Assembly: GCA_001872575.1 (NCBI GenBank) | Contig: MNWP01000030.1 | Coordinates: 10,780-74,779, forward strand | Source of the DNA: Candidatus Peregrinibacteria bacterium CG1_02_54_53 | GTDB lineage: Bacteria > Patescibacteriota > Gracilibacteria > Peribacterales > Peribacteraceae | DNA length: 64,000 nt | Reading direction: 5' to 3' | Notes under the pieces: generated by a model | The model's database searches: none | Told to the model about the DNA's origin: nothing | What the model saw: only the letters and a program-made list of their open reading frames with translations | Shown here: one piece after another, positions 1 through 64,000 of the stretch | Numbering within the stretch: the first letter of the stretch is position 1 | Layout: every line of letters starts with the position of its first letter | Position numbers and translations under genes: made by a program

Positions 1-1557
1 GAAGGCCTCTCGCTGGATAATCAGCTTGAAACGTTGCGCGAGTACGCGGCGAAGCAAGGGATGCAAGTTGTGAAGGAGTTTTGTTTTCAGGAAAGCGCGG
101 GTCACAAAATACGGAAGCGTTTTGATGAGATGATCGGCTACGTGAAGGAACATGAAGATGTTGGCGCAATTTTGGCGTACAGAGTGGACAGAACGACCCG
201 CAATTTCCGCGATGCGGTAGCGTTGGACAATCTCAGGATTGAGCAGGATAAGGAATTGCACTTCGTCTACAACCGCTTGATCCTCAAGGCTGATTCCCAC
301 GGGCGTGACATTACCGATTGGGATTTGCAGGTATTCTTGGCAAAGCAGTATCTCAATCGCTTGCAGGAAGACGGCGCGAACACATGGCTTTCTAAAATCA
401 GGCATGGCGAGTGGTCAGGAAAAGCCCCATGCGGCTATAAGAATGTTGAGCTTGAAGAACACAAAGCATGGATCGTGAAGGATGATGAACGCGCCCCATT
501 GGTAAAAAACGGTTTTGAGATGTACGCCACGGGCAATTTCTCACTCAAGGCACTCGCCAAAAAATTAGCTGGCATGGGTTTGACCACGAATACAGATAGC
601 CAAAGGCCGATGTACACAAGCTACTTGGAAGCGCAAATCATCAAAAATCCGTTCTACTATGGCGAGATGGAATTCAAAGAGAAGTTGTATCCGCACCAGT
701 ACGAACCGCTCATTCCCAAGTGGCTTTGGCTCAAGTGCCAAGCGGTCTGCGAGAGCTACGGCAAGACACCGTTCAAGTACGGAACGAAGAGCTACGCTTT
801 CAAACGGCTTCTCACCTGCGCCAAGTGCGGTTGGATTTTGTCTACCTACACACAAAAGAACATCAATTACGTTCGTTGCCACAACTGCAAAGCGGTTCAC
901 GTTAAAGAGGAAACGCTACTCGCTCAGGCGGCTAAGATTTTCAAGAATCTCACAATCCCAAGCGAGGTTGCCGAAGACCTGAAAACAAAGCTGACGGCCT
1001 TTCATGCCGATGAGCAGTATTTCTATGAGCAGAACCTAAAAAGGATCAATGCCGACCTCGCCAAGCTCAAGAAAAACAACAAGACGATGTATCAGGATAG
1101 GTTGGACGGGCGTATTACGGTGGAAGAGTACGACAAAATGTTTGAGGAAAATAAGCAGAAAGAAACAGATTTACTGGAAGAACTCAAGGGTCACAGCGAG
1201 GGCGATAAGGCATTCCACATCGCAGCTTCTTATATACTGGAACTCGCAAAACGCGCTCAGGAGCTTTTTGAGTGTTCGCAACCCGACCAAAAGAACCGTT
1301 TACTGCGTTTCGTATTTGCGAACTGTTCCGTAAAGGGCGAAAAGCTCAGCCCCAAGCTGAAAAACGTGTTTGCGGGTATCGTTGAAAGCAACAAAACGAA
1401 GAATTGGCTCCCCCGGCTGGACTCGAACCAGCAACCAATCGGTTACACGTTGCCCTTCTGTTTCCAGAAGGAGTGGACTATATCATCACCCGTCTGTGTT
1501 TTAGGGTGCGAGGCGCTTCGGCCCGTCATGCATCTGCGGGACGGGACTACTCCATAA
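1..1557 (+). CDS. Large serine recombinase (resolvase catalytic domain + recombinase domain + zinc ribbon); 5' end lies outside the window
   Basis: Frame 1 is open from base 1: EGLSLDNQLETLREYAAKQG precedes the first listed start at 34. It has the resolvase-core 'AYRVDRTTRNFRDAV', a central recombinase domain, the Cys cluster 'CAKCG...CHNC' and a C-terminal coiled coil (LKRINADLAKLKKNNKTMYQDRLDG). The last ~50 codons (1405-1557) are antisense to the tRNA-Asn 3' exon and intron, so the true C-terminus is uncertain. Confidence 0.8.
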   Translation, partial: EGLSLDNQLETLREYAAKQGMQVVKEFCFQESAGHKIRKRFDEMIGYVKEHEDVGAILAYRVDRTTRNFRDAVALDNLRIEQDKELHFVYNRLILKADSHGRDITDWDLQVFLAKQYLNRLQEDGANTWLSKIRHGEWSGKAPCGYKNVELEEHKAWIVKDDERAPLVKNGFEMYATGNFSLKALAKKLAGMGLTTNTDSQRPMYTSYLEAQIIKNPFYYGEMEFKEKLYPHQYEPLIPKWLWLKCQAVCESYGKTPFKYGTKSYAFKRLLTCAKCGWILSTYTQKNINYVRCHNCKAVHVKEETLLAQAAKIFKNLTIPSEVAEDLKTKLTAFHADEQYFYEQNLKRINADLAKLKKNNKTMYQDRLDGRITVEEYDKMFEENKQKETDLLEELKGHSEGDKAFHIAASYILELAKRAQELFECSQPDQKNRLLRFVFANCSVKGEKLSPKLKNVFAGIVESNKTKNWLPRLDSNQQPIGYTLPFCFQKEWTISSPVCVLGCEALRPVMHLRDGTTP

Positions 1558-1782
1558 AGGATAGTCTCTGAACCTGCCTTCGCTTCGGCTACGGCAGGCG
1601 TGCCTTCCTTCATCAGGTTGGGCTTGCCTGCAATCCGAAGCTTTAGCGAAGGATTGGCTGCTGATTGCCCTTCGCTTTCGCGGGAGGGTTTCCAGCAATT
1701 CACCTCGTTATCGACCCAGGATTTCCCTGGGAAGCTGCAACTTTCTTCACAGCCGATTGCTCTACCATTGAGCTACAGGGGA
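1405..1782 (-). tRNA. tRNA-Asn(GUU) interrupted by a group I intron (exons 1782-1749 and 1445-1405)
   Basis: The 5' exon reads UCCCCUG-UA-GCUC-AAUGGUA-GAGC-A-AUCGG-CUGU. The 3' exon reads UAA-CCGAU-UGGUU-GCUGG-UUCGAGU-CCAGC-CGGGGGA-G-CCA. All four stems pair, with one G.U in the acceptor. The spliced anticodon loop is CUGUUAA. The ends resemble E. coli tRNA-Asn (UCCUCUG...GGUUCGAGUCC...GAGGAGCCA, G73), recalled from memory. CCA is encoded. The mature length is 75 nt. Confidence 0.85.
1446..1748 (-). ncRNA. Group I self-splicing intron in the anticodon loop of tRNA-Asn (between positions 35 and 36)
   Basis: It is 303 nt long. In P1, exon GCUGU pairs with intron GCAGC, giving a U.G at the 5' splice site. 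Tetraloop-capped helices include CCCAGG-GAAAU-CCUGGG, CGC-GAAA-GCG and CCUUCUG-GAAA-CAGAAGG. The core 'CUGAUGAAGG...GGUUCAGAGACUAUCC...GAUAUAGUCC' gives the P7 pair GACUA/UAGUC, as in Azoarcus/Tetrahymena-type introns. The last intron base is G (omega-G). There is no credible internal ORF. Confidence 0.8.
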
Positions 1783-2008
1783 ACGTTGATGAAAAGAACA
1801 GCCGGTTGCTCCCTGCCCTGAGCGACTCCGCGCGGGGAGAAGTCGAAGGATACCATTGCTTGTCCACAGAAGCCTTGTGCGTAGGTGGGAGCTACCCGCC
1901 TTCGCTCTTCGCTTCGCTCAGAGCTACGGACGGGCAGGCAGGGGACCGTTGATGCAAAGAACGCAGCTGCATTATACGAAGTTGCAGCTCTAAAGGTAGA
2001 GGAATCCG

Positions 2009-3277
2009 CTACTTCCTTTTCTTCGGTATCAGCAGCACGATCTCGCGACCCACGTACTGGTCGGGGCGGCGGTAGAGAAGCGACAAACGGTCTGCACGAC
2101 TGGGGGCGATGCCCGGAGGGAGCGTGGCGCTGTAACCGGCTTTGTGGACGACTTCCCATATGCGCTCGAGGAAAATCGTCTCATTCCTGATTTTCCAGAA
2201 CGGCCACGTGACGGCGAGCGGCACACCCGGCAGGGTTTTACTGCAATTCTCGATGAACGCCGCTTCGAGCTTTTCGAGTTCCGTCTTCATCTTGGCGGCG
2301 GATTTCTGTGACGGGCGATCTTCGAGTGCGGGTCCGAGCGTTGTCTCGGTCACGACGAGGTCGGGCAGTTTCTTGAGGGCGAAGGGTTTGGTGGCATCCT
2401 GTTTCCATACCGTTGCATCGACGTCCTTCTTGAGAATCTTCCACTCTTTGCGTACCCATTCCAGATTCTTGCCGCATCCGTTGACGGCTTTCTGTGCGAT
2501 ATCCGAAGCCAGCACGTGCCATCCGCGCATGAGGCATTCCATGGGAATCACGCCCGTTCCGCAGAAGGGATCGAACACCGTAATCGGCTCAGGCTTCTTG
2601 AGTTTCTTGAATGCGGCATCCGGTACGGGGGTTTGGCATCCCCGCGAAAGCCATGTGCCCAGATTAAGCAGAATCTGTGCAAGTTTGGGCGGCAACAGAC
2701 CGACGGTCGTATCGCGCACGGGCTTGGCCATGTCACGCTTGGCGTAGGCATTCACGTTCTGTGCCCAAACGGTGCAGCCGATCCACAACGATTGATTCTC
2801 TTCTTCGTCCCCCTCTTGCAGCAGCACGAGTTCGCACCCGCGTTTGGGATCGAGCAGCCCTGCATCGCGCAGAAGCACGGGCGCAGCCGGTTCGCGTTCA
2901 CTGCCCACGTAGCGACAGGGACGACCTTGTTTACGCAGGGCATCTTTGCACTGCCGATAAAGGGTGTGAATGGTTTTCTTGGGGATCAAGAAGGTGCGCA
3001 GGGCAAATACCACTTTGCCGCGCTTGGCATTTTTCAACTCGCTGACAAGAATGGCCGGCACTTCATTCAGGGTTACCGCCTGGTCAGAGACACGACGCGC
3101 AACCACCACCACACCGCCAAGGGTGTCGAGAAATTGTGCATCAAGCTCAACGGGGCTTTCGAACAGCACGATGGAATCTTTGAGAATGCTGCGCAGCGTG
3201 AAGCCCGGCACGGCTGCCGAGAGTTCAGCCAGCGAGATGCGGGGTTGGTGTCCGAGGAACGCGGCGTAGGATGGCAT
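2009..3277 (-). CDS. Putative SAM-dependent RNA (or DNA) methyltransferase, Trm11/UPF0020-like
   Basis: 'VFDPFCGTGVIPMECLMRGWHVLASDI' is a SAM-binding motif I of the DPFCGTG type. I trimmed the start to the ATG at 3277 (MPSYAAFLGHQ...) because the listed 597-aa ORF runs into the neighbouring gene. Confidence 0.55.
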   Translation of the reverse strand: MPSYAAFLGHQPRISLAELSAAVPGFTLRSILKDSIVLFESPVELDAQFLDTLGGVVVVARRVSDQAVTLNEVPAILVSELKNAKRGKVVFALRTFLIPKKTIHTLYRQCKDALRKQGRPCRYVGSEREPAAPVLLRDAGLLDPKRGCELVLLQEGDEEENQSLWIGCTVWAQNVNAYAKRDMAKPVRDTTVGLLPPKLAQILLNLGTWLSRGCQTPVPDAAFKKLKKPEPITVFDPFCGTGVIPMECLMRGWHVLASDIAQKAVNGCGKNLEWVRKEWKILKKDVDATVWKQDATKPFALKKLPDLVVTETTLGPALEDRPSQKSAAKMKTELEKLEAAFIENCSKTLPGVPLAVTWPFWKIRNETIFLERIWEVVHKAGYSATLPPGIAPSRADRLSLLYRRPDQYVGREIVLLIPKKRK

Positions 3278-3384
3278 AACGGGACGCAGTATACAGGGAT
3301 GAGTATGCGGTATGTAGGGAGTTTTTTTGAGCACTCTTCCATACTTCATACCGAACACTGCATACTGAATACCGAATACGATCC

Positions 3385-4788
3385 TCACCGCCCTTTGACG
3401 ACATCCCGTGCCAAGAACGTGACCAGCATCACCACGAGCGGTGCCAATTGCACGAAACCGCGGGCCAGACCCGTCTGTTTCAAGGCTTCGGTTGAGAGCG
3501 ATGTGAAGAGGAAGAGGGCGATCTGCAACCCGAGAGCGGCAAGAACGATGAGGACGAGGGGCGTGATCGCAGATCGCAACAGGTGTTTGCGTGCGACAAC
3601 GAGCAGCAGCAACAGCAGCGGAAAGAGCAGGTGCCAGTTTCCTTCGAAGAACGTATTCACCCACAGCACGTACGGCACACCCGGTTGCCAGCCGAATGAA
3701 TAGCTGGAGGTGATCGCTTTGGCGTTGCCGAATGAAAGTCCGTGCGCCCACTTGAAAGCCACCCATGGCACGCCGATTACCAGCAGCCACCCTATTGTCC
3801 ACACAGTCACGGTTCGGGCCGCGCCGAGTGTCATGCGACCTTGATGACGCAGAAAGATCAGGCCGCCGCCGAATACGGCAAGCAGTAAAGGAAGGTAGAG
3901 GACAAGCGCTTCGTTTTTGGTGAAAACGAGCAGGCCGACCGTAAGGCCGAACAGCCGCAACCAGCTCTGTCTGCGAGATGCATCATGTTCCGTAAGTCCG
4001 TGCGTGAGCAGCGCACCCGCGGCGAGCAGATGACCCGAGAGAAAGACATCCGCATAAGCGTTGAGGCCGTCGAAGAAATAGAGCGGCAAACTGGCGAGCA
4101 GATAGGTGCCCAGCAAAGACCATTGCCATCCGATGCGATGACGGAGCGCGCCGTAGAGCAGTGCCAGCGCCGCCAATAACCAGAGGATGTGCACGCTGTT
4201 CACCAGACCTTCGTCCCAACCTCCTTTCAGTGCGGCGAGTGAGGCTTTGAAGAGAGGAACCGTGGGCGGGTAACTGCTGAGTACGTCGGCTTCGCCATTT
4301 GCAGAAGTGTCGATATCGAGTGTCTGCGTGAAGGCAAAAATCTTTGCCCGATAGTTCCAGTTTTTCAACGTGTCATCGAAGTACGATGGCATTGAGACGA
4401 GAATGAAGGAACCGAAGGCGATTTTGGCGAGTGTCCACAACGTGAGGAGAACGAGGAGCAGAATAAGCCAGCGATTCGCGGTTGGTGATTTGGCGGCGGA
4501 GGGCGCCGTTGTACGAGGAGACAATTTCCATTGGAAGAACCGTGCAAGAGTGAGCAGGGTAGTCATGGCGATTTGCACACTGAGAAAGCCCCAGCGCGTG
4601 AAAAGGATCAGACCTGCGATGTGCGCGAGGAATGTCACGAACATCGTTGCGGTGATCCCCAGCAGAAATCCGATTGCCCAGCGTTCGAGCCGCAGAAGTA
4701 CGGGATGATTGCCTTCGCACAGGCGTACGAGCAGCCAGCCTGAGAGAGAGGGGAGTGCGATGCCGACGAGCAGCAACAACAGGTTCAT
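3385..4788 (-). CDS. Polytopic membrane protein, possibly a GT-C (ArnT/PMT-like) glycosyltransferase
   Basis: The 467-aa protein has at least 10 hydrophobic segments with a loop-rich middle (SYPPTVPLFKASL...). Its start overlaps the upstream stop as ATGA. I saw no diagnostic catalytic motif. Confidence 0.4.
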   Translation of the reverse strand: MNLLLLLVGIALPSLSGWLLVRLCEGNHPVLLRLERWAIGFLLGITATMFVTFLAHIAGLILFTRWGFLSVQIAMTTLLTLARFFQWKLSPRTTAPSAAKSPTANRWLILLLVLLTLWTLAKIAFGSFILVSMPSYFDDTLKNWNYRAKIFAFTQTLDIDTSANGEADVLSSYPPTVPLFKASLAALKGGWDEGLVNSVHILWLLAALALLYGALRHRIGWQWSLLGTYLLASLPLYFFDGLNAYADVFLSGHLLAAGALLTHGLTEHDASRRQSWLRLFGLTVGLLVFTKNEALVLYLPLLLAVFGGGLIFLRHQGRMTLGAARTVTVWTIGWLLVIGVPWVAFKWAHGLSFGNAKAITSSYSFGWQPGVPYVLWVNTFFEGNWHLLFPLLLLLLVVARKHLLRSAITPLVLIVLAALGLQIALFLFTSLSTEALKQTGLARGFVQLAPLVVMLVTFLARDVVKGR

Positions 4789-6023
4789 TGTGTGGGTGAT
4801 GACGATGAAGAAGATTGCGAGCCCGCGCGGAAGACGAAGATTCCTTCTGCAAATTGATGCACAAGTGAGCCCGAAGGCGAAATGGGAATTCCGTTTTCCA
4901 CAATGCGGCCGTCGGATCCTGTGGTCAGGTCAGGCCGTCCGTACACGAGCCAGATGGTCGCTCCGGACCCTTTAGCTGCGCTGAGGGCCAGTTCTTCTTC
5001 GGGTGTGACCGGCAAACTGGGATACGTCTGATACCGCATGAAGTTCATGAAGGTGTCCGTTGTGGGCGTGATGAATACGTAACGGGGTTGATCCATGAGG
5101 ATGCCTTGGGTGGCCAGTGCGAAATCCGGCAGAAAGCCGATGGTGCGGAAGGTCCGTTTGCCCATGGGTTGCTGCAGATAGGAGCGAACGTCGTACGACC
5201 ACGTGGCAATGAGCTCCGCGCCCATGCGGATGTCGAGAACAATCCAAAAAACGAGAATCAATGCCGCTGATCCGGCGAGTATTCTCTTGCGAACATTGCC
5301 GTCATGTTTTCGCCAGGCCCTGAAGGCGATGATGGCTGTCGAGACGAGGAGCAGTGCATAGACCACGCGCATGGCCGAATGTGCAATGGGGGGCTGATGC
5401 CGGTAGAGATTTTCGCGCGAGACGGGGGTGGAGCAGAGCAGCGGCCCCCAGAAGAAATTGATGCTGTGCGCCTTGAGTCCGTCGAACGTCCAGAAGCATT
5501 TTACGGCTTCAACAAGGCTTTCGCGCACACTCCATCCTTGCAATTCGAGGTCGTGGAGGATGATGTCGGTACCGGGCTGAAGTTGAAACCCGATGGCGGC
5601 GGCGTGAGGATCCCATCCGCCTACGGCGCTCAAGTCCACGACGATCGATGTGGAGGTTCTGCTCGGTTGAAGCGTAATCGGAATTTGCAGATACTTCTCG
5701 GAGGGATCGCCCTGGCTGTGCCAGATGAACGCGAGAGACGCTCCGCGAGGGCTGGTGTAGTGCAGAGTGACTACGTCGATGCCGTACGGGAGAGTGAGGG
5801 GACGAGACAGCGTTCCCGTGTTTCCCGTAACAATGTGTATGCCATTTGAAAGCGGTGCCACCGAGGCAAGCCCGATGGTGTTCCACTGCGCTTGTTCCGT
5901 CTGATCGGCGAGGTTGAGCACGGTTTGCTGCTCGGCCGATGCGATCGCCGGCAGGGCGAGAAGAGCCGTTGCGAGCAAGAGGGAGCGAAGGCGCATCAGA
6001 AGTTTAGCGTTATGGTACATCAA
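4785..6023 (-). CDS. Secreted/membrane hypothetical protein
   Basis: It has a signal peptide (MRLRSLLLATALLALPAIASA) and two central TM helices. It is translationally coupled to the downstream membrane protein through an ATGA overlap. Confidence 0.6.
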   Translation of the reverse strand: MMYHNAKLLMRLRSLLLATALLALPAIASAEQQTVLNLADQTEQAQWNTIGLASVAPLSNGIHIVTGNTGTLSRPLTLPYGIDVVTLHYTSPRGASLAFIWHSQGDPSEKYLQIPITLQPSRTSTSIVVDLSAVGGWDPHAAAIGFQLQPGTDIILHDLELQGWSVRESLVEAVKCFWTFDGLKAHSINFFWGPLLCSTPVSRENLYRHQPPIAHSAMRVVYALLLVSTAIIAFRAWRKHDGNVRKRILAGSAALILVFWIVLDIRMGAELIATWSYDVRSYLQQPMGKRTFRTIGFLPDFALATQGILMDQPRYVFITPTTDTFMNFMRYQTYPSLPVTPEEELALSAAKGSGATIWLVYGRPDLTTGSDGRIVENGIPISPSGSLVHQFAEGIFVFRAGSQSSSSSSPTQ

Positions 6024-6062
6024 CTCAACGTTGGATTTCTCAGAGTATTCTTCATTGGAAGC

Positions 6063-6126
6063 GTGTCACCCTGAGCTCTGTCGAAGGGCGACACGTGTCA
6101 TGGTTCGACAGAGCTCACCATGACAC
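6063..6126. repeat. GC-rich palindromic (REP/MITE-like) element, possibly also a terminator for alaS
   Basis: The arms gtgtcaccctgagctctgtcgaa and ttcgacagagctcaccatgacac form a ~23-bp imperfect inverted repeat around an 18-nt loop. The CTGAGCTC and GTCGAAGGG motifs recur in the other elements listed in the findings. Confidence 0.6.
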
Positions 6127-6135
6127 TTTCATTTT

Positions 6136-7941
6136 TCATTCTTCCTGAGCTACGGCGATTTCTTCCGTGCTTCCCTTCAGCACCGCTTTGATCCGTCGAA
6201 CTCCGGCGGACGAACTTTCTTCCTTAAGAATTTTGAGTGAGCCGAGCATGCCGGTGCGGGCGACGTGCGGGCCTCCGCAGATTTCTTTGCTGAAGACGCC
6301 CTTCTTTTCATCCCCGACCACATACACTTTCACCTCTGCTCCGTAGCGCGCATCGAAGACACCGATCGCTCCCTCCGCTTTTGCTCCATCGACGGTGGTG
6401 ACGTGGTAGGCCACGGGCAGATCGGCTGCGATGGCGTCATTGACGATTTTTTCCACCTCCTGCACTTGCTCGGGCGTCATCTTGTCGGGATGACTGAAGT
6501 CGAATCGCAAACGTTCCGCCGTGATGTTTGAGCCCTTCTGGAAGACGTGATCGCCCAGAACTTTGCGCAATGCCGCATTGAGCAGGTGCGTGGCGGTATG
6601 CAGTTTGGTCGTCTGGCTGCCTTGATCCTGCAGTCCGCCCTTGAACTTCGCTTCCGCTCCGGCACGTGAGAGGACCTGATGAGCCTCAAACTTCTTCGCA
6701 AATCCTTTCTCATCCACGGTGAGCCCCTGTTCCTGTGCGAGTTCTTTGGTGAGCTCCAACGGGAACCCGTACGTGTCGTAGAGGTGGAAAACCGTTGTTC
6801 CGTCCATTTGCTTGCCGGCCTTCGCCGCGGCACGCTCGAACTGTTTCATCCCTTCTTTAAGGGTTTTACCGAACTGTTGTTCTTCGCGCTTCAGTGCCTC
6901 GATGATCGCTTGTCGTCGCTCCTGCAGGAAAGGGTAGGTCTGTCCGTACTGTTCGATCACGGCTTCGGCAATGGCAGGGGTCAATGTGCCGTCATGTTCG
7001 ATTTTGAGTTGTCGCGCAGAGCGAATGGCGCGACGAATGAGACGGCGCAGGATGTAGCCCTGATCAACATTGGAGGGAGTGATGCCATCGGCGATGATGA
7101 ATGTCGCCGCCTTAAGGTGATCAACGATGATGCGCAGATGCCGCTCATCCCTATGGTCGGCCATTTCCATGACACGATCGAGTATCGGTTTCATGCGGTC
7201 CGTCTCGTACACATTGTCCTTTCCCTGTAAGACAGCCGCAACGCGCTCCAAGCCCATTCCCGTATCCACATTCTGCTGCTTCAAGGGCTCGAAGGTGCCA
7301 TCCGCCGTCTTGTTGTACTGCATGAAAACGTCGTTCCAGATTTCCAGCCACTCGTCTTCGTGCGAGGCGGGATTGCCTTGCGGCTTGCCATTCCCAACCC
7401 AGTAGAACATCTCGGTATCGGGTCCGCACGGGCCGGTTTGGCCGGCGGGGCCCCACCAGTTCTTCGACTTGGGCAAAAATCCGATGCGCTCGCGGGGAAT
7501 TCCCGCTTTCTCCCAGATTGCGGCTGATTCTTCATCCTTCGGAGCATCCTTGTCCCCTTCGAAGCACGTGACGGCCAGCATGTCGACGGGAATCTGCAGC
7601 ACCTCGGTGAGAAAGCGGAAGCTCATCGTGATTGCTCCTTCCTTGAAGTAATCACCCAGACTCCAGTTGCCCAACATCTCGAAGAACGTGAGGTGCGAAG
7701 CATCACCCACTTCATCGATATCCTGCGTGCGGATGCAGCGTTGCACATCGGTGAGCCGCTTGCCGGCAGGATGCGTTTCGCCCAGCAGATAGGGCACGAG
7801 CGGATGCATGCCCGCCGTGGTGAAAAGGACGGTGGGATCGTTTTCGGGGATCAGTGACGCCCCGGGGATCACGGCGTGATCCTCTTTCTTAAAGAAGTCT
7901 AAGTATGCCTTTCGAATATCGTCAGTGCTCACAGGAGACAT
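6136..7941 (-). CDS. alaS: Alanyl-tRNA synthetase, short form (catalytic + tRNA-recognition + editing domains, no C-Ala domain)
   Basis: N-terminal 'IRKAYLDFFKKEDHAVIPGASLIPENDPTVLFTTAGMHPLVPYL', 'FFEMLGNWSLGDYFK' and 'GPCGPDTEMFYW' mark the catalytic domain. The editing-domain motifs 'HTATHLLNAAL' and 'CGGPHV' are present. The protein is 601 aa, against ~870 aa for typical bacterial AlaRS. Confidence 0.9.
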   Translation of the reverse strand: MSPVSTDDIRKAYLDFFKKEDHAVIPGASLIPENDPTVLFTTAGMHPLVPYLLGETHPAGKRLTDVQRCIRTQDIDEVGDASHLTFFEMLGNWSLGDYFKEGAITMSFRFLTEVLQIPVDMLAVTCFEGDKDAPKDEESAAIWEKAGIPRERIGFLPKSKNWWGPAGQTGPCGPDTEMFYWVGNGKPQGNPASHEDEWLEIWNDVFMQYNKTADGTFEPLKQQNVDTGMGLERVAAVLQGKDNVYETDRMKPILDRVMEMADHRDERHLRIIVDHLKAATFIIADGITPSNVDQGYILRRLIRRAIRSARQLKIEHDGTLTPAIAEAVIEQYGQTYPFLQERRQAIIEALKREEQQFGKTLKEGMKQFERAAAKAGKQMDGTTVFHLYDTYGFPLELTKELAQEQGLTVDEKGFAKKFEAHQVLSRAGAEAKFKGGLQDQGSQTTKLHTATHLLNAALRKVLGDHVFQKGSNITAERLRFDFSHPDKMTPEQVQEVEKIVNDAIAADLPVAYHVTTVDGAKAEGAIGVFDARYGAEVKVYVVGDEKKGVFSKEICGGPHVARTGMLGSLKILKEESSSAGVRRIKAVLKGSTEEIAVAQEE

Positions 7942-8161
7942 GTGTTATGAAAGGGAAGAGTCGGCTTGCCCGGCGAAGCTCTGAGTAGACCGAGGAGCGA
8001 AGACGGGTCGTCATAGGACGCATGAGTCGAGCATAGCAGATGGCAGGTCCGTCGGCGTATCGGCAGTTCCGATAATTTTCGTCGATTGCGTCGTGAATCT
8101 TCCATCAAAGCATCATGGCTTAAAATGGCACTTTCTGCTACAATAAGCACAACAAACACTT

Positions 8162-9604
8162 ATGGATTTCTCTGCTCCGCAACCGCGTCGTCGACCGGCA
8201 CTCCTGTCGTGGCGTACGATCGTACTGTTTGCCGTTACGCTTGCGATACTGATCGGGGCATGCGTGTTTTTCTTTCTCCACAGCCGAGCGACCATCGATC
8301 GTCTGGTGAAAGATCGCCTGCGTAACGAGGCGGCAATCGCCGCATTGCAGTTTACGGGCGAGGAGCTTATGGATATTCAATCGCCGGAGGATATGCTGTC
8401 TCCGGAATTCGGCAATTTGGTCTGGCGACTGCAGGATATTCGTGCGCGTTCTCCCGGCGTTCGCTTTGCATACATTATGCGCAAGACAGAGAATCCAGAG
8501 ATACTGGAATTCGTTATAGACGCAGACGCGCTCAGTAGCCTCGAGGAGCTGGATCGCAATCGAAACGGATCTGTAGATATCGACGAGGAGCCGGGTCTGC
8601 CGGGTGATCCCTATCTTGTTTCTGACATTCCATCATTACGGAATGATGCGTTCAATGGTCCCACAACGGACCCTGGTATTACGCGCGATCAGTGGGGATA
8701 TCTCTTCTCGGGCTACGCTCCTATTCGTGATCAGCAAGGTAATGCCGTGGCCGTGTTGGGTATCGATATATTGGCGGAAGACTATGCCGACATCGTGCAA
8801 AGCATCTTCTCGATGCAGGCGTTACTCCTCATTCTCTTCGGAGGGGTTCTCGTTATCTTCTCGGTGGTAGGTTCCATCTGGAGGCATCGTTCGAATGAGA
8901 TGGACAATCTCGATGCGGAGCGACGGTGGTTGCTGCAACTCGTGTTACACCAGGTGGGTACGCCGTTGACGATATTCAAGTGGGGCGTCGAGTCATTGCA
9001 GGAGATGCTGCCAAATCTTCCCGAATCTGCACAGAACGAGGTAAAGGAGAATATGTTGATTATGGAAGACGGCGTCTCGCGCTTGCAACATGTGGCCGAG
9101 GTGCTCTTGGCGGCAGATCGTATTCAGGAGGGGAGTATGAAAGTTTCAGAGGAGCGCGTGTCGTTCCGCAGCATCGTCGATGCAACCGTTGCAGGTATTT
9201 CGCCGCGCCTGGCCAAGCGTGCGCAGCAGATCGTGGTGGATATGGAAGAGGATGTGTCGCTTACCCTCGATCGTCGGCTGCTCTCGGGTGTTCTTCGTGA
9301 GCTTCTCGATAATGCTATGACGTACTCGCCGCGCAATGGCATAATTACCATTCACGTGAATCAACACAACAAACAAATCGAGGTGAGCGTCATCGATCAT
9401 GGAGCCGGAATTCCCCATGAAGATTTGCGGCGCGTGTTTGAACGATTCAGTCGTGGGTCCAATGCAGGAACATTCGATCCCAATGGCACGGGCGTCGGCC
9501 TGTACATTGCCAAGGGCATTGTGGAACGGTTTGGCGGAAAAATCGCCGTGCATTCAATGGAAGGAGACGGTACAACGGTCACATTTACGCTCCCGATTCG
9601 ATAA
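8162..9604 (+). CDS. Sensor histidine kinase with an extracytoplasmic sensor domain
   Basis: There are two TM segments (aa ~17-40 and ~215-240). It has the H-box 'LVLHQVGTPLT', the N-box 'LRELLDNAMTYSP', the G1 motif 'DHGAGIP' and the G2 motif 'GTGVGLYIAKGIV'. The sensor loop contains an EF-hand-like 'DRNRNGSVDIDE'. Confidence 0.85.
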   Translation: MDFSAPQPRRRPALLSWRTIVLFAVTLAILIGACVFFFLHSRATIDRLVKDRLRNEAAIAALQFTGEELMDIQSPEDMLSPEFGNLVWRLQDIRARSPGVRFAYIMRKTENPEILEFVIDADALSSLEELDRNRNGSVDIDEEPGLPGDPYLVSDIPSLRNDAFNGPTTDPGITRDQWGYLFSGYAPIRDQQGNAVAVLGIDILAEDYADIVQSIFSMQALLLILFGGVLVIFSVVGSIWRHRSNEMDNLDAERRWLLQLVLHQVGTPLTIFKWGVESLQEMLPNLPESAQNEVKENMLIMEDGVSRLQHVAEVLLAADRIQEGSMKVSEERVSFRSIVDATVAGISPRLAKRAQQIVVDMEEDVSLTLDRRLLSGVLRELLDNAMTYSPRNGIITIHVNQHNKQIEVSVIDHGAGIPHEDLRRVFERFSRGSNAGTFDPNGTGVGLYIAKGIVERFGGKIAVHSMEGDGTTVTFTLPIR

Positions 9605-9629
9605 CGCAAGAGTCATGCGGTAAGCATTA

Positions 9630-10373
9630 TTATTTCTGCTGATACTTTTTGACGTGGCCGCTATTCCTCTTTTTCTTGTTGTGGCAATGAGCAGGTGCCT
9701 CTGGATCGCCCGGAAGCAGGCATAACTGTTGAAACAGAGCACGTGCCTCTTGAGCGAGAGAAAACGGTGCGTGGCTGCCGTTACCATTTTCTCTTGGTGG
9801 CTGTTCGAATGCCAGTCTGGATATGCTTTGGCGGATTGTGGCGCTATTGATATCAATCCTATGTATGAGGCATTCTGCCTTCTGTCGGATCGCCGTCATG
9901 GCCTCTTCGGTTTCCTGCATCATGCGTTGCTCCAGCCTTTCGATGGATTGGCCGATTCCACGGAGCTGACACCCGAAAGTGGCAATATCATCAGCGGTGA
10001 GTTTTGCATAGCAGAAATCAGCGCATCCTATAGGTTCTAATGAGCAGTCGGCACCGAGAGAAGTTGCCAGTTTTACGAAGGAATGCCTTTTGGTGCGCGC
10101 TGTCCACAGCGCCGATAGAAATGTTTCGAGGCTCCGGCGCCTGATGATTTTCTGTACCAGTGGATCCTCGAGCAGGCTCACAAAGTAACGGACGTTGTCA
10201 AAACGGAGCTGTATCTGCTCGGTCTGTTGTGCCACAGATTGCATCTCTGCTCTCAGCCGAGAGATATCGTCTATCGATGTGCCGGCATCCACCTGCTCTT
10301 CTGGCTCCGGGAGCTGTGCCATTCGACGAACCACACTACGAGGTCTCCTATGCCTGTCAATGGTTCGGATCAC
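9630..10373 (-). CDS. Hypothetical protein
   Basis: The 247-aa ORF has a GTG start directly abutting the stop of the upstream PEPC gene. An alternative ATG lies at 10322. I recognised no motif. Confidence 0.5.
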   Translation of the reverse strand: MIRTIDRHRRPRSVVRRMAQLPEPEEQVDAGTSIDDISRLRAEMQSVAQQTEQIQLRFDNVRYFVSLLEDPLVQKIIRRRSLETFLSALWTARTKRHSFVKLATSLGADCSLEPIGCADFCYAKLTADDIATFGCQLRGIGQSIERLEQRMMQETEEAMTAIRQKAECLIHRIDINSATIRQSISRLAFEQPPRENGNGSHAPFSLAQEARALFQQLCLLPGDPEAPAHCHNKKKRNSGHVKKYQQK

Positions 10374-11903
10374 TTATCCTAAACTGCAGCGAATCGTTCC
10401 GGCTTCCACAATATCCCGCTCTATGGCTTCGGGATCGGGAGCACCGTGCAACCGCTGGAAAATGGTGGAGGTGATGTTACGATGGATGATATGGTGCGGC
10501 TTTTCGGGGCCGAGGGTGACACCCAGAATTTCCTCAATGGCGGTGACATCCGTTTTCACTTCTCTGAATGCTTCAGAATCGCGTGCGAGCAGATCAAGAT
10601 TCTCGCGATTGAGGAATTTTCCTGCGTGTTGAAGGTCGGCACGCAACGCGGGGTAGTGCCGCTCGAGCAGCGGGAGCAGGTTTTTCTCTTTCGCTGCCTT
10701 GAGACCACGGCCGGTTGCGATGAGTTCCGGCGGTACGCCGAGAGAGTAGAACGCGCAGGTGAAACCGATGGCGCGGGGCAGCTTGACCGCGCCGATGCCG
10801 CGACTGTAGCCGAAGAGTCCGATGTGCAGCAGGCGCTCGCGGCGAGGAGGAATGAAACGGGCCACCTGATTGATGAGCGGCGCCATCGCTTCGATGGCGG
10901 GCTTCCAGCAGGTGACGAAAAGATCGGCCAGCTCGCGCAGCTTCTGCAGATCGGCGGAGGAAATGCGTTGCACGGAGCGCCGCGGGGCTTCGTCACGGAT
11001 TTCGGTAAGTGCCCGGCGAACGTCTTCGAGTCGGTAATCGTACCGGAAGGCGGATTGGATGGAGTACGTGCGCGTGCCCGCATACTGATCCAGAAATGTC
11101 TTGGTGTAGGTGGGGTTCACGCTGCCGCGAAAGGGGAGCGATCCGGTGCCGAGGATAGGATGCACGGCGAATCCCATGCGCTCGGCAAGCGTATCGGCGG
11201 CGCTCAGCGCCGCGCGCACGGCCAGCACGGCCGGCACGAGACCCGAGTTCATGGCCGGATCCGAACGTGCGAGAAAGATTCGCTGGCCGCGCTCACGCAG
11301 GTTTTTCCCTTCCGAAATGAGTTGCTGCCAGTACGGCGCCAGAATTTTCTCGATGCCGAAGAGGGAATCAATATCCTCAACGAGCGGGGTTACGAACGTG
11401 CGGTCGTAGAGATGGTGTTCATCTTCGCGTTTCTGATGAAAGACCGAGCGGTGTTCATCGGCCGTCTCGCGAAACGCGCGCAGAGCCTCAATGGGCTGTT
11501 CGGCCGATGTGGTGAGCGGCAGGAACATTTCGGTCACCGGTGGACGGGGCAGGCCGATTTCCTTGGCGAGGTCTCCAAGCGAGAGAATGTTCATGAATGC
11601 GCGTGCGGCACGGTGCGTTCTGCCGCTGTCCCATGCGGGAATGCGGTATGTGAGGTGCACCTCTTCGCCAAGCGGTTTTTTGTGAAAGAACTCCTGCGCG
11701 CGCGAGAAGAGTTTTTCACCCACGGCCTCATCCACATACTTGCCTTCCCAATCCCACATGTACTCGTCAATGGGCAGCTCCTGAAAGAGCAGGAGCAATT
11801 CATCAATTTCGTCCTGCGTGGGAATGAAGGCATCCTGACGCCACCACGGTACTGATGCGTTGTCCGGGTGTTGCGTGGCCATGGTGACGGGCGGCCAAAC
11901 CAT
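10374..11903 (-). CDS. ppcA: Archaeal-type phosphoenolpyruvate carboxylase
   Basis: The N-terminal 'MATQHPDNASVPWW' is the hallmark TQHPDN of the ~500-aa archaeal-type PEPC family. The length is 509 aa. The start may be the ATG at 11882. Confidence 0.75.
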   Translation of the reverse strand: MVWPPVTMATQHPDNASVPWWRQDAFIPTQDEIDELLLLFQELPIDEYMWDWEGKYVDEAVGEKLFSRAQEFFHKKPLGEEVHLTYRIPAWDSGRTHRAARAFMNILSLGDLAKEIGLPRPPVTEMFLPLTTSAEQPIEALRAFRETADEHRSVFHQKREDEHHLYDRTFVTPLVEDIDSLFGIEKILAPYWQQLISEGKNLRERGQRIFLARSDPAMNSGLVPAVLAVRAALSAADTLAERMGFAVHPILGTGSLPFRGSVNPTYTKTFLDQYAGTRTYSIQSAFRYDYRLEDVRRALTEIRDEAPRRSVQRISSADLQKLRELADLFVTCWKPAIEAMAPLINQVARFIPPRRERLLHIGLFGYSRGIGAVKLPRAIGFTCAFYSLGVPPELIATGRGLKAAKEKNLLPLLERHYPALRADLQHAGKFLNRENLDLLARDSEAFREVKTDVTAIEEILGVTLGPEKPHHIIHRNITSTIFQRLHGAPDPEAIERDIVEAGTIRCSLG

Positions 11904-11951
11904 GGCGACATCCTACCGATATTGCACGGAGGGACATATGATTTTCACGTT

Positions 11952-13112
11952 ATGACCTCCTCCCTGTTTTCGCGGCTTGCTCCTGCGTCTTCTGATCCGA
12001 TCTTCGCCATCGCCGCCGAAGCGAAGGCTGCGGGAGCAGGTGTCATTGATGCAACAGTGGGAATGATGCTCGATGAGACGGGGGAACCTTTTGCCCTTCC
12101 GTGTGTGCGCGATGCGTTCAAGGAATTGACGCGACAATATGAGAAGAGTGATTTCGCGTATCCGTCCCTTCTCGGTGAGAGCGCATTCCGTTCTGCGACG
12201 ATACGTCTTATTTTCGGTGATCAGTCGCAGAATGTCGCTTCCATAGCCACGACGGGTGGAACGGGTGCGGTGATGCTTAACCTCAAACTCCTCAAACTAT
12301 TGCAAATCTCCGACATCATTATGCCGGTCCCCACATGGCCCAATCATCGGCGATTGATTTCCTCTTTGGGGTTCTCGGTGCGCGAAGTGTCGTATCTTAA
12401 GCGGGGCAATCCGTCCATTCACGCAATCACCGAGGCACTCTCCACTGCTTCAGCACCATGCGCACTGCTTCTTCAGGTGTGCGGACACAATCCGACGGGA
12501 AAAGATTTCAAAACGACACAGTGGCAGGAGCTTACGGCGTTTCTTCGTGACAAGGATCACATGATTCTGCTCGACTTCGCCTATCAGGGGCTGGCGCAAG
12601 GCATTGAAGAGGATGCAGAGCCCATACGCCTGCTTCGGTCTGCCGGAGTACCGTTGTTGGTTGCATGGTCCGCCTCGAAGAATCATACGATCTACGGATT
12701 GAGAACGGGGTTAGCCTGTGCCGTTGCCGGCGATTCCGGGCAGAAAGACGAGCTCGAGCAGCACTTCAAAATTCTCACGCGCGAAGTCCATTCTGCGGCG
12801 CCGGTGACGGGGCAGCAGATTGTCGCTCTCGTTCAGGAGCGCTTTCAGGATCAGTGGCGCGTTGAGCTAGCCGGTGCGCAGGAGGATATCCATCGCAAAC
12901 GTGCCCGACTTCTGCAGGCATTTCCTGTCTGGTCCCCGGCACTCGAAGGCACGGGACTATACACGCGTCTGCCGCTCTCTTCCGATCAGATAGCGGCTCT
13001 CAAGCGTGCGAAAGTTTTTCTGCTCGACGACGGGCGTATCAACATCGCCGGAATATCCACGGGACGAATGGAGGAGTTCATCGAGAAGTGTAAACGCAGC
13101 ATTGCATCATAA
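11952..13112 (+). CDS. Aspartate/aromatic aminotransferase (class I, subfamily I-alpha)
   Basis: 'WSASKNHTIYGLRTG' matches the PLP-lysine motif SxSKNxxxYGxRxG of AspC-type enzymes. 'CGHNPTGKD' is also present. I trimmed the start to the ATG at 11952. Confidence 0.8.
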   Translation: MTSSLFSRLAPASSDPIFAIAAEAKAAGAGVIDATVGMMLDETGEPFALPCVRDAFKELTRQYEKSDFAYPSLLGESAFRSATIRLIFGDQSQNVASIATTGGTGAVMLNLKLLKLLQISDIIMPVPTWPNHRRLISSLGFSVREVSYLKRGNPSIHAITEALSTASAPCALLLQVCGHNPTGKDFKTTQWQELTAFLRDKDHMILLDFAYQGLAQGIEEDAEPIRLLRSAGVPLLVAWSASKNHTIYGLRTGLACAVAGDSGQKDELEQHFKILTREVHSAAPVTGQQIVALVQERFQDQWRVELAGAQEDIHRKRARLLQAFPVWSPALEGTGLYTRLPLSSDQIAALKRAKVFLLDDGRINIAGISTGRMEEFIEKCKRSIAS

Positions 13113-13315
13113 GCTTCGCTCTTCGCAAGCTGTTCCAGCGATGAACATGGCGATGAATTATTCTTGATGATTCGATGTTTCCGCTAACTGCAGGGCTTTT
13201 TGATGTGCCAGTCCTGTTGTAATTTTTTTGAACAGTAAGAATTTCCGCATCACGGCAGATGTTGACACCCTCATGACGGCGGCCTACAACGGGGCATCTT
13301 TCCTCCTTTTCATCT

Positions 13316-13708
13316 ATGTCTACCGTTGAAAACTTTCCTGATCTTACTACGGGTCACGAAGTGGTGACACCCGATACCTGGCCCGAAGGGGTGCCGCGTG
13401 ACGGCATCGAACTTCGACAGATGTTGGATGCTGTTCAGAGCGGGAATTACGATCAGCGTCTGCAGCTGATGGCTAAGCAGAGTTCCAGATTTGAGCAGAT
13501 CAAAGCATTGGAGGGTCAGCTCTCTCCTCTGACGTATTCCTCGCGGCCATTTACCGATTTGCAGATGGCGCGGCACCTGGCGGAGGATTTGCAGAAACTG
13601 CGCGACCTCTACGAAAATGGAAATTTTGTCGGACGTACCATTCGGGGAGTGACGCGCGGAGTGCGCAGTTGGCTTGAGAAGCAGCCTGCGGAGGATACAA
13701 ATGGATAG
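13316..13708 (+). CDS. Hypothetical protein
   Basis: This is a 130-aa ORF. A TTGACA-N17-TACAAC promoter-like site lies at 13262-13290. I recognised no motif. Confidence 0.5.
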
Positions 13709-13749
13709 TTACGGTTGCGCTGCGGCATCCGATCCGCGACCATCGGTGT

Positions 13750-14298
13750 ATGAAAACCTGCACCGAATATCTCATAATGCACACATCCAAGCGGCGTTGC
13801 TTTATCCATCTCACGCCGCAGGTTGCGGAGGTGGTGCGTAAGAGCGGTATTCAAGAAGGGCTGTGTCTCGTGAATGCCATGCATATCACGGCGTCGGTGT
13901 TCATCAACGACAATGAGTCGGGCCTGCATGAGGATTTTGAACGGTGGCTCGAAGAGCTCGCTCCGTTCAACGCATCGCCCGATGTGTACCACCACAACCG
14001 TACGGGTGAAGACAATGCCGATGCACACTTAAAGCGCCAGATCATGGGGCGCGAGGTGACGGTGGCCGTGACCGACGGCAAGCTCGATCTGGGTCCGTGC
14101 CCATTCGACTCCTCGCTTCGCTCGTCGCTCAGGGCACTCTGAGCGAGCCCCGAGCGTAGCCCGCCCGATCCGAAACGGAATCGTTCGGGCGGGTACGGAC
14201 GGGTCGAGGGGCGAGTCGAAGGGTGGGAGGCCATCTTCTACGGCGAATTCGACGGGCAGAGACCAAAACGAGTGTTGATCAAAATTATTGGCGAATAA
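13750..14298 (+). pseudogene. yjbQ: YjbQ/UPF0047 family gene interrupted by a 126-nt palindromic element
   Basis: '...[34 protein letters not shown]' (to 14097) and '[24 protein letters not shown]' (14224-14298) are in the same frame. Together they reconstitute the conserved YjbQ C-terminus (LxLGxW..I...E.DG.R.R). The intervening 126 nt carries an in-frame TGA at 14140. Confidence 0.75.
14098..14223. repeat. Nested-palindrome GC-rich mini-element (MITE/REP-like) inserted in yjbQ
   Basis: The outer arms are ttcgactc / gagtcgaa and the inner arms are cccgcccga / tcgggcggg. It shares the motifs CTTCGCTC..CTCAGGG, CTGAGCGAGCC..GAGCGTAGC and GAGTCGAAGGG with other copies in the window. Confidence 0.7.
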
Positions 14299-14415
14299 GA
14301 CATGGGAGCTGGCCTGCCCGGCAAAGCTTCGCAAAGCGGAGCGAAGTCGGGTCAAAGTGATCGGAGAGTGAGTCTGGGTGCGCAAAAGGTGCACATCTGC
14401 TATAATGATGTACCC

Positions 14416-14637
14416 ATGACCACAGAAGCCCCTCTTCCTCTACGCGGCCCCGTTCCTCTGCCCGAAGGACAAATTCCTCAGGATGAAGAACTGAGGGCGC
14501 TTCTGGCTGAGTTGGAGGTCGCTACTTCCGCATTGGCAGATTGGCCGGGGAGCGCACTTGTCCATGAGCTGCACAGGGTCGCAGCCCGGAAGTATCGTAA
14601 TGCACTCACCAAACGTGGCGTGGTCATACGTGAGTGA
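14416..14637 (+). CDS. Small hypothetical protein
   Basis: This is a 73-aa ORF (MTTEAPLPLRG...). A TATAAT lies at 14401-14406, 9 nt before the ATG. It sits just upstream of the GHKL protein. Confidence 0.45.
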   Translation: MTTEAPLPLRGPVPLPEGQIPQDEELRALLAELEVATSALADWPGSALVHELHRVAARKYRNALTKRGVVIRE

Positions 14638-14653
14638 ATTTTCTTCTACATTC

Positions 14654-15826
14654 ATGCCTGACGAACATCCACATTCACCAGAGACCCCACACGCCCGGCC
14701 CTCCGAAGTCGTAAGACACGGTAATCAGGTTGAAAAACAGCAGGCGGATGCGCAGGCCTCTTCGCGCATTACCACATTCACCAAAAACTCGGATGAGGAT
14801 GCGGAAAAACTGCAGGAACGGTTCATCAATGAAATACTTTTTCCGGTGATCGAGTGGGTGATTCTGCCCGATGCACGTGACCTCGTTGCCGATATCACGG
14901 CGAGCCTCGAACAGGGAATGCCGGATGCCGCACGCGCAAGGGGATGGGGTGAGCGTGCTTTCGTCATCGTGGGTCGCATGAGTCATCTGCTGAAAGAGAT
15001 TCAACAGGCGGCAAGCAGAAACCTCGGTCCCGTCGGAGCGTTCGCCATGTCGGAGATCGCGCATCATTGCCCCAAATTCCTGCACATGTTCATCGCGCCG
15101 ACTTGTCGATCTCTGGCGGATGCTCTTAAGCGCGGAGATACGGATGGCGCTCAGAATGCCCGTACAATAATCCTGAAAGAGCTTGGTGGTGCCGATGTAC
15201 TGCCCGCACAAGCGCGATTTCAATTTCTTCTGGAAAAATACTTCATCACCAAGTTGGCATTCACCAATCGTTTTGAAGATGCAAAGCAGGGTATCAACGC
15301 TCCCGGTAATTTCACTCGCATCGTGGCACGATTGGAGCGTCGAACAGGCGAATTACTGCGCGATGTGTTGCAGTTGGAGCAGCATTCCTACGATGTGGAA
15401 TTCATCACGAATATTCCCGAGCAGCAGCAGGAACACGATTTGATTCCACGCGCAGGATTGACCGAAGAAGTGCTGGCGGAGTTGATGCTCAACGCGTTCA
15501 AGGTGATGGAACAGACACACAAGGGATCAAAACTGCTCGTGTCGGTCATTCTGCGCAAAGATGGCAGTATGCTGCTCAAGGTGCGTGACGATGGTCCGGG
15601 CATCGGTGATCGCAATCCGGAAGAGCTCTTCAAAGCGGGCGAAACCACAACTCAGCGTTTCGGAGGCACGGGTATGGGGCTCACATTCCTGCGTGAGAAT
15701 ATTCAGGATCACTTCGGAGGTTTTCTCGATGCGCAAAAAAATGAAGAGATCGATGAAAGCCCCGGCATGACTTTTTCGTGTATTCTTCCGCCGGAAGGGG
15801 GATGGCAGCAAAAAAACAAGCAATGA
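14654..15826 (+). CDS. Cytoplasmic GHKL/HATPase_c-domain protein (histidine-kinase-like, no recognisable H-box)
   Basis: The C-terminus has 'LAELMLNAFKV' (N-box-like), 'RDDGPGIGD' (G1) and 'FGGTGMGLTFLREN' (G2). There is no TM segment. I trimmed the start to the ATG at 14654. Confidence 0.7.
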   Translation: MPDEHPHSPETPHARPSEVVRHGNQVEKQQADAQASSRITTFTKNSDEDAEKLQERFINEILFPVIEWVILPDARDLVADITASLEQGMPDAARARGWGERAFVIVGRMSHLLKEIQQAASRNLGPVGAFAMSEIAHHCPKFLHMFIAPTCRSLADALKRGDTDGAQNARTIILKELGGADVLPAQARFQFLLEKYFITKLAFTNRFEDAKQGINAPGNFTRIVARLERRTGELLRDVLQLEQHSYDVEFITNIPEQQQEHDLIPRAGLTEEVLAELMLNAFKVMEQTHKGSKLLVSVILRKDGSMLLKVRDDGPGIGDRNPEELFKAGETTTQRFGGTGMGLTFLRENIQDHFGGFLDAQKNEEIDESPGMTFSCILPPEGGWQQKNKQ

Positions 15827-15835
15827 TGTGACTTT

Positions 15836-16465
15836 CTACCGGTTTGGCTTCAGCGGATTAGGCCACTGCGTATCGATGAATTTCTCACGCTCAATGGGGT
15901 CTGCCTTTCGCAATCCTGCGATCTGTGCCCGCGAGAGAATAGAGAAGTGCCGCGCGTCATCCAGAAACTCCGGGATGTACCACACGTCCTCCTCATCCGT
16001 CATCCAGCCCTGTGCATCGAATCGCGACAGATTTACGGGCACGGAGTACGAGCGCAGCGTCTTGCGTCCGTCCTTCGTGAAGTACTCGTGGAAGAACGAG
16101 AGCGCGAGTTCGCGCACCGTGCGGTACACGGGCTCGCGGTATCGCAGCACCCCGTGGTTCGTCTTGCTCAGGGCGCCCCAGTGGTTCTTGATCTGAAACA
16201 ACGCGACCACGTGGTCCTCATCATCCTTGGTCGCTTTCAGATCCATCACCAGCGGACGAAATCCTGCAATCCGCAGTGCACATGCGGCAAGCATGGCGCC
16301 TTCCATGCAGTGGGCGTGCCGCTCCCTCAGAACCCGCCGCGGCGACAGGCACGTGTCACCGCATTTTTCGAAATTCACGGCCAGTGTATCGAGCTCATCC
16401 TGAATTTTTCGCGGTGTATTCAACGGTCGCAGGATCGCCAGTTCTTCGCGCGTGAAACCGAACAT
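15836..16465 (-). CDS. Transglutaminase-like cysteine-peptidase-fold protein (function unknown)
   Basis: 'RHAHCMEGAMLAACALRIAGF ... EDHVVALFQIKNHWGAL' resembles the Cys...His core of the transglutaminase-like superfamily. Confidence 0.45.
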   Translation of the reverse strand: MFGFTREELAILRPLNTPRKIQDELDTLAVNFEKCGDTCLSPRRVLRERHAHCMEGAMLAACALRIAGFRPLVMDLKATKDDEDHVVALFQIKNHWGALSKTNHGVLRYREPVYRTVRELALSFFHEYFTKDGRKTLRSYSVPVNLSRFDAQGWMTDEEDVWYIPEFLDDARHFSILSRAQIAGLRKADPIEREKFIDTQWPNPLKPNR

Positions 16466-16503
16466 GAGGGGAGTATAGCGAACGTGAGCTTACGATTCTT
16501 CCT

Positions 16504-17046
16504 TTGATTAATTCTGACGTAGAATGGCACCCTGTGATTCCGGAATCTCTCAACGATGCGGCAGATTTAGAAGCGGCGTTTCTCGCATGGAATGAGCAGT
16601 TCTTTCGCTACGTGTTTGCACGCATCCGCCAGCAGGAAGTTGCCGAGGATATCGTGCAGGATGCGTTTACGAAGGCATGGGAGAAACGACACAGTTTTCA
16701 ATCTGGAAGAGCCTCACTACGCACATGGCTCTTCACCATTGTGGTGAATACCATGCGCGATCATTTTCGCCGTCAGAAGCGCCGGGGTACAGATCCGCTT
16801 GATGACGAAATTGCCGACGACATTGATATTGTGCACGACGTCGATACGGTGGTGATGTCGGAATTCGTTCTCGCTTGTCTGCGCATGCTCTCAGAGCGGG
16901 AACAGGAACTCCTCACGTTGCGGTACATCAATGCCCTCTCCATTCAGGAGGTATGTCATATCACAGGCATGAAGGAGAGCGCCGTAAAGGTTGCCATCCA
17001 TCGGGCGATTTCCAAATTACGCGATATCTGTAATGCCGACTCATGA
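16504..17046 (+). CDS. ECF-type RNA polymerase sigma-70 factor
   Basis: Region 2 is 'AEDIVQDAFTKAWEKRHSF...LRTWLFTIVVNTMRDHFRR'. Region 4 is 'LSEREQELLTLRYINALSIQEVCHITGMKESAVKVAIHRAISKLR'. The TTG start is uncertain. Confidence 0.85.
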   Translation: MINSDVEWHPVIPESLNDAADLEAAFLAWNEQFFRYVFARIRQQEVAEDIVQDAFTKAWEKRHSFQSGRASLRTWLFTIVVNTMRDHFRRQKRRGTDPLDDEIADDIDIVHDVDTVVMSEFVLACLRMLSEREQELLTLRYINALSIQEVCHITGMKESAVKVAIHRAISKLRDICNADS

Positions 17047-17132
17047 TCCCGATTTTTCCCAATATCGGCTGTAACCCCTCCTGCATACGTTCGTATACAT
17101 GAGTGAGAGGCGTCAGCCTTTCCCCCCTGACA

Positions 17133-18737
17133 ATGACACGTTTCGACCATGATCGGGACATCGAAGAAGCCCTACGGGGCCTTCGGGCCAAGCCTTCGCA
17201 GGAATGGCAATCACGGGCGCTCGCGCACCTGCGCTCCCTTGCGTCTCGAGATGATGTAACCCAATCGAAGATTGAGCGTATACAGGGGCAGACGGCCACG
17301 TGGCCGTTTCTATCTTTTCTCCCCACACTACGTATGCGAAACACATTCATTCCGGTTCTCGCTGCTGTTGTACTGGTTGTCGGCATGAGCATCGGCTCTC
17401 TGGCGAACAGTGCCACTCCTCAGTCCTCTTTCTATTCGATTGATCTGGCGCTTGAGCGTGTTGAGATCGGCATTGCCTCTCTTCGTGGCAGGCCAGCGCT
17501 TGCGCACGCATATCTGCAACAGGCTGATGAGCGTGTCGACGAAATGGTGACGATCGTTGGCAACGATGCCGCAAACAACCTGGTACTGCGGGATATATTG
17601 CTGATTCCTCAGGCATATGCGGCAGAGAATGGCCGCGGGTTGACCGCAGAAGAGCGAGCCATGCTCAGGGGGCTCGTCGATGCATTCCGTGCGTCATTGC
17701 AGCACTCCACAAGGATTATGGGAGAGCTCGCTGCCGATCCATCGATGCGCGATGCCGCGCATGCGTTGGCCGAAGATATTCTCGAGACAACCGAGCATCT
17801 GGCGGATGGTCTCGGTGATGCTTCGGATCAGGTGGAGGATGAAGAAGCCGGTGCGCTGATCGCCAGCGCCGCGGATACCACGAGCGATGCGGCGACCCAG
17901 AGCATTGAAACGATGGATGCCATTGCCATGACACAGGGGGCAGAAGTGCAAGAAGAGACCGGTTCCGGCAGCACCGGCAGCAGTAGCAATGATGAAACCG
18001 GTTCCGGCAGTACGAGCAGTTCAAGCGTGAGTTCGTCATCGAGCAGCCAAAGCAGCACGGGCGAATCCTCGTCCTCCGTCAGCAGCTCAAGTTCCAGTTC
18101 CTCTCAGGCAAGTTTTGTCGAAAAAGAAGAGCAGAAGGATCGCAGGGAGCAGGCGAAGCATGAGATCGAGAAGGCGCAGGAGAAGATCGAGAAGGCGCAG
18201 GAGAAGATCGATCATGAGAGTGAAAAAGATAAAGACACCGCGCAGGCTGAGCAGGAAGTTGCCGAAGCAGAGTCTCTGCTTGCCCAGGCTCAGTCACTCT
18301 TCGATAACGGTAATTTCTCCGAAGCGGAACGCGTTGCCCGAGAAGCGCGCCATATGGCCCAGAAGTCCGTGAGTTCCATCAAGCACAAGAATTATCAGCG
18401 TGGCAAAGATCGCGATGAGGAGCACGATAAAGATGAAGATGAAGGTGACGATGAGGGGAATAGCGCATCGAGTGCTAGTTCATCATCCTCAAACGTCAGC
18501 AGCTCCGCCTCCAGTGCTTCAAGTGCGAGCTCCATTTCCGCGTCCTCAGTGAGCAGCAGTTCTTCTTCATTCTCATCGAGCCTGTCATCGTCTGCATCCA
18601 GTCTCAGTAGCGAGCATGATGAAGAAACGATTGAGAGTGAAGGCGAAGATCACGAGGATGATCGCGGTCGCAAGGGCCCTTCGGAAAACGGCAACAGGGG
18701 AAACTCAAAGAACCCCAAAGAAAATGACGATGATTGA
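17133..18737 (+). CDS. Putative anti-sigma/membrane protein (DUF5667-like) with Ser-rich and coiled-coil low-complexity regions
   Basis: It lies immediately downstream of the ECF sigma factor. It has a single TM segment (FIPVLAAVVLVVGMSIGSLA). The ectodomain is long, with poly-Ser tracts and an EKAQEKI tandem repeat. Confidence 0.6.
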   Translation: MTRFDHDRDIEEALRGLRAKPSQEWQSRALAHLRSLASRDDVTQSKIERIQGQTATWPFLSFLPTLRMRNTFIPVLAAVVLVVGMSIGSLANSATPQSSFYSIDLALERVEIGIASLRGRPALAHAYLQQADERVDEMVTIVGNDAANNLVLRDILLIPQAYAAENGRGLTAEERAMLRGLVDAFRASLQHSTRIMGELAADPSMRDAAHALAEDILETTEHLADGLGDASDQVEDEEAGALIASAADTTSDAATQSIETMDAIAMTQGAEVQEETGSGSTGSSSNDETGSGSTSSSSVSSSSSSQSSTGESSSSVSSSSSSSSQASFVEKEEQKDRREQAKHEIEKAQEKIEKAQEKIDHESEKDKDTAQAEQEVAEAESLLAQAQSLFDNGNFSEAERVAREARHMAQKSVSSIKHKNYQRGKDRDEEHDKDEDEGDDEGNSASSASSSSSNVSSSASSASSASSISASSVSSSSSSFSSSLSSSASSLSSEHDEETIESEGEDHEDDRGRKGPSENGNRGNSKNPKENDDD

Positions 18738-18750
18738 GTTGTGAATAGTG

Positions 18751-18777
18751 AAAGAGGGGTTCGGCCCCTCTTTTTTG
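18751..18777 (+). terminator. Rho-independent terminator
   Basis: aaagagggg-ttcgg-cccctcttt is followed by a T-run, 14 nt after the stop of the anti-sigma-like gene. Confidence 0.7.
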
Positions 18778-18808
18778 TGATACTGGTAATGATGAGAAAT
18801 AATTGAAA

Positions 18809-19135
18809 TCAGGAGCCGGTTTCGATTTCAGGATCATCGAATATTCTGTCGAGAGTAATCGGCCGCAATCCTCGATCCGCCAAATCACGCAAATGCATGT
18901 CGTACAGCCAATCGGCAAGTCTGCGCTGGTGTTCACTCAAAAAGGGATACGCATCCGCGACGATGCCGAATAGGTTGTCTCTCACACGGAGTGATGCGCG
19001 CTTAATACGTTGTTGAGGTTCGTTTCGTGGAGAGAGTAGATGAAGAGCCGTTTCGGCGGATGCCAGCAGCTCCGTCTGGGGGTGCATACAATGAATATTT
19101 TGCAATATTTTTCTTAGTAACGCAAATGCTCTCAA
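18809..19135 (-). CDS. Hypothetical protein
   Basis: This 108-aa ORF sits in a lower-GC stretch. I recognised no motif and the start is uncertain. Confidence 0.35.
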   Translation of the reverse strand: MRAFALLRKILQNIHCMHPQTELLASAETALHLLSPRNEPQQRIKRASLRVRDNLFGIVADAYPFLSEHQRRLADWLYDMHLRDLADRGLRPITLDRIFDDPEIETGS

Positions 19136-19226
19136 ATATGCATTATCAGTACGGTATTGAATGTTTGGAACGAGCTTATGGCAAACCCAATCGCTGGTGC
19201 CTTGGGCTACGTCGTTCAGAATGCGC

Positions 19227-19568
19227 TTACAGCATGATGAGTATCAGAAACAAGGTTATGACACCGAATGTTCCAAGTGTTTTGAGGAAAAAGAAGACAG
19301 CTTCCTCCTTCTTGTTCTCGACAAGTAATGCTGCAGGACGATAGAAAAACAGAAACCCCATTACTGCGGCCGAAAATGTGAATAACGAAAGGGCTGCGAT
19401 AGAACCGATCAGATTATCGGGAGTGTCGTGATGCAATGAACTGATGTAACCAATAAGTAATCCAACTCCCCAAACATATGCAACTGCACCGATGGCATTG
19501 AGATACGGATTCCAACGCATGCGGGGAGTGTACCACAAGGTTTGCCGATAAATCGTGGTGGAGGCCAC
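19227..19568 (-). CDS. Small integral membrane protein
   Basis: The 113-aa protein has four hydrophobic segments. Confidence 0.5.
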   Translation of the reverse strand: MASTTIYRQTLWYTPRMRWNPYLNAIGAVAYVWGVGLLIGYISSLHHDTPDNLIGSIAALSLFTFSAAVMGFLFFYRPAALLVENKKEEAVFFFLKTLGTFGVITLFLILIML

Positions 19569-19577
19569 AAGTGATTA

Positions 19578-19832
19578 CTACTTCCACTCTCCTCGAATCA
19601 GCTTCTCTTTCTTCTCTCGTGTCCATTTCTTGATCTGCGCCTCTCTCTTTCGAGCTTCTGATTTATTGGGAAAAGGTGGTGAAGTCCAGGTAAGTCGAAA
19701 AGGGCCTTGGTTCACTGCAAAGCGTGAGCCTTGTCCTGCGTTATGTTCGGTAATTCTTTCCTGAGGGTTTCTTGTAATTCCAACGTAATACCGATGCGTT
19801 CTTGCTTGAGCTATATAGACGTACCAAGGCAT
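19578..19832 (-). CDS. GIY-YIG nuclease superfamily protein (UPF0213/YhbQ-like)
   Basis: 'WYVYIAQARTHRYYVGITRNPQERITEHNAG' carries the GIY-(x10)-YIG-type motif plus the conserved R and E. The length is 84 aa. Confidence 0.75.
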   Translation of the reverse strand: MPWYVYIAQARTHRYYVGITRNPQERITEHNAGQGSRFAVNQGPFRLTWTSPPFPNKSEARKREAQIKKWTREKKEKLIRGEWK

Positions 19833-19972
19833 AGCAGGAAAGCATACGTTGTATGGCCCTTCGACTCAATTTTGCTATGCAAAATTTCGCTCAGGGTCAT
19901 TCGCCTTGGCTCGCAGATATTCGTCGAGTCAAGATGGTTTACCATGAGCGAGCGCCGAAGGCGCGAGTCGAA

Positions 19973-20366
19973 TGGTGGAGATGCCGGGAATCGAACCCGG
20001 GTCCAACGTGTGGCGCAGCTGCTTGTACTGTCGTGCTCTTCTCGTACTCGCAGCCCTTCAGAGAAGAGCAAAGAAAGAGTGCGAGGGATGATGCCTGGTT
20101 GACCGCATCACCGCGACATCAGACGGTGACACTGCCTCGCTGATTACGCCCCATCTCCTTAGCGAGAATCCAGAGTGAGACGTGTTCGCATAGAGCGAAC
20201 CTAGGCGACTGCAAGGGCGGGCGCGAAATTCGCGAACGCCTTCTTGAAGACCGCCGGTACATCTGCAGTGGCAGATATTGTTTGCAACAGTGGGTGCGGG
20301 AACCGTTGCCATCCCGAACAGAAGCGAAACTTCACCAGTATCACGCTGTCGAAACCTGTCATCCCC
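19973..20366 (-). ncRNA. ssrA: tmRNA (transfer-messenger RNA)
   Basis: The 5' end is GGGGAUGACAGGUUUCGACAGCG. The 3' end is GGACCCGGGUUCGAUUCCCGGCAUCUCCACCA. The acceptor stem pairs and includes G3.U70. The internal tag frame ends ...ADVPAVFKKAFANFAPALAVA-UAG, with the stop at 20201-20203. The length is 394 nt. Confidence 0.9.
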
Positions 20367-20449
20367 ATGATGCGAACGATCAATAGGGATAGTGTACTCC
20401 TGTTGGAGAGAGTAATTGACAAAATAATAAATAATTATAATATATATCT

Positions 20450-20596
20450 ATGAACGACAGGATGGATACCGATGGCATTGATTTTCTCGTGCCGGAACTG
20501 GAACGGAATGAGGAGACCCCCGTTTCTCGGGACGATGATGTCGGCGACTCGATTGGTCACGTGATTGCGGATGTCATAGCAAACGAAGTCGAATAA
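20450..20596 (+). CDS. Small acidic hypothetical protein (48 aa)
   Basis: The ORF ATG..TAA encodes MNDRMDTDGIDFLVPELERNEETPVSRDDDVGDSIGHVIADVIANEVE. It is preceded by an AT-rich promoter-like region: TTGACA at 20416-20421 and TATAAT at 20436-20441, 8 nt before the ATG. Confidence 0.35.
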   Translation: MNDRMDTDGIDFLVPELERNEETPVSRDDDVGDSIGHVIADVIANEVE

Positions 20597-20614
20597 TCTT
20601 TCCCATTTTTCCGT

Positions 20615-20878
20615 ATGATTCCATTAGATAGAGATGAAGTGTTCCGGACGGCAGAAGGGATTTATGAGCGCAGAAGCGGCCACCCTATTCCATCGAAGAT
20701 CCAGTTGTCATTGGGGGCCGATCTGTTTTTGCAGGGCTGTCACACGGCACAAAATAAAGCGGAAATGCTTGGCAGTATCGCAGAAAAGCGTGCGCTCCAT
20801 CGCCAGTGCGGGCCAGAGAGCCCACTTTCACAGGAGACGTTCGACATAATTGATGTTGTCAGCGAGGCACTGCAGTAG
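20615..20878 (+). CDS. Hypothetical protein
   Basis: This 87-aa ORF is followed by a strong hairpin terminator. Confidence 0.45.
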   Translation: MIPLDRDEVFRTAEGIYERRSGHPIPSKIQLSLGADLFLQGCHTAQNKAEMLGSIAEKRALHRQCGPESPLSQETFDIIDVVSEALQ

Positions 20879-20900
20879 TTGCTTAGGCGCATGAACTGAA

Positions 20901-20923
20901 AAACGCCGCGGGTAGCGGCGTTT
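20901..20923. terminator. Bidirectional rho-independent terminator between convergent genes
   Basis: aaacgccgc-gggta-gcggcgttt is a 9-bp stem flanked by A-run and T-run sequences. Confidence 0.7.
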
Positions 20924-20945
20924 CAAAATGCGAAGAAAATCTTTA

Positions 20946-21563
20946 CTACGCCTTCTTCATTGCCCGCACCGTCCACAACATCTTCGATAATTCATCACGG
21001 GTGATGGGGCCATTCAGATCGGCATCAGCCGAAAGTGCACCACCGGCAACGAGGGCTTTGACGTAGTGAGCGGACCACCATTCATTTGGATCCGTGGTAT
21101 CCGTAGCCAATTGGAAAGCCTTAGCCAGCGCCTTGGCGGCTTCGGCACGTGTGACGGGGGCGTTCGGACGGAACGATCCGTCGGTGTAGCCGCGCATGAG
21201 GCCTGCACGCATGGCTGTGCAAAGGTCGATGCCGTACGTGGCATTCTTGGGCACATCACGGGCGAGCAGGGAGTAGTCGGATTCTGAGAGCTTAGGGAAG
21301 CAGCGCTCTGAGGGCTTGTAGAGCCGACGCACGATGGCTGCCACAAAAGTGGAACGTTTGATGGTTTCACCACCGGTCCACGTGTAGGCGATATTTTCGA
21401 CGGCGGGCAGGGGCGGCGGCTGAGCTGTAGCCACAGGTTCTTCCTCTACGAAGAGGGTGGGAACGGGCGGCGGCAGCATAATGTCTTCAGGAAAGTACGC
21501 AACTGCCGCATTGGGCGCGAACAGCGCGAGCGAGAGAAGGATAGAGAGAGAACGGGTAAACAT
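20946..21563 (-). CDS. SLH-domain envelope protein
   Basis: It has a signal peptide (MFTRSLSILLSLALFAPNAAVA). The SLH motifs are 'GYTDGSFRPNAPVTRAEAAKALAKAF' and 'ITRDELSKMLW'. Confidence 0.75.
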   Translation of the reverse strand: MFTRSLSILLSLALFAPNAAVAYFPEDIMLPPPVPTLFVEEEPVATAQPPPLPAVENIAYTWTGGETIKRSTFVAAIVRRLYKPSERCFPKLSESDYSLLARDVPKNATYGIDLCTAMRAGLMRGYTDGSFRPNAPVTRAEAAKALAKAFQLATDTTDPNEWWSAHYVKALVAGGALSADADLNGPITRDELSKMLWTVRAMKKA

Positions 21564-21640
21564 TGAAAAGGCGGGGAAGGAGAGGGATTGTGAACTACCC
21601 TTGTCCTCTGTGCAAGGCATTGAACACGCATCGTGCTCAC

Positions 21641-22840
21641 TTAGTCGTCAAGTACCTGCAGTTTGCTTAACATGCGCATATATGCCGTTTCAGGGTTATG
21701 CAGCTCACTTCCACAATGCAGCGTAAAACGTATGAAATGGTGCAGTGAGACGACAAAGGCGCTTCGGGCCGTGCACGATGTGGTTTCTTCGTAGAGGATG
21801 GTACGGATTGTTCCGACCGTTTCATCGGAGAGAATGAAGACATTTGACGCTTCTTGCAGTTCTGCAATGGCGTCGTGCACTTCACTTAAAGGAAAACCGG
21901 TGAGCGAGAAATCCGTCTCGATGCAGGCATTCCAGCCCCAACATTCCTTTTGGGGGCCGATGTAGAGCTTCCAGAGTGAGCGCAATTTCGGAAAAATCGT
22001 TCCGTCGTACGTTCCGCGCGTCACGAGATGCGGCTTGGGCCATGAATTGGGATACGCAAGCGAGTATCCGAGATCTTCATTGGAGGCATCGGCCCACGTG
22101 ACGGGATTCGCCACTTCCACTTCGTCGAGGGCGATGCGCTTTTCCGGCAGTTCTTCGGATGGAAGTTTCAGAAGACGGGCAACCATCTCGGCCATTTCTC
22201 CGCGCGTAAGCGTATGTGCGTAGTCCTGCGCCGTCGGGGGGATCGCTTTGGCAACGTCGAGATAATGGACATACGGCTTGTACCACTCCGCGCCCAACTG
22301 ATCCAAATCCGGAATCTTCACGGGGGCGAGCTTAAAAGCAATGGCGAGGATTTTGGATGCTTCAGCCAGTGAAATAGGCCGCTCGGGGCGGAACGTGCCG
22401 TCACCGTAGCCCGAGATGAATTGTTGTGACCACGCCACACAGACTGACGGTGCGAACCACGCGTCAGACGGCACATCCGACAGTTGCATGCCGAGGCCGA
22501 ACTTCTGCAGTGATTCCTCGTCTTCAAGACAACCGTCGATGAGTGTTTGCGGTGCAAGAGCATGCACGATCATCTTCACGAATTCGGCTCGGGTCACGGA
22601 TGACTCGGGCCAGAACACCCGGTATTCCCCGGGCACGACGAATCCCTGCACGATGTCACGCTGCCTGAGAAGCTCAATCGATTCGGCATACGGATGCGTG
22701 TCGGGCACGTCGTGAAAGAACATTGCCGCGGCAGCCCAAGGCAGAAATCCGAAAGCGATACATGTGAGCGAGACGATCCAACGAGTCAGGTGCATGGAGG
22801 CCATTATAGCATTGGCGATTTGGATATTGTCGATTGGCAA
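21641..22840 (-). CDS. SLH-domain envelope protein with a C-terminal unknown domain
   Basis: It has three SLH-like repeats: 'FHDVPDTHPYAESIELL...VTRAEFVKMIVHAL', 'SGYGDGTFRPERPISLAEASKILAIAF' and 'TLTRGEMAEMVARLL'. The start is uncertain (Met at 22804 or 22795). Confidence 0.75.
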   Translation of the reverse strand: MPIDNIQIANAIMASMHLTRWIVSLTCIAFGFLPWAAAAMFFHDVPDTHPYAESIELLRQRDIVQGFVVPGEYRVFWPESSVTRAEFVKMIVHALAPQTLIDGCLEDEESLQKFGLGMQLSDVPSDAWFAPSVCVAWSQQFISGYGDGTFRPERPISLAEASKILAIAFKLAPVKIPDLDQLGAEWYKPYVHYLDVAKAIPPTAQDYAHTLTRGEMAEMVARLLKLPSEELPEKRIALDEVEVANPVTWADASNEDLGYSLAYPNSWPKPHLVTRGTYDGTIFPKLRSLWKLYIGPQKECWGWNACIETDFSLTGFPLSEVHDAIAELQEASNVFILSDETVGTIRTILYEETTSCTARSAFVVSLHHFIRFTLHCGSELHNPETAYMRMLSKLQVLDD

Positions 22841-22913
22841 TTATTGATGATGTCGCCAATCGACAAATCGTCAATCGACCATCTACGCTGTCGTTGTCTC
22901 TCCCCCCATCTTT

Positions 22914-23108
22914 ATGGATCAGGCAGAACTCCAGAAACGCGTCGAGGAATTCCTCAAAAGCCTTGATATTCCAAGCTTTATTGTCTTCAGATTTCAGAAG
23001 AGTGAGAAGGAGTTCGGTTTCATCTGGTCGCACCACGAAGCGCCGCCGAGCGTCGTCATCAAAGGACTCTCGTGGGCGTTGCACGATTTCGTCAATAAGA
23101 AACTGTAA
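22914..23108 (+). CDS. Small hypothetical protein
   Basis: This is a 64-aa ORF. I recognised no motif. Confidence 0.4.
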   Translation: MDQAELQKRVEEFLKSLDIPSFIVFRFQKSEKEFGFIWSHHEAPPSVVIKGLSWALHDFVNKKL

Positions 23109-23111
23109 TGC

Positions 23112-23465
23112 TCACCGAAGAATTTCCTTCATCACCCAGTTGGCGAAGCCGATCGCAGAAGCCACCACGATCCAGCCCCACACGCCGCCAAAAATTTCCA
23201 ATCCCACAACGGCGGGGTCCATCTTGAGCACGAGCAGATGCACCAGCCACACGAAGGCTCCATTCACCATGATCACTGCGAGAATCGTTGCGAAGAGCTT
23301 GAGAGGCATGGTGAGGATCGCGAGCACCGGCCGTACGATCAGATTGAGCAGTGTCAGCAGCGCGCCGACGATGACGATCGCCCGCCATCCCCCCGTAAGT
23401 GCGAAGTACTGATTAAGGTACGTCGCCATCGCCCAAACGAGAGCGATGTTCAATATCGCTTTCAT
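23112..23465 (-). CDS. Phage-holin-family-IV/DUF360-like 4-TM membrane protein
   Basis: 'ALTGGWRAIVIVGALLTLLNLIVRPVLAILTMPLKLFATILAVIMVNGAFVWL' is typical of the YvlD/holin-4 family. I placed the start at Met23 of the listed ORF. Confidence 0.55.
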   Translation of the reverse strand: MKAILNIALVWAMATYLNQYFALTGGWRAIVIVGALLTLLNLIVRPVLAILTMPLKLFATILAVIMVNGAFVWLVHLLVLKMDPAVVGLEIFGGVWGWIVVASAIGFANWVMKEILR

Positions 23466-23537
23466 GGTGATCTTGAGCGGCAGTGAGCCCGAGGAGTCGG
23501 CCATGGGGGGCAGTGTAGCCGAGGAAGTCACGATGTT

Positions 23538-26500
23538 CTACAGCTTTGTCAGTCTCACCGTCACCTGCACGCCATCCACCTCCATCTGTTGCAATGGTCC
23601 GTCATTCTTTTGCAGTATGGCGTTCGTTTCTTGCGCGATGATTTTGCCGTGTTCCTTCAGTACATCCGGCAGCCCGTCGATCTGCAACGCAATGCGATCG
23701 GTGAAGTGCAGTCCGGCCTCTTTGCGCAGCTTTTGCACGATGCGGATGAGGTCGCGTACGAGACCTTCACGCTTGAGCGTATCGGTCACCGTCGTATCCA
23801 TACTGACGATCACGCCGTGATCCGCCGCCATATCCGCACCCTCCGCGCCGCGATAGGTGATAGCGACTTCGTCGGGAGCCAGAACTTCATCGAGAATCAG
23901 GATGGCGCCGTCTTCGCGTACAGTGAAGTCGCCTGACTTTCCCGCTTTGATGATTTCCTGCACGCGTGCGCCCAGACGCGGACCGACTTTGCGGGCATCC
24001 ACCTGTGCAATGCGGGTGGCGAGTGCACCGGGATCATCGGTGAATTCCAAATCTTTCACGTTGAGTTCGCTTGCGAGGAGCTGGCGGTCTTCTGCCGTGA
24101 GGGCAATCTTGGCGAGTGCGGGGGGTAATGCGACGACCGCTTTTTGCAGGGGTTGGCGCACTTTGATCTTCTTGCCCGCGCGAATGCCGTGGCCCAACGA
24201 AACCAACAGCCGCAGAAGGCGGTGACGGTCAATGAGCGAGTGCTCCTGTTTCGTGAGTGCGCGGACATCGGGCCAATCGGTGAGGTGCACTGAACCGTGT
24301 TCCTCGGGAACGAGATTCACGTAGATGGCATCGGTGATGAACGGACAGAAGGGAGCGAGTGTCTGACAGAGTGTGAGAAGCACGTCGTACAGGGTCGCAA
24401 GTGCATCCAACCGCTCTCCCTCGTGTTCTTCGAGTTCGGCAGAGGGGCTGAGATCTTCCTCATCGATGCCGCCTTTTCCGGCGAAGCGCCGACGCGATAG
24501 GCGCACGTACCAGTTGGTGAGCGCATCGATCGTGTCGTGCATTTCGCTGCACGCGGCCGAGAGATCGTAGCGGCCGAGCTGCAGTGTCATACGGTTCACG
24601 AGGTCCTGCACTTCTGCGCGGATGTACTGATCGAGCGGATGGCCGGAGTGTCGGCGGCTTGTCACGGGCTCAAACTTCGCGGCATTGGCGTATGTCGTGA
24701 AGAAACTGTAGACGTTCCACAGCGGCAGCAGTACCGAACGTACGGTCTCTTCCACCAATTTTTCCGAGAAGCGCAGATCTTCACCCTTTACAGCCGGCGA
24801 GCTCATGAGCGTGAAGCGCACGGCATCCGCTCCGTGACGATTGACGACCTCGGTCGGCTCGGGGTAGTTCTTGAGACGCTTGCTCATCTTCTTGCCGTCT
24901 TCCGCCAGCACGATGCCGTTGACGATGCAGTTCATGAAAGCGGGTTTCTTGAAGAGTGCCGACGAGAGGATCATCAGGGTGTAGAACCATCCGCGTGTCT
25001 GATCCATTCCCTCGGCGATGAAGTCGGCCGGGAATCCGACGGGAAACCTCTTCTTATTGTGAGGAAAAGCGAAGGGGAAGTGGCTTTGTGCGTAGGGCAT
25101 GGAGCCCGACTCAAACCAGCAATCCAGCACTTCGGGAATACGCTGCATGGGCGCCGACAGTGTGAGCTCTATCGCTTCGGCATTCTTGGGTTCGATGGTA
25201 GCTGCTTCCTCCAGTGTGAGATTGTCAACGAGGGCCTGTATGCATTTCATCGGGCCGCCGTGGCAGGCCACGAGTACGTGCTTGCCTGGAAATTCCGTGC
25301 GGATGCGCTGCAGAGCCTGTGTAATACGCTGGAGGAAGGTTTCGAAACTTTCCCCTCCCGGAGGAGTATGAGGAGAGAGTCCCGGACTGACCATGTTGCC
25401 CCGTGGTAGTTTCATCACATAGTCTTCTCCATGTTTACCGGTCCAATCGCCCGTGTCACGTTCACGCAACTCTTTCAACTGCGCAACATGCGGGATTTTC
25501 AATTCCTTGCTGAGGATTTCGGCGGTCTCAACGGCGCGTTTCAAGTCTGAAGAAATGATAACGTCGAACTTTCGCTTTTTCAGCTTCTTTGCAAGGTCCT
25601 GCACTTGTGCACGTCCCGTCTCGTTGAGGAGGGTATCGATGTTGCCGCCGTTCACGAGATGCTGCTTGTTGTAATCGGTCTGACCGTGGCGCACAACGGT
25701 GAGGAGGACATCGGGCGATGAGCGATAGGCGATTTCGTATGCTTCGGCATTCGATGAGAGTGATCGGGTCTCTTCGGGCGGAGCATGTTCAACGATGGAT
25801 TGCATGGCACGAAGAACACCGCCGTGTCCAACGAGAAGAATATGTTTGCCAACAAACATCCCGAGCAGTTCCCCGAGAGCCCGCTCTGTTCGTACAAGGA
25901 ATGCGGCCCGTGTTTCTCCGTTTGGGGGATTTCCCGGATGGAATGAAATCGACACACCTTGAGGCATTGAGAATTCCCGTCGGATTTCATCGGTGGAGCG
26001 ACCGCTCCAGTCTCCCTGGTTTCTCTCGCGAAGAATTTCCAACGATGCACTATGGGGGATTCCAAGTTCCTGAGACAGGATCTGTGCCGTTTCCACAGTG
26101 CGCGAGAGATCCGAAGAGACGATGGCGTCGAATTTTTTCCGCTTCAATTTTTTTGCAAGATCATGTGCCTGCTTTCGTCCGGTCTCATTCAAAGGGATAT
26201 CCCCGTTTCCCCCCTGGAGTTTTCTTTCTTTATTCCAATCCGTTTCGCCATGTCTCACAAATGTCAAATGCACGCTTTTTTCTTTGCTCGGCGATGCCCC
26301 CCATGTCACGTCATCCACGATGTGCTTGTGCAGGTCGAGCTGGCCTTGCGTACGGTGATCCCAAAAGAACGAGACCGGTTCGGCGTACCGGGGATAGGGC
26401 TGGTGGCTGAGCTTAAGCGGATCTTCTTTGTTGAAGAAGTGGCGGATGTTCTGCACCGGATCGGCGTGCGTGACGATGACTATGTGGTTGCCGCGGTGTA

Positions 26501-28460
26501 AGGGGAGCACATCGAAGAGGAATGCGCTGATACGTTCCTGAACCGCACTCCATGTTTCCATGCCCGGGAAGTGGTAGATGCTCTCGGGCGATCCGGTTTC
26601 GAGCTTGTGCGCACGCCGTGCTTTGACGAAGGTGAGATCCGAATAATCCACGGTCTTGCCTTCGTATTCTCCAAAACTGACTTCGCGCAGTCGCTCATCC
26701 TCAATGATAGGCGCGTCCGTCGTCTTGGCGATGATCGCTGCTGTTTCACGCGTACGCGCCAAGGGTGAACAGTAGATGGCGCTTATTTCTCCTTTCTTGA
26801 GAAAACTTGCAGCCTCCTTCGCCTGCGCGCCCCCGGTGTCTGTAAGTGAGGTGCCCGGCGGTGTGCCCTGATAGATGGGGATCAGGTTGCCCTCACTCTC
26901 GCCGTGACGCAGCACCGTCACCTTGGTGAACCGAATCTTCTGCTGTGCCATAAGCTCGTCGCGGCCGGTGATCACCGTCAGATCGCCTGTGTCCTTGTTG
27001 CGCCAGATGGGCAGAGGTGTTCCCCAGTAGCGGTTACGGCTGATCGCCCAGTCACGCGCCCCCTCCAGCCACTTGCCGAAACGGCCGTCACGCAGATGCG
27101 CGGGTACCCACTGAGTCTGTGCATTGGCTTTGAGCAGGTCGTCTTTGATCTTCGAAACATTCACGAACCATGAGCTTGTGGCGTAGTTGAGAAGTGGTGA
27201 ATCGCAGCGCCAGCAGTGCGGATAACTGTGGCGGTACGTCTCTTCGGCGAAGAGTTTACCGTGCTCCTTGAGCCACTTGGCCACCAGACGATCGGTCTTG
27301 CCCGGGTCATCAATCGGCTTCACTTCCATTCCGGCAAAGTCCTTCACTTCGGCGATAAATTTTCCCTCCATGGTGACGTGCTGCAGAATCGGCACCTTCT
27401 CCTTTAAGCCCACGCGGTAGTCGTCTTCGCCGAAACCCGGAGCAATGTGCACGATGCCCGTGCCCTCATTCAAAGCAACAAAATTACCCACTACAACTCG
27501 GAAGGCTTTTTTATATTCCTTTTGATTTTCGAAATATGGAAATAGTGGCTTAAAATCTTTTCCGACTAATTCTTTTCCTTTGAAAGGTTCACCATCTTGC
27601 ATGAAAGTTCTTTCGTCTGTCGTGCTACCATCGACTGGCTCGAGAACTTTTCGAAGATATGAGAGTGAAGCAATATAAGTCGATTTATCCTCTCCTTTTT
27701 TCATGAAACGAACATATTCGGCTTTGTCATTTACGGCGAGAAAGAAGTTCCCCGGCAGCGTCCACGGTGTTGTCGTCCAGGCGAGGAGGAATGTGCCCGG
27801 TTCGTCTTTAAGTTCGAACTTCACTGTTACCGAGAGGTCGGTTACGTCTTTGTAACCCTGTGTCACTTCGAAATTCGAGAGGGGAGTCACGCACCTCGGA
27901 CAAATGTGCATGGGCTTATGCCCTTCATACACAAGCCCCTTCTTATGGAGCTCACTGAACACCCACCAGATCGATTCCATGTACTCCGGATCCATGGTGC
28001 GGTAATCCCAGTCCATATCGACCCAGCGACCCATTCGCTCCACGACGGTGCGCCATTCTTTGGTGTAGCGCTGCACCGATCCGCAGCAGAGTGCATTGAA
28101 CGCGCCGACGCCCATTTCCTCAATCTGCTGGTGACTGGTGATGTTGTGTTCCTTCTCGATCAGGTTCTCGACCGGCAGCCCGTGGCAGTCCCAGCCGAAT
28201 CGGCGCTCCACACACTTTCCGCGCATCGCCTGGTAGCGGGGGATGACATCCTTGATCGTGCCGGCGAGCAGATGCCCGTAGTGGGGCAGCCCTGTGGCGA
28301 ACGGAGGTCCGTCGTAGAACGAGAACAACGCATCCGCATCATCCTTCTCTCCCTTACGCTGCTTCACGCTGCGCTTGAAGACATCTTCTTCCTGCCAGTA
28401 GCGCAAGATGCCCTCCTCGAGTTCCGGCAGCCTCTGCTTTGGATCAACAGGATCAAACAT
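23538..28460 (-). CDS. ileS: Isoleucyl-tRNA synthetase (type 2) with three inserted histidine-phosphatase (PGAM-like) domains
   Basis: IleRS motifs are present: 'GLPHYGHLLAG', 'WTTTPWTLPGN', 'WAISRNRYWGTPLPIW', 'DCWFESGSMPY' and 'KMSKRLKNYP'. Three RHG...H phosphatase modules sit between ISRNRYWG and DCWFESGS, at roughly nt 26352-26933, 25764-26273 and 25155-25709. I trimmed the start to the ATG at 28460 (MFDPVDPKQRLPELE...). Confidence 0.9.
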   Translation of the reverse strand: MFDPVDPKQRLPELEEGILRYWQEEDVFKRSVKQRKGEKDDADALFSFYDGPPFATGLPHYGHLLAGTIKDVIPRYQAMRGKCVERRFGWDCHGLPVENLIEKEHNITSHQQIEEMGVGAFNALCCGSVQRYTKEWRTVVERMGRWVDMDWDYRTMDPEYMESIWWVFSELHKKGLVYEGHKPMHICPRCVTPLSNFEVTQGYKDVTDLSVTVKFELKDEPGTFLLAWTTTPWTLPGNFFLAVNDKAEYVRFMKKGEDKSTYIASLSYLRKVLEPVDGSTTDERTFMQDGEPFKGKELVGKDFKPLFPYFENQKEYKKAFRVVVGNFVALNEGTGIVHIAPGFGEDDYRVGLKEKVPILQHVTMEGKFIAEVKDFAGMEVKPIDDPGKTDRLVAKWLKEHGKLFAEETYRHSYPHCWRCDSPLLNYATSSWFVNVSKIKDDLLKANAQTQWVPAHLRDGRFGKWLEGARDWAISRNRYWGTPLPIWRNKDTGDLTVITGRDELMAQQKIRFTKVTVLRHGESEGNLIPIYQGTPPGTSLTDTGGAQAKEAASFLKKGEISAIYCSPLARTRETAAIIAKTTDAPIIEDERLREVSFGEYEGKTVDYSDLTFVKARRAHKLETGSPESIYHFPGMETWSAVQERISAFLFDVLPLHRGNHIVIVTHADPVQNIRHFFNKEDPLKLSHQPYPRYAEPVSFFWDHRTQGQLDLHKHIVDDVTWGASPSKEKSVHLTFVRHGETDWNKERKLQGGNGDIPLNETGRKQAHDLAKKLKRKKFDAIVSSDLSRTVETAQILSQELGIPHSASLEILRERNQGDWSGRSTDEIRREFSMPQGVSISFHPGNPPNGETRAAFLVRTERALGELLGMFVGKHILLVGHGGVLRAMQSIVEHAPPEETRSLSSNAEAYEIAYRSSPDVLLTVVRHGQTDYNKQHLVNGGNIDTLLNETGRAQVQDLAKKLKKRKFDVIISSDLKRAVETAEILSKELKIPHVAQLKELRERDTGDWTGKHGEDYVMKLPRGNMVSPGLSPHTPPGGESFETFLQRITQALQRIRTEFPGKHVLVACHGGPMKCIQALVDNLTLEEAATIEPKNAEAIELTLSAPMQRIPEVLDCWFESGSMPYAQSHFPFAFPHNKKRFPVGFPADFIAEGMDQTRGWFYTLMILSSALFKKPAFMNCIVNGIVLAEDGKKMSKRLKNYPEPTEVVNRHGADAVRFTLMSSPAVKGEDLRFSEKLVEETVRSVLLPLWNVYSFFTTYANAAKFEPVTSRRHSGHPLDQYIRAEVQDLVNRMTLQLGRYDLSAACSEMHDTIDALTNWYVRLSRRRFAGKGGIDEEDLSPSAELEEHEGERLDALATLYDVLLTLCQTLAPFCPFITDAIYVNLVPEEHGSVHLTDWPDVRALTKQEHSLIDRHRLLRLLVSLGHGIRAGKKIKVRQPLQKAVVALPPALAKIALTAEDRQLLASELNVKDLEFTDDPGALATRIAQVDARKVGPRLGARVQEIIKAGKSGDFTVREDGAILILDEVLAPDEVAITYRGAEGADMAADHGVIVSMDTTVTDTLKREGLVRDLIRIVQKLRKEAGLHFTDRIALQIDGLPDVLKEHGKIIAQETNAILQKNDGPLQQMEVDGVQVTVRLTKL

Positions 28461-28556
28461 GGTACACGGGTCTTGCCCTGAGTCCCGCGTATGCGGGACG
28501 AAGGGTCGAACATGTGCAGAGACTAGCATATTCGTCATTCCCTGTGTTGCGTTCCG

Positions 28557-29879
28557 TCACGCAGATGGCTCCACATGAGTCAGAGGGCCTTCCAGGAATG
28601 GGAGAGCCGCCAATGTTCGCGCGTTTCTCTCGATACTGCTGATGCGCACACATTCATCTGCCGTATGTTCCCCTTCGCAGATGGGGGGCAGAATCACCGT
28701 CGGAATGCCCATGCCGTGAACGACGGCTCCTTCGTCGGCAGTCCCTTTGCCCGCCTTGATCATGGGCCGCACGCCCGTGGTTGAGGACATGCATTCGGCA
28801 ACCGTCTTCACCCATGTGTGATCGGGGTGCTCAAGGTAGGGCTTCAGGTGCGGCGTTCGTCTTCCGGATTCACCGCGAAATTCGAACACATTTGCACTGG
28901 TGATGCCGAACTCGCGTAACTTTCGATCAATTCCTTCGCGGATAATATCAATGATGTCGGCAGAGGAGAGTGCGGGATTGCCGTTGACCACATCGATATC
29001 GATCGTCGCTGCACCGGGTACGCTCATGTTTTGCTGAGTTACCTCGGTTCGTTTTTCGGGATTTCCCGGCCGCCAGTCGCGGGCAACAGCAGCGGTCTTC
29101 GGCATCAATGCGCGAAAGTGTTCTTCTTCTCGTTGGGGAAACGTAATGTCATGCAGCGCGAGTTTCACAGCCGCCTCACGGTATGCGACGAGCTCAGTGG
29201 GATGTGCTCCACAGGCTTTGCCGACGTGCATGCCTTTTCCCTTCACGATCAATCGCAGACCGATGCGGCCGGGACGTCCTATGCAAATCAGCGGTACATC
29301 GTCAATCTGCGTACCGACTTCTATATCCGTTGAGATGGCGGCGCGCGCTCCTGCCGCCAGATTGTTATGGCTGTCGAGAGCAGCGTAAATACCGTGTGAT
29401 TGGCCCTCCTCACCCCCCACCAGCAGGATGCGCACGGAGTGTCGCATCGCACTGCGGTGTTCTTTGATCTGCCATGCAGCGAGCAGCATACTCACGATAC
29501 CCGCAGCCATGTCGGCACTCTTGAGTCCGTGGGCGATATCCCGGTCATTGCGGTCGAGGATCAGTTGATACGGATCGCCTTGATATTCGGGAGGATAGTG
29601 CGTGGCGGGATCAATGGAATCGAAATGTCCAAATTCCAAGATCTCTCCCGGCTTGGCGATGTTCTCAGAATTAATGTCGATCGTTACGTTGAGCGGTGGA
29701 GGATCCAAATCGGCAAATGGCGCGTCATCCGGATACTCATGCACATTCACAACGCCCAAATTCCACCGCTTGGCCAGTTGCGCGATGTATTCGGCGATGG
29801 CTCGTTCGCCGTGAGGCGTGTGTGATTCCCGGGAAACCAGATCGCCGAGTAGTCCGCTGGCGAAGGGAAATTCTGGCAT
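28557..29879 (-). CDS. M20-family metallopeptidase/deacylase (ArgE/DapE-like)
   Basis: It carries 'EFGHFDSIDP' (metal His/Asp), 'GLKSADMAAGIVSML' and 'LLVGGEEGQSHG' (the catalytic EE pair). Confidence 0.65.
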   Translation of the reverse strand: MPEFPFASGLLGDLVSRESHTPHGERAIAEYIAQLAKRWNLGVVNVHEYPDDAPFADLDPPPLNVTIDINSENIAKPGEILEFGHFDSIDPATHYPPEYQGDPYQLILDRNDRDIAHGLKSADMAAGIVSMLLAAWQIKEHRSAMRHSVRILLVGGEEGQSHGIYAALDSHNNLAAGARAAISTDIEVGTQIDDVPLICIGRPGRIGLRLIVKGKGMHVGKACGAHPTELVAYREAAVKLALHDITFPQREEEHFRALMPKTAAVARDWRPGNPEKRTEVTQQNMSVPGAATIDIDVVNGNPALSSADIIDIIREGIDRKLREFGITSANVFEFRGESGRRTPHLKPYLEHPDHTWVKTVAECMSSTTGVRPMIKAGKGTADEGAVVHGMGIPTVILPPICEGEHTADECVRISSIERNARTLAALPFLEGPLTHVEPSA

Positions 29880-29903
29880 GAGGCTGAGAGAACGAAGTTC
29901 ACC

Positions 29904-30569
29904 ATGCTAGCACGTTGCACGGTCTTCACCAGGCGTTCTTCTGCCCATTTTTTGACACTTCTGTCCGCCAATCATTCTTTGCCTCTTGCCAATTTCAATG
30001 ACATTTTCATTGACGGACGGCGCAGAAAGACGAGAATGAGAGCGATGTCAGAAAACGGTCCCAGCAATGGCGTTCGCGATCCTGTCGTAGAGGTTGAGTC
30101 AAAGCGGGGCGAACGGGTAAAGCTCTCAGTGCTTGATGCTGACGACCACATTTTCGGTGGCGAAACGCCCAATCAGAGTAAAGGAGATTCTTCGTCCTGC
30201 CATAGCGATCAAACGCTGTTGGAGCATCACGGTAGCCCTGATGCGGAAAAAGAAACGACAGCAAAAGACGGAATATTTGGTCAGGTTTTCGTTTTCTTGC
30301 GTAGGAAGTTCGGTGCCTTACTGAAAGATGAGGATATCTTTGCAGCGGCGGCTGTCGTCGGTCATCGTTACTGCTCTCTTCATCCTGAAGTGCTGCAGTC
30401 GTCCCGGGTAGACATGGCTGATCTCCGCTCGTTTGTCGCGAATAATGTTCGCCAGATATCAGAGATATCCGATGAAACACAGTCGCCTCTTTCAGATCGT
30501 CAATCTGACGCGACGTCCCCGTCTCGGTGGAGAAACAGAATTTCTCACATTCCGAGAAAACCTCGATAG
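29904..30569 (+). CDS. Hypothetical protein
   Basis: This is a 221-aa ORF with alternative starts at Met45/Met48. I recognised no motif. Confidence 0.4.
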   Translation: MLARCTVFTRRSSAHFLTLLSANHSLPLANFNDIFIDGRRRKTRMRAMSENGPSNGVRDPVVEVESKRGERVKLSVLDADDHIFGGETPNQSKGDSSSCHSDQTLLEHHGSPDAEKETTAKDGIFGQVFVFLRRKFGALLKDEDIFAAAAVVGHRYCSLHPEVLQSSRVDMADLRSFVANNVRQISEISDETQSPLSDRQSDATSPSRWRNRISHIPRKPR

Positions 30570-30688
30570 TTCTCTCAATTTCGAGCTTAGTTCCGAACTT
30601 GAAAGCCTGGCTGTTTTATTGCACAGAAACAGTAGTTCCCCTATCATATCACACCCAATCCTCATATTGGGGTTGATGCGTTATATCG

Positions 30689-31771
30689 ATGAGCGATCAC
30701 CCCACAGACAACGGCTCCGATTCTTTGGGTCCTCTGGATCCGTATTTTGCGTCGCTGGCGAGAGAGTTCAGCACGAGAAAACAAAGGCAAGGCAAATGGT
30801 CGGGGAAGGCATTGTGGCAAGACACGAAGATCGTACGCTTGCTCCCCGGAGACGTGGAAGGCGAGAGTGGCATCGAAGGGGTCTATCAGCGGTCTCTCTT
30901 GCCATCCGAGATGATCACGGCGATTAAAGAAGGGCATCTTCGCGAGTATCAACAGAACCTCAAGGCAAAGGAGGCGCAGCGCGGCGGCATGTTGAACGAT
31001 TTCAACACGCGACCACTGCGTCGACAAAATCCAGGAGAGACAGTTCCATCCATCTGCGAACAAATCAAAAGCGATCTCGAAGCCACACTTCAGATGCAAT
31101 CAGGAGGACCTGCCGAAGAGGGAAATAGAGTCAGATCCATCTATGAAGGCCGGGCATTGATTTCGCGCGAAGGCCCACGAAAGATCCTGGCATGGGGAAC
31201 ATGGAGCAGGTCACAGATCACCGACATCGGTAAACGCACTCCCCAACGTGATCAGCATGTGGCACAATTGTATGCCGTGCTCAAGAGTCTCACCTTTGAC
31301 AGAGGTGTGAGCAGATCTAAGCTGGAAGAGGCGGCAGGCAGCACCATTCTCTTCGACACACTCAATGCCGATCCGGATGCGCCGGGGGCGGCATCGCTCC
31401 TCTTTTGTCATCTTTGCACTCAGTGGCTTCGGGACGAGTACGCACGAATTCTTCTTTGGCGTCACAAGGTATTGCAAATGGTTGACCTGGTTGAGGACGG
31501 TCGCAAAAAGACCTGTACGGTGGACGATGCGGCAGTACCTCAGGGGAATAATGATGCCAGTTATGACTTTTTTCGAAGGCGTGGTTTCAGCGACATCGGA
31601 ACTCGTTACAGTTGTCTGCTTGCCCCTCGTGATTACGTTCAGAATGGAAAATCGTATCCGGGATATGTACTCTCAACTGAGGGATGGATGGCGGCCAATC
31701 TTCATGAAGCTGCATCGCTGAGTTCCGGAATCGATGAACAAACACGCTCGCCGTACGAGGAACAAGCGTGA
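30689..31771 (+). CDS. Hypothetical protein
   Basis: This is a 360-aa ORF. I recognised no motif. Confidence 0.5.
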   Translation: MSDHPTDNGSDSLGPLDPYFASLAREFSTRKQRQGKWSGKALWQDTKIVRLLPGDVEGESGIEGVYQRSLLPSEMITAIKEGHLREYQQNLKAKEAQRGGMLNDFNTRPLRRQNPGETVPSICEQIKSDLEATLQMQSGGPAEEGNRVRSIYEGRALISREGPRKILAWGTWSRSQITDIGKRTPQRDQHVAQLYAVLKSLTFDRGVSRSKLEEAAGSTILFDTLNADPDAPGAASLLFCHLCTQWLRDEYARILLWRHKVLQMVDLVEDGRKKTCTVDDAAVPQGNNDASYDFFRRRGFSDIGTRYSCLLAPRDYVQNGKSYPGYVLSTEGWMAANLHEAASLSSGIDEQTRSPYEEQA

Positions 31772-31791
31772 AACCCCGAGTGAATGGGATT

Positions 31792-34563
31792 TCAGTGTCG
31801 ACGCCGGTTTATTGTGTTGATGATCAGCGGCAGCGCCGCGCCTGCCGCCACAATGGCACCGGCGAGAAATGTGGCTTGGGTGATTTGATTCATTAATACG
31901 GCTTGCCCGACGATCGTCGTGAATATCAGCAGAAAAGAGAATCGCATCACGAAATCAATTTCTCGATGCGAAAGAAGATAGTAATAAATATAGTAGGGAA
32001 GACCGGCGAAGAACACGCTGAAGAGAATCATGCGCGCCATAACGGGAGCGCCATACTGCAGAAGATGCGCCGAAGGCAGAAGAGGCAGAGCTAAAAGTGC
32101 GCAGAAAAACGAGAGGATGAAAAAATACTGAGCAACGCGCACGTCCACTTGCTCCAGTCTCTTGTAGCGCTCACTGGCGACAGAGAACACGGTAAATGCC
32201 GCAATGGCGATAAAGGTGAAGAGCATGCTTCTGAACGTCCAAGAGGGCGTCGAAATGATCAGCAGAACGATGCCGACAACAAAGCAGGTCCATGCAGCGA
32301 GCATGGTCTTCCAGCGTTTGCGGTTGACGATGGTCGTAAGCAGAAAGCCCGAAACTGTCATGGGAATGGTGTAGTGGGAGGGGAGCGTTTGCTCCAGCGA
32401 AAGATACGTAAACAGCGCCACCAGAAAGAGTGCTCCGACCGAGAGCCAGAGTGTTTTGCTGCGCAGCGGGAGGGCAACAAAGCGCAATGGGGAATGCAGT
32501 CGAATCCAGAGCAACATGACTGCGCTTAAGCCGAGCAGTGAAAAGAAGCGAACGATCGTGAGGTCCAGTGCCGAGATTTGATGTGTTTTGAGAAGCAGAT
32601 GGGCGATGATCGGGTCGAAGCCCCAAAGAGTGAAGATGAGAATCACGGTCAATACCTGTCTGAGCATCGAATGTGTCAGAAGAACACGCACATTGTTTGC
32701 TCCCACTGCTCGCAGTTCGGTCGCAATGGATTGCCGTTCTTCGGAGGTAAGATCGAGCCGCAAAACAATTTTTGTCTGCCGATGTCCGCTCAGCAGAATC
32801 TGCATGTCACCCAGAGAGACATCGTACTTTTCTTCCAAAAACAACATGTGACTGAGCAGCTCGTGTAATGAGGCGCTCGACAGAGTGAAGCGTACGGTGC
32901 AGTATTTCTTTTCGGGCGTGAGATTTTTTCCGGATTTCACCGGCTGAAAGATGGCAGCAATGGCAACCGATGCCTGCAAGTGACCGTCGGCAATCGCAAT
33001 GAACGCTTCATCGAGAGACGTGTATCCGAGTGAGTGAATGCCCTGCATCAAGCTCTCTTCGGTGAATTCCTTCAGATACCCACGCGCTTGTTTGATCATG
33101 GCGTCCTGAAGCACCCTTTTGCCGCTTTCAATTTTCTGCTGGCGCGAAGCGGATCCGAGCAGGGAACGAATGGCGGCGATAGCCACGCCCGTGTGCACCC
33201 ATTCGAGCCAATCACGTGTCACCGTATGGCGGCTGGCAAGCTCAAGCGAGAGGGCATCACCGTCGTTGAGCGGAGTGAAGAAGGGAGCGCCCTTTCCGTT
33301 GATTTTGATGAGCTTTGTTTTGAGCGCTTTCTCTTTGAAGAGATAGAAGGCGCCATCGAGTACCGTCGCTCCGGTAGGAAGCTGGATCGTCGTGTCATCC
33401 GGTCCGTAGATGAAGATCGACTTGCCGAGGATATCGTTCTGCAAGCTGTCCCAGAACTCCTGACTCTTGTCCGCGGTGTCTTTCGAGAGCGGTGCAATGC
33501 GCTCGGTCCAGGGCAGGTAGTTCATGATACCGATAGCCTTGTGATCGAAGCAGAGAGTCGATACGCCCTTTCTGGCGTACTTTTGCATTTCCTTTGTGCG
33601 GATTTTGCAGCGCACACGCGTCCCTTTTTCAAGAATGATCGTCGTATGTAATCCGCGATATCCGTTGATTGCCGGTGCGTTGATGAAATCCTTGAACGAG
33701 AGAATTTCGTGCTGCCATTTCTGATGCAGTATGCCCAACGTTTCGTAGCACTGAGAGATGTCCTTGCAGAGGAAGGCACATGTGATATCCGATCGCACAC
33801 TGTGCGTATCGGTATCAGAGGCGAGACGTGCGCGGAGGTGATCCCATGTTTTCTGTTCAACGCGTACGGTGACCTCTTCAGGCAATGGCTCAGGTTCGCC
33901 GTAAAGCGACTCACGGAGCGCATCTACAAGCTTGGCCGCCTGTCGTTCATTGGCATCGCGAAGTTGTGTAAGTTTTGTGAAAGTTCCAGGATCCAGCACG
34001 GCCAGGCACAACCCTTCAAGTTCATCGCTGAAGTCGTGCATGCTCATTCGTTCCGCAATCTTGACGTAGATATCCATCGTCTCCTGCGCGAATGATTGCT
34101 GCCGTTCCTTTGCGAGGTATTGCACCGTACGCATGTTGTGCAAGCGGTCGGCCAACTTGATCACCATGATGCGAATATCCTCTTGCATCAAAATCACCAT
34201 TTTTCTCAGAGATTCGATCTCTTCGTCGAGCGTGGGGTGCTCGCGCACGGATTGGTCGTCGAGTTTCGTCATCCCCTCGATCAGCGCTGCAACAGTCGGG
34301 CTGAAGCGTTTTTCGATGTAGGCGAGGGTGATGTCGGTATCTTCCAAAACATCGTGGAGCAGTGCGGCAACCAGAGAATCGGCCCCGGCCCCCATGTCGG
34401 CAAGAATGAGGGTAACGGCAATGGGATGGCTGGAATACGGCTCACCTGATTTGCGCTTTTGCCCTTCATGGGCGCTGATGCAGAGCTCGAACGCACGATG
34501 CACGCGCTCACGCTCGGCAGCAGAGAGATGCCGGAGGGAGGATTCAAATTCCTTCCACTGCAT
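31792..34563 (-). CDS. RelA/SpoT homologue (HD hydrolase + degenerate synthetase + TGS + ACT-like) fused to a C-terminal EamA/DMT-like multi-TM domain
   Basis: The HD domain has 'HPIAVTLILADMG...ALLHDVLEDT...LADRLHNMRT'. The RelA_SpoT core has 'CYETLGILHQKWQ...KDFINAPAINGYRGLHTTI...KIRTKEMQ'. The TGS domain has 'IFIYGPDDTTIQLPTGATVLD'. The last ~285 aa (nt ~31795-32660) form about 9-10 hydrophobic helices. Confidence 0.8.
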   Translation of the reverse strand: MQWKEFESSLRHLSAAERERVHRAFELCISAHEGQKRKSGEPYSSHPIAVTLILADMGAGADSLVAALLHDVLEDTDITLAYIEKRFSPTVAALIEGMTKLDDQSVREHPTLDEEIESLRKMVILMQEDIRIMVIKLADRLHNMRTVQYLAKERQQSFAQETMDIYVKIAERMSMHDFSDELEGLCLAVLDPGTFTKLTQLRDANERQAAKLVDALRESLYGEPEPLPEEVTVRVEQKTWDHLRARLASDTDTHSVRSDITCAFLCKDISQCYETLGILHQKWQHEILSFKDFINAPAINGYRGLHTTIILEKGTRVRCKIRTKEMQKYARKGVSTLCFDHKAIGIMNYLPWTERIAPLSKDTADKSQEFWDSLQNDILGKSIFIYGPDDTTIQLPTGATVLDGAFYLFKEKALKTKLIKINGKGAPFFTPLNDGDALSLELASRHTVTRDWLEWVHTGVAIAAIRSLLGSASRQQKIESGKRVLQDAMIKQARGYLKEFTEESLMQGIHSLGYTSLDEAFIAIADGHLQASVAIAAIFQPVKSGKNLTPEKKYCTVRFTLSSASLHELLSHMLFLEEKYDVSLGDMQILLSGHRQTKIVLRLDLTSEERQSIATELRAVGANNVRVLLTHSMLRQVLTVILIFTLWGFDPIIAHLLLKTHQISALDLTIVRFFSLLGLSAVMLLWIRLHSPLRFVALPLRSKTLWLSVGALFLVALFTYLSLEQTLPSHYTIPMTVSGFLLTTIVNRKRWKTMLAAWTCFVVGIVLLIISTPSWTFRSMLFTFIAIAAFTVFSVASERYKRLEQVDVRVAQYFFILSFFCALLALPLLPSAHLLQYGAPVMARMILFSVFFAGLPYYIYYYLLSHREIDFVMRFSFLLIFTTIVGQAVLMNQITQATFLAGAIVAAGAALPLIINTINRRRH

Positions 34564-34733
34564 AGATGAAGGTGCAGTTTACTCGTCTTTTTTGGCGATG
34601 TGGAGCTTATTTTCGGGTCTGGAAGGGCAATCGGTGTCATTCACGGCTTTACGTATTTTTCCACTTAATACTGCAGCCGATGGCATTCCCGCCTTCGCCC
34701 TTCGCTCGCTCGGGTCTTCGGCGGGCAAGTGCT

Positions 34734-35168
34734 TTACTTTTTCCACTTAATTGAGCACCCAATAGCATTTGCTTCCTCCGTGGGAGGATCGCGATTTTCC
34801 ACCAGCGCATCGATGGCATTCCAGAGATCACGCTGTTTCACCTGATCGGGATGTTCCCAATTGTCGTCCACGCGGCCTTTGTACTTCAACGTGCGGTCAC
34901 GACCGAAAACGAAACAGTGTGGTGTGCAGAGCGCCCCGAAAGCCCTGGCGACTTGCTGCGAGGCATCGTGACAGTAGGGGCAGGGGTATCCGCGCTCCTC
35001 GTAACGTTCCTTCATGGCGGCGAAGGAATCCTGCGGATAGTCGGTGGCATCATTGCTGTTAATCAGAATCACCTGCACGCCTTCCTGATCGAAATGTTCT
35101 GCAATTTCCAGAATTCGCTCTTCATAAGCCTGTGCGTACGGGCAGTGATTGCAGGTGAAGATCACCAC
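34734..35168 (-). CDS. Thioredoxin-fold protein (CNHCPY redox motif); apparent N-terminal frameshift
   Basis: 'VVIFTCNHCPYAQAYEERI' is present. A 27-codon ORF (35287-35204, MVLINDNSSVLNIGDPLPHFRLPAVVA*) encodes the expected N-terminal beta-strand region in another frame. Confidence 0.7.
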   Translation of the reverse strand: MVIFTCNHCPYAQAYEERILEIAEHFDQEGVQVILINSNDATDYPQDSFAAMKERYEERGYPCPYCHDASQQVARAFGALCTPHCFVFGRDRTLKYKGRVDDNWEHPDQVKQRDLWNAIDALVENRDPPTEEANAIGCSIKWKK

Positions 35169-35325
35169 AAGGAACGGATCTTTGATCTCGCGCGTATCGA
35201 TGGTCAGGCCACGACGGCGGGCAGACGGAAGTGTGGCAGCGGATCGCCGATGTTGAGGACAGAAGAGTTATCGTTGATCAGAACCATAGGCACGAGGAAG
35301 GAATCCCCAGTATACTCCGATTCCT

Positions 35326-35841
35326 ATGCAACGACATTCCACCGCTACCGCGTTCGTTGTTGATTCGCAGAATCGCACGCTCCTGCTCTGGCACAAGAGG
35401 ATGCAGCGCTGGATGCCGCCGGGAGGCCATGTTGATCCGAATGAATCTCCCGAGGAGACGGCGCAACGCGAGTGCAAAGAGGAAACGGGGCTCGACGTCG
35501 AGATCATCGGCGATGGTTCAACTCCGCTCACCACAGGAGAGCAGACCGATATTTTTGCAGGAAATCGCGAAGAGGGGAGAATCCTCAAGAGGCCCATTGC
35601 ATTCCTGCTCGAAAATATTCCCGAGTCGCCCGAGCGCAACGAGCCTGCGCACCAGCATATGGATTGCGTCTATCTCGCCTGCCCGCTCGATGAAGCGCAG
35701 GCGCTGTGCCTCGCGCAGAATGAAGGTGACGAGCTCCACTGGTTTACCGTTGATGAGATCGCCGCTCTCGACGAGAAAACCGAAATCTTTGCCAACGTGA
35801 AACACTATATTCTTGCAGTGCTCACGCCCGTTGCTTCTTGA
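35326..35841 (+). CDS. NUDIX hydrolase
   Basis: The Nudix box is 'GGHVDPNESPEETAQRECKEETGL'. Confidence 0.85.
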   Translation: MQRHSTATAFVVDSQNRTLLLWHKRMQRWMPPGGHVDPNESPEETAQRECKEETGLDVEIIGDGSTPLTTGEQTDIFAGNREEGRILKRPIAFLLENIPESPERNEPAHQHMDCVYLACPLDEAQALCLAQNEGDELHWFTVDEIAALDEKTEIFANVKHYILAVLTPVAS

Positions 35842-38719
35842 GCATGTCTTTGAGGTACTGACCGGTGTAACTCTTCGGCATATCGGCGACCTGTTCGGGC
35901 GTGCCTTGTGCAACGATCTGGCCTCCGGCGTCGCCCCCTTCGGGGCCGAGATCGAGTACATGGTCCACTGACTTGATGACATCCAGGTTATGCTCGATGA
36001 CGAGCACGGTGTTGCCCTTGTTGACGAGGCGCTGAAGCACGTCGAGCAATCGTGCAATGTCGTCGAAGTGCAGGCCCGTGGTGGGCTCGTCTAAGATGTA
36101 GAAGGTACGGCCCGTAGCCCGTTTGGTAAGCTCGGTAGCCAGCTTCATGCGCTGGGCTTCTCCACCCGAAAGCGTGGTGGCGCTTTGTCCGAGATGCAGG
36201 TAGCCCAGACCCACATCTTCCAGTGTCTGCAGTTTCTTCTTGATGCCCGGGATGGCCGAAAAGAATTCAAGAGCCTCCTTGACGGTCATATCGAGTGCAT
36301 CGGCGATGGTTTTTCCTTTGTACGTGATCTCGAGTGTTTCGCGGTTGTAGCGTTTGCCTTTGCAGGTTTCGCAGGTGACGAATACATCGGGCAGAAAGTG
36401 CATCTCAATCCGTTTCATGCCGTCGCCCTCGCAGTCCTCGCAACGCCCACCCTTCACGTTGAAGCTGAAACGGCCGGTCTTGTAGCCACGCAGCTTCGAT
36501 TCCGGCAGTGAGGAGAAGACGTCGCGTATTTCGGTGAAGAGGCCGGTGTAGGTGGCGGGGTTAGAGCGCGGCGTGCGGCCGATGGGTGACTGGTCGATGA
36601 CGATGGCTTTATCGAGTTCCTGCAGTCCCTCGATGGTCTTCACGTTCTGCGGGCGCGATTTGGCTCCGTTGAGCACGCGCTGCAGCTCCGGTGCAAGTAT
36701 GCCGTGAATGAGACTCGATTTGCCTGAACCGGAGATTCCAGTCACTCCGATGAAGGTGCCCAGTGGCAGCGTGATATCGAGGTGTTGCAGATTGTGATGG
36801 TGAGCATCGGTTATGCTGAGGATCTTGCCCGATCCTTTGCGGCGCTTTGTCGGGACGGGAATGAGCTTCTTGCCGCTCAAGTACTGACCGGTTACGGATT
36901 TGCTGTTCTTGACAATGCCATCGGGCGATCCCTCGGCGATGATCTCACCACCGTATTTTCCGGCTCCGGGTCCGATCTCGAGCAAGTAGTCCGCTGCGCG
37001 CATGGTTTCTTCATCGTGCTCCACGACGATGACGGTGTTACCCAGGTCCCGCAGTTTCGTGAGCGTCGCAATCAGCCGTGCGTTGTCGCGCTGGTGCAAA
37101 CCGATACTCGGCTCATCGAGAACGTACAACACACCCTGCAGCGCAGAACCGATCTGTGTCGCAAGCCTGATGCGCTGTGCCTCGCCGCCCGAGAGCGTTG
37201 CAGCCGAGCGCGATAGCGTGAGGTACGTCAGGCCGACGTTTTCGAGAAAGGAGAGGCGTGCGATGATTTCTTTCAGGACCTTGCTCACCACGGCATATTC
37301 GTAGGCCGTCAACGCCATAGTGGTATTTGCCGTTTTCGATTCTTTTGCCGGAATCAGTCCTTCAAAAAACTTTTTGGCCGCACTCACACTGCGGTCCGTT
37401 GCATCCACGATATTGCAATCTCCCACGGTCACGCCGAGGATCTCTTTCTTCAGCCTCTTTCCGTTACAGCCGGGACAGGGGAGTTCCAGCATGTATTCCT
37501 CGATCTGCTGTCGCACGTAGCTGCTATCCGTTTCGTGGTGACGACGTTCAAGATTAGGGATTACACCTTCGAATGTGGTTTCGTAGTTGCCGTCGAACTT
37601 CTCACTCTCGAATGAAACTGCGAGTTTTTCGGGTGATCCGCGCAGAATTGCTTCGCGATATTCGGGTTTCAGCTTTTCCCACGGAGTATCCATACTGAAT
37701 CCCAGATGTGCGGCGAGTGCCTCGAGCAGTCGTGTGGTGAAACCCATGCGCGAGACGGAAGTAGCCCACGGGTGAATGGCCCCTTCCGAAAGCGAGAGGC
37801 GGGGATTCGGAGTAATCGCAACCTCATCGATCTGCAGAATTGAACCGAGACCGTGGCACGTCTCGCACGCTCCATGCGGAGAGTTGAAGGAGAAGTTACG
37901 CGGCTCAAGCTGCGCGATTGTCTCGTTGGGATGTTCCGGACAGGCGAAGAGTTCCGAAAAACGGATCTCCTTATTGTTGTCGGCATCAAGAACGATCAGG
38001 GTACCTTCGCCTTTCTTGAGTGCAAGTTCGACAGAGTCGGCAAGTCGTGAGCGGTTGGGATTCACCTCATCGCCCTTCATCTCCAAATTCCGTACAATAA
38101 GGCGATCAACGACAATTTCGATCGTATGGGCTTTCTTCGGATCGAGCTCTGTTTCTTCATCCGTGGTGACGATGGCGCCATCGATACGCATGCGCACGAA
38201 TCCCTCGCGACGAATGGCATCGAGCACTTTGATGTGCGCCCCCTTTCGTCCCTCGATCACCGGCGCAAGCAAAAAGATCTTCGTGCCCTCGGGCATGTCG
38301 GCAATCGTTTCGATGATCTGGGTGGAGGATTGTTGACTCAATTCCCGTTGGCACACGGTGCAGTGAACGCGGCCGGCTTTACTCCAGAGCAAACGCATAT
38401 AATCGTAGATTTCCGTCACGGTGCCCACCGTGGAGCGGGGATTGCGCGGAGAGGTTTTTTGGTCGATGGAGATGGCAGGCGAGAGTCCTTCGATCGATTC
38501 GACTTCAGGCTTTTCCATCTGTGCGATGAACTGACGTGCGTAGGCGGATAGACTTTCGACGTACCGGCGCTGCCCCTCGGCGAAGATCGTGTCAAAGGCC
38601 AGCGAGGACTTGCCCGAGCCCGAAAGGCCCGTTATGACGGTGAGCTTGTTTCGCGGGATTGTTACATCCACGTTCTTCAGGTTGTGCATTTTCGCGCCTT
38701 TGACGACGATTGCATCCAT
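35822..38719 (-). CDS. uvrA: Excinuclease ABC subunit A
   Basis: It has '[36 protein letters not shown]', a second Walker A '[12 protein letters not shown]' and two ABC signatures 'LSGGEAQR'. I trimmed the start to the ATG at 38719. Confidence 0.95.
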
Positions 38720-38760
38720 AAGGTGAATAAGGAGGAACCCCTCGACTTCGCTCGAGGTTG

Positions 38761-38779
38761 TTTTGTGTATTACACAAAA
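38761..38779. promoter_or_regulatory. Perfect palindrome upstream of uvrA (candidate operator)
   Basis: TTTTGTGT-ATT-ACACAAAA has 8-bp arms. It lies 42 nt upstream of the uvrA ATG, in the divergent intergenic region. Confidence 0.35.
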
Positions 38780-38934
38780 CAAAAAAAGCGCCCACACGCG
38801 GCGCTGAGAGCCCAGCGTAGCAAAAAAATCGACTCCTGTCTAGGGTCCAGGGGAGAAGCCCAGAGAAGAATCCGGGAGATTTTTCTCTCCATTTCGTCGA
38901 GAAGTGCACAAAAAATCCCAATCTTTCCATTACC

Positions 38935-39360
38935 ATGCATTCCATGATCGCCAGCCGAATCACGAAGGCGATTCTCGTAGACGCCGTTCATGTCTTCGTT
39001 CGAAAGGACGGAAGTATTGACGGGCAGCTACATGCGCTGCTTAAGCAGTATCCACATCGGAAGATTCTCCTTACGGGTGCGGACGATGTTCAGATGGAGC
39101 GATTCGGCTTGCTCAAGATGCCGTATGAAGTATTCACACTGAAGCACCATCCCGAGAAATCCGATCCGGCGTATTACAGAAAGATGCTCGATCACTTCGC
39201 GCTGACTTCCCATGACGTTGTGTACTTCGAACACGATGCGCAAGCGGTTGTGAGTGCTCGGTCCGTGGGGATACGGACGTTCCACTACGATCAGGACGCC
39301 AAAGATCTGCTTGCTCTAAAGGAATTTCTCGATATGCACTTTGAGTGTGAGAGTGCATAA
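38935..39360 (+). CDS. HAD-superfamily-like small hydrolase (degenerate motif I)
   Basis: It has 'AILVDAVHVF' (DxD-like), 'ILLTGADD', 'EKSDPAYYRKMLD' and 'VVYFEHDAQAVVSARSVGI'. Confidence 0.45.
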   Translation: MHSMIASRITKAILVDAVHVFVRKDGSIDGQLHALLKQYPHRKILLTGADDVQMERFGLLKMPYEVFTLKHHPEKSDPAYYRKMLDHFALTSHDVVYFEHDAQAVVSARSVGIRTFHYDQDAKDLLALKEFLDMHFECESA

Positions 39361-39409
39361 ACACGAAAAAGTGACTCGTTTCTGCAGGTTGCGGTGATAA
39401 AATGGTTCC

Positions 39410-39997
39410 ATGTTTACCGGAATCATCGAGACAACGGCTTCGGTTCTCGCAAAGAATGATGGCAGGCTCACGCTTGAGTGTCCGAAGCAGTTTGATGACG
39501 TGAAGCTCGGATCCAGTATCGCCGTATCCGGTGTGTGCCTGACCGTGGCGGAAATGGATGCACAATCGCTCACGTTCGATGTGATGCCGGAAACCGTAAC
39601 GAAGACGACGATCGGCGATTTGGCGATCGGCGATACGGTGAATCTCGAACGTGCGCTCCCGGCGCACGGACGTTTTGAAGGGCACGTGGTGCAGGGGCAT
39701 GCCGAAGGAGTAGGGGAGATTGTCGGGCTTGAGCGAACGGGCGGAGATGTACGGCTATCCATTCGTGTTCCCGGTGCGATGCGACAGGTCCTTGTTCCGA
39801 AAGGTTCTGTGACGGTGGATGGCGTGTCACTGACGATAACCGATGTCGGCACCGATACGTTTACGGTTGCCCTTATTCCCACGACTCTCATGCAGACAAC
39901 ACTCGGCACCAAGCGCATGGGTGGCCGCGTAAACATCGAAACGGACATTCTCGTCCGCACGCTCCTTGCTGGAGGCTGGAAAGGCGAGAGAGGGTAG
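39410..39997 (+). CDS. ribE: Riboflavin synthase (alpha chain)
   Basis: It has 'MFTGIIETTASV' and the duplicated motif 'GSSIAVSGVCLTV' / 'GSVTVDGVSLTI'. Confidence 0.9.
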   Translation: MFTGIIETTASVLAKNDGRLTLECPKQFDDVKLGSSIAVSGVCLTVAEMDAQSLTFDVMPETVTKTTIGDLAIGDTVNLERALPAHGRFEGHVVQGHAEGVGEIVGLERTGGDVRLSIRVPGAMRQVLVPKGSVTVDGVSLTITDVGTDTFTVALIPTTLMQTTLGTKRMGGRVNIETDILVRTLLAGGWKGERG

Positions 39998-40018
39998 AGA
40001 GGCCTGATATGTTTCAAC

Positions 40019-40098
40019 CTTTCAGGCTTCTCTCACTTCTCAAACCTCTCAAACCTCCCTTTCAGGCTTCCCTAACTTCTACAACCTCTCTAACCTTT
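40019..40098 (+). repeat. Two tandem 40-bp CT-rich repeats in the ribE-ribH spacer
   Basis: ctttcaggcttctctcacttctcaaacctctcaaacctcc is followed by ctttcaggcttccctaacttctacaacctctctaaccttt. They match at about 33 of 40 positions. Confidence 0.7.
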
Positions 40099-40103
40099 TG
40101 ACC

Positions 40104-40568
40104 ATGACAGGAACTTCTCACCCATCGTTTCCCGCCCGTATCTCCTCCGGCTGGAGGATCGGCATCGTCCACTCTTCGTTCTACCCCGAGGTGGTCTCGG
40201 AACTGGTGAAGGGGGCGCAGCAGGTTCTTCGGGATGCCGGTATCGCACCGGGGAATGTGCGCACCTACCCCGTCTCCGGATCGTTCGAAATTCCTCTTAT
40301 CGGTGCTGCGCTTATAAAGGAGAAAGAAGTGGATGCACTCATCGGTCTCGGAGTCATCGTCGAAGGCGAAACTCACCATGCCCGATTGATTGCAGAACAA
40401 ACGGCACGCGGAATCATGGATCTGCAAGTGCGGCATCTGACACCGTTTGCATTCGAGATTCTCTACGTGCATTCACTTGAACAGGCACGGGCACGACTGC
40501 GGCACGGCGCACAGGCGGCGCACACGGTTCTCCATTCGCTTGCGCAACTCTCGCCCCTGCATTCCTGA
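40104..40568 (+). CDS. ribH: 6,7-dimethyl-8-ribityllumazine synthase
   Basis: It has 'RIGIVHSSFYPEVVSELVKGA', 'VSGSFEIPL' and 'DALIGLGVIVEGETHH'. Confidence 0.9.
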   Translation: MTGTSHPSFPARISSGWRIGIVHSSFYPEVVSELVKGAQQVLRDAGIAPGNVRTYPVSGSFEIPLIGAALIKEKEVDALIGLGVIVEGETHHARLIAEQTARGIMDLQVRHLTPFAFEILYVHSLEQARARLRHGAQAAHTVLHSLAQLSPLHS

Positions 40569-40627
40569 CATCTTGTACATCACGGAGAAATGCCTGTACG
40601 ATTGCTTGTAATCTCCTCATTCTCCGT

Positions 40628-41989
40628 ATGCGCCCTTCTCTTCAACTGTCTCTTCTGGCCACAGGAACACTGTTGGCGTTCTCGTCGTCCATCTTTGCGG
40701 CAGAGGCGATTTTTCCCGATGTGCCGGTAGGCCATCGCTTCGAAGAACCCATCAATGTGCTTGTCAATGCAGGTGTACTGACAGGCAATCCAGATGGGTA
40801 CTTCTATCCTGATCGGCAGGTGAATCGTGCCGAAATGCTCAAAATGCTCTACAAGGCGACGGGCAGGTTGCCCGATGTGAACAGTCGCGCCTGCTTCAAA
40901 GATGTGGAGCGCTACAGTTGGTACGAGACCTACGTGTGCGATGGGGCGGCGCAACGCTTTGTCGATGGTTACTCCGACGGCACGTTCCGTCCGGCCAACC
41001 CCGTTAATCGCGTGGAGGCACTCAAGATGATCACGCAGGTTATCGGCATTCCCGTTGAGAATATCGGAGAGGAGGCGCGTCAGGTGGTGAATTTCGTGGA
41101 TGTTTCCGTTTCGGCTTGGTACACAAAGTACCTCTACGCGGCATATGTGAAGGGCATTCTGCCGATTGCAGGCCAGAACGCGTCACGTTTCTATCCCGAT
41201 TGGCCGCTGCTGAGAGGCGAGGCCGCAGCAATGATCTTCAATGCACTGAATGCCGATCTCATCGAGCGTCGTCAAGAGAGCAGTGCGTCTTCGGTCTCAG
41301 CAATCCGCAGCAGCAGTGCGACGTCGACGCAGTCTTCTTCATCGTCGAGTGACGCATCGAGCTACGATGTGCCGTTTCCGTTCGAGTCGGCCGGTAAATT
41401 TTCTCAGCGCAAGTCCGTCACCTACCGTTTCACGCTTGATCATACGGCGGTTGTTTCGACGGTTGCCAAATTACAGTCGGGTCAGCCGGGCAGCCTGACG
41501 TGCAGACTTTACCTCATGGCCGAATCCGGATTTTCGTACGAGTACTTCATGGGGTTCCAGGAGGGATCGACCTGCACGCTCAAGACGGCTCTGAAGCCCG
41601 GGAGTTACCAGCTGCAGCTGCAGCCGACCATTGCCGATACGACGTTTAATGTGAAGTCCGTCACCACGACGACCGGGGACGGAAGCGACGGTTTTGCCGA
41701 GGCCCAGACATTGCCGTTCAATCTGGCGCGCACGGGAACACTTGCTCCGGGTGACTATAAGGATTGGTACAAGTTCGTCGTTCCTGCCGCGAAGAGTATG
41801 CAAATTTCCGTTTCAGACTCTACACAGATCACCTGCCTGGTCTATCCCATGGAAGATGTCGATCTTTTCGGCTTCTCGGGTCCCGCGTGTAATCAGCACT
41901 TCGAGTATCAACCGGGGACGTACATCATTGCCGTTGGGCGCATGTTCCCGTCTGATGCGCGGCAGACGTACACGATTCTGGCCCAGTAA
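40628..41989 (+). CDS. SLH-domain envelope protein with C-terminal beta domains (pre-peptidase-C-terminal-like 'DWYKF')
   Basis: It has a signal peptide and three SLH repeats (FPDVPVGHRFEEPINVL..., FKDVERYSWYETYV...GYSDGTFRPANPVNRVEALKMI, VDVSVSAWYTKYL...). A Ser-rich linker follows, then 'GDYKDWYKFVV'. Confidence 0.75.
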   Translation: MRPSLQLSLLATGTLLAFSSSIFAAEAIFPDVPVGHRFEEPINVLVNAGVLTGNPDGYFYPDRQVNRAEMLKMLYKATGRLPDVNSRACFKDVERYSWYETYVCDGAAQRFVDGYSDGTFRPANPVNRVEALKMITQVIGIPVENIGEEARQVVNFVDVSVSAWYTKYLYAAYVKGILPIAGQNASRFYPDWPLLRGEAAAMIFNALNADLIERRQESSASSVSAIRSSSATSTQSSSSSSDASSYDVPFPFESAGKFSQRKSVTYRFTLDHTAVVSTVAKLQSGQPGSLTCRLYLMAESGFSYEYFMGFQEGSTCTLKTALKPGSYQLQLQPTIADTTFNVKSVTTTTGDGSDGFAEAQTLPFNLARTGTLAPGDYKDWYKFVVPAAKSMQISVSDSTQITCLVYPMEDVDLFGFSGPACNQHFEYQPGTYIIAVGRMFPSDARQTYTILAQ

Positions 41990-42066
41990 TGCATAGATTT
42001 TGATCGGTGAACTTCCCTTATGAAGGGTTAGGGGGCAGGGCATAGGTGCGCTACACTAGCGCTTCC

Positions 42067-43302
42067 ATGGCGCCCTTCGATCCGATTCGGGATAAACCGT
42101 TTGCGACTGTTTCGCAGACACTCGAAACACTCAAAGCCGGACGCATGATCATCGTGGTGGATGATGAAGAACGTGAGAACGAAGGTGATCTGATTCTTGC
42201 CGGCGAGCACGTGAGTGAAGAGGCGATGGCATTCGTCATCCGGCATACCGGCGGGGTTGTTTGTCTCGCACTCAGCAATACGATTGCGAACCAGTTGAAC
42301 TTGCCTCCGATGGTGGAACGCAATTCTTCGAAGCGCCATACACCGTTCACGGTCAGCATTGAAGCACATGAAGGTGTCGATACCGGCATCTCGGCACGTG
42401 ATCGTGCGCATACCGTTCGCACGGCAGCGCGTCCGGATGCTACTGCGAATGATCTTGCGCGGCCCGGTCATGTCTTTCCGCTGCGCGCACAGGATGGCGG
42501 AGTACTCGTGCGTGCCGGTCATACCGAAGCCGCTGTCGACCTCTGTCGTCTTGCGGGACTGCGCGAGGCTGCGGTGTTGAGTGAGCTCATGCACGACGAC
42601 GGCACGATGATGCGACTGCCCGCACTTCAACAATTTTCCGCCGATCACGATCTTCCTGTTCTGCGTATTGCCGACCTCATCGAATATCGGCGAAATGCAG
42701 AATCATTCGTGCGCAAAGAAGCGGAATCGCCGCTGCAGACGGAAACCGGTTTATGGTTGATCTGCATCTTTCGCGATTTGCTTCACGATGAAGAGCACGT
42801 GGCATTGGTAAAAGGAAATATCAGTGCGGATGTTCCGGTTCTCGTACGCGTACATTCCGAATGTTTTACAGGCGACACATTGGGCTCATTGCGCTGCGAT
42901 TGCGGGCATCAGCTTCAAACGGCGATGCATATGATGGAGAGCGAAGGGAGCGGAGTGCTGTTGTACCTGAAACAAGAAGGACGCGGAATCGGACTCGCGA
43001 ATAAAATACGTGCGTACGCATTGCAACAATCGGACGGTCTCGATACCGTCGAGGCGAATGAACGTCTCGGATTCGCCGCCGACTTGCGCGAGTATGGAAT
43101 CGGCGCGCAGATTTTAAAAAATCTTGGCGTAAAAAAGTTTCGTCTGCTCACGAATAATCCGCGCAAAATTATCGGGCTCGAAGGCTATGGCCTCGAGATG
43201 ATAAAGCGTGTGCCGATTGAGCTGACGCAAGCCACTTTGGACCAACGCTCGTATCTCATGACGAAGAAGAAAAAACTCGGACACACGATTCACGCTCTGT
43301 AA
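42067..43302 (+). CDS. ribBA: Bifunctional 3,4-dihydroxy-2-butanone-4-phosphate synthase / GTP cyclohydrolase II
   Basis: The DHBP synthase part has '[19 protein letters not shown]' and '[11 protein letters not shown]'. The GCH II part has '[24 protein letters not shown]' and '[15 protein letters not shown]'. Confidence 0.9.
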
Positions 43303-43550
43303 TTTTTTATTTTTGGCACGTTTGCGAGGGCACATTTTGTCGAATGCGCCGCAGAAAGTATTTCCCATTTCATGCGCGATGCATACACTATCGTGATATA
43401 CGTTTTATTTCTTCTCCCCATTCTATGGTTAAGAAGAAAAAGGCCAGGAAGACAAAGAAGAAGAAGGCCACTAAGAAGAAGAGGCGCTAGTGCGTACTCT
43501 GTTCCTGGCAAGCGTCCCTGTCCCGCACCTGTGGGATGTGGGGCGCTTTC

Positions 43551-43961
43551 TTATGCGGACTGTTGATACTGCGCGTTCGACGGTGCCGAGAATTTTTTGT
43601 TCGACGTGTGTGTGAGTTGTTCGCGAAGAGTGTTCAGTGATGTGTGCGTGTTCATACCTTGCTGCGTTCGTTCAGCTTTCCAACTATCGAGCATCGGCAG
43701 AGGTAATGGCAGCAACTTGATCGCGTTCCACGTTAATCGAAGTGTTCCTTTCGTCATTCCTTTGATAACACTCCAGAGTACGCGGTGCGGCGCGGCCAAA
43801 ACATTCCATGTCGCGTCAACGATGTCGTGCTTCGTCGAAGCAATGAAGGGTTTGCCTTCCAGTTTTCGTACGGCGTTTTCGGCAATCTTCACCGGGAGGG
43901 TGGCAGGACTTTCAATGGCTTTGCCGACATCGCGGCCGATTTCGCTGAGCATTTCGCCCAT
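43551..43961 (-). CDS. Hypothetical protein
   Basis: This 136-aa ORF is preceded by a near-consensus promoter. Confidence 0.5.
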   Translation of the reverse strand: MGEMLSEIGRDVGKAIESPATLPVKIAENAVRKLEGKPFIASTKHDIVDATWNVLAAPHRVLWSVIKGMTKGTLRLTWNAIKLLPLPLPMLDSWKAERTQQGMNTHTSLNTLREQLTHTSNKKFSAPSNAQYQQSA

Positions 43962-43969
43962 ATAAGTAT

Positions 43970-43997
43970 ATTATACTATATATTACAAATAATTCAA
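43970..43997 (-). promoter_or_regulatory. Sigma-70-like promoter giving a leaderless or near-leaderless mRNA
   Basis: On the minus strand it reads TTGAAT-N16-TATAAT, then 8 nt, then the ATG at 43961. Confidence 0.5.
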
Positions 43998-44065
43998 TAT
44001 TTGCCATACAGCCAGGCTGAACCGAATTTCAGCGGATGAGGAATCGTGATAGGCTTTCGCTGAGC

Positions 44066-44257
44066 TGCCCGTAGAGCTCAGTTGGCCCAGACCCGCGTAT
44101 GCGGGGCGTTGAGAAAAAAGCGCCTGCGCGGAGGTCAGACCGAGTTATACTGCCGTTTGCCCGCCCGCGTAGCTCAGCTGACCCAGACCCGCGTATGCGG
44201 GGCGTTGAGAAAAAAGCGCCTGCGCGGAGGTCAGACCGAGTTATACTGCCGTTTGCC
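44066..44257 (+). repeat. Two tandem 96-bp units, each made of a tRNA-Arg 5' fragment (~19 nt) plus an identical 77-nt spacer
   Basis: Unit 1 spans 44066-44161 and unit 2 spans 44162-44257. Their 77-nt tails are identical. Unit 2 begins with gcccgcgtagctcagctga, the first 19 nt of the intact tRNA at 44258. Unit 1 begins with the variant gcccgtagagctcagttgg. Confidence 0.85.
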
Positions 44258-44334
44258 CGCCCGCGTAGCTCAGCTGAATAGAGCGCCTGGCTTCGGACCA
44301 GGAGGTCGTGGGTTTGAATCCTGCCGCGGGCACC
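44258..44334 (+). tRNA. tRNA-Arg(UCG)
   Basis: The sequence folds as GCCCGCG-UA-GCUC-AGCUGAAUA-GAGC-G-CCUGG-CUUCGGA-CCAGG-AGGUC-GUGGG-UUUGAAU-CCUGC-CGCGGGC-A-CCA. All stems pair, with two G.U pairs in the T stem. CCA is encoded. Confidence 0.85.
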
Positions 44335-44490
44335 ATTCGACTCGCCCCGCATCCGCGGGGCTCGCTCATGGCAAGCCACTCAACGCCATGATCGTTCCCA
44401 CGGAGGATCGGCGTGCACGTGCGGTATACAGGGGAGCGGGAATGGTCTTTCGGGCTGCATACTGGATACGGATCCCTGTATACTGGTCAC

Positions 44491-44898
44491 ATGGGCACTC
44501 GCGATGACGAAGACGTGTGGGCGAGCTATTCCAAGCAAGAACGTTTGACGCGGGCTGATCCGAAGGATGCTCTCAAGCGTGAGATTGAAGAAGACAGAGG
44601 AAAGAAACTCGACGAAAACGAGGAACACAAACTCAAAGAGCTCAAGACCCAGATCAATTTAAAAGAGCTCCAGTCGCAGGTGGCCGGTACAAAAGAAGAA
44701 GAGGCGCAACGCAGTCGTCAGGAGGAAGATGCGCAGAAACATCAAACTTTCCACACCGAAACCATTAAGGAACAGGAAGAAGAAGCGGTCGACACGGCGA
44801 AGACCAAGCCGACCTCTGAGCGGCTTATGAAGAAAGAGGAACTGCATCGCGATGAACAGGCGCAGGCGGGACCGGAGTATCAACAGCAGGCGGGATGA
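44491..44898 (+). CDS. Highly charged (E/K/Q-rich) hypothetical protein
   Basis: This is a 135-aa ORF from the ATG at 44491. A TATACT lies 6 nt upstream of the ATG. Confidence 0.4.
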   Translation: MGTRDDEDVWASYSKQERLTRADPKDALKREIEEDRGKKLDENEEHKLKELKTQINLKELQSQVAGTKEEEAQRSRQEEDAQKHQTFHTETIKEQEEEAVDTAKTKPTSERLMKKEELHRDEQAQAGPEYQQQAG

Positions 44899-44957
44899 TA
44901 GCATCGTGCTGTTAGCTGACTGCGGTTTTTCTATCAGTTCACAGCTACCAGATATCA

Positions 44958-47321
44958 GTGTATTTGCTATACTCTCGTACCGTGCGTCGGACATGGGTTC
45001 TCTTTCTCCTCGGGCTACTCGTCTCAACGGCCTCCGCGCAATCGGAACCGTTTCTCGACGCGATAAATCATCCGCAGCAACTGCAGATAGAAACTCTGCG
45101 TATCCATGGCATTATCGAGGGCTACGGACACGGTCTGTACCGCCCCGACATTCCCATCAATCGTGCGGAGTTTTTGAAAGTGCTCATGCTGGCGGCATAC
45201 GGTCGGCAGATTGACGGAAATTCATCGCAGTGTTTCACGGATTTCTCGGGTGCACCGCAATGGTTCTGGAGTGCGGCATGTGCCGGCAAGACATTCGGCA
45301 TCCTTACGGGGTATCCCGATGGAACGTTTCGCGGAACGCAGGCGGTTAATCTGGCCGAGGCTTTGGCAATGGCGGAGCGGGCCTGGAACATTGCGGCACC
45401 GAACTATTTTCACGAAACGTCGCACTGGTACGACCAGTATTTTGACGCAGTCGCCGCCCGCGGAATTCCGGAATATTTTTTGAACAATCCCGACCATCGC
45501 CTCACGCGCGGTGACGCTGCATGGTTGCTCGTGGAACTGGGTCAGCCTCTCGCCGTGGTCGAGTCACCTATTCCCGCATCCTCGATGTCCTCTGCTTCTT
45601 CTATTTCTTCTACTTCCTTTTCTTCCTTCCCTTCCATTCACAGCGTGTGCGGAGATGGCATAAAGGAGGGGACGGAGCAGTGTGATGACGGTAACAAAGA
45701 GGACGGCGACGGTTGCAGCTCTCTGTGCATCATCGTGCCTGAACCGATTCAGCATGCCGCGATTCGTTTGGATCAGCGAGCTTTGGGAACAGATACGTAC
45801 GCCGGTGGAACCAGCCAGACCATTCTGTTCTCATTCGATGCCAATGCACGTTGGCAGGATGCCATTCTTACGGGTCTGAAGTTCGATGCCGAGGAAGGCG
45901 CGTTTACCGCTGCGGTCAATTATCGTCTCTACGAGGACGGTGATGGAGACGGCAAACCGGAAACGTTGGTGGGGTCCGGTCTGGTGCGTGACAGTATTTT
46001 GAGCTTTTCAGGATTGGATGCTCGTATCTTTGTGAGTCGTGGAAAACGTTTTGAAGTGCGAGCGGATTTGGTGCAGACGTCGGGCAATCTGGCATTGGGG
46101 TTCCGTACCAGTGACAGCGCGTTCGTTGAGTCTGTCGGTGCCTTTGACGGTCGCGAGCTCGTGGGCATTCGCGTGAATCAGAATGCGTGTCCTCGTCTCG
46201 ACAACTGCTGGATTGCCGTGTACACGAAAGATTCCGCCCCGGTGACACTGACCACGCGAGGAAACTTATTCGTGACACAGTCATCACAATCCATTCGCAG
46301 TCACCAGTTGCTTTCGGGGGGTGGCACGACCGATTTGTTGCGCTTGAGCTTCCGCGCGACTGATGAAGATATTGTCGTACGGCGCATTGCCATCACAGGC
46401 GCAACGGATGCCATTGCTGAGCTATTGTTCTTCATGCCGGGCGAGACAACGCCATTTGCATCTGCATCGACATCCGGTTGCAGAACTCCTGCGACCGGCA
46501 AACTCTGCGCCGTGGTGAACTTTACCGTTCAAAAAGATATTCTGCGCGATGTTATCGTGCGTGCCTCCTTGAAGTCCGCTGATGATGGAGCGGCCAGCGG
46601 CGATGCGGTGGCACTCACGCTCTCGGCCGATACCGCGCTCACCGATGTTGCGATCGAGGCTACGGGCGTTGCGTCACAGCAGGATCTTGTACAGAACGAC
46701 GGTGATTTCAGCGCAGAGGGCGAGGTGTTTATCGGTCGGTCGGCAGCGGGAGCCAATAGTGCGATTACGGGTCCCACGCACGATGTTGTGCATACGTCTC
46801 TTCGGAGTATCGAAGATGTCTCGTCGGATTTGGACGGAAGTGCGATCCCCGTCGGCCTGCGCACCATCGGCGTTTTTCGGTTCTCGGCGCATGATAAACC
46901 CGCAATTGCCCGAGCATCTCGCAACCTTACGCTCACCACGCTTACATTTGATGTCACAGCCACGAATGTGTTCCTCTCGACGGGGAGTTTTGTGTTGATG
47001 AACATGGTGGCTCCTTCTGTTGCCGCACCCTGTATCGAGACGGCGCGTACGGGATCGATTCGCGTGACCTGTTCCAATTTTGGCAATTACGGTGTGAACG
47101 CCATCATTCCGTTCGGCGATTACGTTGATCTGGGATTGAAAGGATTCATCGACAGTACGCAAAATGTTTCCGGCGGCACCAGTTTGTTGCAGGTGAGTCT
47201 GACATCCGTCAATGATCGCGCATCATCCTCCAGTGTGGAGTGGAATGACGGAACATCGACATTTACGTGGGTGGATTTCATTGAAACGGACGTGCGCTCC
47301 ACGCTCTATCGGTTACCGTAA
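44958..47321 (+). CDS. Large SLH-domain envelope protein with a Cys-rich repeat (CGDG..C..C-type) and a beta-rich C-terminal region
   Basis: It has a signal peptide (VLFLLGLLVSTASA), SLH repeats ('GYGHGLYRPDIPINRAEFLKVL', 'GYPDGTFRGTQAVNLAEALAM') and 'CGDGIKEGTEQCDDGNKEDGDGCSSLC'. The start is ambiguous (GTG at 44958 or 44982). Confidence 0.75.
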   Translation: MYLLYSRTVRRTWVLFLLGLLVSTASAQSEPFLDAINHPQQLQIETLRIHGIIEGYGHGLYRPDIPINRAEFLKVLMLAAYGRQIDGNSSQCFTDFSGAPQWFWSAACAGKTFGILTGYPDGTFRGTQAVNLAEALAMAERAWNIAAPNYFHETSHWYDQYFDAVAARGIPEYFLNNPDHRLTRGDAAWLLVELGQPLAVVESPIPASSMSSASSISSTSFSSFPSIHSVCGDGIKEGTEQCDDGNKEDGDGCSSLCIIVPEPIQHAAIRLDQRALGTDTYAGGTSQTILFSFDANARWQDAILTGLKFDAEEGAFTAAVNYRLYEDGDGDGKPETLVGSGLVRDSILSFSGLDARIFVSRGKRFEVRADLVQTSGNLALGFRTSDSAFVESVGAFDGRELVGIRVNQNACPRLDNCWIAVYTKDSAPVTLTTRGNLFVTQSSQSIRSHQLLSGGGTTDLLRLSFRATDEDIVVRRIAITGATDAIAELLFFMPGETTPFASASTSGCRTPATGKLCAVVNFTVQKDILRDVIVRASLKSADDGAASGDAVALTLSADTALTDVAIEATGVASQQDLVQNDGDFSAEGEVFIGRSAAGANSAITGPTHDVVHTSLRSIEDVSSDLDGSAIPVGLRTIGVFRFSAHDKPAIARASRNLTLTTLTFDVTATNVFLSTGSFVLMNMVAPSVAAPCIETARTGSIRVTCSNFGNYGVNAIIPFGDYVDLGLKGFIDSTQNVSGGTSLLQVSLTSVNDRASSSSVEWNDGTSTFTWVDFIETDVRSTLYRLP

Positions 47322-47363
47322 CACTTTATTGTGTTATGATCTCCGCTCATTTTCTCTCTATTT

Positions 47364-47867
47364 ATGAATGTTTTGCGACAATCTTCCATTTATGTTCTTC
47401 TCGGCATCATCGGCCTATTATTCACCGCCTGTTCGATTCCCGGTTCCTTTGTGTCACCGCCGGAGTCCGGAAGAGAAGAAGATGTCATGGTTTCTTCGCA
47501 GGCCATGATACAAACGTCGAGTGTGCCTGCCGATGCCATGCAGCCGGATACGGCAGCGATGGCCAAAGGTGAGTACGTGGCCTACCACGAAGGAGTCATT
47601 GGCGACGGTCAGACATCGGTTCTTTTCTTTCATGCAACATGGTGCCCCGTTTGCAAGCGTGCCGATACTTCTCTGCGCGGATGGTATGCGGGTGATGATG
47701 CGTTTCTTACGACCTACAAGGTCGATTATGACACACAGAAAGAACTTAAGAAGCGTTATGGCATCACATATCAGCACACGTTCATCAAGATTGACGGCCA
47801 GGGCAATGCCATTGGCAGGCTCGAAGGCCCGAACGATGCAGACCTGCTCGCATTTCTGCAACCCTGA
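47364..47867 (+). CDS. Thioredoxin-family lipoprotein
   Basis: It has the lipobox 'LLFTAC' and the redox motif 'FHATWCPVCK'. Confidence 0.8.
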   Translation: MNVLRQSSIYVLLGIIGLLFTACSIPGSFVSPPESGREEDVMVSSQAMIQTSSVPADAMQPDTAAMAKGEYVAYHEGVIGDGQTSVLFFHATWCPVCKRADTSLRGWYAGDDAFLTTYKVDYDTQKELKKRYGITYQHTFIKIDGQGNAIGRLEGPNDADLLAFLQP

Positions 47868-47903
47868 GGCACATTGTCATTCTATTTCTCTCCGTACGTT
47901 TCT

Positions 47904-49742
47904 ATGACGCTCTTCGTCACGATGTTCATCGCCGGCCTTATTACGATTTTGCTTCCGTGCATTCTGCCGCTCATTCCGATTGTAGTGGGCGTGAGCATCT
48001 CCGGCCGCAGCCGGTGGCGCCCGCTCATCACAGTCTTTGGAATGCTCATCAGCTTCGTGGGGTTCACTTTTTTGCTTGAGGTCTTCTTAAGCCAGTTTTT
48101 CGAAGCAGCCGATATTCTGCGCATCGCCACGTTTGCGGTGCTGTTACTCTTCGGAATTGGTTTTCTCATTGAATGGCGATGGCTGCGTTTGCTTGGAGCA
48201 TTCTTGAGCGGCTTCTTTTTCGTTGCGAAGGGATGGATTGTCGTCTCGGTCGCCGCGGTGGCAGGGGTCATTGCCATGGAGATCGGCGGTCGCGTGGCAT
48301 CGGCACTGCAGGGTTTCGGTTTTCGCTTGCAGGGTGATGCGCGAACGGAATTCGGCGCAGAGTCACATCTGACGGCGCTGATCATCGGGCTCACGATGGG
48401 GCTTGTTTGGGTTCCGTGTGCGGGGCCCGCGTTGGGATTTGCCTTCGCACTCGTACGTGAGCAACCGGGATTGAAAGCTCTCGCGCTGCTCGCGACATAC
48501 GGAGCCGGCACGGCAGTGCCTCTGTTGTTCGTGGGTTATGGCGGACAGTGGGCCGTACACACGGTGCGTGCGCTCACGCGGTTTACGGGAATTATTGAAC
48601 GCGGAGCCGGTGCGATTCTCATCATCACGGCGCTGGGATTGCAGTTCAACTGGTTTACATCACTGCAAACGCTTCTCGTGCAGAACACGGATTACGGCAT
48701 CACGGGCACGGAGCTTGAAGAGCGGCTTTTTGAAAAAGGAACGGAGTCATCCTCATCCGCGTCTTCCGCCGATGCGGCCGCCGCAGTATCGGATTCTTCG
48801 GCGCAGGCCAAGGTCGTGCCGTCATTGCTGCCGCGATTGGGTCGTGAGCCGGAACTCAGCAGTACGGGGCCTTGGCATAACAGCGAGCCTCTCACGCTTG
48901 CAGATCTCAAAGGCAAGGTGGTGCTCATCGATTTCTGGACCTACAGCTGCATCAACTGCATCCGTACTCTGCCGTATATCAAAGGGTACTGGGAGAAATA
49001 CGAAGGCAAGCCCTTCGTGATTATCGGCGTGCACACGCCGGAATTCGTATTCGAGAAGAGCGAAACGAATGTTCGTGATGCAATCAGGCGCCACGGGCTC
49101 AAATACCCCGTTGTGCAGGATAACAACTTCGGTACGTGGAACGCCTTCAATAATCACTACTGGCCGGCGAAGTATCTCATCGATGCCGAAGGGTATATCC
49201 GCTTCACGCACTTCGGCGAGGGCGCGTACGACGAAACCGATCGCGCGATCCAGAGTCTGCTCGGCGAGATCGGCGTCGATGCATCCGGCATGCCCGTGGT
49301 ACAAGAACCCGTCGGCACGGCACGTCGGCAATCACCCGAAACATATCTCGGAGACCGCAGTTGGGATGCACTCGCCAATGCGCAGGGCCGGCCCTCGTCC
49401 GCTGTCACCAACTATGTCGCCCCCGATCGTCTGCCTCTGCACTCGTATGCGCTGGTGGGTCAGTGGCAACTTGTGGACGGCGAACGGCAGCAGTTAATCG
49501 GAAAAGAAGGCGAGATCAGGCTGAATTTTCTCGGTGGCGAGGCCAACCTCGTGTTGGGGTTGGAAGGTGATGCGGCGCCGGTCAGTGCAACCGTTTCGGT
49601 GGATGGAAAACCTTCGACATCTTTCACGGTTGATCGCCACGATCTCTTTCAGCTCTTCAAAGGGCCGTACGGTGAGCACTCGCTCACGCTCACGCTGAAC
49701 GGGGCAGGCGTTGCCGGCTATGCTTTCACGTTCGGAAGTTAG
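47904..49742 (+). CDS. DipZ-like protein: CcdA/DsbD transmembrane electron-transfer domain fused to an extracytoplasmic thioredoxin-like domain
   Basis: The CcdA Cys motifs are 'ILLPCILPLIP' and 'VWVPCAGPALG'. The Trx-like part is 'LIDFWTYSCINCIRTLPY...VIIGVHTPEFVFEK...YWPAKYLIDAEGYIR'. Confidence 0.8.
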   Translation: MTLFVTMFIAGLITILLPCILPLIPIVVGVSISGRSRWRPLITVFGMLISFVGFTFLLEVFLSQFFEAADILRIATFAVLLLFGIGFLIEWRWLRLLGAFLSGFFFVAKGWIVVSVAAVAGVIAMEIGGRVASALQGFGFRLQGDARTEFGAESHLTALIIGLTMGLVWVPCAGPALGFAFALVREQPGLKALALLATYGAGTAVPLLFVGYGGQWAVHTVRALTRFTGIIERGAGAILIITALGLQFNWFTSLQTLLVQNTDYGITGTELEERLFEKGTESSSSASSADAAAAVSDSSAQAKVVPSLLPRLGREPELSSTGPWHNSEPLTLADLKGKVVLIDFWTYSCINCIRTLPYIKGYWEKYEGKPFVIIGVHTPEFVFEKSETNVRDAIRRHGLKYPVVQDNNFGTWNAFNNHYWPAKYLIDAEGYIRFTHFGEGAYDETDRAIQSLLGEIGVDASGMPVVQEPVGTARRQSPETYLGDRSWDALANAQGRPSSAVTNYVAPDRLPLHSYALVGQWQLVDGERQQLIGKEGEIRLNFLGGEANLVLGLEGDAAPVSATVSVDGKPSTSFTVDRHDLFQLFKGPYGEHSLTLTLNGAGVAGYAFTFGS

Positions 49743-49748
49743 TGCCGA

Positions 49749-51545
49749 TCACCGTCGCGCGCGACGACGGTCGTTGTCTGTCAGCAGTTTCTTGCGCAGT
49801 CGGATGCTTGTGGGCGTCACCTCGACGAGTTCATCTTCTGCGATGTACTCCAGCGCCTGCTCTAAGGTCATGGGCTGCACGGGCACGAGATTGATGGCCT
49901 CGTCGGCCCCCGAGGCACGCATGTTTGAGAGCTTCTTTTCTTTGGTGGGATTCACCGTCATATCGTCATCTTTGGCATTCTCGCCCACGATCATGCCCAC
50001 GTAGACTTTCGTCTGCGGTGTGATGAAGAGCTGACCGCGTTCCTGCAAGCCCCACAGCGCAAAAGCCATGGCGATACCGTTCTCCATCGAAATCATCGAG
50101 CCGTGCGATTGACCTCCCAGTTCACCCTTGAAGGGTTCGTAGGCGATGAAGGAGTGTGTCAGAATCCCTTCGCCACGTGTTTCGATGATGAAGTCGCCGC
50201 GAAATCCCAAAAGTCCGCGCGTGGGGATGCGGTACTCGAGGCGCGTGTGGCCCTCATGTGTTTTCATATCGACCATCTCGCCCTTGCGGCGCGCCAGCAT
50301 GTCGATGACGGTGCCGGTGAATTCTTCGGGCACGTCGACGACCGCTTGCTCAATGGGCTCCAGTTTTTTACCGTTCTCTTCTTTGAAGATCACCTCAGGT
50401 CGTGAGATTTGCAGCTCGAAGCCTTCGCGACGCATGGCCTCGATGAGCACGGCCAAATGCAGTTCTCCGCGCCCCGAGACTTTGTACGTGTCGGAATTGG
50501 GGATCTCTTCGACCTGCAGGCCAACGTTCGTTTCTTTCTCTTTCTCCAGTCGCGCTTTGATGTGGCGTGTCGTCACGAGCTTGCCCTCTTTGCCGGCGAA
50601 GGGGGAGCTGTTGACGAGAAAATTCATCGAGATCGTGGGAGGATCGATCTGAATCGCGGGCAGAAGGTCGGCATCTTCATTCGTGGTGATGGTTTCGCCC
50701 ACGTTGATATCGGGAATACCGGCGATCGTCACGATGTCACCTGCGTGCGCCTCGGAAACTTCGGACCGCTTGAGTCCGTCGGCCACCATCACTTTCGAAA
50801 CTTTGGCTTTACGTACGGCTCCGTCCTGCGTCTTGATAAAGACCGAGTCGCCCGGTCGCGCGATGCCCTCGTAGACTCTTCCCACGGCGAGGCGCCCCAA
50901 ATAGTTGTCGTATGCCAAGCTGCTGGGTTGCATGCGGAAGGGCGCATCGAGGTTCTGTTCCGCCTCGGGCACGTGTGACATGAGTACCTCGAAGAGGGGA
51001 GTCAGATCCTCGGAGCGATCTTCGATCGTACGTTTGGCGATGCCTTCACGGGCAACGGCGAAGAGGTAGGGAAAATCGAGCTGCTGTTCGTTGGCCTTCA
51101 GGGCCACGAAGAGGTCGAAGACCTCATCGACCACCTGCATCGGGCGGGCGGCGGGCTTGTCGATTTTGTTGATGATGACGATGGGTTTTAAGCCCAGTTC
51201 CAGCGATTTCTTTAAGACGAACTTGGTCTGCGGCATGGGGCCCTCCTGCGCGTCCACCACCAGCAACACGCAGTCGACTGTGCGCAGAATACGCTCCACT
51301 TCAGAGCCGAAGTCGGCGTGCCCGGGGGTATCGACGATGTTGATCTTGCAATCCTTGTAGTGGATGGACGTGTTCTTGGCGTAGATGGTGATGCCGCGCT
51401 CTTTCTCCTGCACGTTTGAGTCCATCATCAATTCGCCCACCTCTTCGTACTCCTTAAATGCACCACCCTGTGTGAGGAGTGCATCCACGAGTGTGGTTTT
51501 GCCGTGGTCCACATGGGCAATGATGGCGATGTTGCGGATGCTCAT
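49749..51545 (-). CDS. typA: Translational GTPase TypA/BipA
   Basis: It has '[22 protein letters not shown]', '[14 protein letters not shown]' and 'NKIDKP', with a TypA-type C-terminus. I trimmed the start to the ATG at 51545. Confidence 0.92.
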
Positions 51546-51667
51546 AATGAGGTGAATCCCATGTACTTTACCGGAATTTGGCACTTGAGGGAATGGTCAG
51601 GGGGGTATTTTCCTCCTAAAAATGACCCTCTGCGTGCGACTAGTGGGCGCAGGAGAATGCTTCTATC

Positions 51668-53800
51668 ATGGAACACTTTATGGCTTCTGCGTCACCATCC
51701 ACCGGTCACATGCATTCCAAAACGATGAAGCGCAAGATCCTTCGGCACAGCCTGCTCGCAAATTTCTTCATTCTGGGTGCGATTTTAGCGATACAACTCT
51801 CGGGTGTGTGGTCGTGGCTCCGCACCATCGATGTGGGGAGTTTCGTGCGTCCGCAGAGCGTGATTCTGACCGATGCCAATGGTGATGAACTGCGGCGGGT
51901 GTATCTAGATAAGGACCGCCTTGATCTGCCCGATGATGCGTTTTCGCCTTTTCTGCGGCAGGCGGTGATTGCCATCGAAGACGAGCGCTTCTTCAATCGC
52001 GGGTGTATCGATCTCAAGGCCATTGTCCGAGCGGTGATGGCCAACCTCTCGGATGGTGACATTCAGGGTGCGTCGACCATCACCCAGCAGCTCACAGGCA
52101 ATCTTTTTCTCGATCGCAGTGACAAGAGCATTGCGCGCAAGACAGTGGAGTCGTTGCTCGCCTGCCGATTGGAGCAGGCCGCCTCGCGCGAGACGATTTT
52201 GGGTCTGTACCTCAATCACATGGCGTTCGGCGGCATGATCTACGGAGCGGAGGAGGCGAGTCGCACGTACTTCGGCGTGAGTGCCCGCGATCTCACGCTC
52301 GCGCAATCCGCCGTTCTGGCTGCCATGTTGCAACGTCCCACGTACTTCAGCCCCTATGGTATCCATTTGCACACAGCAGTTTCGCGCGAAGCGGCGCGCG
52401 CGATCCGCAAAGGAACAATTTGGAAAGTGGAGCAGATTCCGTCCGCTGCTATCGACATCGGACTTTTGGGAACACATTTTCTCACTGCGACGGGCTCGGT
52501 GTATGTGCGGGGTCGCACCGATTTGGTGCTGAATGCCATGCTTGAAAACGGATTCATCGGCGAGGCGCGGCTGGCACTGGCGCGCGAAGAGCTGAAGAGC
52601 ATGCGGTTTGCAGAGAGAACGACAGTCAATGCCATGCCGTACTTCGCACTCGAGGTGCAGCGGCAGCTCAAGGATGGCGCGGTGCAGACGGACTATCCGT
52701 GCGATACGAAAGCCGGCGGCTGCATCGTGCAGACCACGCTTGATCACGCGCTGCAATCGCTCGCCGAGCGCATCGTTCAGGAGCACGCCGACGAAATCCG
52801 CACGCGGTACGGAGCCGCGCACATCGCCTTGGTGGCTGCGGACCGTGCGACGGGACACATTCTCGCCTACGTCGGTAACGTGCGTTACAGCGTGAATGAA
52901 CCGGGAGCCATGATCGACATGGCGCGCGTCGCACGCCAGCCGGGAAGCAGTTTCAAGCCCTTCGTGTACGCCACGGCGTTCGCCGCGGGCCTCGAACCCA
53001 CGACGTTCCTCCTCGATGCACCGCTGACATTGGGGCCGGATCATCCGCGCAACTATGAGGGCGGATACCGCAGCTGGACGCAAATCAGTCATGCGCTGGC
53101 AGCTTCGCGCAATATTCCCGCGATTCTGGCGCTGCTCTACGCGGGGGGCGAGGATGCCGTACTGCTGACAGCCGCGCGCATGGGTGTCGTGGCTCCTCTG
53201 GATACGCGCAACATCAAGCGCCGCTGGATGCCGGAATTCACTTTCGGTTATCCGCTTGCCATCGGTTCGGCCGAAGTGCCCCTGATCGAGATGGTGCAGG
53301 GCTATCTCACGCTGGCCAATGCGGGAATTCGCCGTCCCCTCACAGCCATTGCGAGCGTGCGCGCGGTGGATGGAACACTCTTAAGCCCTCCGCCTGCTCC
53401 CCCTGTGCAGGCCATCGCCCCGCAGCATGCACGCTGGCTCACCTCCATTTTGAGTGATACTTCCATCCGTCCCACTCCCGCGTGGAACGAGGCACTCACC
53501 GTGTCCGGCATTCAAACCGCCATTAAGACGGGTACCAGCAGCCGCTGTGTGAATGTGGATCCTGCGACGGGACGCTGCACACTGCTGCCCGGTGACGTGT
53601 GGACGATGGGCTACAGCCCCGAATTCGTTTTGGGCATCTGGGCGGGCAATGCCGACTACTCACCGCTTACCGCCAATGCCGACGGCATGAATGTGATTGC
53701 ACCGCTGTGGAAGGAATTCATCGCCGGCGCACATGAACTGTATCCTCAAGGGCAAAAGTGGTTCACTCCGGAATTGAGCGAGAAGAAGAGGAGGGGATGA
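51668..53800 (+). CDS. Bifunctional class A penicillin-binding protein (glycosyltransferase GT51 + transpeptidase)
   Basis: It has an N-terminal TM segment. The GT51 motifs are 'AIEDERFFNRGCID', 'GASTITQQL' and 'RKTVESLLACRLE'. The transpeptidase motif is 'GSSFKPFVY' (SxxK). An AGGAGA lies 11 nt upstream of the ATG. Confidence 0.88.
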   Translation: MEHFMASASPSTGHMHSKTMKRKILRHSLLANFFILGAILAIQLSGVWSWLRTIDVGSFVRPQSVILTDANGDELRRVYLDKDRLDLPDDAFSPFLRQAVIAIEDERFFNRGCIDLKAIVRAVMANLSDGDIQGASTITQQLTGNLFLDRSDKSIARKTVESLLACRLEQAASRETILGLYLNHMAFGGMIYGAEEASRTYFGVSARDLTLAQSAVLAAMLQRPTYFSPYGIHLHTAVSREAARAIRKGTIWKVEQIPSAAIDIGLLGTHFLTATGSVYVRGRTDLVLNAMLENGFIGEARLALAREELKSMRFAERTTVNAMPYFALEVQRQLKDGAVQTDYPCDTKAGGCIVQTTLDHALQSLAERIVQEHADEIRTRYGAAHIALVAADRATGHILAYVGNVRYSVNEPGAMIDMARVARQPGSSFKPFVYATAFAAGLEPTTFLLDAPLTLGPDHPRNYEGGYRSWTQISHALAASRNIPAILALLYAGGEDAVLLTAARMGVVAPLDTRNIKRRWMPEFTFGYPLAIGSAEVPLIEMVQGYLTLANAGIRRPLTAIASVRAVDGTLLSPPPAPPVQAIAPQHARWLTSILSDTSIRPTPAWNEALTVSGIQTAIKTGTSSRCVNVDPATGRCTLLPGDVWTMGYSPEFVLGIWAGNADYSPLTANADGMNVIAPLWKEFIAGAHELYPQGQKWFTPELSEKKRRG

Positions 53801-53843
53801 GAAGATTCCCCAATCTTTCACGGCGGACTACAATGAATGCCTG

Positions 53844-55223
53844 ATGCGGATTTCACAAACAACCGGACCGAAGTTTCTTTCGCTGATCAGTGCGATTGCG
53901 TTGCTTCTGCAACCTGCCGCTCTGGGTGCCGCCGTCGCACCGTTCCCCGATATGGAGCAGTCGTGGTTCGGGTATCAGGAAAGCGTTGCGTACCTCAAGG
54001 CCCGTGGAGCCATCAGCGGTTACCCCGACGGATTATTTCATCCCGCAGACACGATCAACCGCGCGGAATTCTTAAAGCTCGTTTTTCGCTCCAAGGGCGC
54101 CGCCGAACCTGTGACGGAAGACTGCTTTGCCGACGTGCCGGCCGATGCGTGGTTTGCGCCGTTCGTGTGTGCGGCCAAGCGGCGCGGAATCATTCAGGGC
54201 TACAAAGTGGGATCGCGCTTTATCTTCAAACCCGATCAGCCGATCATCTTCGCCGAGGCCGTCAAAATGGCGGTGCTGTCGTACGGCAGCGAAATCGCCG
54301 AGGGCAGCGGAGAGCACTGGTACCAACCGTACGTGGAGGAGCTTGATCGGCAGAAGATTTTGCCCAGCTCCTCGTACATTCCGTGGGCGCCCATCACGCG
54401 CGAGCGCGCGGCCGATCTGATCGCCCGCTACGTGCGCCACGATGAGGATCGCGTCATTCCGAACCTCTCGCCCGGTTGCGGAAAATCGCCGCGCAACCCT
54501 TCACTCACGCTCACGGTCGGGGGGCAGGAGAGAACGTATCTGCTCACGCAACTCTCCCGTACCGACGCCTCTACCCCTGCGCCGCTCATCGTGGCATTCC
54601 ACGGCCGCACCAACAGCAATGATCAGGTGCGCGCGTACTTTGGCCTGGACAAAGCCGCATCCGATTATTTCATTGCGTACCCATCCGGTATTCCCACCGG
54701 CAACGGCAGTTACTCGTGGTCGAACCCGGGTGACAAAGCGCATGTGCTGCGCGACTACGTCTTCTTTGATGCCATTGTGCGCGAAATCAGCGCGAGCGTG
54801 TGTATCGACATGGATCGCATCTTCGTCGTCGGGCATTCGCTGGGTGCGTGGTTTGCCAATTCCGTGGCGTGCGCGCGGGGCGGCATTGTGCGCGCTTCGG
54901 CAACGGTGGGCGGTTCCACCATCATGCAGAACTGCACGGGTCCCACCGCGGCCATGATCATCAATAATCCCAAAGATCCATATTCCTCGCAGAAAACAGC
55001 GGAAAGCATGCGCGATATCCGCATCACGGCGAACACGTGTTCGTCCGTAAGTGAAAAGACCGAGCCTTCGGCACTCTCGTGCATGCAGTACGCCGGTTGC
55101 CCCCAAAACCCCGTGGTCTTCTGCCCGCATACCATCAATGTGGATTACAAGGGCAACTACTACCCGCACGTGTGGCCGGATGGGACTGCGCAGGCGATGG
55201 TGAAGTTTTTCGGGGGGTTGTAA
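53844..55223 (+). CDS. SLH-anchored alpha/beta-hydrolase (esterase / PHB-depolymerase-like)
   Basis: It has a signal peptide, SLH repeats ('SGYPDGLFHPADTINRAEFLKLVF', 'FADVPADAWFAPFVCAA') and the hydrolase motifs 'LIVAFHGRTNS' and 'VVGHSLGAWFA' (GxSxG). Confidence 0.75.
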   Translation: MRISQTTGPKFLSLISAIALLLQPAALGAAVAPFPDMEQSWFGYQESVAYLKARGAISGYPDGLFHPADTINRAEFLKLVFRSKGAAEPVTEDCFADVPADAWFAPFVCAAKRRGIIQGYKVGSRFIFKPDQPIIFAEAVKMAVLSYGSEIAEGSGEHWYQPYVEELDRQKILPSSSYIPWAPITRERAADLIARYVRHDEDRVIPNLSPGCGKSPRNPSLTLTVGGQERTYLLTQLSRTDASTPAPLIVAFHGRTNSNDQVRAYFGLDKAASDYFIAYPSGIPTGNGSYSWSNPGDKAHVLRDYVFFDAIVREISASVCIDMDRIFVVGHSLGAWFANSVACARGGIVRASATVGGSTIMQNCTGPTAAMIINNPKDPYSSQKTAESMRDIRITANTCSSVSEKTEPSALSCMQYAGCPQNPVVFCPHTINVDYKGNYYPHVWPDGTAQAMVKFFGGL

Positions 55224-55389
55224 GCCCCCCGAACCAAGCAGCAGCCCTTTTTATGGTGAGCAGAGTCGAACCACGCGGCTGCGGTTTCTATCCGCGAACC
55301 CAGGCTGCGACTTTCCGTGGTTTCCCCATCCGCACGTGTGGCCGGATGGGACTGCGCAGGCGATGGTGAAGTTTTTCGGGGGATTGTAG
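55164..55389 (+). repeat. Direct duplication (~60 bp, 166-bp period) of the 3' end of the esterase gene, flanking a 106-bp insert
   Basis: The 53-bp string ccgcacgtgtggccggatgggactgcgcaggcgatggtgaagtttttcggggg occurs at 55164 and again at 55330, identical. The tails differ by 2 nt: gttgtaa versus attgtag. Confidence 0.9.
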
Positions 55390-55584
55390 GTTTGGCTGGG
55401 CACGGGACATCCGGAACCAAATCCTAAGAGTTCTTTGGGGACCTTTGGGAATCCTTTCATAAGGTAGTGGAAGGTACGTGGGTCGGGGTCATTTTAGGCA
55501 AAAATGAGACAAAATGAGACAGTCCATAAAAAGGTGTCTCAGGGGGATTCTTGTTCAAATTATTTGCTCAATCTGTGACCTTTT

Positions 55585-56361
55585 CTAAGGGGAAAAATCA
55601 TTTTCACTCCTATACACAATGGTCCCTCCAGATCTTCTGTGCAGATCTCTCATATTCAGGGTTTCATAGAGCTTTGAGGCACTTGTGATCAGCACCTCCG
55701 GAATTCCGCAATCTCTGATTGCGAGCAGTTTGGGGCGCATGCCATGAAAGGTATCGATGAATTCGTGGGAACCATCCGATTGAATGTTCCTGGTATGCAG
55801 TAAGGGAACCCTTCGCCGGTGTTTGTCATGAACTCCACCCACCTCCGTGCAGAATATTGCCCTTCGGATTTCTTGGAATTGCCGGATAAGTGCCGAGGCG
55901 ACACTATCTGCATTGAGATTGTAGTTCTGGATTCCGTTGGTTCCGATAAACCCAAATGCGGTGACCGATCCGGCTTCGTGACATAGCGACGCTTCGGAAA
56001 CATCAATGTTCTCTCCGTGTACGCGAATAGACAACGAATCAGCAAACTGCATTGGAGGGAACCATAATTTCAGGTGTTTCTGGATGAAGGAGTATGCATC
56101 CAGTGTAATGTTGTCGATGGGAACTGTGCCTTGTGGCCGTTTTCTCTCTTCTTGATACTTCTTGTAGTGCAGCCTATCAATCTGCATCCCCCCTCCGTAT
56201 ACCAGCACCGTCCTTAGCCTCTCTCTCTGAAGATAAGAAATATACCTGAGTATCCCATTCAATCCCTTACCCTCAAGCTCTTCTCCACTGACTTTGAGAA
56301 GCACCGCATCTCCCTCGCGGAGAGTTTTCTGGTTGCCGACAGAGGGTTGAAGTATATGCAT
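55585..56361 (-). CDS. Amino-acid-kinase-family protein (ArgB-like fold)
   Basis: It has 'VLLKVSGEEL', 'VLVYGGGMQID', 'NLNADSVASAL', 'TEVGGV' and 'GMRPKLLA', in the order expected for the AAK family. I placed the start at the ATG at 56361. Confidence 0.6.
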   Translation of the reverse strand: MHILQPSVGNQKTLREGDAVLLKVSGEELEGKGLNGILRYISYLQRERLRTVLVYGGGMQIDRLHYKKYQEERKRPQGTVPIDNITLDAYSFIQKHLKLWFPPMQFADSLSIRVHGENIDVSEASLCHEAGSVTAFGFIGTNGIQNYNLNADSVASALIRQFQEIRRAIFCTEVGGVHDKHRRRVPLLHTRNIQSDGSHEFIDTFHGMRPKLLAIRDCGIPEVLITSASKLYETLNMRDLHRRSGGTIVYRSENDFSP

Positions 56362-56397
56362 CGCAAGAAAAAAAGATCCCAATGGGATCTTGCATTA

Positions 56398-56462
56398 CCT
56401 CTACAGAGGGTGACCGGAGAAACTGTTCGACTCAGTGTGCTATGCCGTCACCTCTGCAGAGG
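56398..56462. promoter_or_regulatory. Long inverted repeat in a divergent promoter region (candidate operator)
   Basis: The arms cctctacagagggtgac (56398-56414) and gtcacctctgcagagg (56447-56462) flank a 32-nt spacer. Each arm is itself a small palindrome (CCTCT-NN-AGAGG). Confidence 0.4.
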
Positions 56463-56565
56463 TGTGGCGCGGGGGAAGAAGAAATTCGTGATATGTGGCT
56501 TGCACGGTGAAAATGGTATCAGAACTTATTGTGCCGTCAACAGCAATTGCGGCTACAATGACGCC

Positions 56566-57255
56566 ATGAAACGCGTATACGCATTCAAGGCACTTCTCTT
56601 CGATGCCGACGGCACACTATACAACAGTACACCACTGCACTATCAAGCATATCGGCGGACAAGTCGTGAACTATATGGCTTCGACTTCACACCGGAACTG
56701 TTCAGACGAGAGTGTATCGAGAAGTACAAACAACCGACGCAGGTGCTGCGGGAACAAGGTATCCCCTGCGTTACTGCGGACTTCCGGGCACGGAAAGCGC
56801 CTCTCTATGCCTCACTCGCGGCAGAGAAACTCAAAGCGACAGAGGGACTTGTAAACCTGCTTGAAGAAGCGACAAAGCATGGAATTCCGTGTGCAATTGT
56901 AACCGGTGCGCAACGGCACTCTGCCGATGTTTCTCTTGACCTGCTGGACATCAAAAAATATTTTGCAGCTATCATCACACAAGAAGATACCGAGTTTCGA
57001 AAACCCGACCCGCATCCGTATCTGCTTGCAGCCGAACGCATCGGAGTATCCCCAACGGATTGCTGTGCGTTCGAAGACACCGCGATCGGTATCACATCTG
57101 CGAAAGCTGCTGGTATGTTCTGTGTAGGCATTCATCATGAAGGCAACATGCCTGAAGAATTGACAGAGGCAGACTTAGTGATTCGGAACTTCAACGATTT
57201 GCAATGCGAATACGATGGGAGAACTATAAGGGTTTCGGCTACAATTCCATCGTGA
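56566..57255 (+). CDS. HAD-IA family phosphatase (beta-phosphoglucomutase-like)
   Basis: It has 'LLFDADGTLYNS' (DxDGT), 'AIVTGAQR', 'RKPDPHPYLLAA' and 'AFEDTAIGITSAKAAGM'. I trimmed the start to the ATG at 56566. A TACAAT lies 6 nt upstream. Confidence 0.8.
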   Translation: MKRVYAFKALLFDADGTLYNSTPLHYQAYRRTSRELYGFDFTPELFRRECIEKYKQPTQVLREQGIPCVTADFRARKAPLYASLAAEKLKATEGLVNLLEEATKHGIPCAIVTGAQRHSADVSLDLLDIKKYFAAIITQEDTEFRKPDPHPYLLAAERIGVSPTDCCAFEDTAIGITSAKAAGMFCVGIHHEGNMPEELTEADLVIRNFNDLQCEYDGRTIRVSATIPS

Positions 57256-57740
57256 AAATACGCGCGTACACAGGCAAAGATCGGAAAGACCTTACGGCTC
57301 TTATTCAGACTTTGCAGGATTATGTCGCTGGGCTTGATGCACTGCGTCTCAATAAGTCGGGCGAGGAATTCGATGCCGCAGCATACGTTGAGCGTCTTCT
57401 GAGGCGTGTCGATCAAGACAATGGCAGAGTCTTTGTCGCGGAACAAAACAGCGGCATGCTCGGGTGCGTTGCAGGAGTCGTTGAGAAGACATCCCCGGCT
57501 GACGAGTATGAAGTAGTTGTGACAACGAGCGGGAGAATCTTGGAATTAGTGGTGGATCCTACACATCGTGGAAAGAACGTTGGGACGGAATTGATGAAGA
57601 CGATTGAGGAATTCTTCAAAGAGAAGAACTGTACGCACATCCGCGTCGAATGCTTTGCGCCGAACACGGGAGCGCATGCGTTTTACGAGAGGTGCGGGTT
57701 CGATGACCGAACCATCGAGATGATCAAAACGCTGGATTAG
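57252..57740 (+). CDS. GNAT-family N-acetyltransferase
   Basis: It has 'LVVDPTHRGKNVGTELM' (motif A) and 'NTGAHAFYERCGF'. Its GTG start overlaps the HAD stop as GTGA. Confidence 0.8.
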   Translation: MKIRAYTGKDRKDLTALIQTLQDYVAGLDALRLNKSGEEFDAAAYVERLLRRVDQDNGRVFVAEQNSGMLGCVAGVVEKTSPADEYEVVVTTSGRILELVVDPTHRGKNVGTELMKTIEEFFKEKNCTHIRVECFAPNTGAHAFYERCGFDDRTIEMIKTLD

Positions 57741-58750
57741 TTCGATTTCTTCTCCCCGGGAAGATTACCAGTCTTCCAGGGGGCAATATGTATTGGCATA
57801 ACATTCGGATCGAAATCAAACAAAGTTCGATTCGCGATGTTGCCAATGTCTTCCTCGTTCCGCGAAAGAACATATATGCGACGGTTCGGAACATTTTCTG
57901 CCTTCTGTAGCCAGAAATGAACCTTCCTGAGATATGAATCCGAATAGTATGGCTGTTCCTCGGGATGCATGCGTTCCAAAAATTCTTTGTCGTCGAGGAT
58001 TTCAAACTCGTCAAAAATGACAACAGCATCCTCCGGTGGCGTCTGGATCTCTTCGTCCATGTCCTTGAAGTACCGAACATCCAACCCCTTCTTCTGAAGC
58101 AAAGGGATGAGTGTATGTGTGACGAAGTGCGTCTTGCCGGCGTCTCTTCTCCCGACCAAAAGAATGTTTTGATGCCTTCTGAGATCGGATACAATCTGAT
58201 TGGTTACGGATTCATTGCTGAATTGCATTTGCGAGGACTGGTACTGGTGTACGACACGTTCGATGAATTCGTGTTTTCCTTTTGTGTACGATTTTCTGTT
58301 TTCTGGATACTTCACGGCTAGCTCTTTCTTGAGCTTCGCATATTCTTCACGCAAAGATGTCGTGCTCCTGAGCGCAGCGCGAAAAGCGAGGCAATCATTC
58401 CATGTCTTGCTGCCTTTATGGGTGAGGTGCAGATAAAACTTGCGGTCGTTCTCGGTTCCAAGTATCCAGAGAATTCTGTCATCCACACCCTGCGGTCCCC
58501 GCTCTTCGTATCCCAAATCGTTCAGAACATTCCTCAGAGTGCTGAACTCAATTTCCTGATCAATAGCAAGGGCAATATCAATGATGGGCTTTGCTGGCAC
58601 GAAAGGAATTGCAGTACTCCCGATGTGTTCAATTGTGATATCGAAGTCTTTTAACTTTTCCACCAAACGGTCTTTTTCGTCCTGAAACAACGTATGCCAT
58701 TCCGTGTGATGCGCAGCCAGCCGAACAACGCTTCTTGGGAGTCCAAACAT
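57737..58750 (-). CDS. GrpB-domain (Pol-beta-like nucleotidyltransferase fold) protein fused to a C-terminal P-loop NTPase
   Basis: The GrpB signature is 'IEHIGSTAIPFVPAKPIIDIALAI ... FYLHLT ... FRAALRS'. The C-terminal half has the Walker A 'LLVGRRDAGKTH' and the Walker B 'AVVIFDEFE'. Confidence 0.7.
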   Translation of the reverse strand: MFGLPRSVVRLAAHHTEWHTLFQDEKDRLVEKLKDFDITIEHIGSTAIPFVPAKPIIDIALAIDQEIEFSTLRNVLNDLGYEERGPQGVDDRILWILGTENDRKFYLHLTHKGSKTWNDCLAFRAALRSTTSLREEYAKLKKELAVKYPENRKSYTKGKHEFIERVVHQYQSSQMQFSNESVTNQIVSDLRRHQNILLVGRRDAGKTHFVTHTLIPLLQKKGLDVRYFKDMDEEIQTPPEDAVVIFDEFEILDDKEFLERMHPEEQPYYSDSYLRKVHFWLQKAENVPNRRIYVLSRNEEDIGNIANRTLFDFDPNVMPIHIAPWKTGNLPGEKKSN

Positions 58751-58987
58751 GCCGACATCTTATCATCAAGAACGTTAGTAATTCTCGACAATGCATGTAG
58801 GTTGCGTTGCTCCGAATACCGACATACACGCATTCTATGGAACCTGCGAGCGATTGTACTATCGGGATGCTCAAGACGCTCTGAACTTGATACGATTTGG
58901 CGTGAATAGCGCACCATGAAAGCCGCAACTATCGCCATCGTGGGCTCTATCCGGAACTGGAATGCGGACGAAAAATCAGTCAGAAAT

Positions 58988-60670
58988 TCAACCGGACATC
59001 TCTCGTAAATATGTTTCGAGTTGTGTAGCAGACAATGCAAGACCCTTCAGCAGGTCGACGATGATCCCAAAAGGAACAGTGATAGTGTGACCACTGGTAT
59101 AACGACGGGATAATACACAAGATTTTCCGGAATGGGGGTTGCTGTACTTGGTATGGCTTCCCTTTCCTTCTCCAACAACTTTTTCAATTCCTATTCTGCA
59201 TAGGAGGTTGTCCAGTTCCCCGAACTGCATGTGTTTTCTAGCGTTTCCTTTCTGAAACTCGCGTGCGGAACGTGGTGCACCTTTCTGGGAATCGCCTGAC
59301 GGCACTACATTTTCCTCTGCACGTTCAATGTCGTCCGGAGCGAGCGTCAGGATAGCGGCTTCCGGAGTGGCAGACACATTAAGAATTGAACCGTCTCGCA
59401 ACAACTGCCGGAATAGAGGCACGCTGTTTGCAGGAATCGTGAGGGTAATTGGTTTCCTCTCTTCGGAAGCATGAACAACGAATGTGTCAATATATGGGAG
59501 GGATGTGGCAATTAGAGGCTGTGATGTAAGAAAGCTGCGTATAGTGTGCCGTGTCGCAAGGAGGATTTTACGTATTGCCGGTAATGTATCCCTGAGCAAA
59601 GGATCTGAATCCAGGGTGGCATAAGCGCACTCATTGGACAGAGAAAGCGCATTTGCTTGGATGTGGAAAGAATGAATGCGATCTGCAAATAAGGAAGGGT
59701 CGTCTTGTGCTACGGGAGCATAATGCAATCGTTCCTGTACCACCGAATGTTGATGGGTTGAACGAACGAAAGAATACAAAAAATCTCGGCTCCCCAGAGG
59801 TAAAATGAGATTCGCCGAGCCCACTTCTTCAGGTGCGCCAATTTCCGGCAGGTCGAGTTCTACAGCAGGAAGAGGGTTGTGAAGAAGCAGTGAGTAACTC
59901 TCTGCATCCTCATATCCTTTCCTCATACTGTTCTGGGCATGGAATATCGAAACGCGGCGACCTGGGGTGAGTATCTGATCCTGAGGATTACCTCGAATAG
60001 TTTTCCCAGTAACGTCGCTCACGGCACCACGTAATGCTAGTTCTCCTGAAGTGGAGAGGGCTCGAAAAATCCATGCCTCAATAGAAGAGGTCAACTTATT
60101 GATGAGCCCGGCATTCAATCCGATCATTCTTTCACCAGAAGCATGCCCCGTGGTCTCCTGTGCACGACTGCTCAGGAGTGCATTGCTTGCCAATGCGATT
60201 TCAAACATACGATAGGAAACTTCAGTACAATCATTTTTCTCAAAATCATATGTTCGTGAGAGGAGATTCCAAATAGCTTGAGAAATAGCAGTTACCCATT
60301 CATTGCATTTCTGAAAAGATTCCTGAAGTACAACAGCACTATCACCGCCCTCCTGGAGATCCTCGATTAGCATGTCGGCAAGATCTCCGATTTGCTCCTG
60401 GGAAGTGTCGTTTCCCAGAGAAGGGGTTGTGTGATGTATGGCTTTAAATGTGCTGTCAAGCTCAGGAGCAGAAGCAGACATCACACGCACCATCTCATTT
60501 CGAAAATGACTTGCCGTCCGATGAGTCGCGCTTCCGCGCATCGCAAGTGCAGCACATTGTTCCAAATTGCGCGGATTGATTCTTCCTTTACGCAGAAGAT
60601 GACTCCAAATCCCGACGCTGAGACTCTCGAATTTGAGATCCATAAGCGAGATATAATACCGGGCTTTCAT
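58988..60670 (-). CDS. Large hypothetical protein with a C-terminal HicA/YcfA-like domain
   Basis: The last ~75 aa, 'LDNLLCRIGIEKVVGEGKGSHTKYSNPHSGKSCVLSRRYTSGHTITVPFGIIVDLLKGLAL', follow the HicA pattern (G..xx..GSHxxY...vP.....l..g.l..ilk). The preceding ~480 aa carry no motif I recognise. I placed the start at the ATG at 60670. Confidence 0.55.
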   Translation of the reverse strand: MKARYYISLMDLKFESLSVGIWSHLLRKGRINPRNLEQCAALAMRGSATHRTASHFRNEMVRVMSASAPELDSTFKAIHHTTPSLGNDTSQEQIGDLADMLIEDLQEGGDSAVVLQESFQKCNEWVTAISQAIWNLLSRTYDFEKNDCTEVSYRMFEIALASNALLSSRAQETTGHASGERMIGLNAGLINKLTSSIEAWIFRALSTSGELALRGAVSDVTGKTIRGNPQDQILTPGRRVSIFHAQNSMRKGYEDAESYSLLLHNPLPAVELDLPEIGAPEEVGSANLILPLGSRDFLYSFVRSTHQHSVVQERLHYAPVAQDDPSLFADRIHSFHIQANALSLSNECAYATLDSDPLLRDTLPAIRKILLATRHTIRSFLTSQPLIATSLPYIDTFVVHASEERKPITLTIPANSVPLFRQLLRDGSILNVSATPEAAILTLAPDDIERAEENVVPSGDSQKGAPRSAREFQKGNARKHMQFGELDNLLCRIGIEKVVGEGKGSHTKYSNPHSGKSCVLSRRYTSGHTITVPFGIIVDLLKGLALSATQLETYLREMSG

Positions 60671-60764
60671 ACCACTTTGCAATATAGATAAATAGTTTCT
60701 AATAGCAAAGAGGCAGAAATGGCGTAGTGGCGAGGAAGATATAGAAAGAGACCATTTACACCCG

Positions 60765-61388
60765 CTACTCTGCCGCGTTGCCTCCAGAGCGTCGTCGTAT
60801 CAATTCTTCCGCGACAGCGGAGAATCGAATTTCCTGCTGTTTAAGAAGAACTAGCAAATGATAAAGCAGATCAGCTGCTTCCTCCACTGTTCTCTGTTCC
60901 CCCTCTTCCCTCGCAGCTCTCACTACCTCTTCCGCCTCTTCGAATACTTTTGCACCACATGCCTCAATACCACCATCGAGGAGTTTCCTGGTGTATGAAT
61001 TACTGTCACCGCTCGATGCCCTCTTTGCAATTGTACGGGTGAGGATGCCAATGGTTTCCACTGCCAATTCTTCATTACCAAAGCAGGATTGCGTACCAGT
61101 GTGACATGTCGGCCCCTTGGGTCTCGCTCGAATCAAGAGGCAATCTTGGTCACAGTCGGGAGTACAGGAGACGAATTGGAGCGCGTTACCTGAAGTTTCT
61201 CCTTTCTGCCATAGTCGTTCCTTTGAACGGCTGTAGAACGTCACAAGCCTTGTTTTCAACGTTTCTCCGAGTGCTTCTCGGTTCATATAGCCAAGCATGA
61301 GAACCTGTGACGTATCGCAGTCCTGTACAATAACGGGAATAAGGCCATCGGGATTTTTTTGCCAGTCAAGTGTGGAAATATCCATCAT
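60765..61388 (-). CDS. hisIE: Bifunctional phosphoribosyl-AMP cyclohydrolase / phosphoribosyl-ATP pyrophosphatase
   Basis: The HisI part has 'LIPVIVQDCDTSQVLMLGYMNREAL...FYSRSKERLWQKGETSGN...DCDQDCLL...CHTGTQSCF'. The HisE part has 'SYTRKLLDGG...KVFEEAEEV...EEAADLLYHLLVLL'. Confidence 0.9.
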   Translation of the reverse strand: MMDISTLDWQKNPDGLIPVIVQDCDTSQVLMLGYMNREALGETLKTRLVTFYSRSKERLWQKGETSGNALQFVSCTPDCDQDCLLIRARPKGPTCHTGTQSCFGNEELAVETIGILTRTIAKRASSGDSNSYTRKLLDGGIEACGAKVFEEAEEVVRAAREEGEQRTVEEAADLLYHLLVLLKQQEIRFSAVAEELIRRRSGGNAAE

Positions 61389-62863
61389 GAGCGCACGGGG
61401 AAGGATGCATCACGTAAGACATGTTTTACGTCAGCGATAGAAAATGTCTGGAAGTGAAACACACTTGCAGCGAGAAGGGCGTCTGCTCTTCCCAAGGCAG
61501 CTGCATCGACAAAATCACGCAATCTACCGGCACCACCGGAGGCAATGACAGGAACATTCACACGTTCTTTAATGCAAGCGAGGAGTGCCGTATCAAAACC
61601 TTCTCCTGTGCCATCTCTATCAAATGACGTAACGAGTAACTCTCCAGCACCTCGTTGTGCTGCTTCTACAGCCCATGCAATTGCGTCTTTCTCGGTTTCC
61701 TCAGATCCACCCTTCGTCAGTACCACCCAACTATTGCCTTTACGACGGGCATCGATGGCACAGACAGTATTTGCTCTGCCAAGTTGCTCTGCTATTTCAG
61801 AGAGTAATTCCGGTTTTATAACTGCTGCTGAGTTGATGGAGACTTTATCAGCACCTGCCTCCAGTAGCCGTTTTGCGTCCTCAACGCAGCGGATGCCGCC
61901 TCCGATGGTAAATGGGATATTCACTGCTTCTGCAACGTGTGCGGCGAGTTCGAAGACAGTTTCTCGTTCCTGTTTACTCGCACTGATATCAAGAAAAACT
62001 AACTCATCTGCTCCTTCCTCACAATATCGCGCAGCAAGCTCCACTGGATCACCGGCATCACGCAGGTTTTGAAATTTCGTTCCCTTTACGGTTCGCCCAC
62101 CGGCAATGTCCAAACACGGGATAATGCGGATGGCAAGATCATTCTCCGCGCGAAGCAATTGCGAGAGGCGTACCTGTTTACTGAGAAGAACTTTGCCTAC
62201 CACAGCGAAACTGCAACCGGCTCTGCGGAGATCGCGTATGTCTTTTGGATTTCGTACTCCTCCGCTGGCAGCAATGCTCAGTTCGGGGTAGTTCTTTTTA
62301 ATTTTCTTATACAAAGCAACATTAGGCCCCTGTTCCATCCCGTCTTTGCTGATATCTGTGACGAGAATGTTGGCTATACCAAGCGATTTGATTATTTTAA
62401 TGCCGTCATACAGTGGTATGTCTGAATTCTCTTGCCATCCTTTGATGCGAATTTTATTGTTCTGCACATCAAGAGCCGCGATGAAGCGGTTACTTCCAAA
62501 CAGGAGTACAGCGCTCCGTACAAGTTCAGGATCGGTAAAGAGAACAGTTCCAAGGACGATGCGGGTCGAACCGCAGGAGATCAGAGAGTAGATATCTTGC
62601 AGAGTGCGAACACCACCACCAACTTGTAAAGCAAGAGTGGTACATTCTGAGATGCTTCTTACAACCTTTAAGAATGGCTGTTCCAGCTTTCCACTTTTTG
62701 CCCCAGAGAGGTTTACGAGGTGTAGGGTCGAAGCACCCTGCAATACAAAAGATTGTGCAAGAGCTACCGGATCATCTCCAAAGTCCTCAGAACGCTCAAA
62801 GTCACCTTGCTGCAGGCGCACAACTCTTCTATCAAGCACATCAATGGCAGGAATTACCTGCAT
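61385..62863 (-). CDS. hisAF: Fused HisA (ProFAR isomerase) - HisF (IGP synthase cyclase subunit)
   Basis: The N-terminal half has 'VIPAIDVLDRRVVRLQQGDF...LHLVNLSGAKSG...VGGGVR'. The C-terminal half has 'RIIPCLDIAGGRTVKGTKFQNLRDAGDPVELA...DELVFLDISAS...GGGIR...ADKVSINSAA...IASGGAG'. It is one uninterrupted 492-codon ORF. Confidence 0.85.
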   Translation of the reverse strand: MQVIPAIDVLDRRVVRLQQGDFERSEDFGDDPVALAQSFVLQGASTLHLVNLSGAKSGKLEQPFLKVVRSISECTTLALQVGGGVRTLQDIYSLISCGSTRIVLGTVLFTDPELVRSAVLLFGSNRFIAALDVQNNKIRIKGWQENSDIPLYDGIKIIKSLGIANILVTDISKDGMEQGPNVALYKKIKKNYPELSIAASGGVRNPKDIRDLRRAGCSFAVVGKVLLSKQVRLSQLLRAENDLAIRIIPCLDIAGGRTVKGTKFQNLRDAGDPVELAARYCEEGADELVFLDISASKQERETVFELAAHVAEAVNIPFTIGGGIRCVEDAKRLLEAGADKVSINSAAVIKPELLSEIAEQLGRANTVCAIDARRKGNSWVVLTKGGSEETEKDAIAWAVEAAQRGAGELLVTSFDRDGTGEGFDTALLACIKERVNVPVIASGGAGRLRDFVDAAALGRADALLAASVFHFQTFSIADVKHVLRDASFPVRS

Positions 62864-63411
62864 AGACTTGCGAAGGAAAGAAGATAACGATCACCGGCAT
62901 CGCCGGATTTCTCTGGGTGCCACTGGACACCGAAGAAGTTGTCCTGCTGCACTCCTGCACAGATAGATTCTCCATACTGCACAGTCATAGTACTCGTGAT
63001 TTGATTACTTGGTTTGCAAGCGTAACTGTGTACGAAGTAGGCGTACTCACCCGTACTCAACTTGTTCCAACCCATGTGCGGTTTTGTCACGTTATCCGGC
63101 AGTTCCCGCACGTTGCCTTTGATGATACCAAGACACTCGGTGTCATTTTCTTCGGAGAATTCAAACAGAAGCTGCATCCCGAGGCAGAGACCGAGGAACG
63201 GTTTTGTGTAGGATCGGATTGCATCTGTCCAACCGAGCTCAGAGAGCCGCGCCATTGCCGATCCCGCCGCACCTGCACCTGGAAAGATCATGCCGGAAAT
63301 ACTCTCTAACTCCATTGGGTTCTCGATAATTTTTGAAGTAATGTTCAGTCGAGCAAGCGCCCGCTGCACACTTCCGGTATTGCCTGCGTTGTAGCGGAGG
63401 ATTCCAATCAT
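62854..63411 (-). CDS. hisH: Imidazole glycerol phosphate synthase, glutamine amidotransferase subunit
   Basis: It has 'PFLGLCLGMQLLF' (catalytic Cys), 'HMGWN', 'YFVHSY' and 'GVQWHPEKS'. Confidence 0.9.
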   Translation of the reverse strand: MIGILRYNAGNTGSVQRALARLNITSKIIENPMELESISGMIFPGAGAAGSAMARLSELGWTDAIRSYTKPFLGLCLGMQLLFEFSEENDTECLGIIKGNVRELPDNVTKPHMGWNKLSTGEYAYFVHSYACKPSNQITSTMTVQYGESICAGVQQDNFFGVQWHPEKSGDAGDRYLLSFASLCR

Positions 63412-64000
63412 AGGGAGCCTTTGGTAGAAGGAATGCCCCGTTCGTATGGGCTTTGCCGAAACGCTTGCCTGAGCGCACGACCGAGGCCTTTAAACAGTGC
63501 TTCGAGCTTGTGGTGCTCGTTTTTGCCTCGTTCGATCTTCATGTGCAGATTGCATTTGAGCGTCTGCGCCAGTGACTCGAAGAAGTGCGCGACAAGCTCC
63601 GTTGGCAGTTTACCGACATACTCTCGTTTCCACTGGCCCTCGAACACAAAGGACGGACGGCCGGAGAGATCGACAACAACGTATGCAAGAGCTTCGTCCA
63701 TCGGCACCCAAAATCCGTAGCGTTCGATGCACCGCTTATCTCCGAGTGCTTTTGAAAACAGAGAACCGAGCACGAGTCCTGTATCTTCCACTGTGTGGTG
63801 TTCGTCGACTTGTAGATCACCATTCGCTTTCAATGTTAGATCAATCAATGCATGCTTCGCAAGGAGCTCAAGCATGTGGTCGAAGAAACCAATTCCCGTG
63901 ACAATTTCTGCATTCCCACTGCCATCAAGATTCACAAAGGCTTCTATATCCGTTTCGTTTGTCTTCCGTTTTTCCGCCGCAAAACGAGAAAATCTTCCAT
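63408..64000 (-). CDS. hisB: Imidazoleglycerol-phosphate dehydratase (5' end beyond the window)
   Basis: It has 'GIGFFDHMLELLAKH', 'DEHHTVEDTGLVLG' and 'NEHHKLEALFKGLGRAL'. The frame stays open upstream of the listed start (…EKRKTNETDIEAFVNLDGSG) to the window edge. Confidence 0.9.
   Translation of the reverse strand, partial: GRFSRFAAEKRKTNETDIEAFVNLDGSGNAEIVTGIGFFDHMLELLAKHALIDLTLKANGDLQVDEHHTVEDTGLVLGSLFSKALGDKRCIERYGFWVPMDEALAYVVVDLSGRPSFVFEGQWKREYVGKLPTELVAHFFESLAQTLKCNLHMKIERGKNEHHKLEALFKGLGRALRQAFRQSPYERGIPSTKGSL

Follow-up and report, generated by a model that had tools for sequence, protein, structure and literature searches.

The split tRNA-Asn gene and its surroundings

Positions 1405-1782 of the window (the whole 64-kb stretch of DNA analyzed here) carry two tRNA exons on the minus strand, separated by an intron, and a large serine recombinase gene runs into them from the opposite strand (Table 1). 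We estimate a probability of about 0.86 that this region is a tRNA-Asn(GUU) gene split between U35 and U36 by a 303-nt group I intron without an ORF. When 1446-1748 were removed in silico, the spliced sequence read ...GCAAUCGGCUGU|UAACCGAUUGG..., with the junction GGCUGU|UAACCG, and ARAGORN recognized it as a 75-nt tRNA-Asn(gtt) with a regular cloverleaf and an encoded CCA. This result confirms the minus-strand cloverleaf that a preliminary description of the DNA had drawn for the joined exons. Plain ARAGORN did not detect the tRNA in the unspliced locus. It also found no second tRNA-Asn within the 64-kb window; an intact intronless copy elsewhere had previously been named as the sign of a relic. 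The tmRNA gene of the window (19973-20366) is uninterrupted. A promoter and terminator scan of 1200-2200 returned no promoter-like sites and one weak terminator-like site, which is within chance. The contig of the window derives from groundwater metagenome samples (ENA ERZ909571 / PRJNA229517; JGI Ga0066640). An identical sequence came from a second metagenome assembly (contig L128), which supplied the full recombinase ORF.

Table 1. Features of the split tRNA-Asn locus, with positions in the window
Feature	Position	Strand	Description	Basis
Large serine recombinase gene	1-1557	+	534 aa in full; first 27 codons left of the window	Pfam Resolvase and Recombinase
tRNA-Asn 5' exon	1749-1782	-	34 nt; tRNA nt 1-35: acceptor 5' strand UCCCCUG, D arm, anticodon stem 5' strand, C32 U33 G34 U35	ARAGORN on spliced sequence; sequence
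Group I intron	1446-1748	-	303 nt without an ORF; starts at G1748 and ends at G1446 (omega-G)	RF00028, fold z, family covariation
P1	1733-1754	-	exon GGCUGU (1754-1749) and intron GA with guide UUGCAGCU (1740-1733)	
P2 hairpin	1715-1731	-	CCCAGG-GAAAU-CCUGGG; perfect 6 bp	Rfam, MFE
P3 5' strand	1701-1707	-	CGAGGUG; partner 1509-1515	
P4, P5, P5a	1659-1697	-	UGCUGG/UCAGCA; CCCU/AGGG; CGC-GAAA-GCG	Rfam, MFE
P6 and long extension	1572-1658	-	P6 GCC/GGU; P6a CCUUCGCU/AGCGAAGG; P6b; inner stem GCAGGC/GCCUGC	MFE, covariation
24-nt module at start of P6 extension	1632-1655	-	AAUCCUUCGCUAAAGCUUCGGAUU; one copy in the window	
P7 5' strand	1562-1566	-	GACUA; partner UAGUC 1476-1480	
P7.1, P7.2 (P7 to P3' interval)	1522-1561	-	UCC/GGA; CCCGUC/GACGGG	Sequence, MFE
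P3 3' strand, P8, J8/7, P7 3' strand	1476-1515	-	CGCCUCG; CACCC/GGGUG; GAUGAUAUAGUCC	Rfam, covariation
P9 hairpin	1454-1471	-	CCUUCUG-GAAA-CAGAAGG	Rfam, MFE
tRNA-Asn 3' exon	1405-1445	-	41 nt including CCA; U36 A37 A38, anticodon stem 3' strand, variable loop, T arm, acceptor 3' strand, G73, encoded CCA	Sequence, ARAGORN

The intron has a complete group I core

The Rfam covariance model RF00028 (Intron_gpI) matched 1454-1758 on the minus strand over its full length (model positions 1-253) with 78.4 bits (E=3.2e-18) against a gathering score of 50 bits, so the proposed assignment to group I passed the check with this model. The MFE fold of the intron recovered P1-P6, P8 and P9 (z = -5.1 against shuffles). 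In the Rfam and MFE structures all core helices are fully paired, and the conserved junctions equal the consensus. The P1 formed by exon and intron, with a U.G pair at the 5' splice site, was as earlier proposed: U1749 pairs with G1737, the Rfam alignment sets the conserved U of the model on U1749, and the MFE fold agrees. GAAA-type loops on P2, P5a and P9 and the terminal intron base G1446 also match the preliminary description. Among the motifs it had assigned to the core, the P7 pairing GACUA/UAGUC stands, whereas 'GAUGAAGG' belongs to the peripheral P6 extension, outside the catalytic core. The G-C pair in P7 corresponds to the guanosine-binding site, Tetrahymena G264-C311.

P6 is 68 nt longer in the window intron than in the Rfam consensus, and its architecture recurs in locus L082 and in about 20 metagenome introns. 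The first 21 nt of the module at the start of this extension (AAUCCUUCGCUAAAGCUUCGGAUU) had 61 exact 21-mer matches in groundwater metagenome contigs, in several contexts inside and outside introns.

Two hairpins (1551-1561 and 1522-1545) sit between P7 and P3'. P7.1 and P7.2 in this interval are the topology typical of subgroup IA, and subgroup IC3 in the Michel-Westhof scheme is not known to have them. We therefore rejected membership of the window intron in IC3. Its architecture may be IA-like, as the topology of the MFE fold fits this subgroup. We looked for a P10 that would pair UAAC of the 3' exon with the nucleotides 5' to the guide G, and neither the window nor the family showed a convincing one. 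No credible ORF for a homing endonuclease was found in the window intron, which apart from the recombinase gene is overlapped by spurious ORFs only.

A family of introns shares the site and the fold

A scan of species-representative genomes gave at least 120 matches, of which at least 94 are the same split tRNA-Asn gene. The scan pattern demanded G before UAA and did not include the 5' CUGU; the presence of omega-G in 100% of the family was thus imposed by the pattern. Among the matches listed, the split gene occurs in Patescibacteria, Omnitrophota, Oscillatoriales cyanobacteria, Nitrospira, Acidobacteriota and others, and it is also present in IMG/VR viral contigs. An HNH ORF (protein of ~100 aa) lies inside the intron in 22 of the 94 relatives among the matches listed; one of three such ORFs tested against Pfam PF01844 scored above the cut-off and two scored below it. 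As judged from sequence, this tRNA-Asn site hosts a large intron family of conserved structure. Some members encode a putative HNH homing endonuclease; the intron of the window, also a member, is a derivative lacking it.

We aligned 24 family introns with MAFFT and counted base pairs on this alignment. The named structure was paired in 87% of cells, compared with 73% in shuffles and 35-47% when the partners were slid, and compensatory changes occurred in 36 of 59 pairs. Helices P3, P4, P5, P6, P8 and P9 all had such changes. P3 was paired in 100% of cells with double changes in three of its seven pairs, P4 in 95.8% with four of six pairs covarying, P8 in 94% with double changes present, and P9 in 91% with all seven pairs covarying. 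P6 was 100% paired with double changes, and helices 7 and 8 of the P6 region were 94-100% paired. The P7 pairs were invariant in all 24 introns, as were the P1 exon pairs C-G, U-A and G-C and the U.G wobble on U35; the first intron base pair of P1, which adjoins the wobble, had 11 double changes. P2 was misaligned by MAFFT, and its value of 43% paired (alignment A1) therefore neither supports nor opposes this helix. All 17 relatives tested scored 63-102 bits with RF00028, placing the 78 bits of the window in the middle of the range.

Relation to known introns

Williams 2020 (bioRxiv 10.1101/2020.01.27.920355) describes a class, 'Asn.4Ug', with the seed Pam37.Asn.4Ug, at the same site. Class and window share the host tRNA, and in both the intron follows nucleotide 4 of the anticodon loop (CUGU/...g/UAA). 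Both have U at -1 and G at omega, and the window reads CUGU|g...g|UAA, as the class does. The seed and the window also have in common the core motifs GGUGAAUU, CAGAGACUA, AGCGCC and AUGAKAUAGUCC and, between P7 and P3', an additional hairpin region. Over its 5' part, the Pam37 seed is closely similar to a Phormidium intron (L061) found in our genome scan, whereas the introns closest to that of the window among the matches listed, from genomes labelled Patescibacteria, are only ~66-70% identical to it. The earlier view of Asn(GUU) as an unusual host thus gives way to this class and to the 94 or more split genes of the scan. Introns at this insertion site had been catalogued before and are frequent in public genomes; they abound among uncultured bacteria and also in certain large phages. 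A literature search on tRNA-Asn and group I introns found no experimental study of this intron class.

The introns of tRNA-Leu(UAA), tRNA-fMet, tRNA-Arg(CCU) and tRNA-Ile(CAU, Azoarcus) are all IC3 according to Williams 2020, which cites a group I intron database. Like these classical introns, that of the window is a small ribozyme in the anticodon loop, for which self-splicing is predicted by analogy. It draws P1 from the anticodon stem-loop, has a U.G pair at its 5' splice site and ends in omega-G. It differs from them in host tRNA and in position, at 35/36. Insertion is at 34/35 in tRNA-Leu and at 36/37 in tRNA-Ile and tRNA-Arg. Further differences of the window intron are its P7.1 and P7.2 and the sequence GGUUCAGAGACUA, in place of which the IC3 seeds of Williams 2020 have GGUGUAGAGACUA. 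The tmRNA T-loop introns among those seeds (Cbo40.tmRNA and Tsu4.tmRNA) resemble the window intron in being bacterial, in having a tRNA-like host and in the extra helices after P7, but they differ in host RNA and insertion site.

Predicted splicing pathway

The intron is real and probably functional, and we infer that it is spliced in vivo and can splice without protein help. Following the standard group I pathway, G30-U35 of the precursor would leave the anticodon stem and pair with the guide GCAGCU to form P1, with U35 in the U.G wobble. A free guanosine held at the G-C pair of P7 would attack after U35. G1446 would next enter this site, and U35, through its 3'-OH, would attack after G1446. 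Ligation of U35 to U36 would create the anticodon GUU and restore the anticodon stem, and ordinary end processing would yield a tRNA with U1-A72, G73 and its encoded CCA.

Alternative readings of the locus

The same DNA can be cut in another register, in which the host is tRNA-Thr(UGU), the intron spans 1448-1750 and CU is joined to UGUAA, with the junction reading GGCUGUUAACC. U1751 and G1448 satisfy the bare rule of a U before the intron and a G at its end, and the intron mode of ARAGORN chose this register for the window and for ~40% of the relatives among the matches listed. An intron-aware ARAGORN run, suggested earlier as a check, thus found the tRNA but assigned it to Thr. Contrary to the earlier view, the two registers are not equally rule-abiding: U1751 faces A rather than G in P1, and it is U1749 that takes the wobble in the Rfam alignment, as U35 does in 24 of 24 relatives. 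The omega-G of the Thr register is absent in 33 of the 94 relatives among the matches listed. A U1-A72 pair together with G73 marks the body of bacterial tRNA-Asn. The window tRNA has both, as do 92 of the 94 relatives among the matches listed, whereas among the loci analyzed the intact tRNA-Thr genes show G1 with A73 or U73. In cyanobacteria, U1 is reported to be conserved only for tRNA-Asn and tRNA-Gln (PMC5733544). In addition, an Aminicenantes genome (L094) related to split-gene genomes contains an intronless tRNA-Asn with U1, A72, G73 and the loop CUGUUAA. We consider a Thr host extremely unlikely. The covariance model, P1 geometry, tRNA identity and comparison with the 94 relatives among the matches listed indicate at the sequence level that the Asn(GUU) register, already preferred in the preliminary description, is right and the Thr(UGU) register wrong. 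Plain finders miss the gene and the intron mode of ARAGORN mislabels it, so such genomes can seem to lack tRNA-Asn. As a discovery the split tRNA-Asn matters little; its practical value is for annotation.

The intron could also be a decayed relic in a disabled copy, with the cell using an intact tRNA-Asn elsewhere. Our view covers 64 kb of the genome, and a second, intact gene could lie beyond; L094 has orphan intron and exon fragments beside its intact intronless tRNA-Asn, and the neighbouring recombinase suggests rearrangement at the window locus. However, the full pairing of every core helix, the consensus junctions, the mid-range covariance score, the two complete exons that form a perfect cloverleaf and the recurrence of the identical sequence in a second assembly all argue against decay, and we regard this reading as quite improbable. 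In a third reading, integration of a serine-recombinase element would have left a functional hybrid tRNA gene whose 3' exon, and perhaps also the 3' portion of the intron, came from the element. This reading is a variant of the split, functional tRNA-Asn gene and is compatible with it, with the intron or part of it travelling with the element. On the opposite strand, the recombinase ORF runs through the 3' exon and 112 nt of intron sequence to its stop at 1557, its last ~50 codons lying antisense to the exon and to P9, P7' and P8. An integrating element may thus have created a junction in this part of the tRNA gene. A convergent recombinase with its stop within or beyond the 3' exon is present at 17 other loci from genomes, metagenomes and IMG/VR, and one of them (L238) has ORFs that by eye resemble a filamentous-phage Zot ATPase and a replication protein. 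Yet all surveyed loci were chosen for their split genes, so the recombinase may track tRNA-Asn in general rather than the intron. The frame through the exon also differs by locus (WLPRLDSNQ in the window, GLEPG in L139); we saw neither a second attachment site nor an empty site or circular junction, and the window does not contain the body of the element. A hybrid origin is thus a tentative possibility that we think unlikely.

A possible recombinase element and a dispersed hairpin

The recombinase gene antisense to the ribozyme and the dispersed P6 hairpin are the more unusual observations at this locus. The 24-nt P6 hairpin may be mobile in Patescibacteria, with introns, rRNA insertions and intergenic sites as its locations. 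A 'CGAAGCGAAGG' repeat family with copies in the intron and upstream of the tRNA (~1895-1935) was considered and rejected, with six matches in the window against 2.1 expected and as many in two of 100 shuffles; the true shared element is the 24-mer at 1632-1655.

It is conceivable, although we consider it doubtful, that the split tRNA-Asn is the attachment site of widespread serine-recombinase elements and that the P6 hairpin is a dispersed moving module. If so, and if the crossover lay in or upstream of the overlap, the element would carry the 3' exon and part of the intron, intron and element would spread jointly, and a single DNA segment would be doubly constrained, as ribozyme and as recombinase C-terminus. 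We also considered L094 as an integrase-borne replacement of a split gene and set this reading aside; a search of L094 with the window recombinase gave no homolog. The intact tRNA-Asn of L094 is separated by 3 kb from an orphan fragment comprising an intron end and a 3' exon. This interval contains two long ORFs, of 424 and 432 aa, which look outer-membrane-like by eye only.

A group I intron interrupts tRNA-Asn(GUU)

On the minus strand, positions 1782-1405 of the window read UCCCCUGUAGCUCAAUGGUAGAGCAAUCGGCUGU, then 303 nt, then UAACCGAUUGGUUGCUGGUUCGAGUCCAGCCGGGGGAGCCA. Plain ARAGORN called no tRNA here. When the central segment was removed, ARAGORN returned a regular tRNA-Asn(gtt) of 75 nt that includes an encoded CCA, consistent with the preliminary description, in which the cloverleaf formed only after this removal. 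Rfam Intron_gpI (RF00028) matched end to end with 78.4 bits (E=3.2e-18), above the gathering score of 50. These data indicate that the window holds a real group I intron in tRNA-Asn(GUU), and that the original reading of a 303-nt intron in this gene was correct and careful.

Coordinates of the features in the window
Feature	Position	Strand
5' exon	1749-1782	-
Intron	1446-1748	-
3' exon	1405-1445	-
RF00028 match	1454-1758	-
24-nt start of P6 extension	1632-1655	-
Large serine recombinase ORF	1-1557	+
GC-rich hairpin-like stretch	1895-1935	
tmRNA gene	19973-20366	-

The minimum free energy (MFE) fold of the intron alone contains P1, P2, P3 (CGAGGUG/CGCCUCG), P4, P5 with P5a, P6 with a long extension, P8 and P9, and its stability lies 5 standard deviations beyond that of shuffles. 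P7 (GACUA/UAGUC), already named in the preliminary description, completes the core as a pseudoknot and contains a G-C pair that we take to be equivalent to the guanosine-binding site. P7.1 and P7.2 hairpins lie between P7 and the P3 3' strand, and the core helices contain no mismatches.

We applied the structure named from the window sequence to 24 introns with 61-70% identity to that sequence. Standard pairs filled 87% of cells, compared to 73% in column shuffles and 35-47% when partners were slid by 1-3 columns. Both sides changed in 36 of 59 pairs, with covariation in P3, P4, P5, P6, P6a, P8 and P9, while P7 was invariant. Every split locus run through Rfam (17/17) matched RF00028 full-length at 63-102 bits, and therefore the window's 78 bits are typical of the family, by which we mean tRNA-Asn genes split CUGU/intron/UAA. 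This mismatch-free, covarying core looks like that of a working ribozyme. Judged from sequence, the intron is very probably functional, and we infer that it splices.

The splice register supports tRNA-Asn over tRNA-Thr

Two splice registers are possible because U33, a splice candidate, is followed by GU, and UG precedes UAA. Splicing at CU/UGUAA would make the host tRNA-Thr(UGU), and ARAGORN's intron mode, which did find the split tRNA, chose this label instead of Asn. Four lines of evidence favour the Asn register. In the Rfam alignment, the model's conserved 5'-splice-site U falls on U1749 (U35) and faces the G of the guide sequence, which is the U.G originally proposed for this site, whereas the Thr register places U1751 opposite an A, with no wobble. 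Across a 24-member alignment, C-G, U-A, G-C and U.G between exon and guide never change, and the following P1 pair, in which the first intron base takes part, has 11 double changes, which fixes the P1 register. Among the matches listed, 33 of 94 relatives lack a G at the position that the Thr register would make the last intron base (omega). The tRNA body carries U1-A72 and G73 in the window and in 92 of the 94 relatives listed, whereas the intact tRNA-Thr genes encountered among these loci begin with G1 and carry A73 or U73. The Asn charging machinery uses U1-A72 and G73. In cyanobacteria, U1 is reported to be conserved in tRNA-Asn and tRNA-Gln only (PMC5733544). Finally, an intronless gene in L094, a Ca. 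Saccharicenans subterraneus locus from the genome scan, has near-identical exons and the loop CUGUUAA. A Thr host is thus very improbable, and the earlier preference for Asn holds.

ARAGORN's intron mode labelled approximately 40% of the split tRNA-Asn genes (window and listed genome-scan loci L001-L120) as tRNA-Thr(tgt/cgt). These labels come purely from its choice of splice register and are an annotation pitfall.

Given what is established about group I introns, splicing in the Asn register would follow the standard two-step pathway. P1 would be formed by anticodon-stem nucleotides 30-35, and therefore P1 and the anticodon stem would be mutually exclusive in the precursor. An exogenous G would attack after U35; omega-G1446 would then dock at the same site, and ligation of U35 to U36 would restore the anticodon GUU. 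No convincing P10 was found in the window or the family, so alignment of the 3' exon may rely on the tRNA body.

Split tRNA-Asn genes are widespread

The preliminary description considered Asn(GUU) an unusual host. A scan of 80,413 bacterial genomes, however, expanded the list of tRNA types interrupted by introns from 4 to 21, and its seed alignment includes Pam37.Asn.4Ug, a tRNA-Asn split CUGU/...g/UAA (Williams 2020, bioRxiv 10.1101/2020.01.27.920355), the same insertion site as in the window. Searching a species-representative genome collection for ATAGTCC, gap, GTAA, gap, GGTTCRANTCC returned at least 120 matches. At least 94 are CUGU/intron/UAA with a complete 5' exon, although CUGU is absent from the pattern, and in at least 7 more this gene is truncated where the contig ends. 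By record title, hosts among the matches listed include many Patescibacteria lineages, Saccharibacteria, Omnitrophota, Nitrospira, Acidobacteriota, Elusimicrobiota, Planctomycetota, Oscillatoriales cyanobacteria (Microcoleus, Tychonema, Phormidium) and others. In IMG/VR, 20 of 62 matches to this pattern (L182-L243) are tRNA-Asn split at this site. Several (e.g. L186, L188, L201, L212) adjoin other tRNA genes on contigs of 200-500 kb, indicating that large phages carry the split gene too. Given the catalogued class and this distribution, the premise of an unusual host was wrong, and the window intron belongs to a known, common kind. A paper on complete genomes from metagenomes, discussing Candidate Phyla Radiation bacteria, notes that some tRNAs of these bacteria contain group I introns and are difficult to find (PMC8172020).

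Two loci titled Candidatus Pacearchaeota archaeon (L010, L020) carry the same split tRNA-Asn and group I intron. In a different genome labelled Pacearchaeota, Williams 2020 reports a single call of this kind, suspecting a bacterial scaffold binned with archaeal ones (bioRxiv 10.1101/2020.01.27.920355).

The closest relatives among the matches listed share 66-70% identity with the window intron, and their genomes are labelled Patescibacteria; the window itself derives from a groundwater metagenome contig. Family introns listed are 194-590 nt long, and 22 of 94 are at least 400 nt and contain a sense-strand ORF of approximately 100 aa (400-590 nt; L004, L015, L021, L025, L039, L043, L065, L070, L072, L073, L078, L080, L091, L105, L108, L110 and others). 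The ORF appears to lie near the intron 5' end, ahead of the guide sequence, and has CxxC...HH...CxxCH motifs. One of three tested passed the Pfam HNH (PF01844) cut-off, and the other two matched the same model more weakly. The family therefore includes homing-type mobile introns; the 303-nt window intron has no HNH-type ORF. The four classical tRNA introns have been assigned to IC3 (Williams 2020, bioRxiv 10.1101/2020.01.27.920355). In contrast to these, the window intron has P7.1 and P7.2 and reads GGUUCAGAGACUA, a layout that appears IA-like.

L094 contains its intact tRNA-Asn at 4329-4404 (-) and, approximately 3 kb downstream, an orphan copy (~1350-1440, -) of the last ~60 nt of an intron plus the 3' exon. 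Between them lie two ORFs (424 and 432 aa) that by eye we take to be outer-membrane-like; the window's serine recombinase has no homolog there. The arrangement resembles what intron loss or a rearrangement of the gene would leave behind.

A recombinase and a dispersed hairpin overlap the intron

Only two parts of this locus are perhaps worth further work. One is the large serine recombinase (Pfam Resolvase and Recombinase domains), whose final ~50 codons run antisense across the 3' exon and, within the intron, across P9, P7' and P8. The full protein, from L128 (a second, independent assembly; 363-1967, -), has 534 aa and an N-terminal ARVST motif. The same convergence recurs in 17 further loci, drawn from genomes, metagenomes and IMG/VR (L042, L036, L139, L070, L051, L083, L039, L053, L023, L007, L004, L238, L234, L206, L236, L237, L193) and all preselected for the intron: each has a homologous recombinase gene that points towards the split tRNA-Asn and terminates within the 3' exon or past it. 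These data suggest an integrating-element family that uses tRNA-Asn as its site. Some ORFs of L238 look by eye like the Zot ATPase and the replication protein (Rep) of filamentous phages.

L128 is 100% identical to the window over 1,919 nt. Its position 1 corresponds to window ~1919, where both identity and assembly end. This point lies in the GC-rich hairpin-like stretch, ~137 nt ahead of the tRNA 5' end, and the assembly may have broken here at a junction that varies between strains.

The second part is the 24-nt AATCCTTCGCTAAAGCTTCGGATT of P6, which is single-copy in the window and overlaps no Rfam family at gathering score there. Its first 21 nt have 61 exact matches in metagenome contigs (L121-L181), showing that it is a dispersed element. 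About one third fall inside group I introns that interrupt several tRNAs (putatively Asn, Met, Phe, Leu and Ser by ARAGORN's intron mode); there, the strand CCUUCGCU forms long-range pairs whose partners vary. The remaining copies sit within 23S rRNA, following ...GGAAAAGAAAAC, immediately downstream of tRNA 3' ends, or shortly before ORF starts, and outside introns the predicted hairpin AAUCC...GGAUU can form.

The window also encodes an uninterrupted tmRNA (Rfam 87.7 bits), whose predicted tag, ATADVPAVFKKAFANFAPALAVA, is unusually long.

Follow-up and report, generated by a model that had tools for sequence, protein, structure and literature searches.

What is a phosphatase doing inside an isoleucyl-tRNA synthetase (IleRS), and does it have anything to do with the charging of tRNA? 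The question is raised by one gene of the window, the stretch of 64,000 nucleotides of Peregrinibacteria DNA that was analysed as a whole. A sequence-only reading had taken this gene as a single uninterrupted ORF of about 1640 codons (23538-28460), with both ends those of an ordinary type-2 IleRS and with three intact histidine-phosphatase (His_Phos_1) modules in between, one before and two after a conserved IleRS element. We divided the gene as follows, listed from its start to its end; the domain names of the CP regions are those used for IleRS in PMC7955072 and PMC7191050.

23538..28460, minus strand: ileS gene (type-2 IleRS with nested phosphatase modules), 1640 codons plus stop
26946..28460, minus strand: N-terminal part of the IleRS (first half of the Rossmann fold, CP core, CP1 editing domain, CP2, CP2-CP3 linker and start of CP3)
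28272-28286, minus strand: HIGH motif PHYGH, residue 85, from the motif search
27021-27044, minus strand: ISRNRYWG, within the CP2-CP3 linker WAISRNRYWG, residue 499
26355..26933, minus strand: module 1 (M1, site A), His_Phos_1, His codon at 26904-26906 (RHGESEGN)
26301..26336, minus strand: conserved IleRS CP3 element DLHKHIVDDVTW (DLHKH element), between site A and site B, residue 735
25719..26282, minus strand: module 2 (M2, site B, diverged copy), His_Phos_1, His codon at 26250-26252 (RHGETDWN)
25155..25718, minus strand: module 3 (M3, site B), His_Phos_1, His codon at 25686-25688 (RHGQTDYN)
24876..25154, minus strand: second half of the Rossmann fold, from PDB alignments and motifs
25101-25124, minus strand: DCWFESGS, residue 1139
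24876-24890, minus strand: KMSKR loop, residue 1217
23541..24875, minus strand: stem-contact region, anticodon-binding domain and type-2 C-terminal domain

The frame lies open without interruption from 23538 to 28538 on the minus strand, and its first ATG gives 1666 aa in the ORF listing. The homologues begin, by consensus, at 'MFDPVDPKQ' and the NCBI record has a length of 1640 aa; therefore the true start of ileS is nt 28460, and the in-frame ATG upstream of it, at 28538, is unlikely to be where translation begins. The ORF listing, the homologue starts and the NCBI record all agree with the ORF proposed in the sequence-only reading, and the motifs PHYGH, ISRNRYWG, DLHKHIVDDVTW, DCWFESGS and KMSKR were found where it had placed them. 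Its view of the two ends held as well, as judged by TIGR00392, Pfam, the motifs and the PDB alignments, and the host is complete. The protein scored 817.4 bits with the NCBIfam model TIGR00392 (ileS), above the IleRS equivalog threshold of 621.4 bits. In Pfam, the tRNA-synt_1 match (438 bits) was split into two parts, and Anticodon_1 and DUF5915 occupied residues 1303-1467 and 1487-1665, respectively. PHYGH and KMSKR were invariant or nearly invariant among 70 homologues, and solved type-2 IleRSs aligned with residues 34-531 and 1130-1620 in the PDB alignments. The AlphaFold model of the whole protein (pLDDT 80.5, pTM 0.78) had IleRS2 structures as its top structural matches, and the predicted editing domain superposed on 1wk8/1ue0 with a TM of 0.89. 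The host is a complete type-2 IleRS that keeps every IleRS hallmark. We infer that the gene product is the organism's working type-2 IleRS in a domain-in-domain build, which would charge tRNA-Ile.

Within the CP3 subdomain of this host there are about 600 additional residues. Two landmark motifs are 640 residues apart here, compared to mostly 63-77 (in a few cases up to 131) in insert-free relatives, and the solved type-2 IleRSs contribute no more than about 28 residues to the interval that holds the insert. The insert consists of three His_Phos_1 modules, which PF00300 matched in three stretches with a total of 421 bits against a cutoff of 21.7 (E 7e-127), and Pfam also confirmed their order around the DLHKH element. 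That M2 and M3 are paralogues, as had been supposed, is supported by their identity of 49%, compared to 32% for M1 against either of them. M3 is the copy that most resembles the canonical B module as seen in relatives with two modules, and M1 is the guest with the best conservation and is orthologous to the site-A module across the candidate phyla radiation (CPR), a huge, uncultivated branch of very small bacteria. The RHG histidine, second Arg, Glu and distal His are kept in M1, M2 and M3. In 84 modules from all sites, the Arg was present in 83, the His in 83, the second Arg in 84, the Glu in 79 and the distal His in 84, and 20 diverse site-A sequences showed the same catalytic residues without exception. 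Each guest is a complete His_Phos_1 fold with invariant catalytic residues and would be expected to hydrolyse a phosphomonoester through a phospho-histidine intermediate. The Cys knuckle that modules 2 and 3 had been thought to replace corresponds to the CP3 zinc motif; in other CPR IleRSs its CxxC halves flank the site-A module, and in the Peregrinibacteria sequences examined the paired halves were absent.

The label 'PGAM-like' given to the modules was overstated, since no module reached a mutase family cutoff and the best fold match was to the small phosphatase branch. The model of M1 (pLDDT 91.6) showed the alpha/beta fold of the superfamily and matched PhoE (1ebb/1h2e) with a TM of 0.79-0.81 and PspA with a TM of 0.77-0.79. 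For dPGM, the modules gave 30-51 bits with TIGR01258 against a cutoff of 81.7, and only about 100 N-terminal residues of a full length of about 245 aa were aligned; other dPGM models gave 27-98 bits against cutoffs of 225-421, and dPGM structures superposed poorly on the M1 model (rmsd 7-9 A). The alpha-ribazole phosphatase model of CobC (TIGR03162, cutoff 162.9) scored 85.9, 124.7 and 119.7 bits for M1, M2 and M3, respectively, and the PspA-type phosphoserine phosphatase model NF045917 (cutoff 350) scored 75-88 bits. The modules are members of the small phosphatase branch (PhoE/PspA/CobC-like) and not true phosphoglycerate mutases. The model for GNAT-containing IleRS, NF040702, was likewise rejected for this protein, with 253.7 bits against a cutoff of 1999 and no acetyltransferase domain in Pfam.

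The same architecture is shared by no fewer than 120 protein clusters, which come from independent Peregrinibacteria assemblies and include closed genomes of 1.25 Mb. The idea that the insert is an artefact or is dead, whether through chimeric assembly, as an intein or intron left unspliced or as pseudo-domains in decay, has practically no chance against these independent clusters, and an assembly chimera, which the sequence-only reading had wished to see excluded, is excluded by them. The frame was also open in 38 of the 40 GTDB loci, the catalytic residues are invariant across the modules, and the GC content of the insert matches the remainder of the gene. A self-removing insert was rejected because the protein has no Hint or homing-endonuclease domain in Pfam and the junctions are without the Cys/Ser...His-Asn-Cys/Ser/Thr pattern. 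The statement that the insert is not decaying junk was upheld by the conservation of the catalytic residues, which points to selection.

It had been asked whether longer IleRS homologues share this architecture. The architecture is conserved. It is peculiar neither to this gene nor to the three-module form; His_Phos modules occurred in 70 of the 150 nearest IleRS representatives, at four sites (A to D). A site-A module was present in about 40 GTDB species genomes across Patescibacteria in the GTDB scan. Two modules (A and B) are the usual form in Peregrinibacteria, and the clade of the window carries an old tandem duplication of B that is common to three proteins about 73-74% identical to the one studied here; the low identity of its copies M2 and M3 (49%) also speaks for its age. 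The third module of the window gene is thus an old tandem duplicate of module B, and the gene is one variant of a very common CPR IleRS trait, of which the forms with one or two modules look ancestral. In a set of 107 two-module proteins, module A and the IleRS core had mean pairwise identities of 62% and 61-68%, respectively, and module B had one of 43%. The conservation of module A is that of the synthetase core, and module A carries many lineage-specific invariant positions; the pattern supports selection on the insert. Close relatives have anything between no module and 3, and losses were frequent (23 parsimony steps over 121 taxa); therefore, the phosphatase is dispensable for IleRS function. 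A neighbour-joining (NJ) tree of the modules, built to distinguish separate insertions from moves within the gene, was star-like and resolved only the Peregrinibacteria A and B clades, together with loose clusters by site. Across the CPR, the arrangement is old and inherited, and its modules have repeatedly been gained, moved, duplicated and lost.

Related IleRSs also nest other guests, namely GNAT (at several sites), NUDIX, P-loop kinase-like and alpha/beta hydrolase domains, as well as a DUF559 endonuclease-like domain and an IS200 Y1 transposase domain. GNAT-containing relatives are many among the same CPR IleRSs and sometimes have His_Phos as well, and one relative, P0183, combines a site-A phosphatase and a nested P-loop kinase-like domain in a single protein. 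A free-standing His_Phos gene was found within about 3 kb of none of the 40 insert-free ileS loci, and the synteny comparison with Ca. Peribacter riflensis suggested no functional partner from a conserved operon context. In that comparison Rel, UvrA, a holin-like gene and SLH genes were syntenic and their orientation differed. Riboflavin genes are also present in the 64-kb window.

How might such a phosphatase be related to the reaction of its host? We tentatively favour a reading in which the tethering is functional and the phosphatase works on a nucleotide-type substrate near the aminoacylation site, with chances that we would put somewhat short of even. Sites A and B lie inside CP3 and adjoin the linker ARDWNVSRNRYWG, which forms the tRNA-CCA/reveromycin pocket (PMC7955072, PMC7191050). 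Autonomous small histidine phosphatases of the PhoE/PspA/CobC-like kind, predicted to be catalytically competent, are looped out of the CP3 subdomain, which directly follows the CP2-CP3 linker lining the pocket of the tRNA CCA end; under the favoured reading, they would act on their nucleotide-type substrate at or near the place of aminoacylation. Their likeliest job would be to strip a 2'- or 3'-terminal phosphate, or an opened cyclic phosphate or pyrophosphate product, from tRNA acceptor ends and so make these chargeable; alternatively, they might clear a phosphorylated nucleotide by-product or analogue. By analogy, the pairing of kinase and phosphatase in P0183 would be a possible parallel to RNA end-healing. 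A precedent is the E. coli CCA-adding enzyme, whose HD domain acts as a phosphatase and cyclic phosphodiesterase and probably heals tRNA 3' ends.

A functionally defined family cutoff of NCBIfam was reached by no module, which speaks against the favoured reading. Some modules are found outside CP3, at sites C and D, and therefore there is no conserved geometry relative to the CCA pocket. The variable copy number and frequent losses, from which the phosphatase is dispensable for IleRS function, are a further point against it. The IS200 Y1 transposase and DUF559 domains nested in relatives have no plausible role at tRNA ends, suggesting that the IleRS loops are simply permissive, and unrelated guests such as GNAT and NUDIX weaken the argument from position alone to a tRNA-directed function. 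Damage to 3' ends would hit all tRNAs, beyond tRNA-Ile, a point against tRNA-end repair. We consider it unlikely, although worth stating, that the nested phosphatases, possibly with the sister NUDIX, GNAT, kinase-like and hydrolase domains, would form an unrecognised layer of quality control or repair on the enzyme, healing tRNA 3' ends blocked by a 2'/3'-phosphate, an opened cyclic phosphate or a toxin-added pyrophosphate, or destroying adenylate-like poisons before charging.

Nearly as likely as the favoured tethered phosphatase, and thus a serious possibility, is that the CPR IleRS, in which several surface loops would tolerate the insertion of whole domains, carries housekeeping or metabolic phosphatases, acting on sugar, amino-acid, cofactor or nucleotide phosphates, as passengers that have no mechanistic link to aminoacylation and travel within a gene that is essential and constitutively expressed. 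The many unrelated guests in related IleRSs, the spread of His_Phos over four different sites, its variable copy number and frequent losses, the loose conservation of module B (43%), the generic nature of modules without a specific family assignment and the lack of a His_Phos gene beside ileS in insert-free genomes would all fit such passengers. However, His_Phos is by far the commonest guest (70 of 150 representatives) and recurs at four sites, which exceeds a random draw, although one old, vertically inherited event explains most of the count. Module A also matches the synthetase core in conservation, with its many lineage-specific invariant positions, nesting is costly compared to a separate gene or an end-to-end fusion, and the choice of IleRS as the host would be left without explanation. 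It is less probable, indeed rather improbable, that the nested enzymes protect the synthetase itself by inactivating Ile-AMP mimics or other active-site inhibitors where these act. Microcin-C-type aminoacyl-adenylate mimics are met by acetyltransferase, peptidase and phosphoramidase defences, and histidine phosphatases such as SixA are able to cleave P-N bonds. The guest families in related IleRSs are classic small-molecule-modifying resistance families, the insertion sites are clustered around the catalytic domain, and patchy gain and loss fit a conditional benefit. Nevertheless, this argument is one of analogy entirely; we know of no phosphorylated IleRS inhibitor, and the phosphatase modules had no match in PADLOC, and thus no similarity to anti-phage defence there, or in resistance families.

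Still less credit can be given to a built-in protein phosphatase that would dephosphorylate the IleRS (for example at a Ser of the KMSKR loop or close to it, as the target of a HipA-like toxin kinase) or a partner and so keep the synthetase active. Histidine-phosphatase members that act on proteins do exist (PGAM5, Sts-1 and SixA), HipA-type kinases shut off GltX and TrpS through phosphorylation of the ATP-binding loop, and the four insertion sites are all within about 100 residues of the KMSKS loop in sequence; however, the structural neighbours of the modules are small-molecule phosphatases. Very improbable as well is the capture of a glycolytic phosphoglycerate mutase, a variant raised in the sequence-only reading, or of some other specific enzyme that is already known, for example CobC, PspA or the ARPP phosphatase of the riboflavin pathway. 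Some homologues bear the JGI label 'isoleucyl-tRNA synthetase/bisphosphoglycerate-dependent phosphoglycerate mutase', and Peribacteria have a riboflavin pathway in which the phosphatase step appears to lack an assigned gene. The mutase variant is disfavoured by the scores below cutoff and the rmsd of 7-9 A for dPGM, and CobC and PspA fell below their cutoffs in the same way. A riboflavin-pathway phosphatase had come up as a candidate from the Foldseek match to the riboflavin histidine phosphatase 9mmh (a structural neighbour with a TM of 0.78) and the riboflavin genes in the window; however, 9mmh ranked only 9th and 16th by sequence, and the candidate was set aside as having no specific support.

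The phosphatase-bearing IleRS has no curated model, and NCBI names it 'class I tRNA ligase family protein' or 'hypothetical protein', which exposes an annotation gap. Full-text literature searches found no published description of it, in agreement with the remark that no synthetase had been described with embedded phosphatases, and excerpts of the Peribacteria genome paper and of the CPR protein-family paper contained no mention of it. What makes the arrangement matter is a second, predicted-active catalytic domain inside the catalytic core of an essential synthetase, with the His_Phos-bearing form in roughly half of the sampled CPR IleRS lineages. Aminoacyl-tRNA synthetases are among the best-studied enzymes, and their extra domains have repeatedly led to new biology in editing, signalling and resistance. 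A phosphatase that is coupled to charging would represent a new kind of tRNA or adenylate surveillance, and if a layer of repair or quality control is real, it would be a new functional class of aaRS accessory domain, analogous to yet distinct from the CP1 editing domain. If it is uncoupled, the IleRS of these organisms would be a remarkable natural case of tolerance to whole-enzyme insertion, at several sites and with seven or more domain families, transposase-like and endonuclease-like ones among them. Such a case would be of use to protein engineers and to the study of how functions are packaged in streamlined genomes.

Compared to known systems, the window protein has the same set of domains and motifs as Priestia megaterium IleRS2 (8C8U), the yeast and Candida IleRSs (7D5C, 6LDK) and Thermus thermophilus IleRS (1ILE), which are of the eukaryote-like, mupirocin-resistant type 2 and are its best structural matches. 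CP3 is small in the known type-2 enzymes (about 60-70 residues) and in Thermus contains a zinc knuckle, whereas CP3 of the window IleRS is twice interrupted by about 600 residues of phosphatase domains. The GNAT-containing IleRS (NF040702) likewise nests a whole enzyme domain in IleRS, but its guest family differs. The broad-specificity phosphatase PhoE/YhfR (1H2E/1EBB) and PspA (4IJ5), which in both structure and sequence come nearest to the modules, at an identity of only 26-28%, share their fold, size (about 190-200 residues) and catalytic residues. PhoE/YhfR and PspA are dimeric and free-standing, in contrast to the nested IleRS modules with their lineage-specific conserved motifs. The bifunctional Rv2228c-type RNase H/CobC-like acid phosphatase (PRK07238), the second-best NCBIfam match of each module (87-99 bits against a cutoff of 326), likewise joins a nucleic-acid enzyme to His_Phos, but as an end-to-end fusion and not by nesting. 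Under the favoured reading, the logic would be the same as in the E. coli CCA-adding enzyme and in end-healing by T4 Pnkp, namely that an enzyme of the tRNA 3' end has a phosphatase of its own with which that end is cleaned, although the phosphatase folds of these two (HD and HAD) are unrelated to the His_Phos modules.

The minus-strand frame 23538..28538 of the window is single and uninterrupted in the ORF listing. In the homologues, as in the NCBI record, the protein starts with the second Met of this frame ('MFDPVDPKQ...', nt 28460), and ileS therefore comprises 1640 codons. The sequence-only reading, which had described one uninterrupted ORF of about this length, was therefore correct, and the IleRS and module motifs that it quoted all lie where it had placed them. 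In the Pfam search, the class I synthetase catalytic domain was split into two pieces, followed by an anticodon-binding domain and a DUF5915 C-terminal domain, and His_Phos_1 was matched in three stretches (421 bits, E 7e-127); the domain order is thus the proposed one of split synthetase, three His_Phos_1 stretches and anticodon domain. The IleRS equivalog model TIGR00392 gave 817 bits, above its cutoff of 621. Residues 34-531 and 1130-1620 are the blocks aligned by the solved type-2 IleRSs (human, yeast, Candida, Priestia IleRS2 and Thermus), in which only about 28 own residues separate the two blocks. The interval in the window gene holds the following features.

26355-26933, minus strand: module 1 (M1), His_Phos_1, at site A
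26301-26336, minus strand: conserved IleRS element DLHKHIVDDVTW (the DLH element), separating M1 from M2
25719-26282, minus strand: module 2 (M2), His_Phos_1, at site B
25155-25718, minus strand: module 3 (M3), His_Phos_1, at site B

The observation was thus borne out in full. The GC content of the insert is like that of the remainder of ileS. Elsewhere in the gene, within the region encoding the CP1 editing domain, the GC content falls to about 0.45 over 27250-27999, compared to 0.55-0.60 around it; a Lys-rich stretch, poorly conserved and of lower confidence in the structure model, coincides with this drop.

In yeast IleRS, CP2 spans residues 420-458 and CP3 residues 459-526, the second Rossmann half starts at 527, and the CP2-CP3 linker '453-ARDWNVSRNRYWG-465' lines the pocket in which the tRNA CCA end, and also reveromycin A, is bound (PMC7955072). 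The Candida enzyme has the same division, and the zinc motif of Thermus lies in CP3 (PMC7191050). Both insertion points of the window IleRS, site A before the DLH element and site B after it, fall between SRNRYWG and DCWFESG, and are therefore inside CP3, where they adjoin the CCA-end pocket. The two halves of a zinc knuckle (CxxC) flank the site-A module in many other CPR IleRSs; paired halves were absent from the Peregrinibacteria sequences examined.

When 5.8 billion clustered proteins were searched, at least 120 clusters from NCBI, JGI, ENA and Logan assemblies showed the IleRS plus PF00300 architecture, and the match of 100% identity was the window protein of Candidatus Peregrinibacteria bacterium CG1_02_54_53 itself. 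Among the matches are the Ca. Peribacter riflensis genomes, which are closed at 1.25 Mb, and further contigs 0.7-1.2 Mb long. Two modules, one at each of sites A and B, were found in 115 of the 120 clusters; site A alone was occupied in two, and the remaining three, which form the clade of the window, have module A followed by two tandem B modules. M2 and M3, rightly called paralogues in the sequence-only reading, are 49% identical at the protein level and about 52% at the DNA level. Their tandem duplication is common to three proteins about 73-74% identical to the window IleRS, which indicates that it is old and stable. In the module tree (like our other trees, a quick distance tree), M3 falls together with the canonical B module, and M2 is the copy that has diverged further.

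ileS and the genes around it (UvrA, Rel, a holin-like gene and SLH genes) are in synteny with Ca. P. riflensis, including the two SLH genes directly downstream of ileS. The RelA/SpoT homologue has 923 aa, compared to 644 aa in the syntenic counterpart; HD, synthetase and AH/RIS regions were detected in it, TGS and ACT were not, and the extra 280 or so residues have no Pfam match. Other genes in the window are listed here.

34-1557, plus strand: serine recombinase (Resolvase and Recombinase domains), at the window edge
6136-7941, minus strand: short AlaRS, 601 aa, with only catalytic and SAD domains and no nested domain
10374-11903, minus strand: archaeal-type PEP carboxylase (PEPcase_2)
19973-20366, minus strand: tmRNA, tag peptide ATADVPAVFKKAFANFAPALAVA
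20946-22840, minus strand: SLH-domain surface protein gene(s)
31792-34563, minus strand: RelA/SpoT homologue
40628-41989, 44958-47321 and 53844-55223, plus strand: SLH-domain surface protein genes
44259-44335, plus strand: tRNA-Arg(TCG)
61385-62863, minus strand: 492-aa protein in which His_biosynth (HisA/HisF-type) is matched twice, apparently a barrel protein that arose by fusion or duplication

To follow the modules more widely, only the N-terminal half of the IleRS was searched against 1.84 billion representative proteins, so that the ranking was independent of the insert. His_Phos modules were present in 70 of the best 150 IleRS representatives and, placed by their distance to IleRS landmarks, occupied four sites: A (45 clear cases and nine 'A or B') and B in CP3, before and after DLH; C, in the DCWFESG-KMSKS interval; and D, about 70-80 residues past KMSKS. 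The combinations seen were A+B, A+D, B+C and C+D. In a GTDB scan with one genome per species, at least 40 loci had an in-frame site-A module inside ileS; two of the scanned loci (L005 and L042) have a frame break in ileS. Among the matches listed, the module-bearing MAGs carry their depositors' labels of Saccharibacteria, Minisyncoccia, Paceibacteria/Parcubacteria, Yanofskybacteria, Nomurabacteria, Wolfebacteria and Peregrinibacteria/Peribacterales, and the insert-free type-2 IleRSs come from Treponema, Acidimicrobiia, Clostridia, some CPR and archaea. About 75 residues of other type-2 IleRSs (profile columns 870-943) are missing from CPR/DPANN-type IleRSs with or without the phosphatase, as seen when loci L043-L082 were compared to loci L003-L042. 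In a core tree with the inserts masked, module-bearing IleRSs were concentrated in one large group with insert-free members scattered within it, and a second group was a mixture of sites B, C and D; parsimony required 23 changes over 121 taxa. As the branches of this quick NJ tree are long, we read it only as suggesting that inheritance was mostly vertical and that modules were repeatedly gained, relocated and lost.

The catalytic core of the modules is nearly invariant. Over 84 modules of all four sites, the second Arg and the distal His were retained in every one, the RHG Arg and the nucleophile His in 83 each and the Glu in 79; nor did these residues vary among 20 highly diverse site-A sequences with a mutual identity of 31-41%. 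In 107 two-module Peregrinibacteria proteins, the mean pairwise identity of module A (62%) was like that of the IleRS core regions (61-68%), compared to 43% for module B, and one quarter of the module A columns were at least 95% conserved. The earlier view that the insert is not decaying junk thus holds and, with closed genomes among the homologues, neither an artefact nor a dead insert is any longer a realistic reading. AlphaFold2 models of residues 27-1226 (pLDDT 80.5, pTM 0.78) and of module 1 alone (pLDDT 91.6, pTM 0.88) gave the modules as confident alpha/beta domains in a host retaining the IleRS fold. With Foldseek, the host matched IleRS2 structures (editing domain TM 0.89), and module 1 was closest to the small phosphatase branch (TM 0.7-0.8, rmsd 3-4 A), namely PhoE/YhfR, PspA, glucosyl-3-phosphoglycerate phosphatase and a riboflavin-pathway histidine phosphatase. 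The three modules reached no cutoff of the functionally defined NCBIfam families (CobC 86-125 against 163; PspA 75-88 against 350), and are therefore phosphatase-type superfamily members of unassigned specificity. 'PGAM-like' thus makes the kinship with mutases too close; an identity as phosphoglycerate mutase was rejected, because scores fell far under the dPGM cutoffs and true mutases superposed poorly (rmsd 7-9 A). One polypeptide thus combines an intact IleRS with intact, selected phosphatase domains.

Such proteins are already in the databases, with precomputed Pfam matches and both parts flagged by automatic pipelines. NCBI names them 'class I tRNA ligase family protein' or 'hypothetical protein' and JGI 'isoleucyl-tRNA synthetase/bisphosphoglycerate-dependent phosphoglycerate mutase'. 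Of the 'well-annotated common family' that would have undone the claim, only 'common' applies; the family is neither well annotated nor described, and full-text searches, together with the genome paper on Peribacteria and the one on CPR protein families, yielded no IleRS or other aaRS with nested histidine phosphatases. Aminoacyl-tRNA synthetases with accessory or nested domains are already known, and we rate the nested phosphatase form in IleRS as the new element, of high specialist interest because it is so prevalent, lies in the catalytic core and brings an intact second active site.

In CPR relatives, ileS is a hotspot where domains besides His_Phos are also nested in frame. Other whole domains were found in P0123, P0124, P0132, P0139, P0183, P0206, P0207, P0214, P0217, P0220, P0223, P0225, P0236 and P0263, all related IleRSs from outside the window. 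They include GNAT acetyltransferases at several sites, at times alongside His_Phos, a NUDIX hydrolase (which matches the PADLOC candidate PDC-S07), a P-loop kinase-like domain (AAA_18/AAA_33) alongside the site-A phosphatase of P0183, an alpha/beta serine hydrolase alongside a site-D phosphatase, a DUF559 endonuclease-like domain and IS200-type Y1 transposase domains. NCBI has a curated model for the 'GNAT-containing IleRS' (NF040702), whereas the phosphatase form has none.

We infer that the window IleRS is bifunctional, charging tRNA-Ile and hydrolyzing a phosphomonoester through a predicted phospho-histidine intermediate. We lean tentatively towards a functional tether, in which the IleRS would charge tRNA-Ile and the nested module would hydrolyze, through that intermediate, a nucleotide-type phosphomonoester at or near the aminoacylation site. 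The main rival, which we hold to be nearly as probable, is a passenger enzyme that is mechanistically uncoupled from aminoacylation. The varied guests and insertion sites, the variable copy number and the frequent losses favor it, as does the finding that no His_Phos gene lies within about 3 kb of ileS at the 40 insert-free loci of the GTDB scan. However, the variety of guests cuts both ways: most are small-molecule or nucleotide-modifying enzymes, for which IleRS ligands would be plausible targets, whereas the transposase-like and endonuclease-like guests argue that the IleRS loops of these organisms are simply permissive. It is unlikely that the modules detoxify adenylate-mimicking inhibitors, and quite improbable that they are a cis-acting protein phosphatase guarding the KMSKS region. 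Capture of a specific known metabolic enzyme seems most improbable; the riboflavin-pathway phosphatase lead was checked and gained no specific support.

For a functional tether, the most plausible substrate would, by analogy, be a blocking 2'/3'-phosphate on tRNA acceptor ends. The CCA-adding enzyme of E. coli carries an HD-domain phosphatase, and end-healing enzymes exist as kinase-plus-phosphatase pairs. The pairing of a phosphatase with a kinase-like domain in P0183 is suggestive of such end-healing. Repair of tRNA ends by the window IleRS would thus follow the same logic as the HD-domain phosphatase of the CCA-adding enzyme, and the same logic as the paired kinase and phosphatase of the end-healing enzymes.

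What the first reader, a model, noticed from the sequence alone, without database searches (positions are those of the whole stretch)
31792..34563. RelA/SpoT homologue fused to an EamA/DMT-like polytopic membrane domain, with a probably inactive synthetase core
The first ~630 aa have the long-RSH order HD-synthetase-TGS-ACT-like. The last ~285 aa (nt ~31795-32660) form about 9-10 hydrophobic helices resembling a drug/metabolite-transporter (EamA) module. Long RSH enzymes are normally soluble and ribosome-associated.

The hydrolase motifs are intact: HP...HDVLED and DRLHNMRT.

The synthetase region keeps the scaffold 'CY..LG..H..W....KDFI..P..NGY..LHT' but has diverged elsewhere. As I recall the motifs, the usual 'GR.K..YSI..K' is 'VEQKTWDHLRARL', 'DL.A.R' is 'DITCAFL', and 'EVQIRT' is 'RCKIRT'. 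That suggests loss of (p)ppGpp synthesis.

My inference is a membrane-anchored, hydrolase-only SpoT-like enzyme that may couple alarmone turnover to a transported metabolite.
Basis: partly seen in the sequence, partly recalled or inferred. Interest (0 to 1): 0.6.

Follow-up and report, generated by a model that had tools for sequence, protein, structure and literature searches.

The report
Alarmone hydrolase fused to DMT transporter
An uncultured Peribacteria (candidate phyla radiation) bacterium encodes a RelA/SpoT-type enzyme that by sequence can only destroy the starvation signal (p)ppGpp, built as one protein with a ten-helix transporter-type membrane domain; I found no paper describing this lineage-wide design, which could put control of the stringent response at the membrane and not on the ribosome.

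Summary
Window 31792-34563 (-) is one uninterrupted 923-aa ORF. Its order is HD hydrolase, degenerate synthetase, Core, TGS, helical domain, ACT/RRM-like module, then a 10-helix membrane domain that starts 3 residues later.

- **Hydrolase:** all nine catalytic positions scored are invariant in 52-54 of 54 relatives.
- **Synthetase:** it has lost both acidic Mg ligands (D264, E324) and most ATP/GTP-binding basic residues. The replacements are themselves conserved (E241, 'RCKIRT').
- **Membrane domain:** the AlphaFold model is confident (pLDDT 89.5). Its top 29 PDB hits are all DMT transporters (TM-score 0.55-0.72). The window's copy misses Pfam EamA, but 13 of 24 orthologues hit it.
- **Distribution:** the fusion is intact in 23 independent species-representative assemblies. 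In the genomes searched it is confined to the window's own GTDB family (the named relatives are Peribacteria/Peribacteraceae).
- **Paralogues:** the same 1.37-Mb genome holds two long RSH paralogues with intact synthetase sites and degenerate hydrolase sites, so the two functions are split between genes.

The hydrolase-only, membrane-embedded reading is well supported by sequence. Coupling to a transported ligand remains an inference. The closest known enzyme is the soluble SpoT[Hs] of Acinetobacter. I found no published description, but this scan has noted the same architecture on other Peribacteria DNA.

The parts
31792..34563 (-). Whole gene: 923-aa RSH-DMT fusion protein (stop codon included)
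   Evidence: Single ORF. The same uninterrupted ORF occurs in 23 species-representative genomes.
33994..34557 (-). HD (p)ppGpp-hydrolase domain, aa 3-190, catalytic residues intact
   Evidence: Pfam HD_4 E 1.5e-40. Nine of nine catalytic positions are invariant in 52-54 of 54 relatives. The N-terminal half superposes on RelSeq/Rel NTD structures at TM-score 0.83-0.87.
33556..33990 (-). Connecting helix plus pseudo-synthetase domain, aa 192-336; catalytic Mg ligands and ATP/GTP-binding residues replaced, conserved 'RCKIRT' signature
   Evidence: Partial RelA_SpoT match, profile 31-103 of 113, 52.7 bits, against 118-127 bits for the paralogues. Model segment 288-302 has pLDDT below 50.
33427..33528 (-). 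Helix-turn-helix 'Core'-like element, aa 346-379
   Evidence: Helices 346-349, 351-362 and 367-379 in the model. Segment 346-382 is the joint most conserved part (majority fraction 0.74). It occupies the position of the SpoT(Ab) Core, residues 334-379 (PMC9974481).
33238..33420 (-). TGS-like beta-grasp domain, aa 382-442 (divergent)
   Evidence: Pfam TGS 18.2 bits, below the 22.2 cut-off. Strand/helix pattern in the model.
32950..33210 (-). Alpha-helical (AH/HEL) domain, aa 452-538
   Evidence: Pfam RelA_AH_RIS profile positions 4-107 of 185 only. All-helical in the model.
32908..32943 (-). Short variable, disordered linker, aa 541-552, where canonical long RSHs carry the RIS/zinc-finger domain
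   Evidence: pLDDT below 50 for 541-549. No invariant columns and majority fraction 0.28. The RIS half of the Pfam profile is not matched.
32677..32907 (-). ACT/RRM-like beta-alpha-beta-beta-alpha-beta module, aa 553-629, ending 3 residues before TM1
   Evidence: DSSP elements E553-562, H566-580, E587-592, E596-605, H607-619 and E623-629. No Pfam hit. Poorly conserved in sequence (0.36).
31798..32667 (-). 10-helix DMT-fold (divergent EamA-type) membrane domain, aa 633-922, N-in/C-in
   Evidence: AlphaFold pLDDT 89.5, pTM 0.87, ten helices in a 5+5 layout. Top 29 PDB hits are all DMT transporters. Thirteen of 24 orthologues hit Pfam EamA. K+R count is 17 inside against 2 outside. There are 39 invariant residues.
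31743..31770 (-). Terminator-like hairpin just after the stop codon
   Evidence: 10-pair stem with a T-rich tail. This is a consensus match only.

Best explanation
The gene encodes a membrane-embedded, monofunctional (p)ppGpp hydrolase. The cytoplasmic N-terminal 630 aa are a long RSH. Its Mn-dependent HD site is intact, and its synthetase domain has become a non-catalytic, probably regulatory, pseudo-SYNTH domain, as in SpoT[Hs] of Acinetobacter. Alarmone synthesis in this organism is left to two separate long-RSH paralogues that keep the synthetase site and have degenerate HD sites. The canonical zinc-finger/RIS domain is missing. The C-terminal ACT/RRM-like module runs, with only three intervening residues, into TM1 of a complete 10-helix DMT (divergent EamA-type) domain. 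Inferred mechanism: the DMT domain is the sensory input. Its ligand occupancy or transport-cycle conformation is relayed through the rigidly attached ACT/RRM module to the pseudo-SYNTH/Core/TGS scaffold that positions the HD active site, so (p)ppGpp breakdown is switched by a membrane or nutrient cue and not by the ribosome. What is shown: the architecture, residue conservation, fold, topology, phyletic pattern and paralogue complement. What is inferred: hydrolase activity, loss of synthesis, and above all the direction and existence of DMT-to-HD coupling and the identity of the ligand. Because Peribacteria depend on external amino acids, an amino acid or related metabolite is my leading guess for the ligand.
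For: One ORF, conserved as a fusion in at least 54 relatives and 23 species-representative genomes. HD residues are invariant, and synthetase residues R241, K251, D264, R269, R295, E324 and Q326 are replaced across the family with conserved substitutes. In the own genome, paralogue C28 (632 aa; SYNTH 123.5 bits, TGS 73 bits; HD motif LLHHALDG) and paralogue C27 (476 aa; SYNTH 114 bits; HD motifs HDAFLD and HRLND) keep all synthetase residues. Every one of 41 family genomes sampled has a full-scoring SYNTH domain elsewhere. The TM domain has a confident DMT fold and its orthologues hit EamA. It carries 39 invariant residues, including D650 in the middle of TM1 and R672 in TM2, plus conserved cytoplasmic-face motifs SERYKR and PYYIYYYLLS. 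Its conservation (0.63) is close to that of the pseudo-SYNTH (0.68) and above that of TGS (0.61). Of 1.84 billion representative proteins, the TM domain matches only 109, and nearly all of those are the same fusion, so it has evolved only as part of this enzyme. The RRM-like strand ends at aa 629 and TM1 starts at aa 633. The positive-inside rule places the RSH module in the cytoplasm. The best whole-chain PDB match is SpoT[Hs], 7qpr. In that enzyme the C-terminal domains activate HD allosterically through the Core, and the pseudo-SYNTH is regulatory (PMC9974481). A sister clade of RSH hydrolases in the same bacterial family is fused to a different, larger EamA-containing membrane domain. That argues for a functional link between this RSH type and DMT modules.
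Against: No biochemical or expression data exist for any member. The window's own TM domain does not reach Pfam EamA. The full-length model has pTM 0.53, and its domain arrangement does not match the SpoT tau-state (TM-score 0.40, rmsd 24 A), so no interface between the soluble part and the DMT domain is established. The ACT/RRM-like module that would carry the signal is the least conserved folded part (0.36, no invariant columns), which is odd for an allosteric relay. Soluble pseudo-SYNTH RSHs ending in ACT exist in some related genomes, so the hydrolase can work without a membrane domain. The genome has at least two further proteins with intact HD_4 motifs, so this is not the only possible alarmone hydrolase.
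Confidence: 0.5

Rival explanations
1. The DMT-fold domain is only a membrane anchor. The enzyme is a constitutive or otherwise regulated (p)ppGpp hydrolase held at the membrane, and the former transporter has no ligand-dependent role.
For: The ACT/RRM-like module and the linker next to the membrane domain are poorly conserved. The inter-domain arrangement is not confidently predicted (pTM 0.53). Soluble homologues exist in related genomes.
Against: An anchor needs one or two helices and tolerates drift. Here a complete 5+5 DMT fold is kept at pLDDT 89.5, with 39 invariant residues that include intramembrane D650 and R672. The domain stays recognisable down to about 20-25% identity, always in the same fusion. 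A sister clade keeps a different EamA-containing domain.
Confidence: 0.2
2. Coupling runs the other way. The DMT domain is a working transporter, and the RSH part is its alarmone sensor and timer. (p)ppGpp binding at the HD or pseudo-SYNTH site gates import or export, and hydrolysis resets the gate.
For: The pseudo-SYNTH domain is conserved in its own right (E241, W245 and RCKIRT nearly invariant), as expected if it still binds a nucleotide. The DMT cavity residues are conserved. Cytoplasmic regulatory domains fused to transporters are common (general knowledge).
Against: All HD catalytic residues are strictly kept, which a pure sensor would not need. There is no precedent for an RSH domain gating a transporter in the literature searched.
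Confidence: 0.15
3. Substrate channelling: the DMT domain moves a nucleotide (alarmone, or GDP/GTP/PPi product) across the membrane, and the HD domain acts on it at the pore, for example to scavenge or dispose of alarmones.
For: The best structural matches by TM-score are nucleotide-handling DMTs: SLC35B1 ATP/ADP exchanger at 0.70-0.72, nucleotide-sugar transporters, and the triose-phosphate/phosphate translocator. Invariant Arg/Lys residues line the cytoplasmic ends of TM6 and TM7.
Against: Fold similarity within DMT does not predict the substrate, and sequence identity to these proteins is only 10-18%. Peribacter is reported to synthesise nucleotides de novo (PMC4736985). Nothing suggests extracellular alarmones in this niche.
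Confidence: 0.07
4. The synthetase domain is still catalytic, for (p)ppGpp or another product, using an unconventional set of residues, so the protein is bifunctional.
For: Some substrate-binding scaffold residues remain (K243 in 38 of 54, D298, Y308, H312, R328), and the domain is under purifying selection.
Against: Both acidic metal ligands are gone, with a charge reversal at E324->R. R241, K251, R269, R295 and Q326 are also replaced. The Pfam profile matches only positions 31-103. Comparable losses in SpoT(Ab) were shown experimentally to abolish synthesis (PMC9974481).
Confidence: 0.04
5. Artefact: a frameshift, mis-assembly or read-through joins a separate RSH gene and a transporter gene.
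For: None was found.
Against: The same uninterrupted ORF appears in 23 independently assembled genomes and in more than 100 database representatives, with the junction at the same place.
Confidence: 0.01

Closest known systems
SpoT[Hs], the monofunctional long-RSH hydrolase of Moraxellaceae (Acinetobacter baumannii SpoT, PDB 7QPR; Tamman et al. 2022, PMC9974481)
   Same: It is a long RSH with an intact HD site and a retained but non-catalytic pseudo-SYNTH domain, and it is partnered in the genome by a synthetase-only long RSH. It is the best whole-chain PDB match to my model (E 1e-27) and a clear sequence match (E 3.9e-51). The Core-like helix-turn-helix between SYNTH and TGS is highly conserved.
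   Different: SpoT[Hs] is soluble and keeps ZFD and RRM as its C-terminus. Here the ZFD is absent and the RRM/ACT-like module continues into a 10-TM DMT domain. The origin is independent (CPR against Gammaproteobacteria), and a different set of SYNTH substitutions is used (E241, RCKIRT). Hydrolase-only status is experimental for SpoT(Ab) and only inferred here.
Canonical bifunctional Rel (B. subtilis 6YXA, S. equisimilis RelSeq 1VJ7, T. thermophilus 6S2T)
   Same: Same domain order HD-SYNTH-TGS-helical. The N-terminal half superposes at TM-score 0.83-0.87. All HD catalytic residues are identical.
   Different: Rel is soluble, ribosome-associated and synthetase-competent. The fusion lacks the Mg ligands and ATP-binding residues and the ZFD, and it is an integral membrane protein.
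DMT-superfamily transporters (EamA family PF00892; YddG 5I20; triose-phosphate translocator 5Y78; SLC35B1 9I20; LicB 7PAF)
   Same: Ten helices in a 5+5 layout and full-length structural alignment at TM-score 0.55-0.72. It has the N-in/C-in topology usual for 10-TM DMT proteins (for this protein; the comparison is general knowledge). Orthologues reach the EamA profile.
   Different: The window's copy is below detection for EamA. The domain family is private to this fusion: only 109 hits among 1.84 billion representatives and no ordinary EamA protein. No known DMT carries an N-terminal RSH enzyme.
The ~1100-aa RSH fused to a ~13-14-TM domain in the same bacterial family (loci L036-L041)
   Same: Intact HD and degenerate SYNTH, with the membrane domain starting at about aa 632. 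Its RSH part groups with the 10-TM clade against the soluble and canonical RSHs (split support 100/97). It coexists with the 10-TM form in one genome (G429; L038 and L045).
   Different: The membrane domain is larger, has a weak direct EamA hit (23.6 bits) and shows no detectable sequence similarity to the 10-TM domain (hhalign probability 0.3). E324 is retained in several members.

Membership tests
Long RelA/SpoT homologue (RSH) superfamily | N-terminal HD (HD_4) domain | tested here: met
   PF13328 E 1.5e-40, 138.9 bits against a cut-off of 27.2.
Long RelA/SpoT homologue (RSH) superfamily | RelA_SpoT (SYNTH) domain after HD | tested here: met
   PF04607 52.7 bits against a cut-off of 27, but only profile positions 31-103 of 113. 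The fold is present in the model.
Long RelA/SpoT homologue (RSH) superfamily | TGS domain | tested here: inconclusive
   PF02824 18.2 bits, below the 22.2 cut-off. A beta-grasp-like strand/helix pattern is present at aa 382-442 in the model.
Long RelA/SpoT homologue (RSH) superfamily | Zinc-finger/RIS domain between the helical domain and ACT/RRM | tested here: not met
   The RelA_AH_RIS profile is matched only at positions 4-107 of 185. Only a 12-residue disordered linker lies between the helical domain and the ACT-like module, with no invariant Cys or His there.
Long RelA/SpoT homologue (RSH) superfamily | C-terminal ACT/RRM domain | tested here: inconclusive
   No Pfam ACT hit. The model shows a beta-alpha-beta-beta-alpha-beta unit at 553-629 with pLDDT about 67-78.
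Long RelA/SpoT homologue (RSH) superfamily | NCBIfam TIGR00691 (spoT_relA) trusted cut-off | tested here: not met
   372.2 bits against a cut-off of 499.2. This is a divergent member.
Monofunctional hydrolase-only long RSH (functional class of SpoT[Hs]) | HD catalytic and metal-binding residues intact | tested here: met
   R44, H53, H77, D78, E81, D82, D144, H147 and N148 are all present and invariant in 52-54 of 54.
Monofunctional hydrolase-only long RSH (functional class of SpoT[Hs]) | SYNTH catalytic residues lost | tested here: met
   R241E, K251R/Q, D264S, R269A, R295S, E324R and Q326K.
Monofunctional hydrolase-only long RSH (functional class of SpoT[Hs]) | A separate synthetase-competent RSH in the same genome | tested here: met
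   Two paralogues with full SYNTH scores and all catalytic residues. The same holds in all 41 family genomes sampled.
Monofunctional hydrolase-only long RSH (functional class of SpoT[Hs]) | Demonstrated (p)ppGpp hydrolysis and absence of synthesis | not testable with these tools
   This needs complementation in E. coli relA spoT and an in vitro assay.
Monofunctional hydrolase-only long RSH (functional class of SpoT[Hs]) | Descent from the Moraxellaceae SpoT lineage | not tested
   The organism is a CPR bacterium, so an independent origin is expected. No tree including proteobacterial SpoT was built.
DMT superfamily / EamA-like transporter | Ten TM helices as two 5-TM halves | tested here: met
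   AlphaFold helices 9-36, 41-66, 79-101, 104-122 and 127-147, then 153-180, 186-207, 215-239, 242-267 and 272-298. Hydropathy agrees.
DMT superfamily / EamA-like transporter | Fold match to solved DMT structures | tested here: met
   The top 29 Foldseek hits are all DMT, with E down to 1e-5 and TM-score 0.55-0.72. The next hits have TM-score about 0.16.
DMT superfamily / EamA-like transporter | Match to the Pfam EamA profile (PF00892) | tested here: inconclusive
   The window's copy gives no hit even at E<=10. Thirteen of 24 orthologous domains hit at E<=1, with a best E of 1.8e-9. One of 55 relatives has a precomputed EamA hit.
DMT superfamily / EamA-like transporter | Transport activity and substrate | not testable with these tools
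   This needs a reconstitution assay.

The most novel reading that the evidence does not exclude
The protein is a nutrient 'transceptor' for the stringent response. In amino-acid-dependent Peribacteria, occupancy or cycling of the DMT domain by an imported or exported metabolite (for example an amino acid) directly switches on (p)ppGpp hydrolysis. Recovery from the stringent state is then decided at the membrane by nutrient availability and is independent of the ribosome. The sister ~14-TM fusion would be a second such input for another ligand.
Probability: 0.3. Interest if true: 0.8.

Novelty: new variant of a known kind. Interest (0 to 1): 0.62.

Why it matters
Long RSH enzymes are textbook soluble proteins that read starvation from the ribosome (RelA, Rel) or from soluble partner proteins (SpoT). 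A long RSH that is an integral membrane protein, with a complete transporter-type domain in place of its ribosome-docking zinc finger, would be a different way of feeding information into (p)ppGpp signalling. It occurs in candidate-phyla-radiation bacteria, whose physiology is almost unknown and which depend on external nutrients. The family also offers a natural second example of a pseudo-SYNTH domain, which allows a test of the SpoT[Hs] 'conformational constraint' model. It is also a small, tractable system for asking how a DMT transporter can talk to a cytoplasmic enzyme. If the membrane domain turns out to be a mere anchor, the finding is a curiosity of domain architecture.

Tried and rejected
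**Steps that failed or gave nothing**
- Pfam EamA on the full protein and on the C-terminus alone gave no hit. I therefore turned to structure prediction and to scanning the orthologues.
- The search for related loci with the 14-sequence TM alignment A1 failed because no stretch was conserved enough. I repeated it with the closer 5-sequence alignment A2.
- The listing of cluster members gave almost no taxonomy for ten distant members.
- hhalign of the 10-TM profile against the membrane domain of the ~1100-aa variant found no relationship (probability 0.3). Whether the two membrane domains share an origin is therefore open.
- Model coordinates are not exposed. I could not test whether E241 and R324, an apparent charge swap, touch each other. 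I also could not test which soluble surface faces the conserved cytoplasmic motifs of the DMT domain.
- The full-length model has pTM 0.53 and a poor global fit to 7qpr, so I draw no conclusion about a tau-like state.
- The promoter scan found no sigma-70-like site upstream on the gene's strand, which is uninformative for a CPR organism.
- Literature searches found no description of a membrane-embedded long RSH. The library lacks most subscription journals.

**Readings considered and rejected**
- A frameshift artefact is rejected on conservation.
- An active synthetase is rejected because both metal ligands are lost.
- Recent capture of an ordinary EamA gene is rejected because the TM domain family is private to the fusion.


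Full report
**1. Observation**

The window holds one ORF at 31792..34563 on the minus strand, 923 aa. Pfam finds the following:
- HD_4, aa 24-173, E 1.5e-40.
- A partial RelA_SpoT domain, aa 264-335, covering only profile positions 31-103 of 113, at 52.7 bits.
- A sub-threshold TGS, 18.2 bits against a cut-off of 22.2.
- The helical half of RelA_AH_RIS, profile positions 4-107 of 185.

NCBIfam TIGR00691 scores 372 bits, below its cut-off of 499. The protein is therefore a divergent long RSH. Hydropathy shows about ten hydrophobic segments between aa 636 and 915. Pfam EamA gives nothing for this copy, even at E<=10 on the C-terminus alone.

**2. The fusion is real and conserved**

A search restricted to aa 600-923 returned 54 other proteins of about 870-965 aa (two shorter ones are partial) with the same RSH N-terminus. 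They are 81% to 36% identical over the membrane part. The named ones come from Candidatus Peregrinibacteria/Peribacteraceae.

An exhaustive HMMER scan of 1.84 billion representatives with the TM domain alone found only 109 proteins at E<=1e-3. Nearly all are 900-965 aa with the match at about 625-915. Most of the short hits start in mid-RSH and so are fragments. No ordinary EamA protein was hit, so this membrane-domain family exists essentially only as part of this enzyme.

In the species-representative genome collection, 23 loci were recovered, all from Peribacteria/Peregrinibacteria. Each has a single uninterrupted ORF of 911-964 aa with HD..ED and RCKIRT (RCKMRT in one); DR.HN is in 22 of the 23.

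In 400 sampled genomes of the phylum, the TM domain was found in 9 of 11 other genomes of the window's own family. It was found in none of 389 genomes of other families, 13 of them in the same class.

**3. Catalytic sites**

I aligned 54 family members with B. subtilis Rel (letters taken from the 6yxa alignment) and the two long-RSH paralogues of the same genome.

| Site (B. subtilis Rel numbering) | State in the fusion family |
|---|---|
| HD: R44, H53, H77, D78, E81, D82, D144, R145, H147, N148, T151 | Invariant in 52-54 of 54 |
| SYNTH R241 | E in 50/54 |
| SYNTH K251 | Q in 39, R in 12 |
| SYNTH D264 | S/A/P/T; an Asp one position later in only 18/54 |
| SYNTH R269 | A or V |
| SYNTH R295 | S or T |
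| SYNTH K297 | Q in 32, E in 10, K in 9 |
| SYNTH E324 | R in 52/54 |
| SYNTH V325 | C in 54/54 |
| SYNTH Q326 | K in 53/54 |
| SYNTH F296, D298, N306, G307, Y308, H312, T313, R328, T329 | Retained |

Both acidic metal ligands and most phosphate-binding basic residues are gone, yet the substitutes are nearly invariant. That is the signature of a pseudo-enzyme domain under its own selection. The signature persists in members with only 24-30% identity in the TM domain.

**4. Division of labour in the genome**

The window lies in a 1.37-Mb, 96%-complete genome. It has two further SYNTH-bearing genes:
- C28, 632 aa: SYNTH 123.5 bits, TGS 73 bits, and every synthetase residue intact. Its HD motifs read LLHHALDG and DRTAILR.
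- C27, 476 aa: SYNTH 114 bits and intact synthetase residues. Its HD motifs read HDAFLD and HRLND.

Two more proteins carry HD_4 domains with intact motifs: a 222-aa protein that looks like a small alarmone hydrolase, and a 494-aa protein.

In all 41 family genomes sampled (one per genus), a full-scoring SYNTH domain (>108 bits) sits in a 470-760-aa frame. Weak, partial SYNTH hits (34-71 bits) sit in frames of ~920-970, ~1085-1109 or ~640-720 aa. So the hydrolase-only reading fits a RelA/SpoT-like split of functions between paralogues.

**5. The membrane domain**

An AlphaFold model of aa 625-923, built on 24 orthologues, is confident (pLDDT 89.5, pTM 0.87) and has ten helices in a 5+5 layout. 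In Foldseek against the PDB, the top 29 hits are all DMT-superfamily transporters, aligned over the full length:
- triose-phosphate/phosphate translocator 5y78, E 1e-5
- SLC35B1, TM-score 0.70-0.72
- YddG 5i20
- LicB 7paf
- Vrg4
- CMP-sialic acid transporter

The next hits fall to a TM-score of about 0.16. At sequence level, 13 of 24 orthologous domains reach Pfam EamA (best E 1.8e-9), although the window's copy does not. The domain is therefore a divergent EamA-type DMT module.

K+R counts are 17 inside against 2 outside, and 10-20 against 0-3 in all 24 species. This fits an N-in/C-in topology with the RSH part in the cytoplasm.

The domain has 39 invariant residues among the 24 species. They include:
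- W647, D650 and P651 in the middle of TM1, and R672 in TM2.
- A cytoplasmic-face cluster: S797, E798, Y800 and K801 (within the SERYKR motif), R809, Q812 and Y813, the PYY.YY motif at the end of TM8, and D870.

Its mean conservation (0.63) is close to the pseudo-SYNTH (0.68) and above TGS (0.61).

**6. Whole-chain parse**

The full-length model (pLDDT 82, pTM 0.53) gives this parse:

| Module | Residues |
|---|---|
| HD | 3-190 |
| Connecting helix | 192-221 |
| Pseudo-SYNTH | 232-336 (288-302 at pLDDT below 50) |
| Helix-turn-helix at the position of the SpoT 'Core' | 346-379 |
| TGS-like beta-grasp | 382-442 |
| Helical domain | 452-538 |
| Disordered linker | 541-549 |
| Beta-alpha-beta-beta-alpha-beta ACT/RRM-type unit | 553-629 |
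| TM1 | from 633 |

There is no space and no conserved Cys/His for a zinc-finger domain. Foldseek of the whole chain ranks A. baumannii SpoT (7qpr) first, with E 1e-27 over about 710 columns. The rigid-body fit is poor (TM-score 0.40), so the inter-domain arrangement of my model is not informative. The N-terminal half fits RelSeq/Rel NTD structures at TM-score 0.83-0.87.

**7. Relatives with other architectures**

In the same bacterial family, RSHs with intact HD and degenerate SYNTH also occur in two other forms:
- Soluble 644-706-aa proteins. One that was scanned ends in a Pfam ACT_4 domain.
- Proteins of ~1084-1106 aa with 12-13 hydrophobic segments. One carries a weak EamA hit (23.6 bits, below cut-off) and has no detectable similarity to the 10-TM domain.

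All of them have nine of nine HD residues.

I built an IQ-TREE tree on the RSH part only (52 rows). Rows were limited to 10 distant representatives, the 24 species-level 10-TM sequences, one further 10-TM locus, six ~14-TM loci, eight soluble loci, two paralogues and B. subtilis Rel. The tree gives:
- the 10-TM fusions as one clade (100/100);
- the ~14-TM fusions as another clade (100/100);
- the split {both fused clades} | {soluble forms + references} at 100/97.

The tree is unrooted. If the root lies among the canonical or soluble forms, the two membrane-fused groups are sisters, which would fit one ancient fusion followed by divergence or exchange of the membrane part. Genome G429 holds both forms (L038, L045), so they are paralogues.

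**8. Context**

Gene order is conserved across Peribacteria: UvrA, then a NUDIX gene and a Redoxin/AhpC-like gene, then RSH-DMT, then a convergent ~360-aa gene with no Pfam hit, then a further gene with no Pfam hit (221 aa in the window), then an M20 peptidase. In the window the redoxin-like gene lies directly upstream on the same strand. A terminator-like hairpin follows the stop codon. I see no functional clue in these neighbours beyond lineage synteny.

**9. Mechanism**

What is shown is the architecture, the residues, the fold, the topology, the phyletic pattern and the paralogue set. What follows from established knowledge is as follows:
- HD residues of this kind catalyse Mn-dependent (p)ppGpp hydrolysis.
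- Loss of D264 and E324 abolishes synthesis.
- In SpoT[Hs] the pseudo-SYNTH is regulatory, and the C-terminal domains activate HD through the Core, with RRM and ZFD fine-tuning activity (PMC9974481).

My inference is that the DMT domain replaces the ribosome/ZFD input and signals through the directly attached ACT/RRM-like unit to this scaffold. Peribacter is reported to make nucleotides but to rely on externally derived amino acids (PMC4736985). That makes an amino-acid-type ligand an attractive but untested candidate.

The weak points are three: the poor conservation of the ACT/RRM-like unit, the lack of any predicted interface, and the existence of soluble homologues.

**10. Novelty**

Three key papers do not mention a membrane-embedded long RSH: the RSH censuses of Atkinson 2011 (PMC3153485) and Jimmy 2020 (PMC7229694), and the SpoT structure paper. 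Full-text searches found none either. Public records call these proteins 'HD domain-containing protein'. One JGI record names the combination '(p)ppGpp synthase/HD superfamily hydrolase/DMT-like permease'.

Earlier agents of this scan noted the same architecture in other Peribacteria genomes. Their reading agrees with mine, and they pointed me to PMC9974481, which I then read. I file the gene as a new variant of a known kind: a SpoT[Hs]-like hydrolase-only long RSH, newly combined with a DMT domain.

Noticed in passing
own genome G000: C28 (L001:778-2676), C27 (L002:811-2241), C11 (L006:814-2298), C1 (L007:1405-2073): A 1.37-Mb CPR genome carries five RSH-related genes: two synthetase-only long RSHs with degenerate HD sites, the RSH-DMT fusion, a 222-aa protein resembling a small alarmone hydrolase, and a 494-aa protein with a C-terminal HD_4 domain and an unknown N-terminal half. 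That is a rich alarmone toolkit for so small a genome.
   Followed up: partly
L036-L041 (G392, G406, G429, G407, G402, G405): This is a second membrane-fused RSH subfamily, about 1084-1106 aa with 12-13 hydrophobic segments. It has a weak EamA hit and no sequence similarity to the 10-TM domain. Several members keep E324. It coexists with the 10-TM form in G429.
   Followed up: partly
L033, L034, L035, L042, L043, L046, L047, L048: These are soluble 644-706-aa long RSHs of the same bacterial family, with intact HD and degenerate SYNTH ('RLRIQT', 'KIIIQT'). L033, the one checked, ends in an ACT domain. They fall in two clades, and some genomes that have them (for example G229) showed no 10-TM domain match.
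   Followed up: partly
window 33595-33597 and 33844-33846 (aa 323 and 240 of the protein, Bsu positions 324 and 241): The family-wide pair R241->E and E324->R looks like a charge swap inside the former active site. It could be a salt bridge that fills the dead site. I could not check this because model coordinates are not exposed.
   Followed up: no
window 30689-31771 (+): A convergent 360-aa ORF directly downstream has no Pfam hit. It is conserved in position in nearly all Peribacteria loci (clusters c6, c7 and c8).
   Followed up: partly
window 34734-35168 (-) and 35326-35841 (+): A truncated-looking Redoxin/AhpC-like gene (144 aa, matching profile positions 30-123 only) lies directly upstream on the same strand. 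A NUDIX hydrolase gene lies beyond it. Both are syntenic with the fusion across the lineage. NUDIX enzymes can also act on nucleotide polyphosphates, but no link was tested.
   Followed up: no
window 32000-32499: There is a strong AT skew (+0.35) on the plus strand over the membrane-domain coding region. It probably reflects T-rich hydrophobic codons on the minus strand.
   Followed up: no
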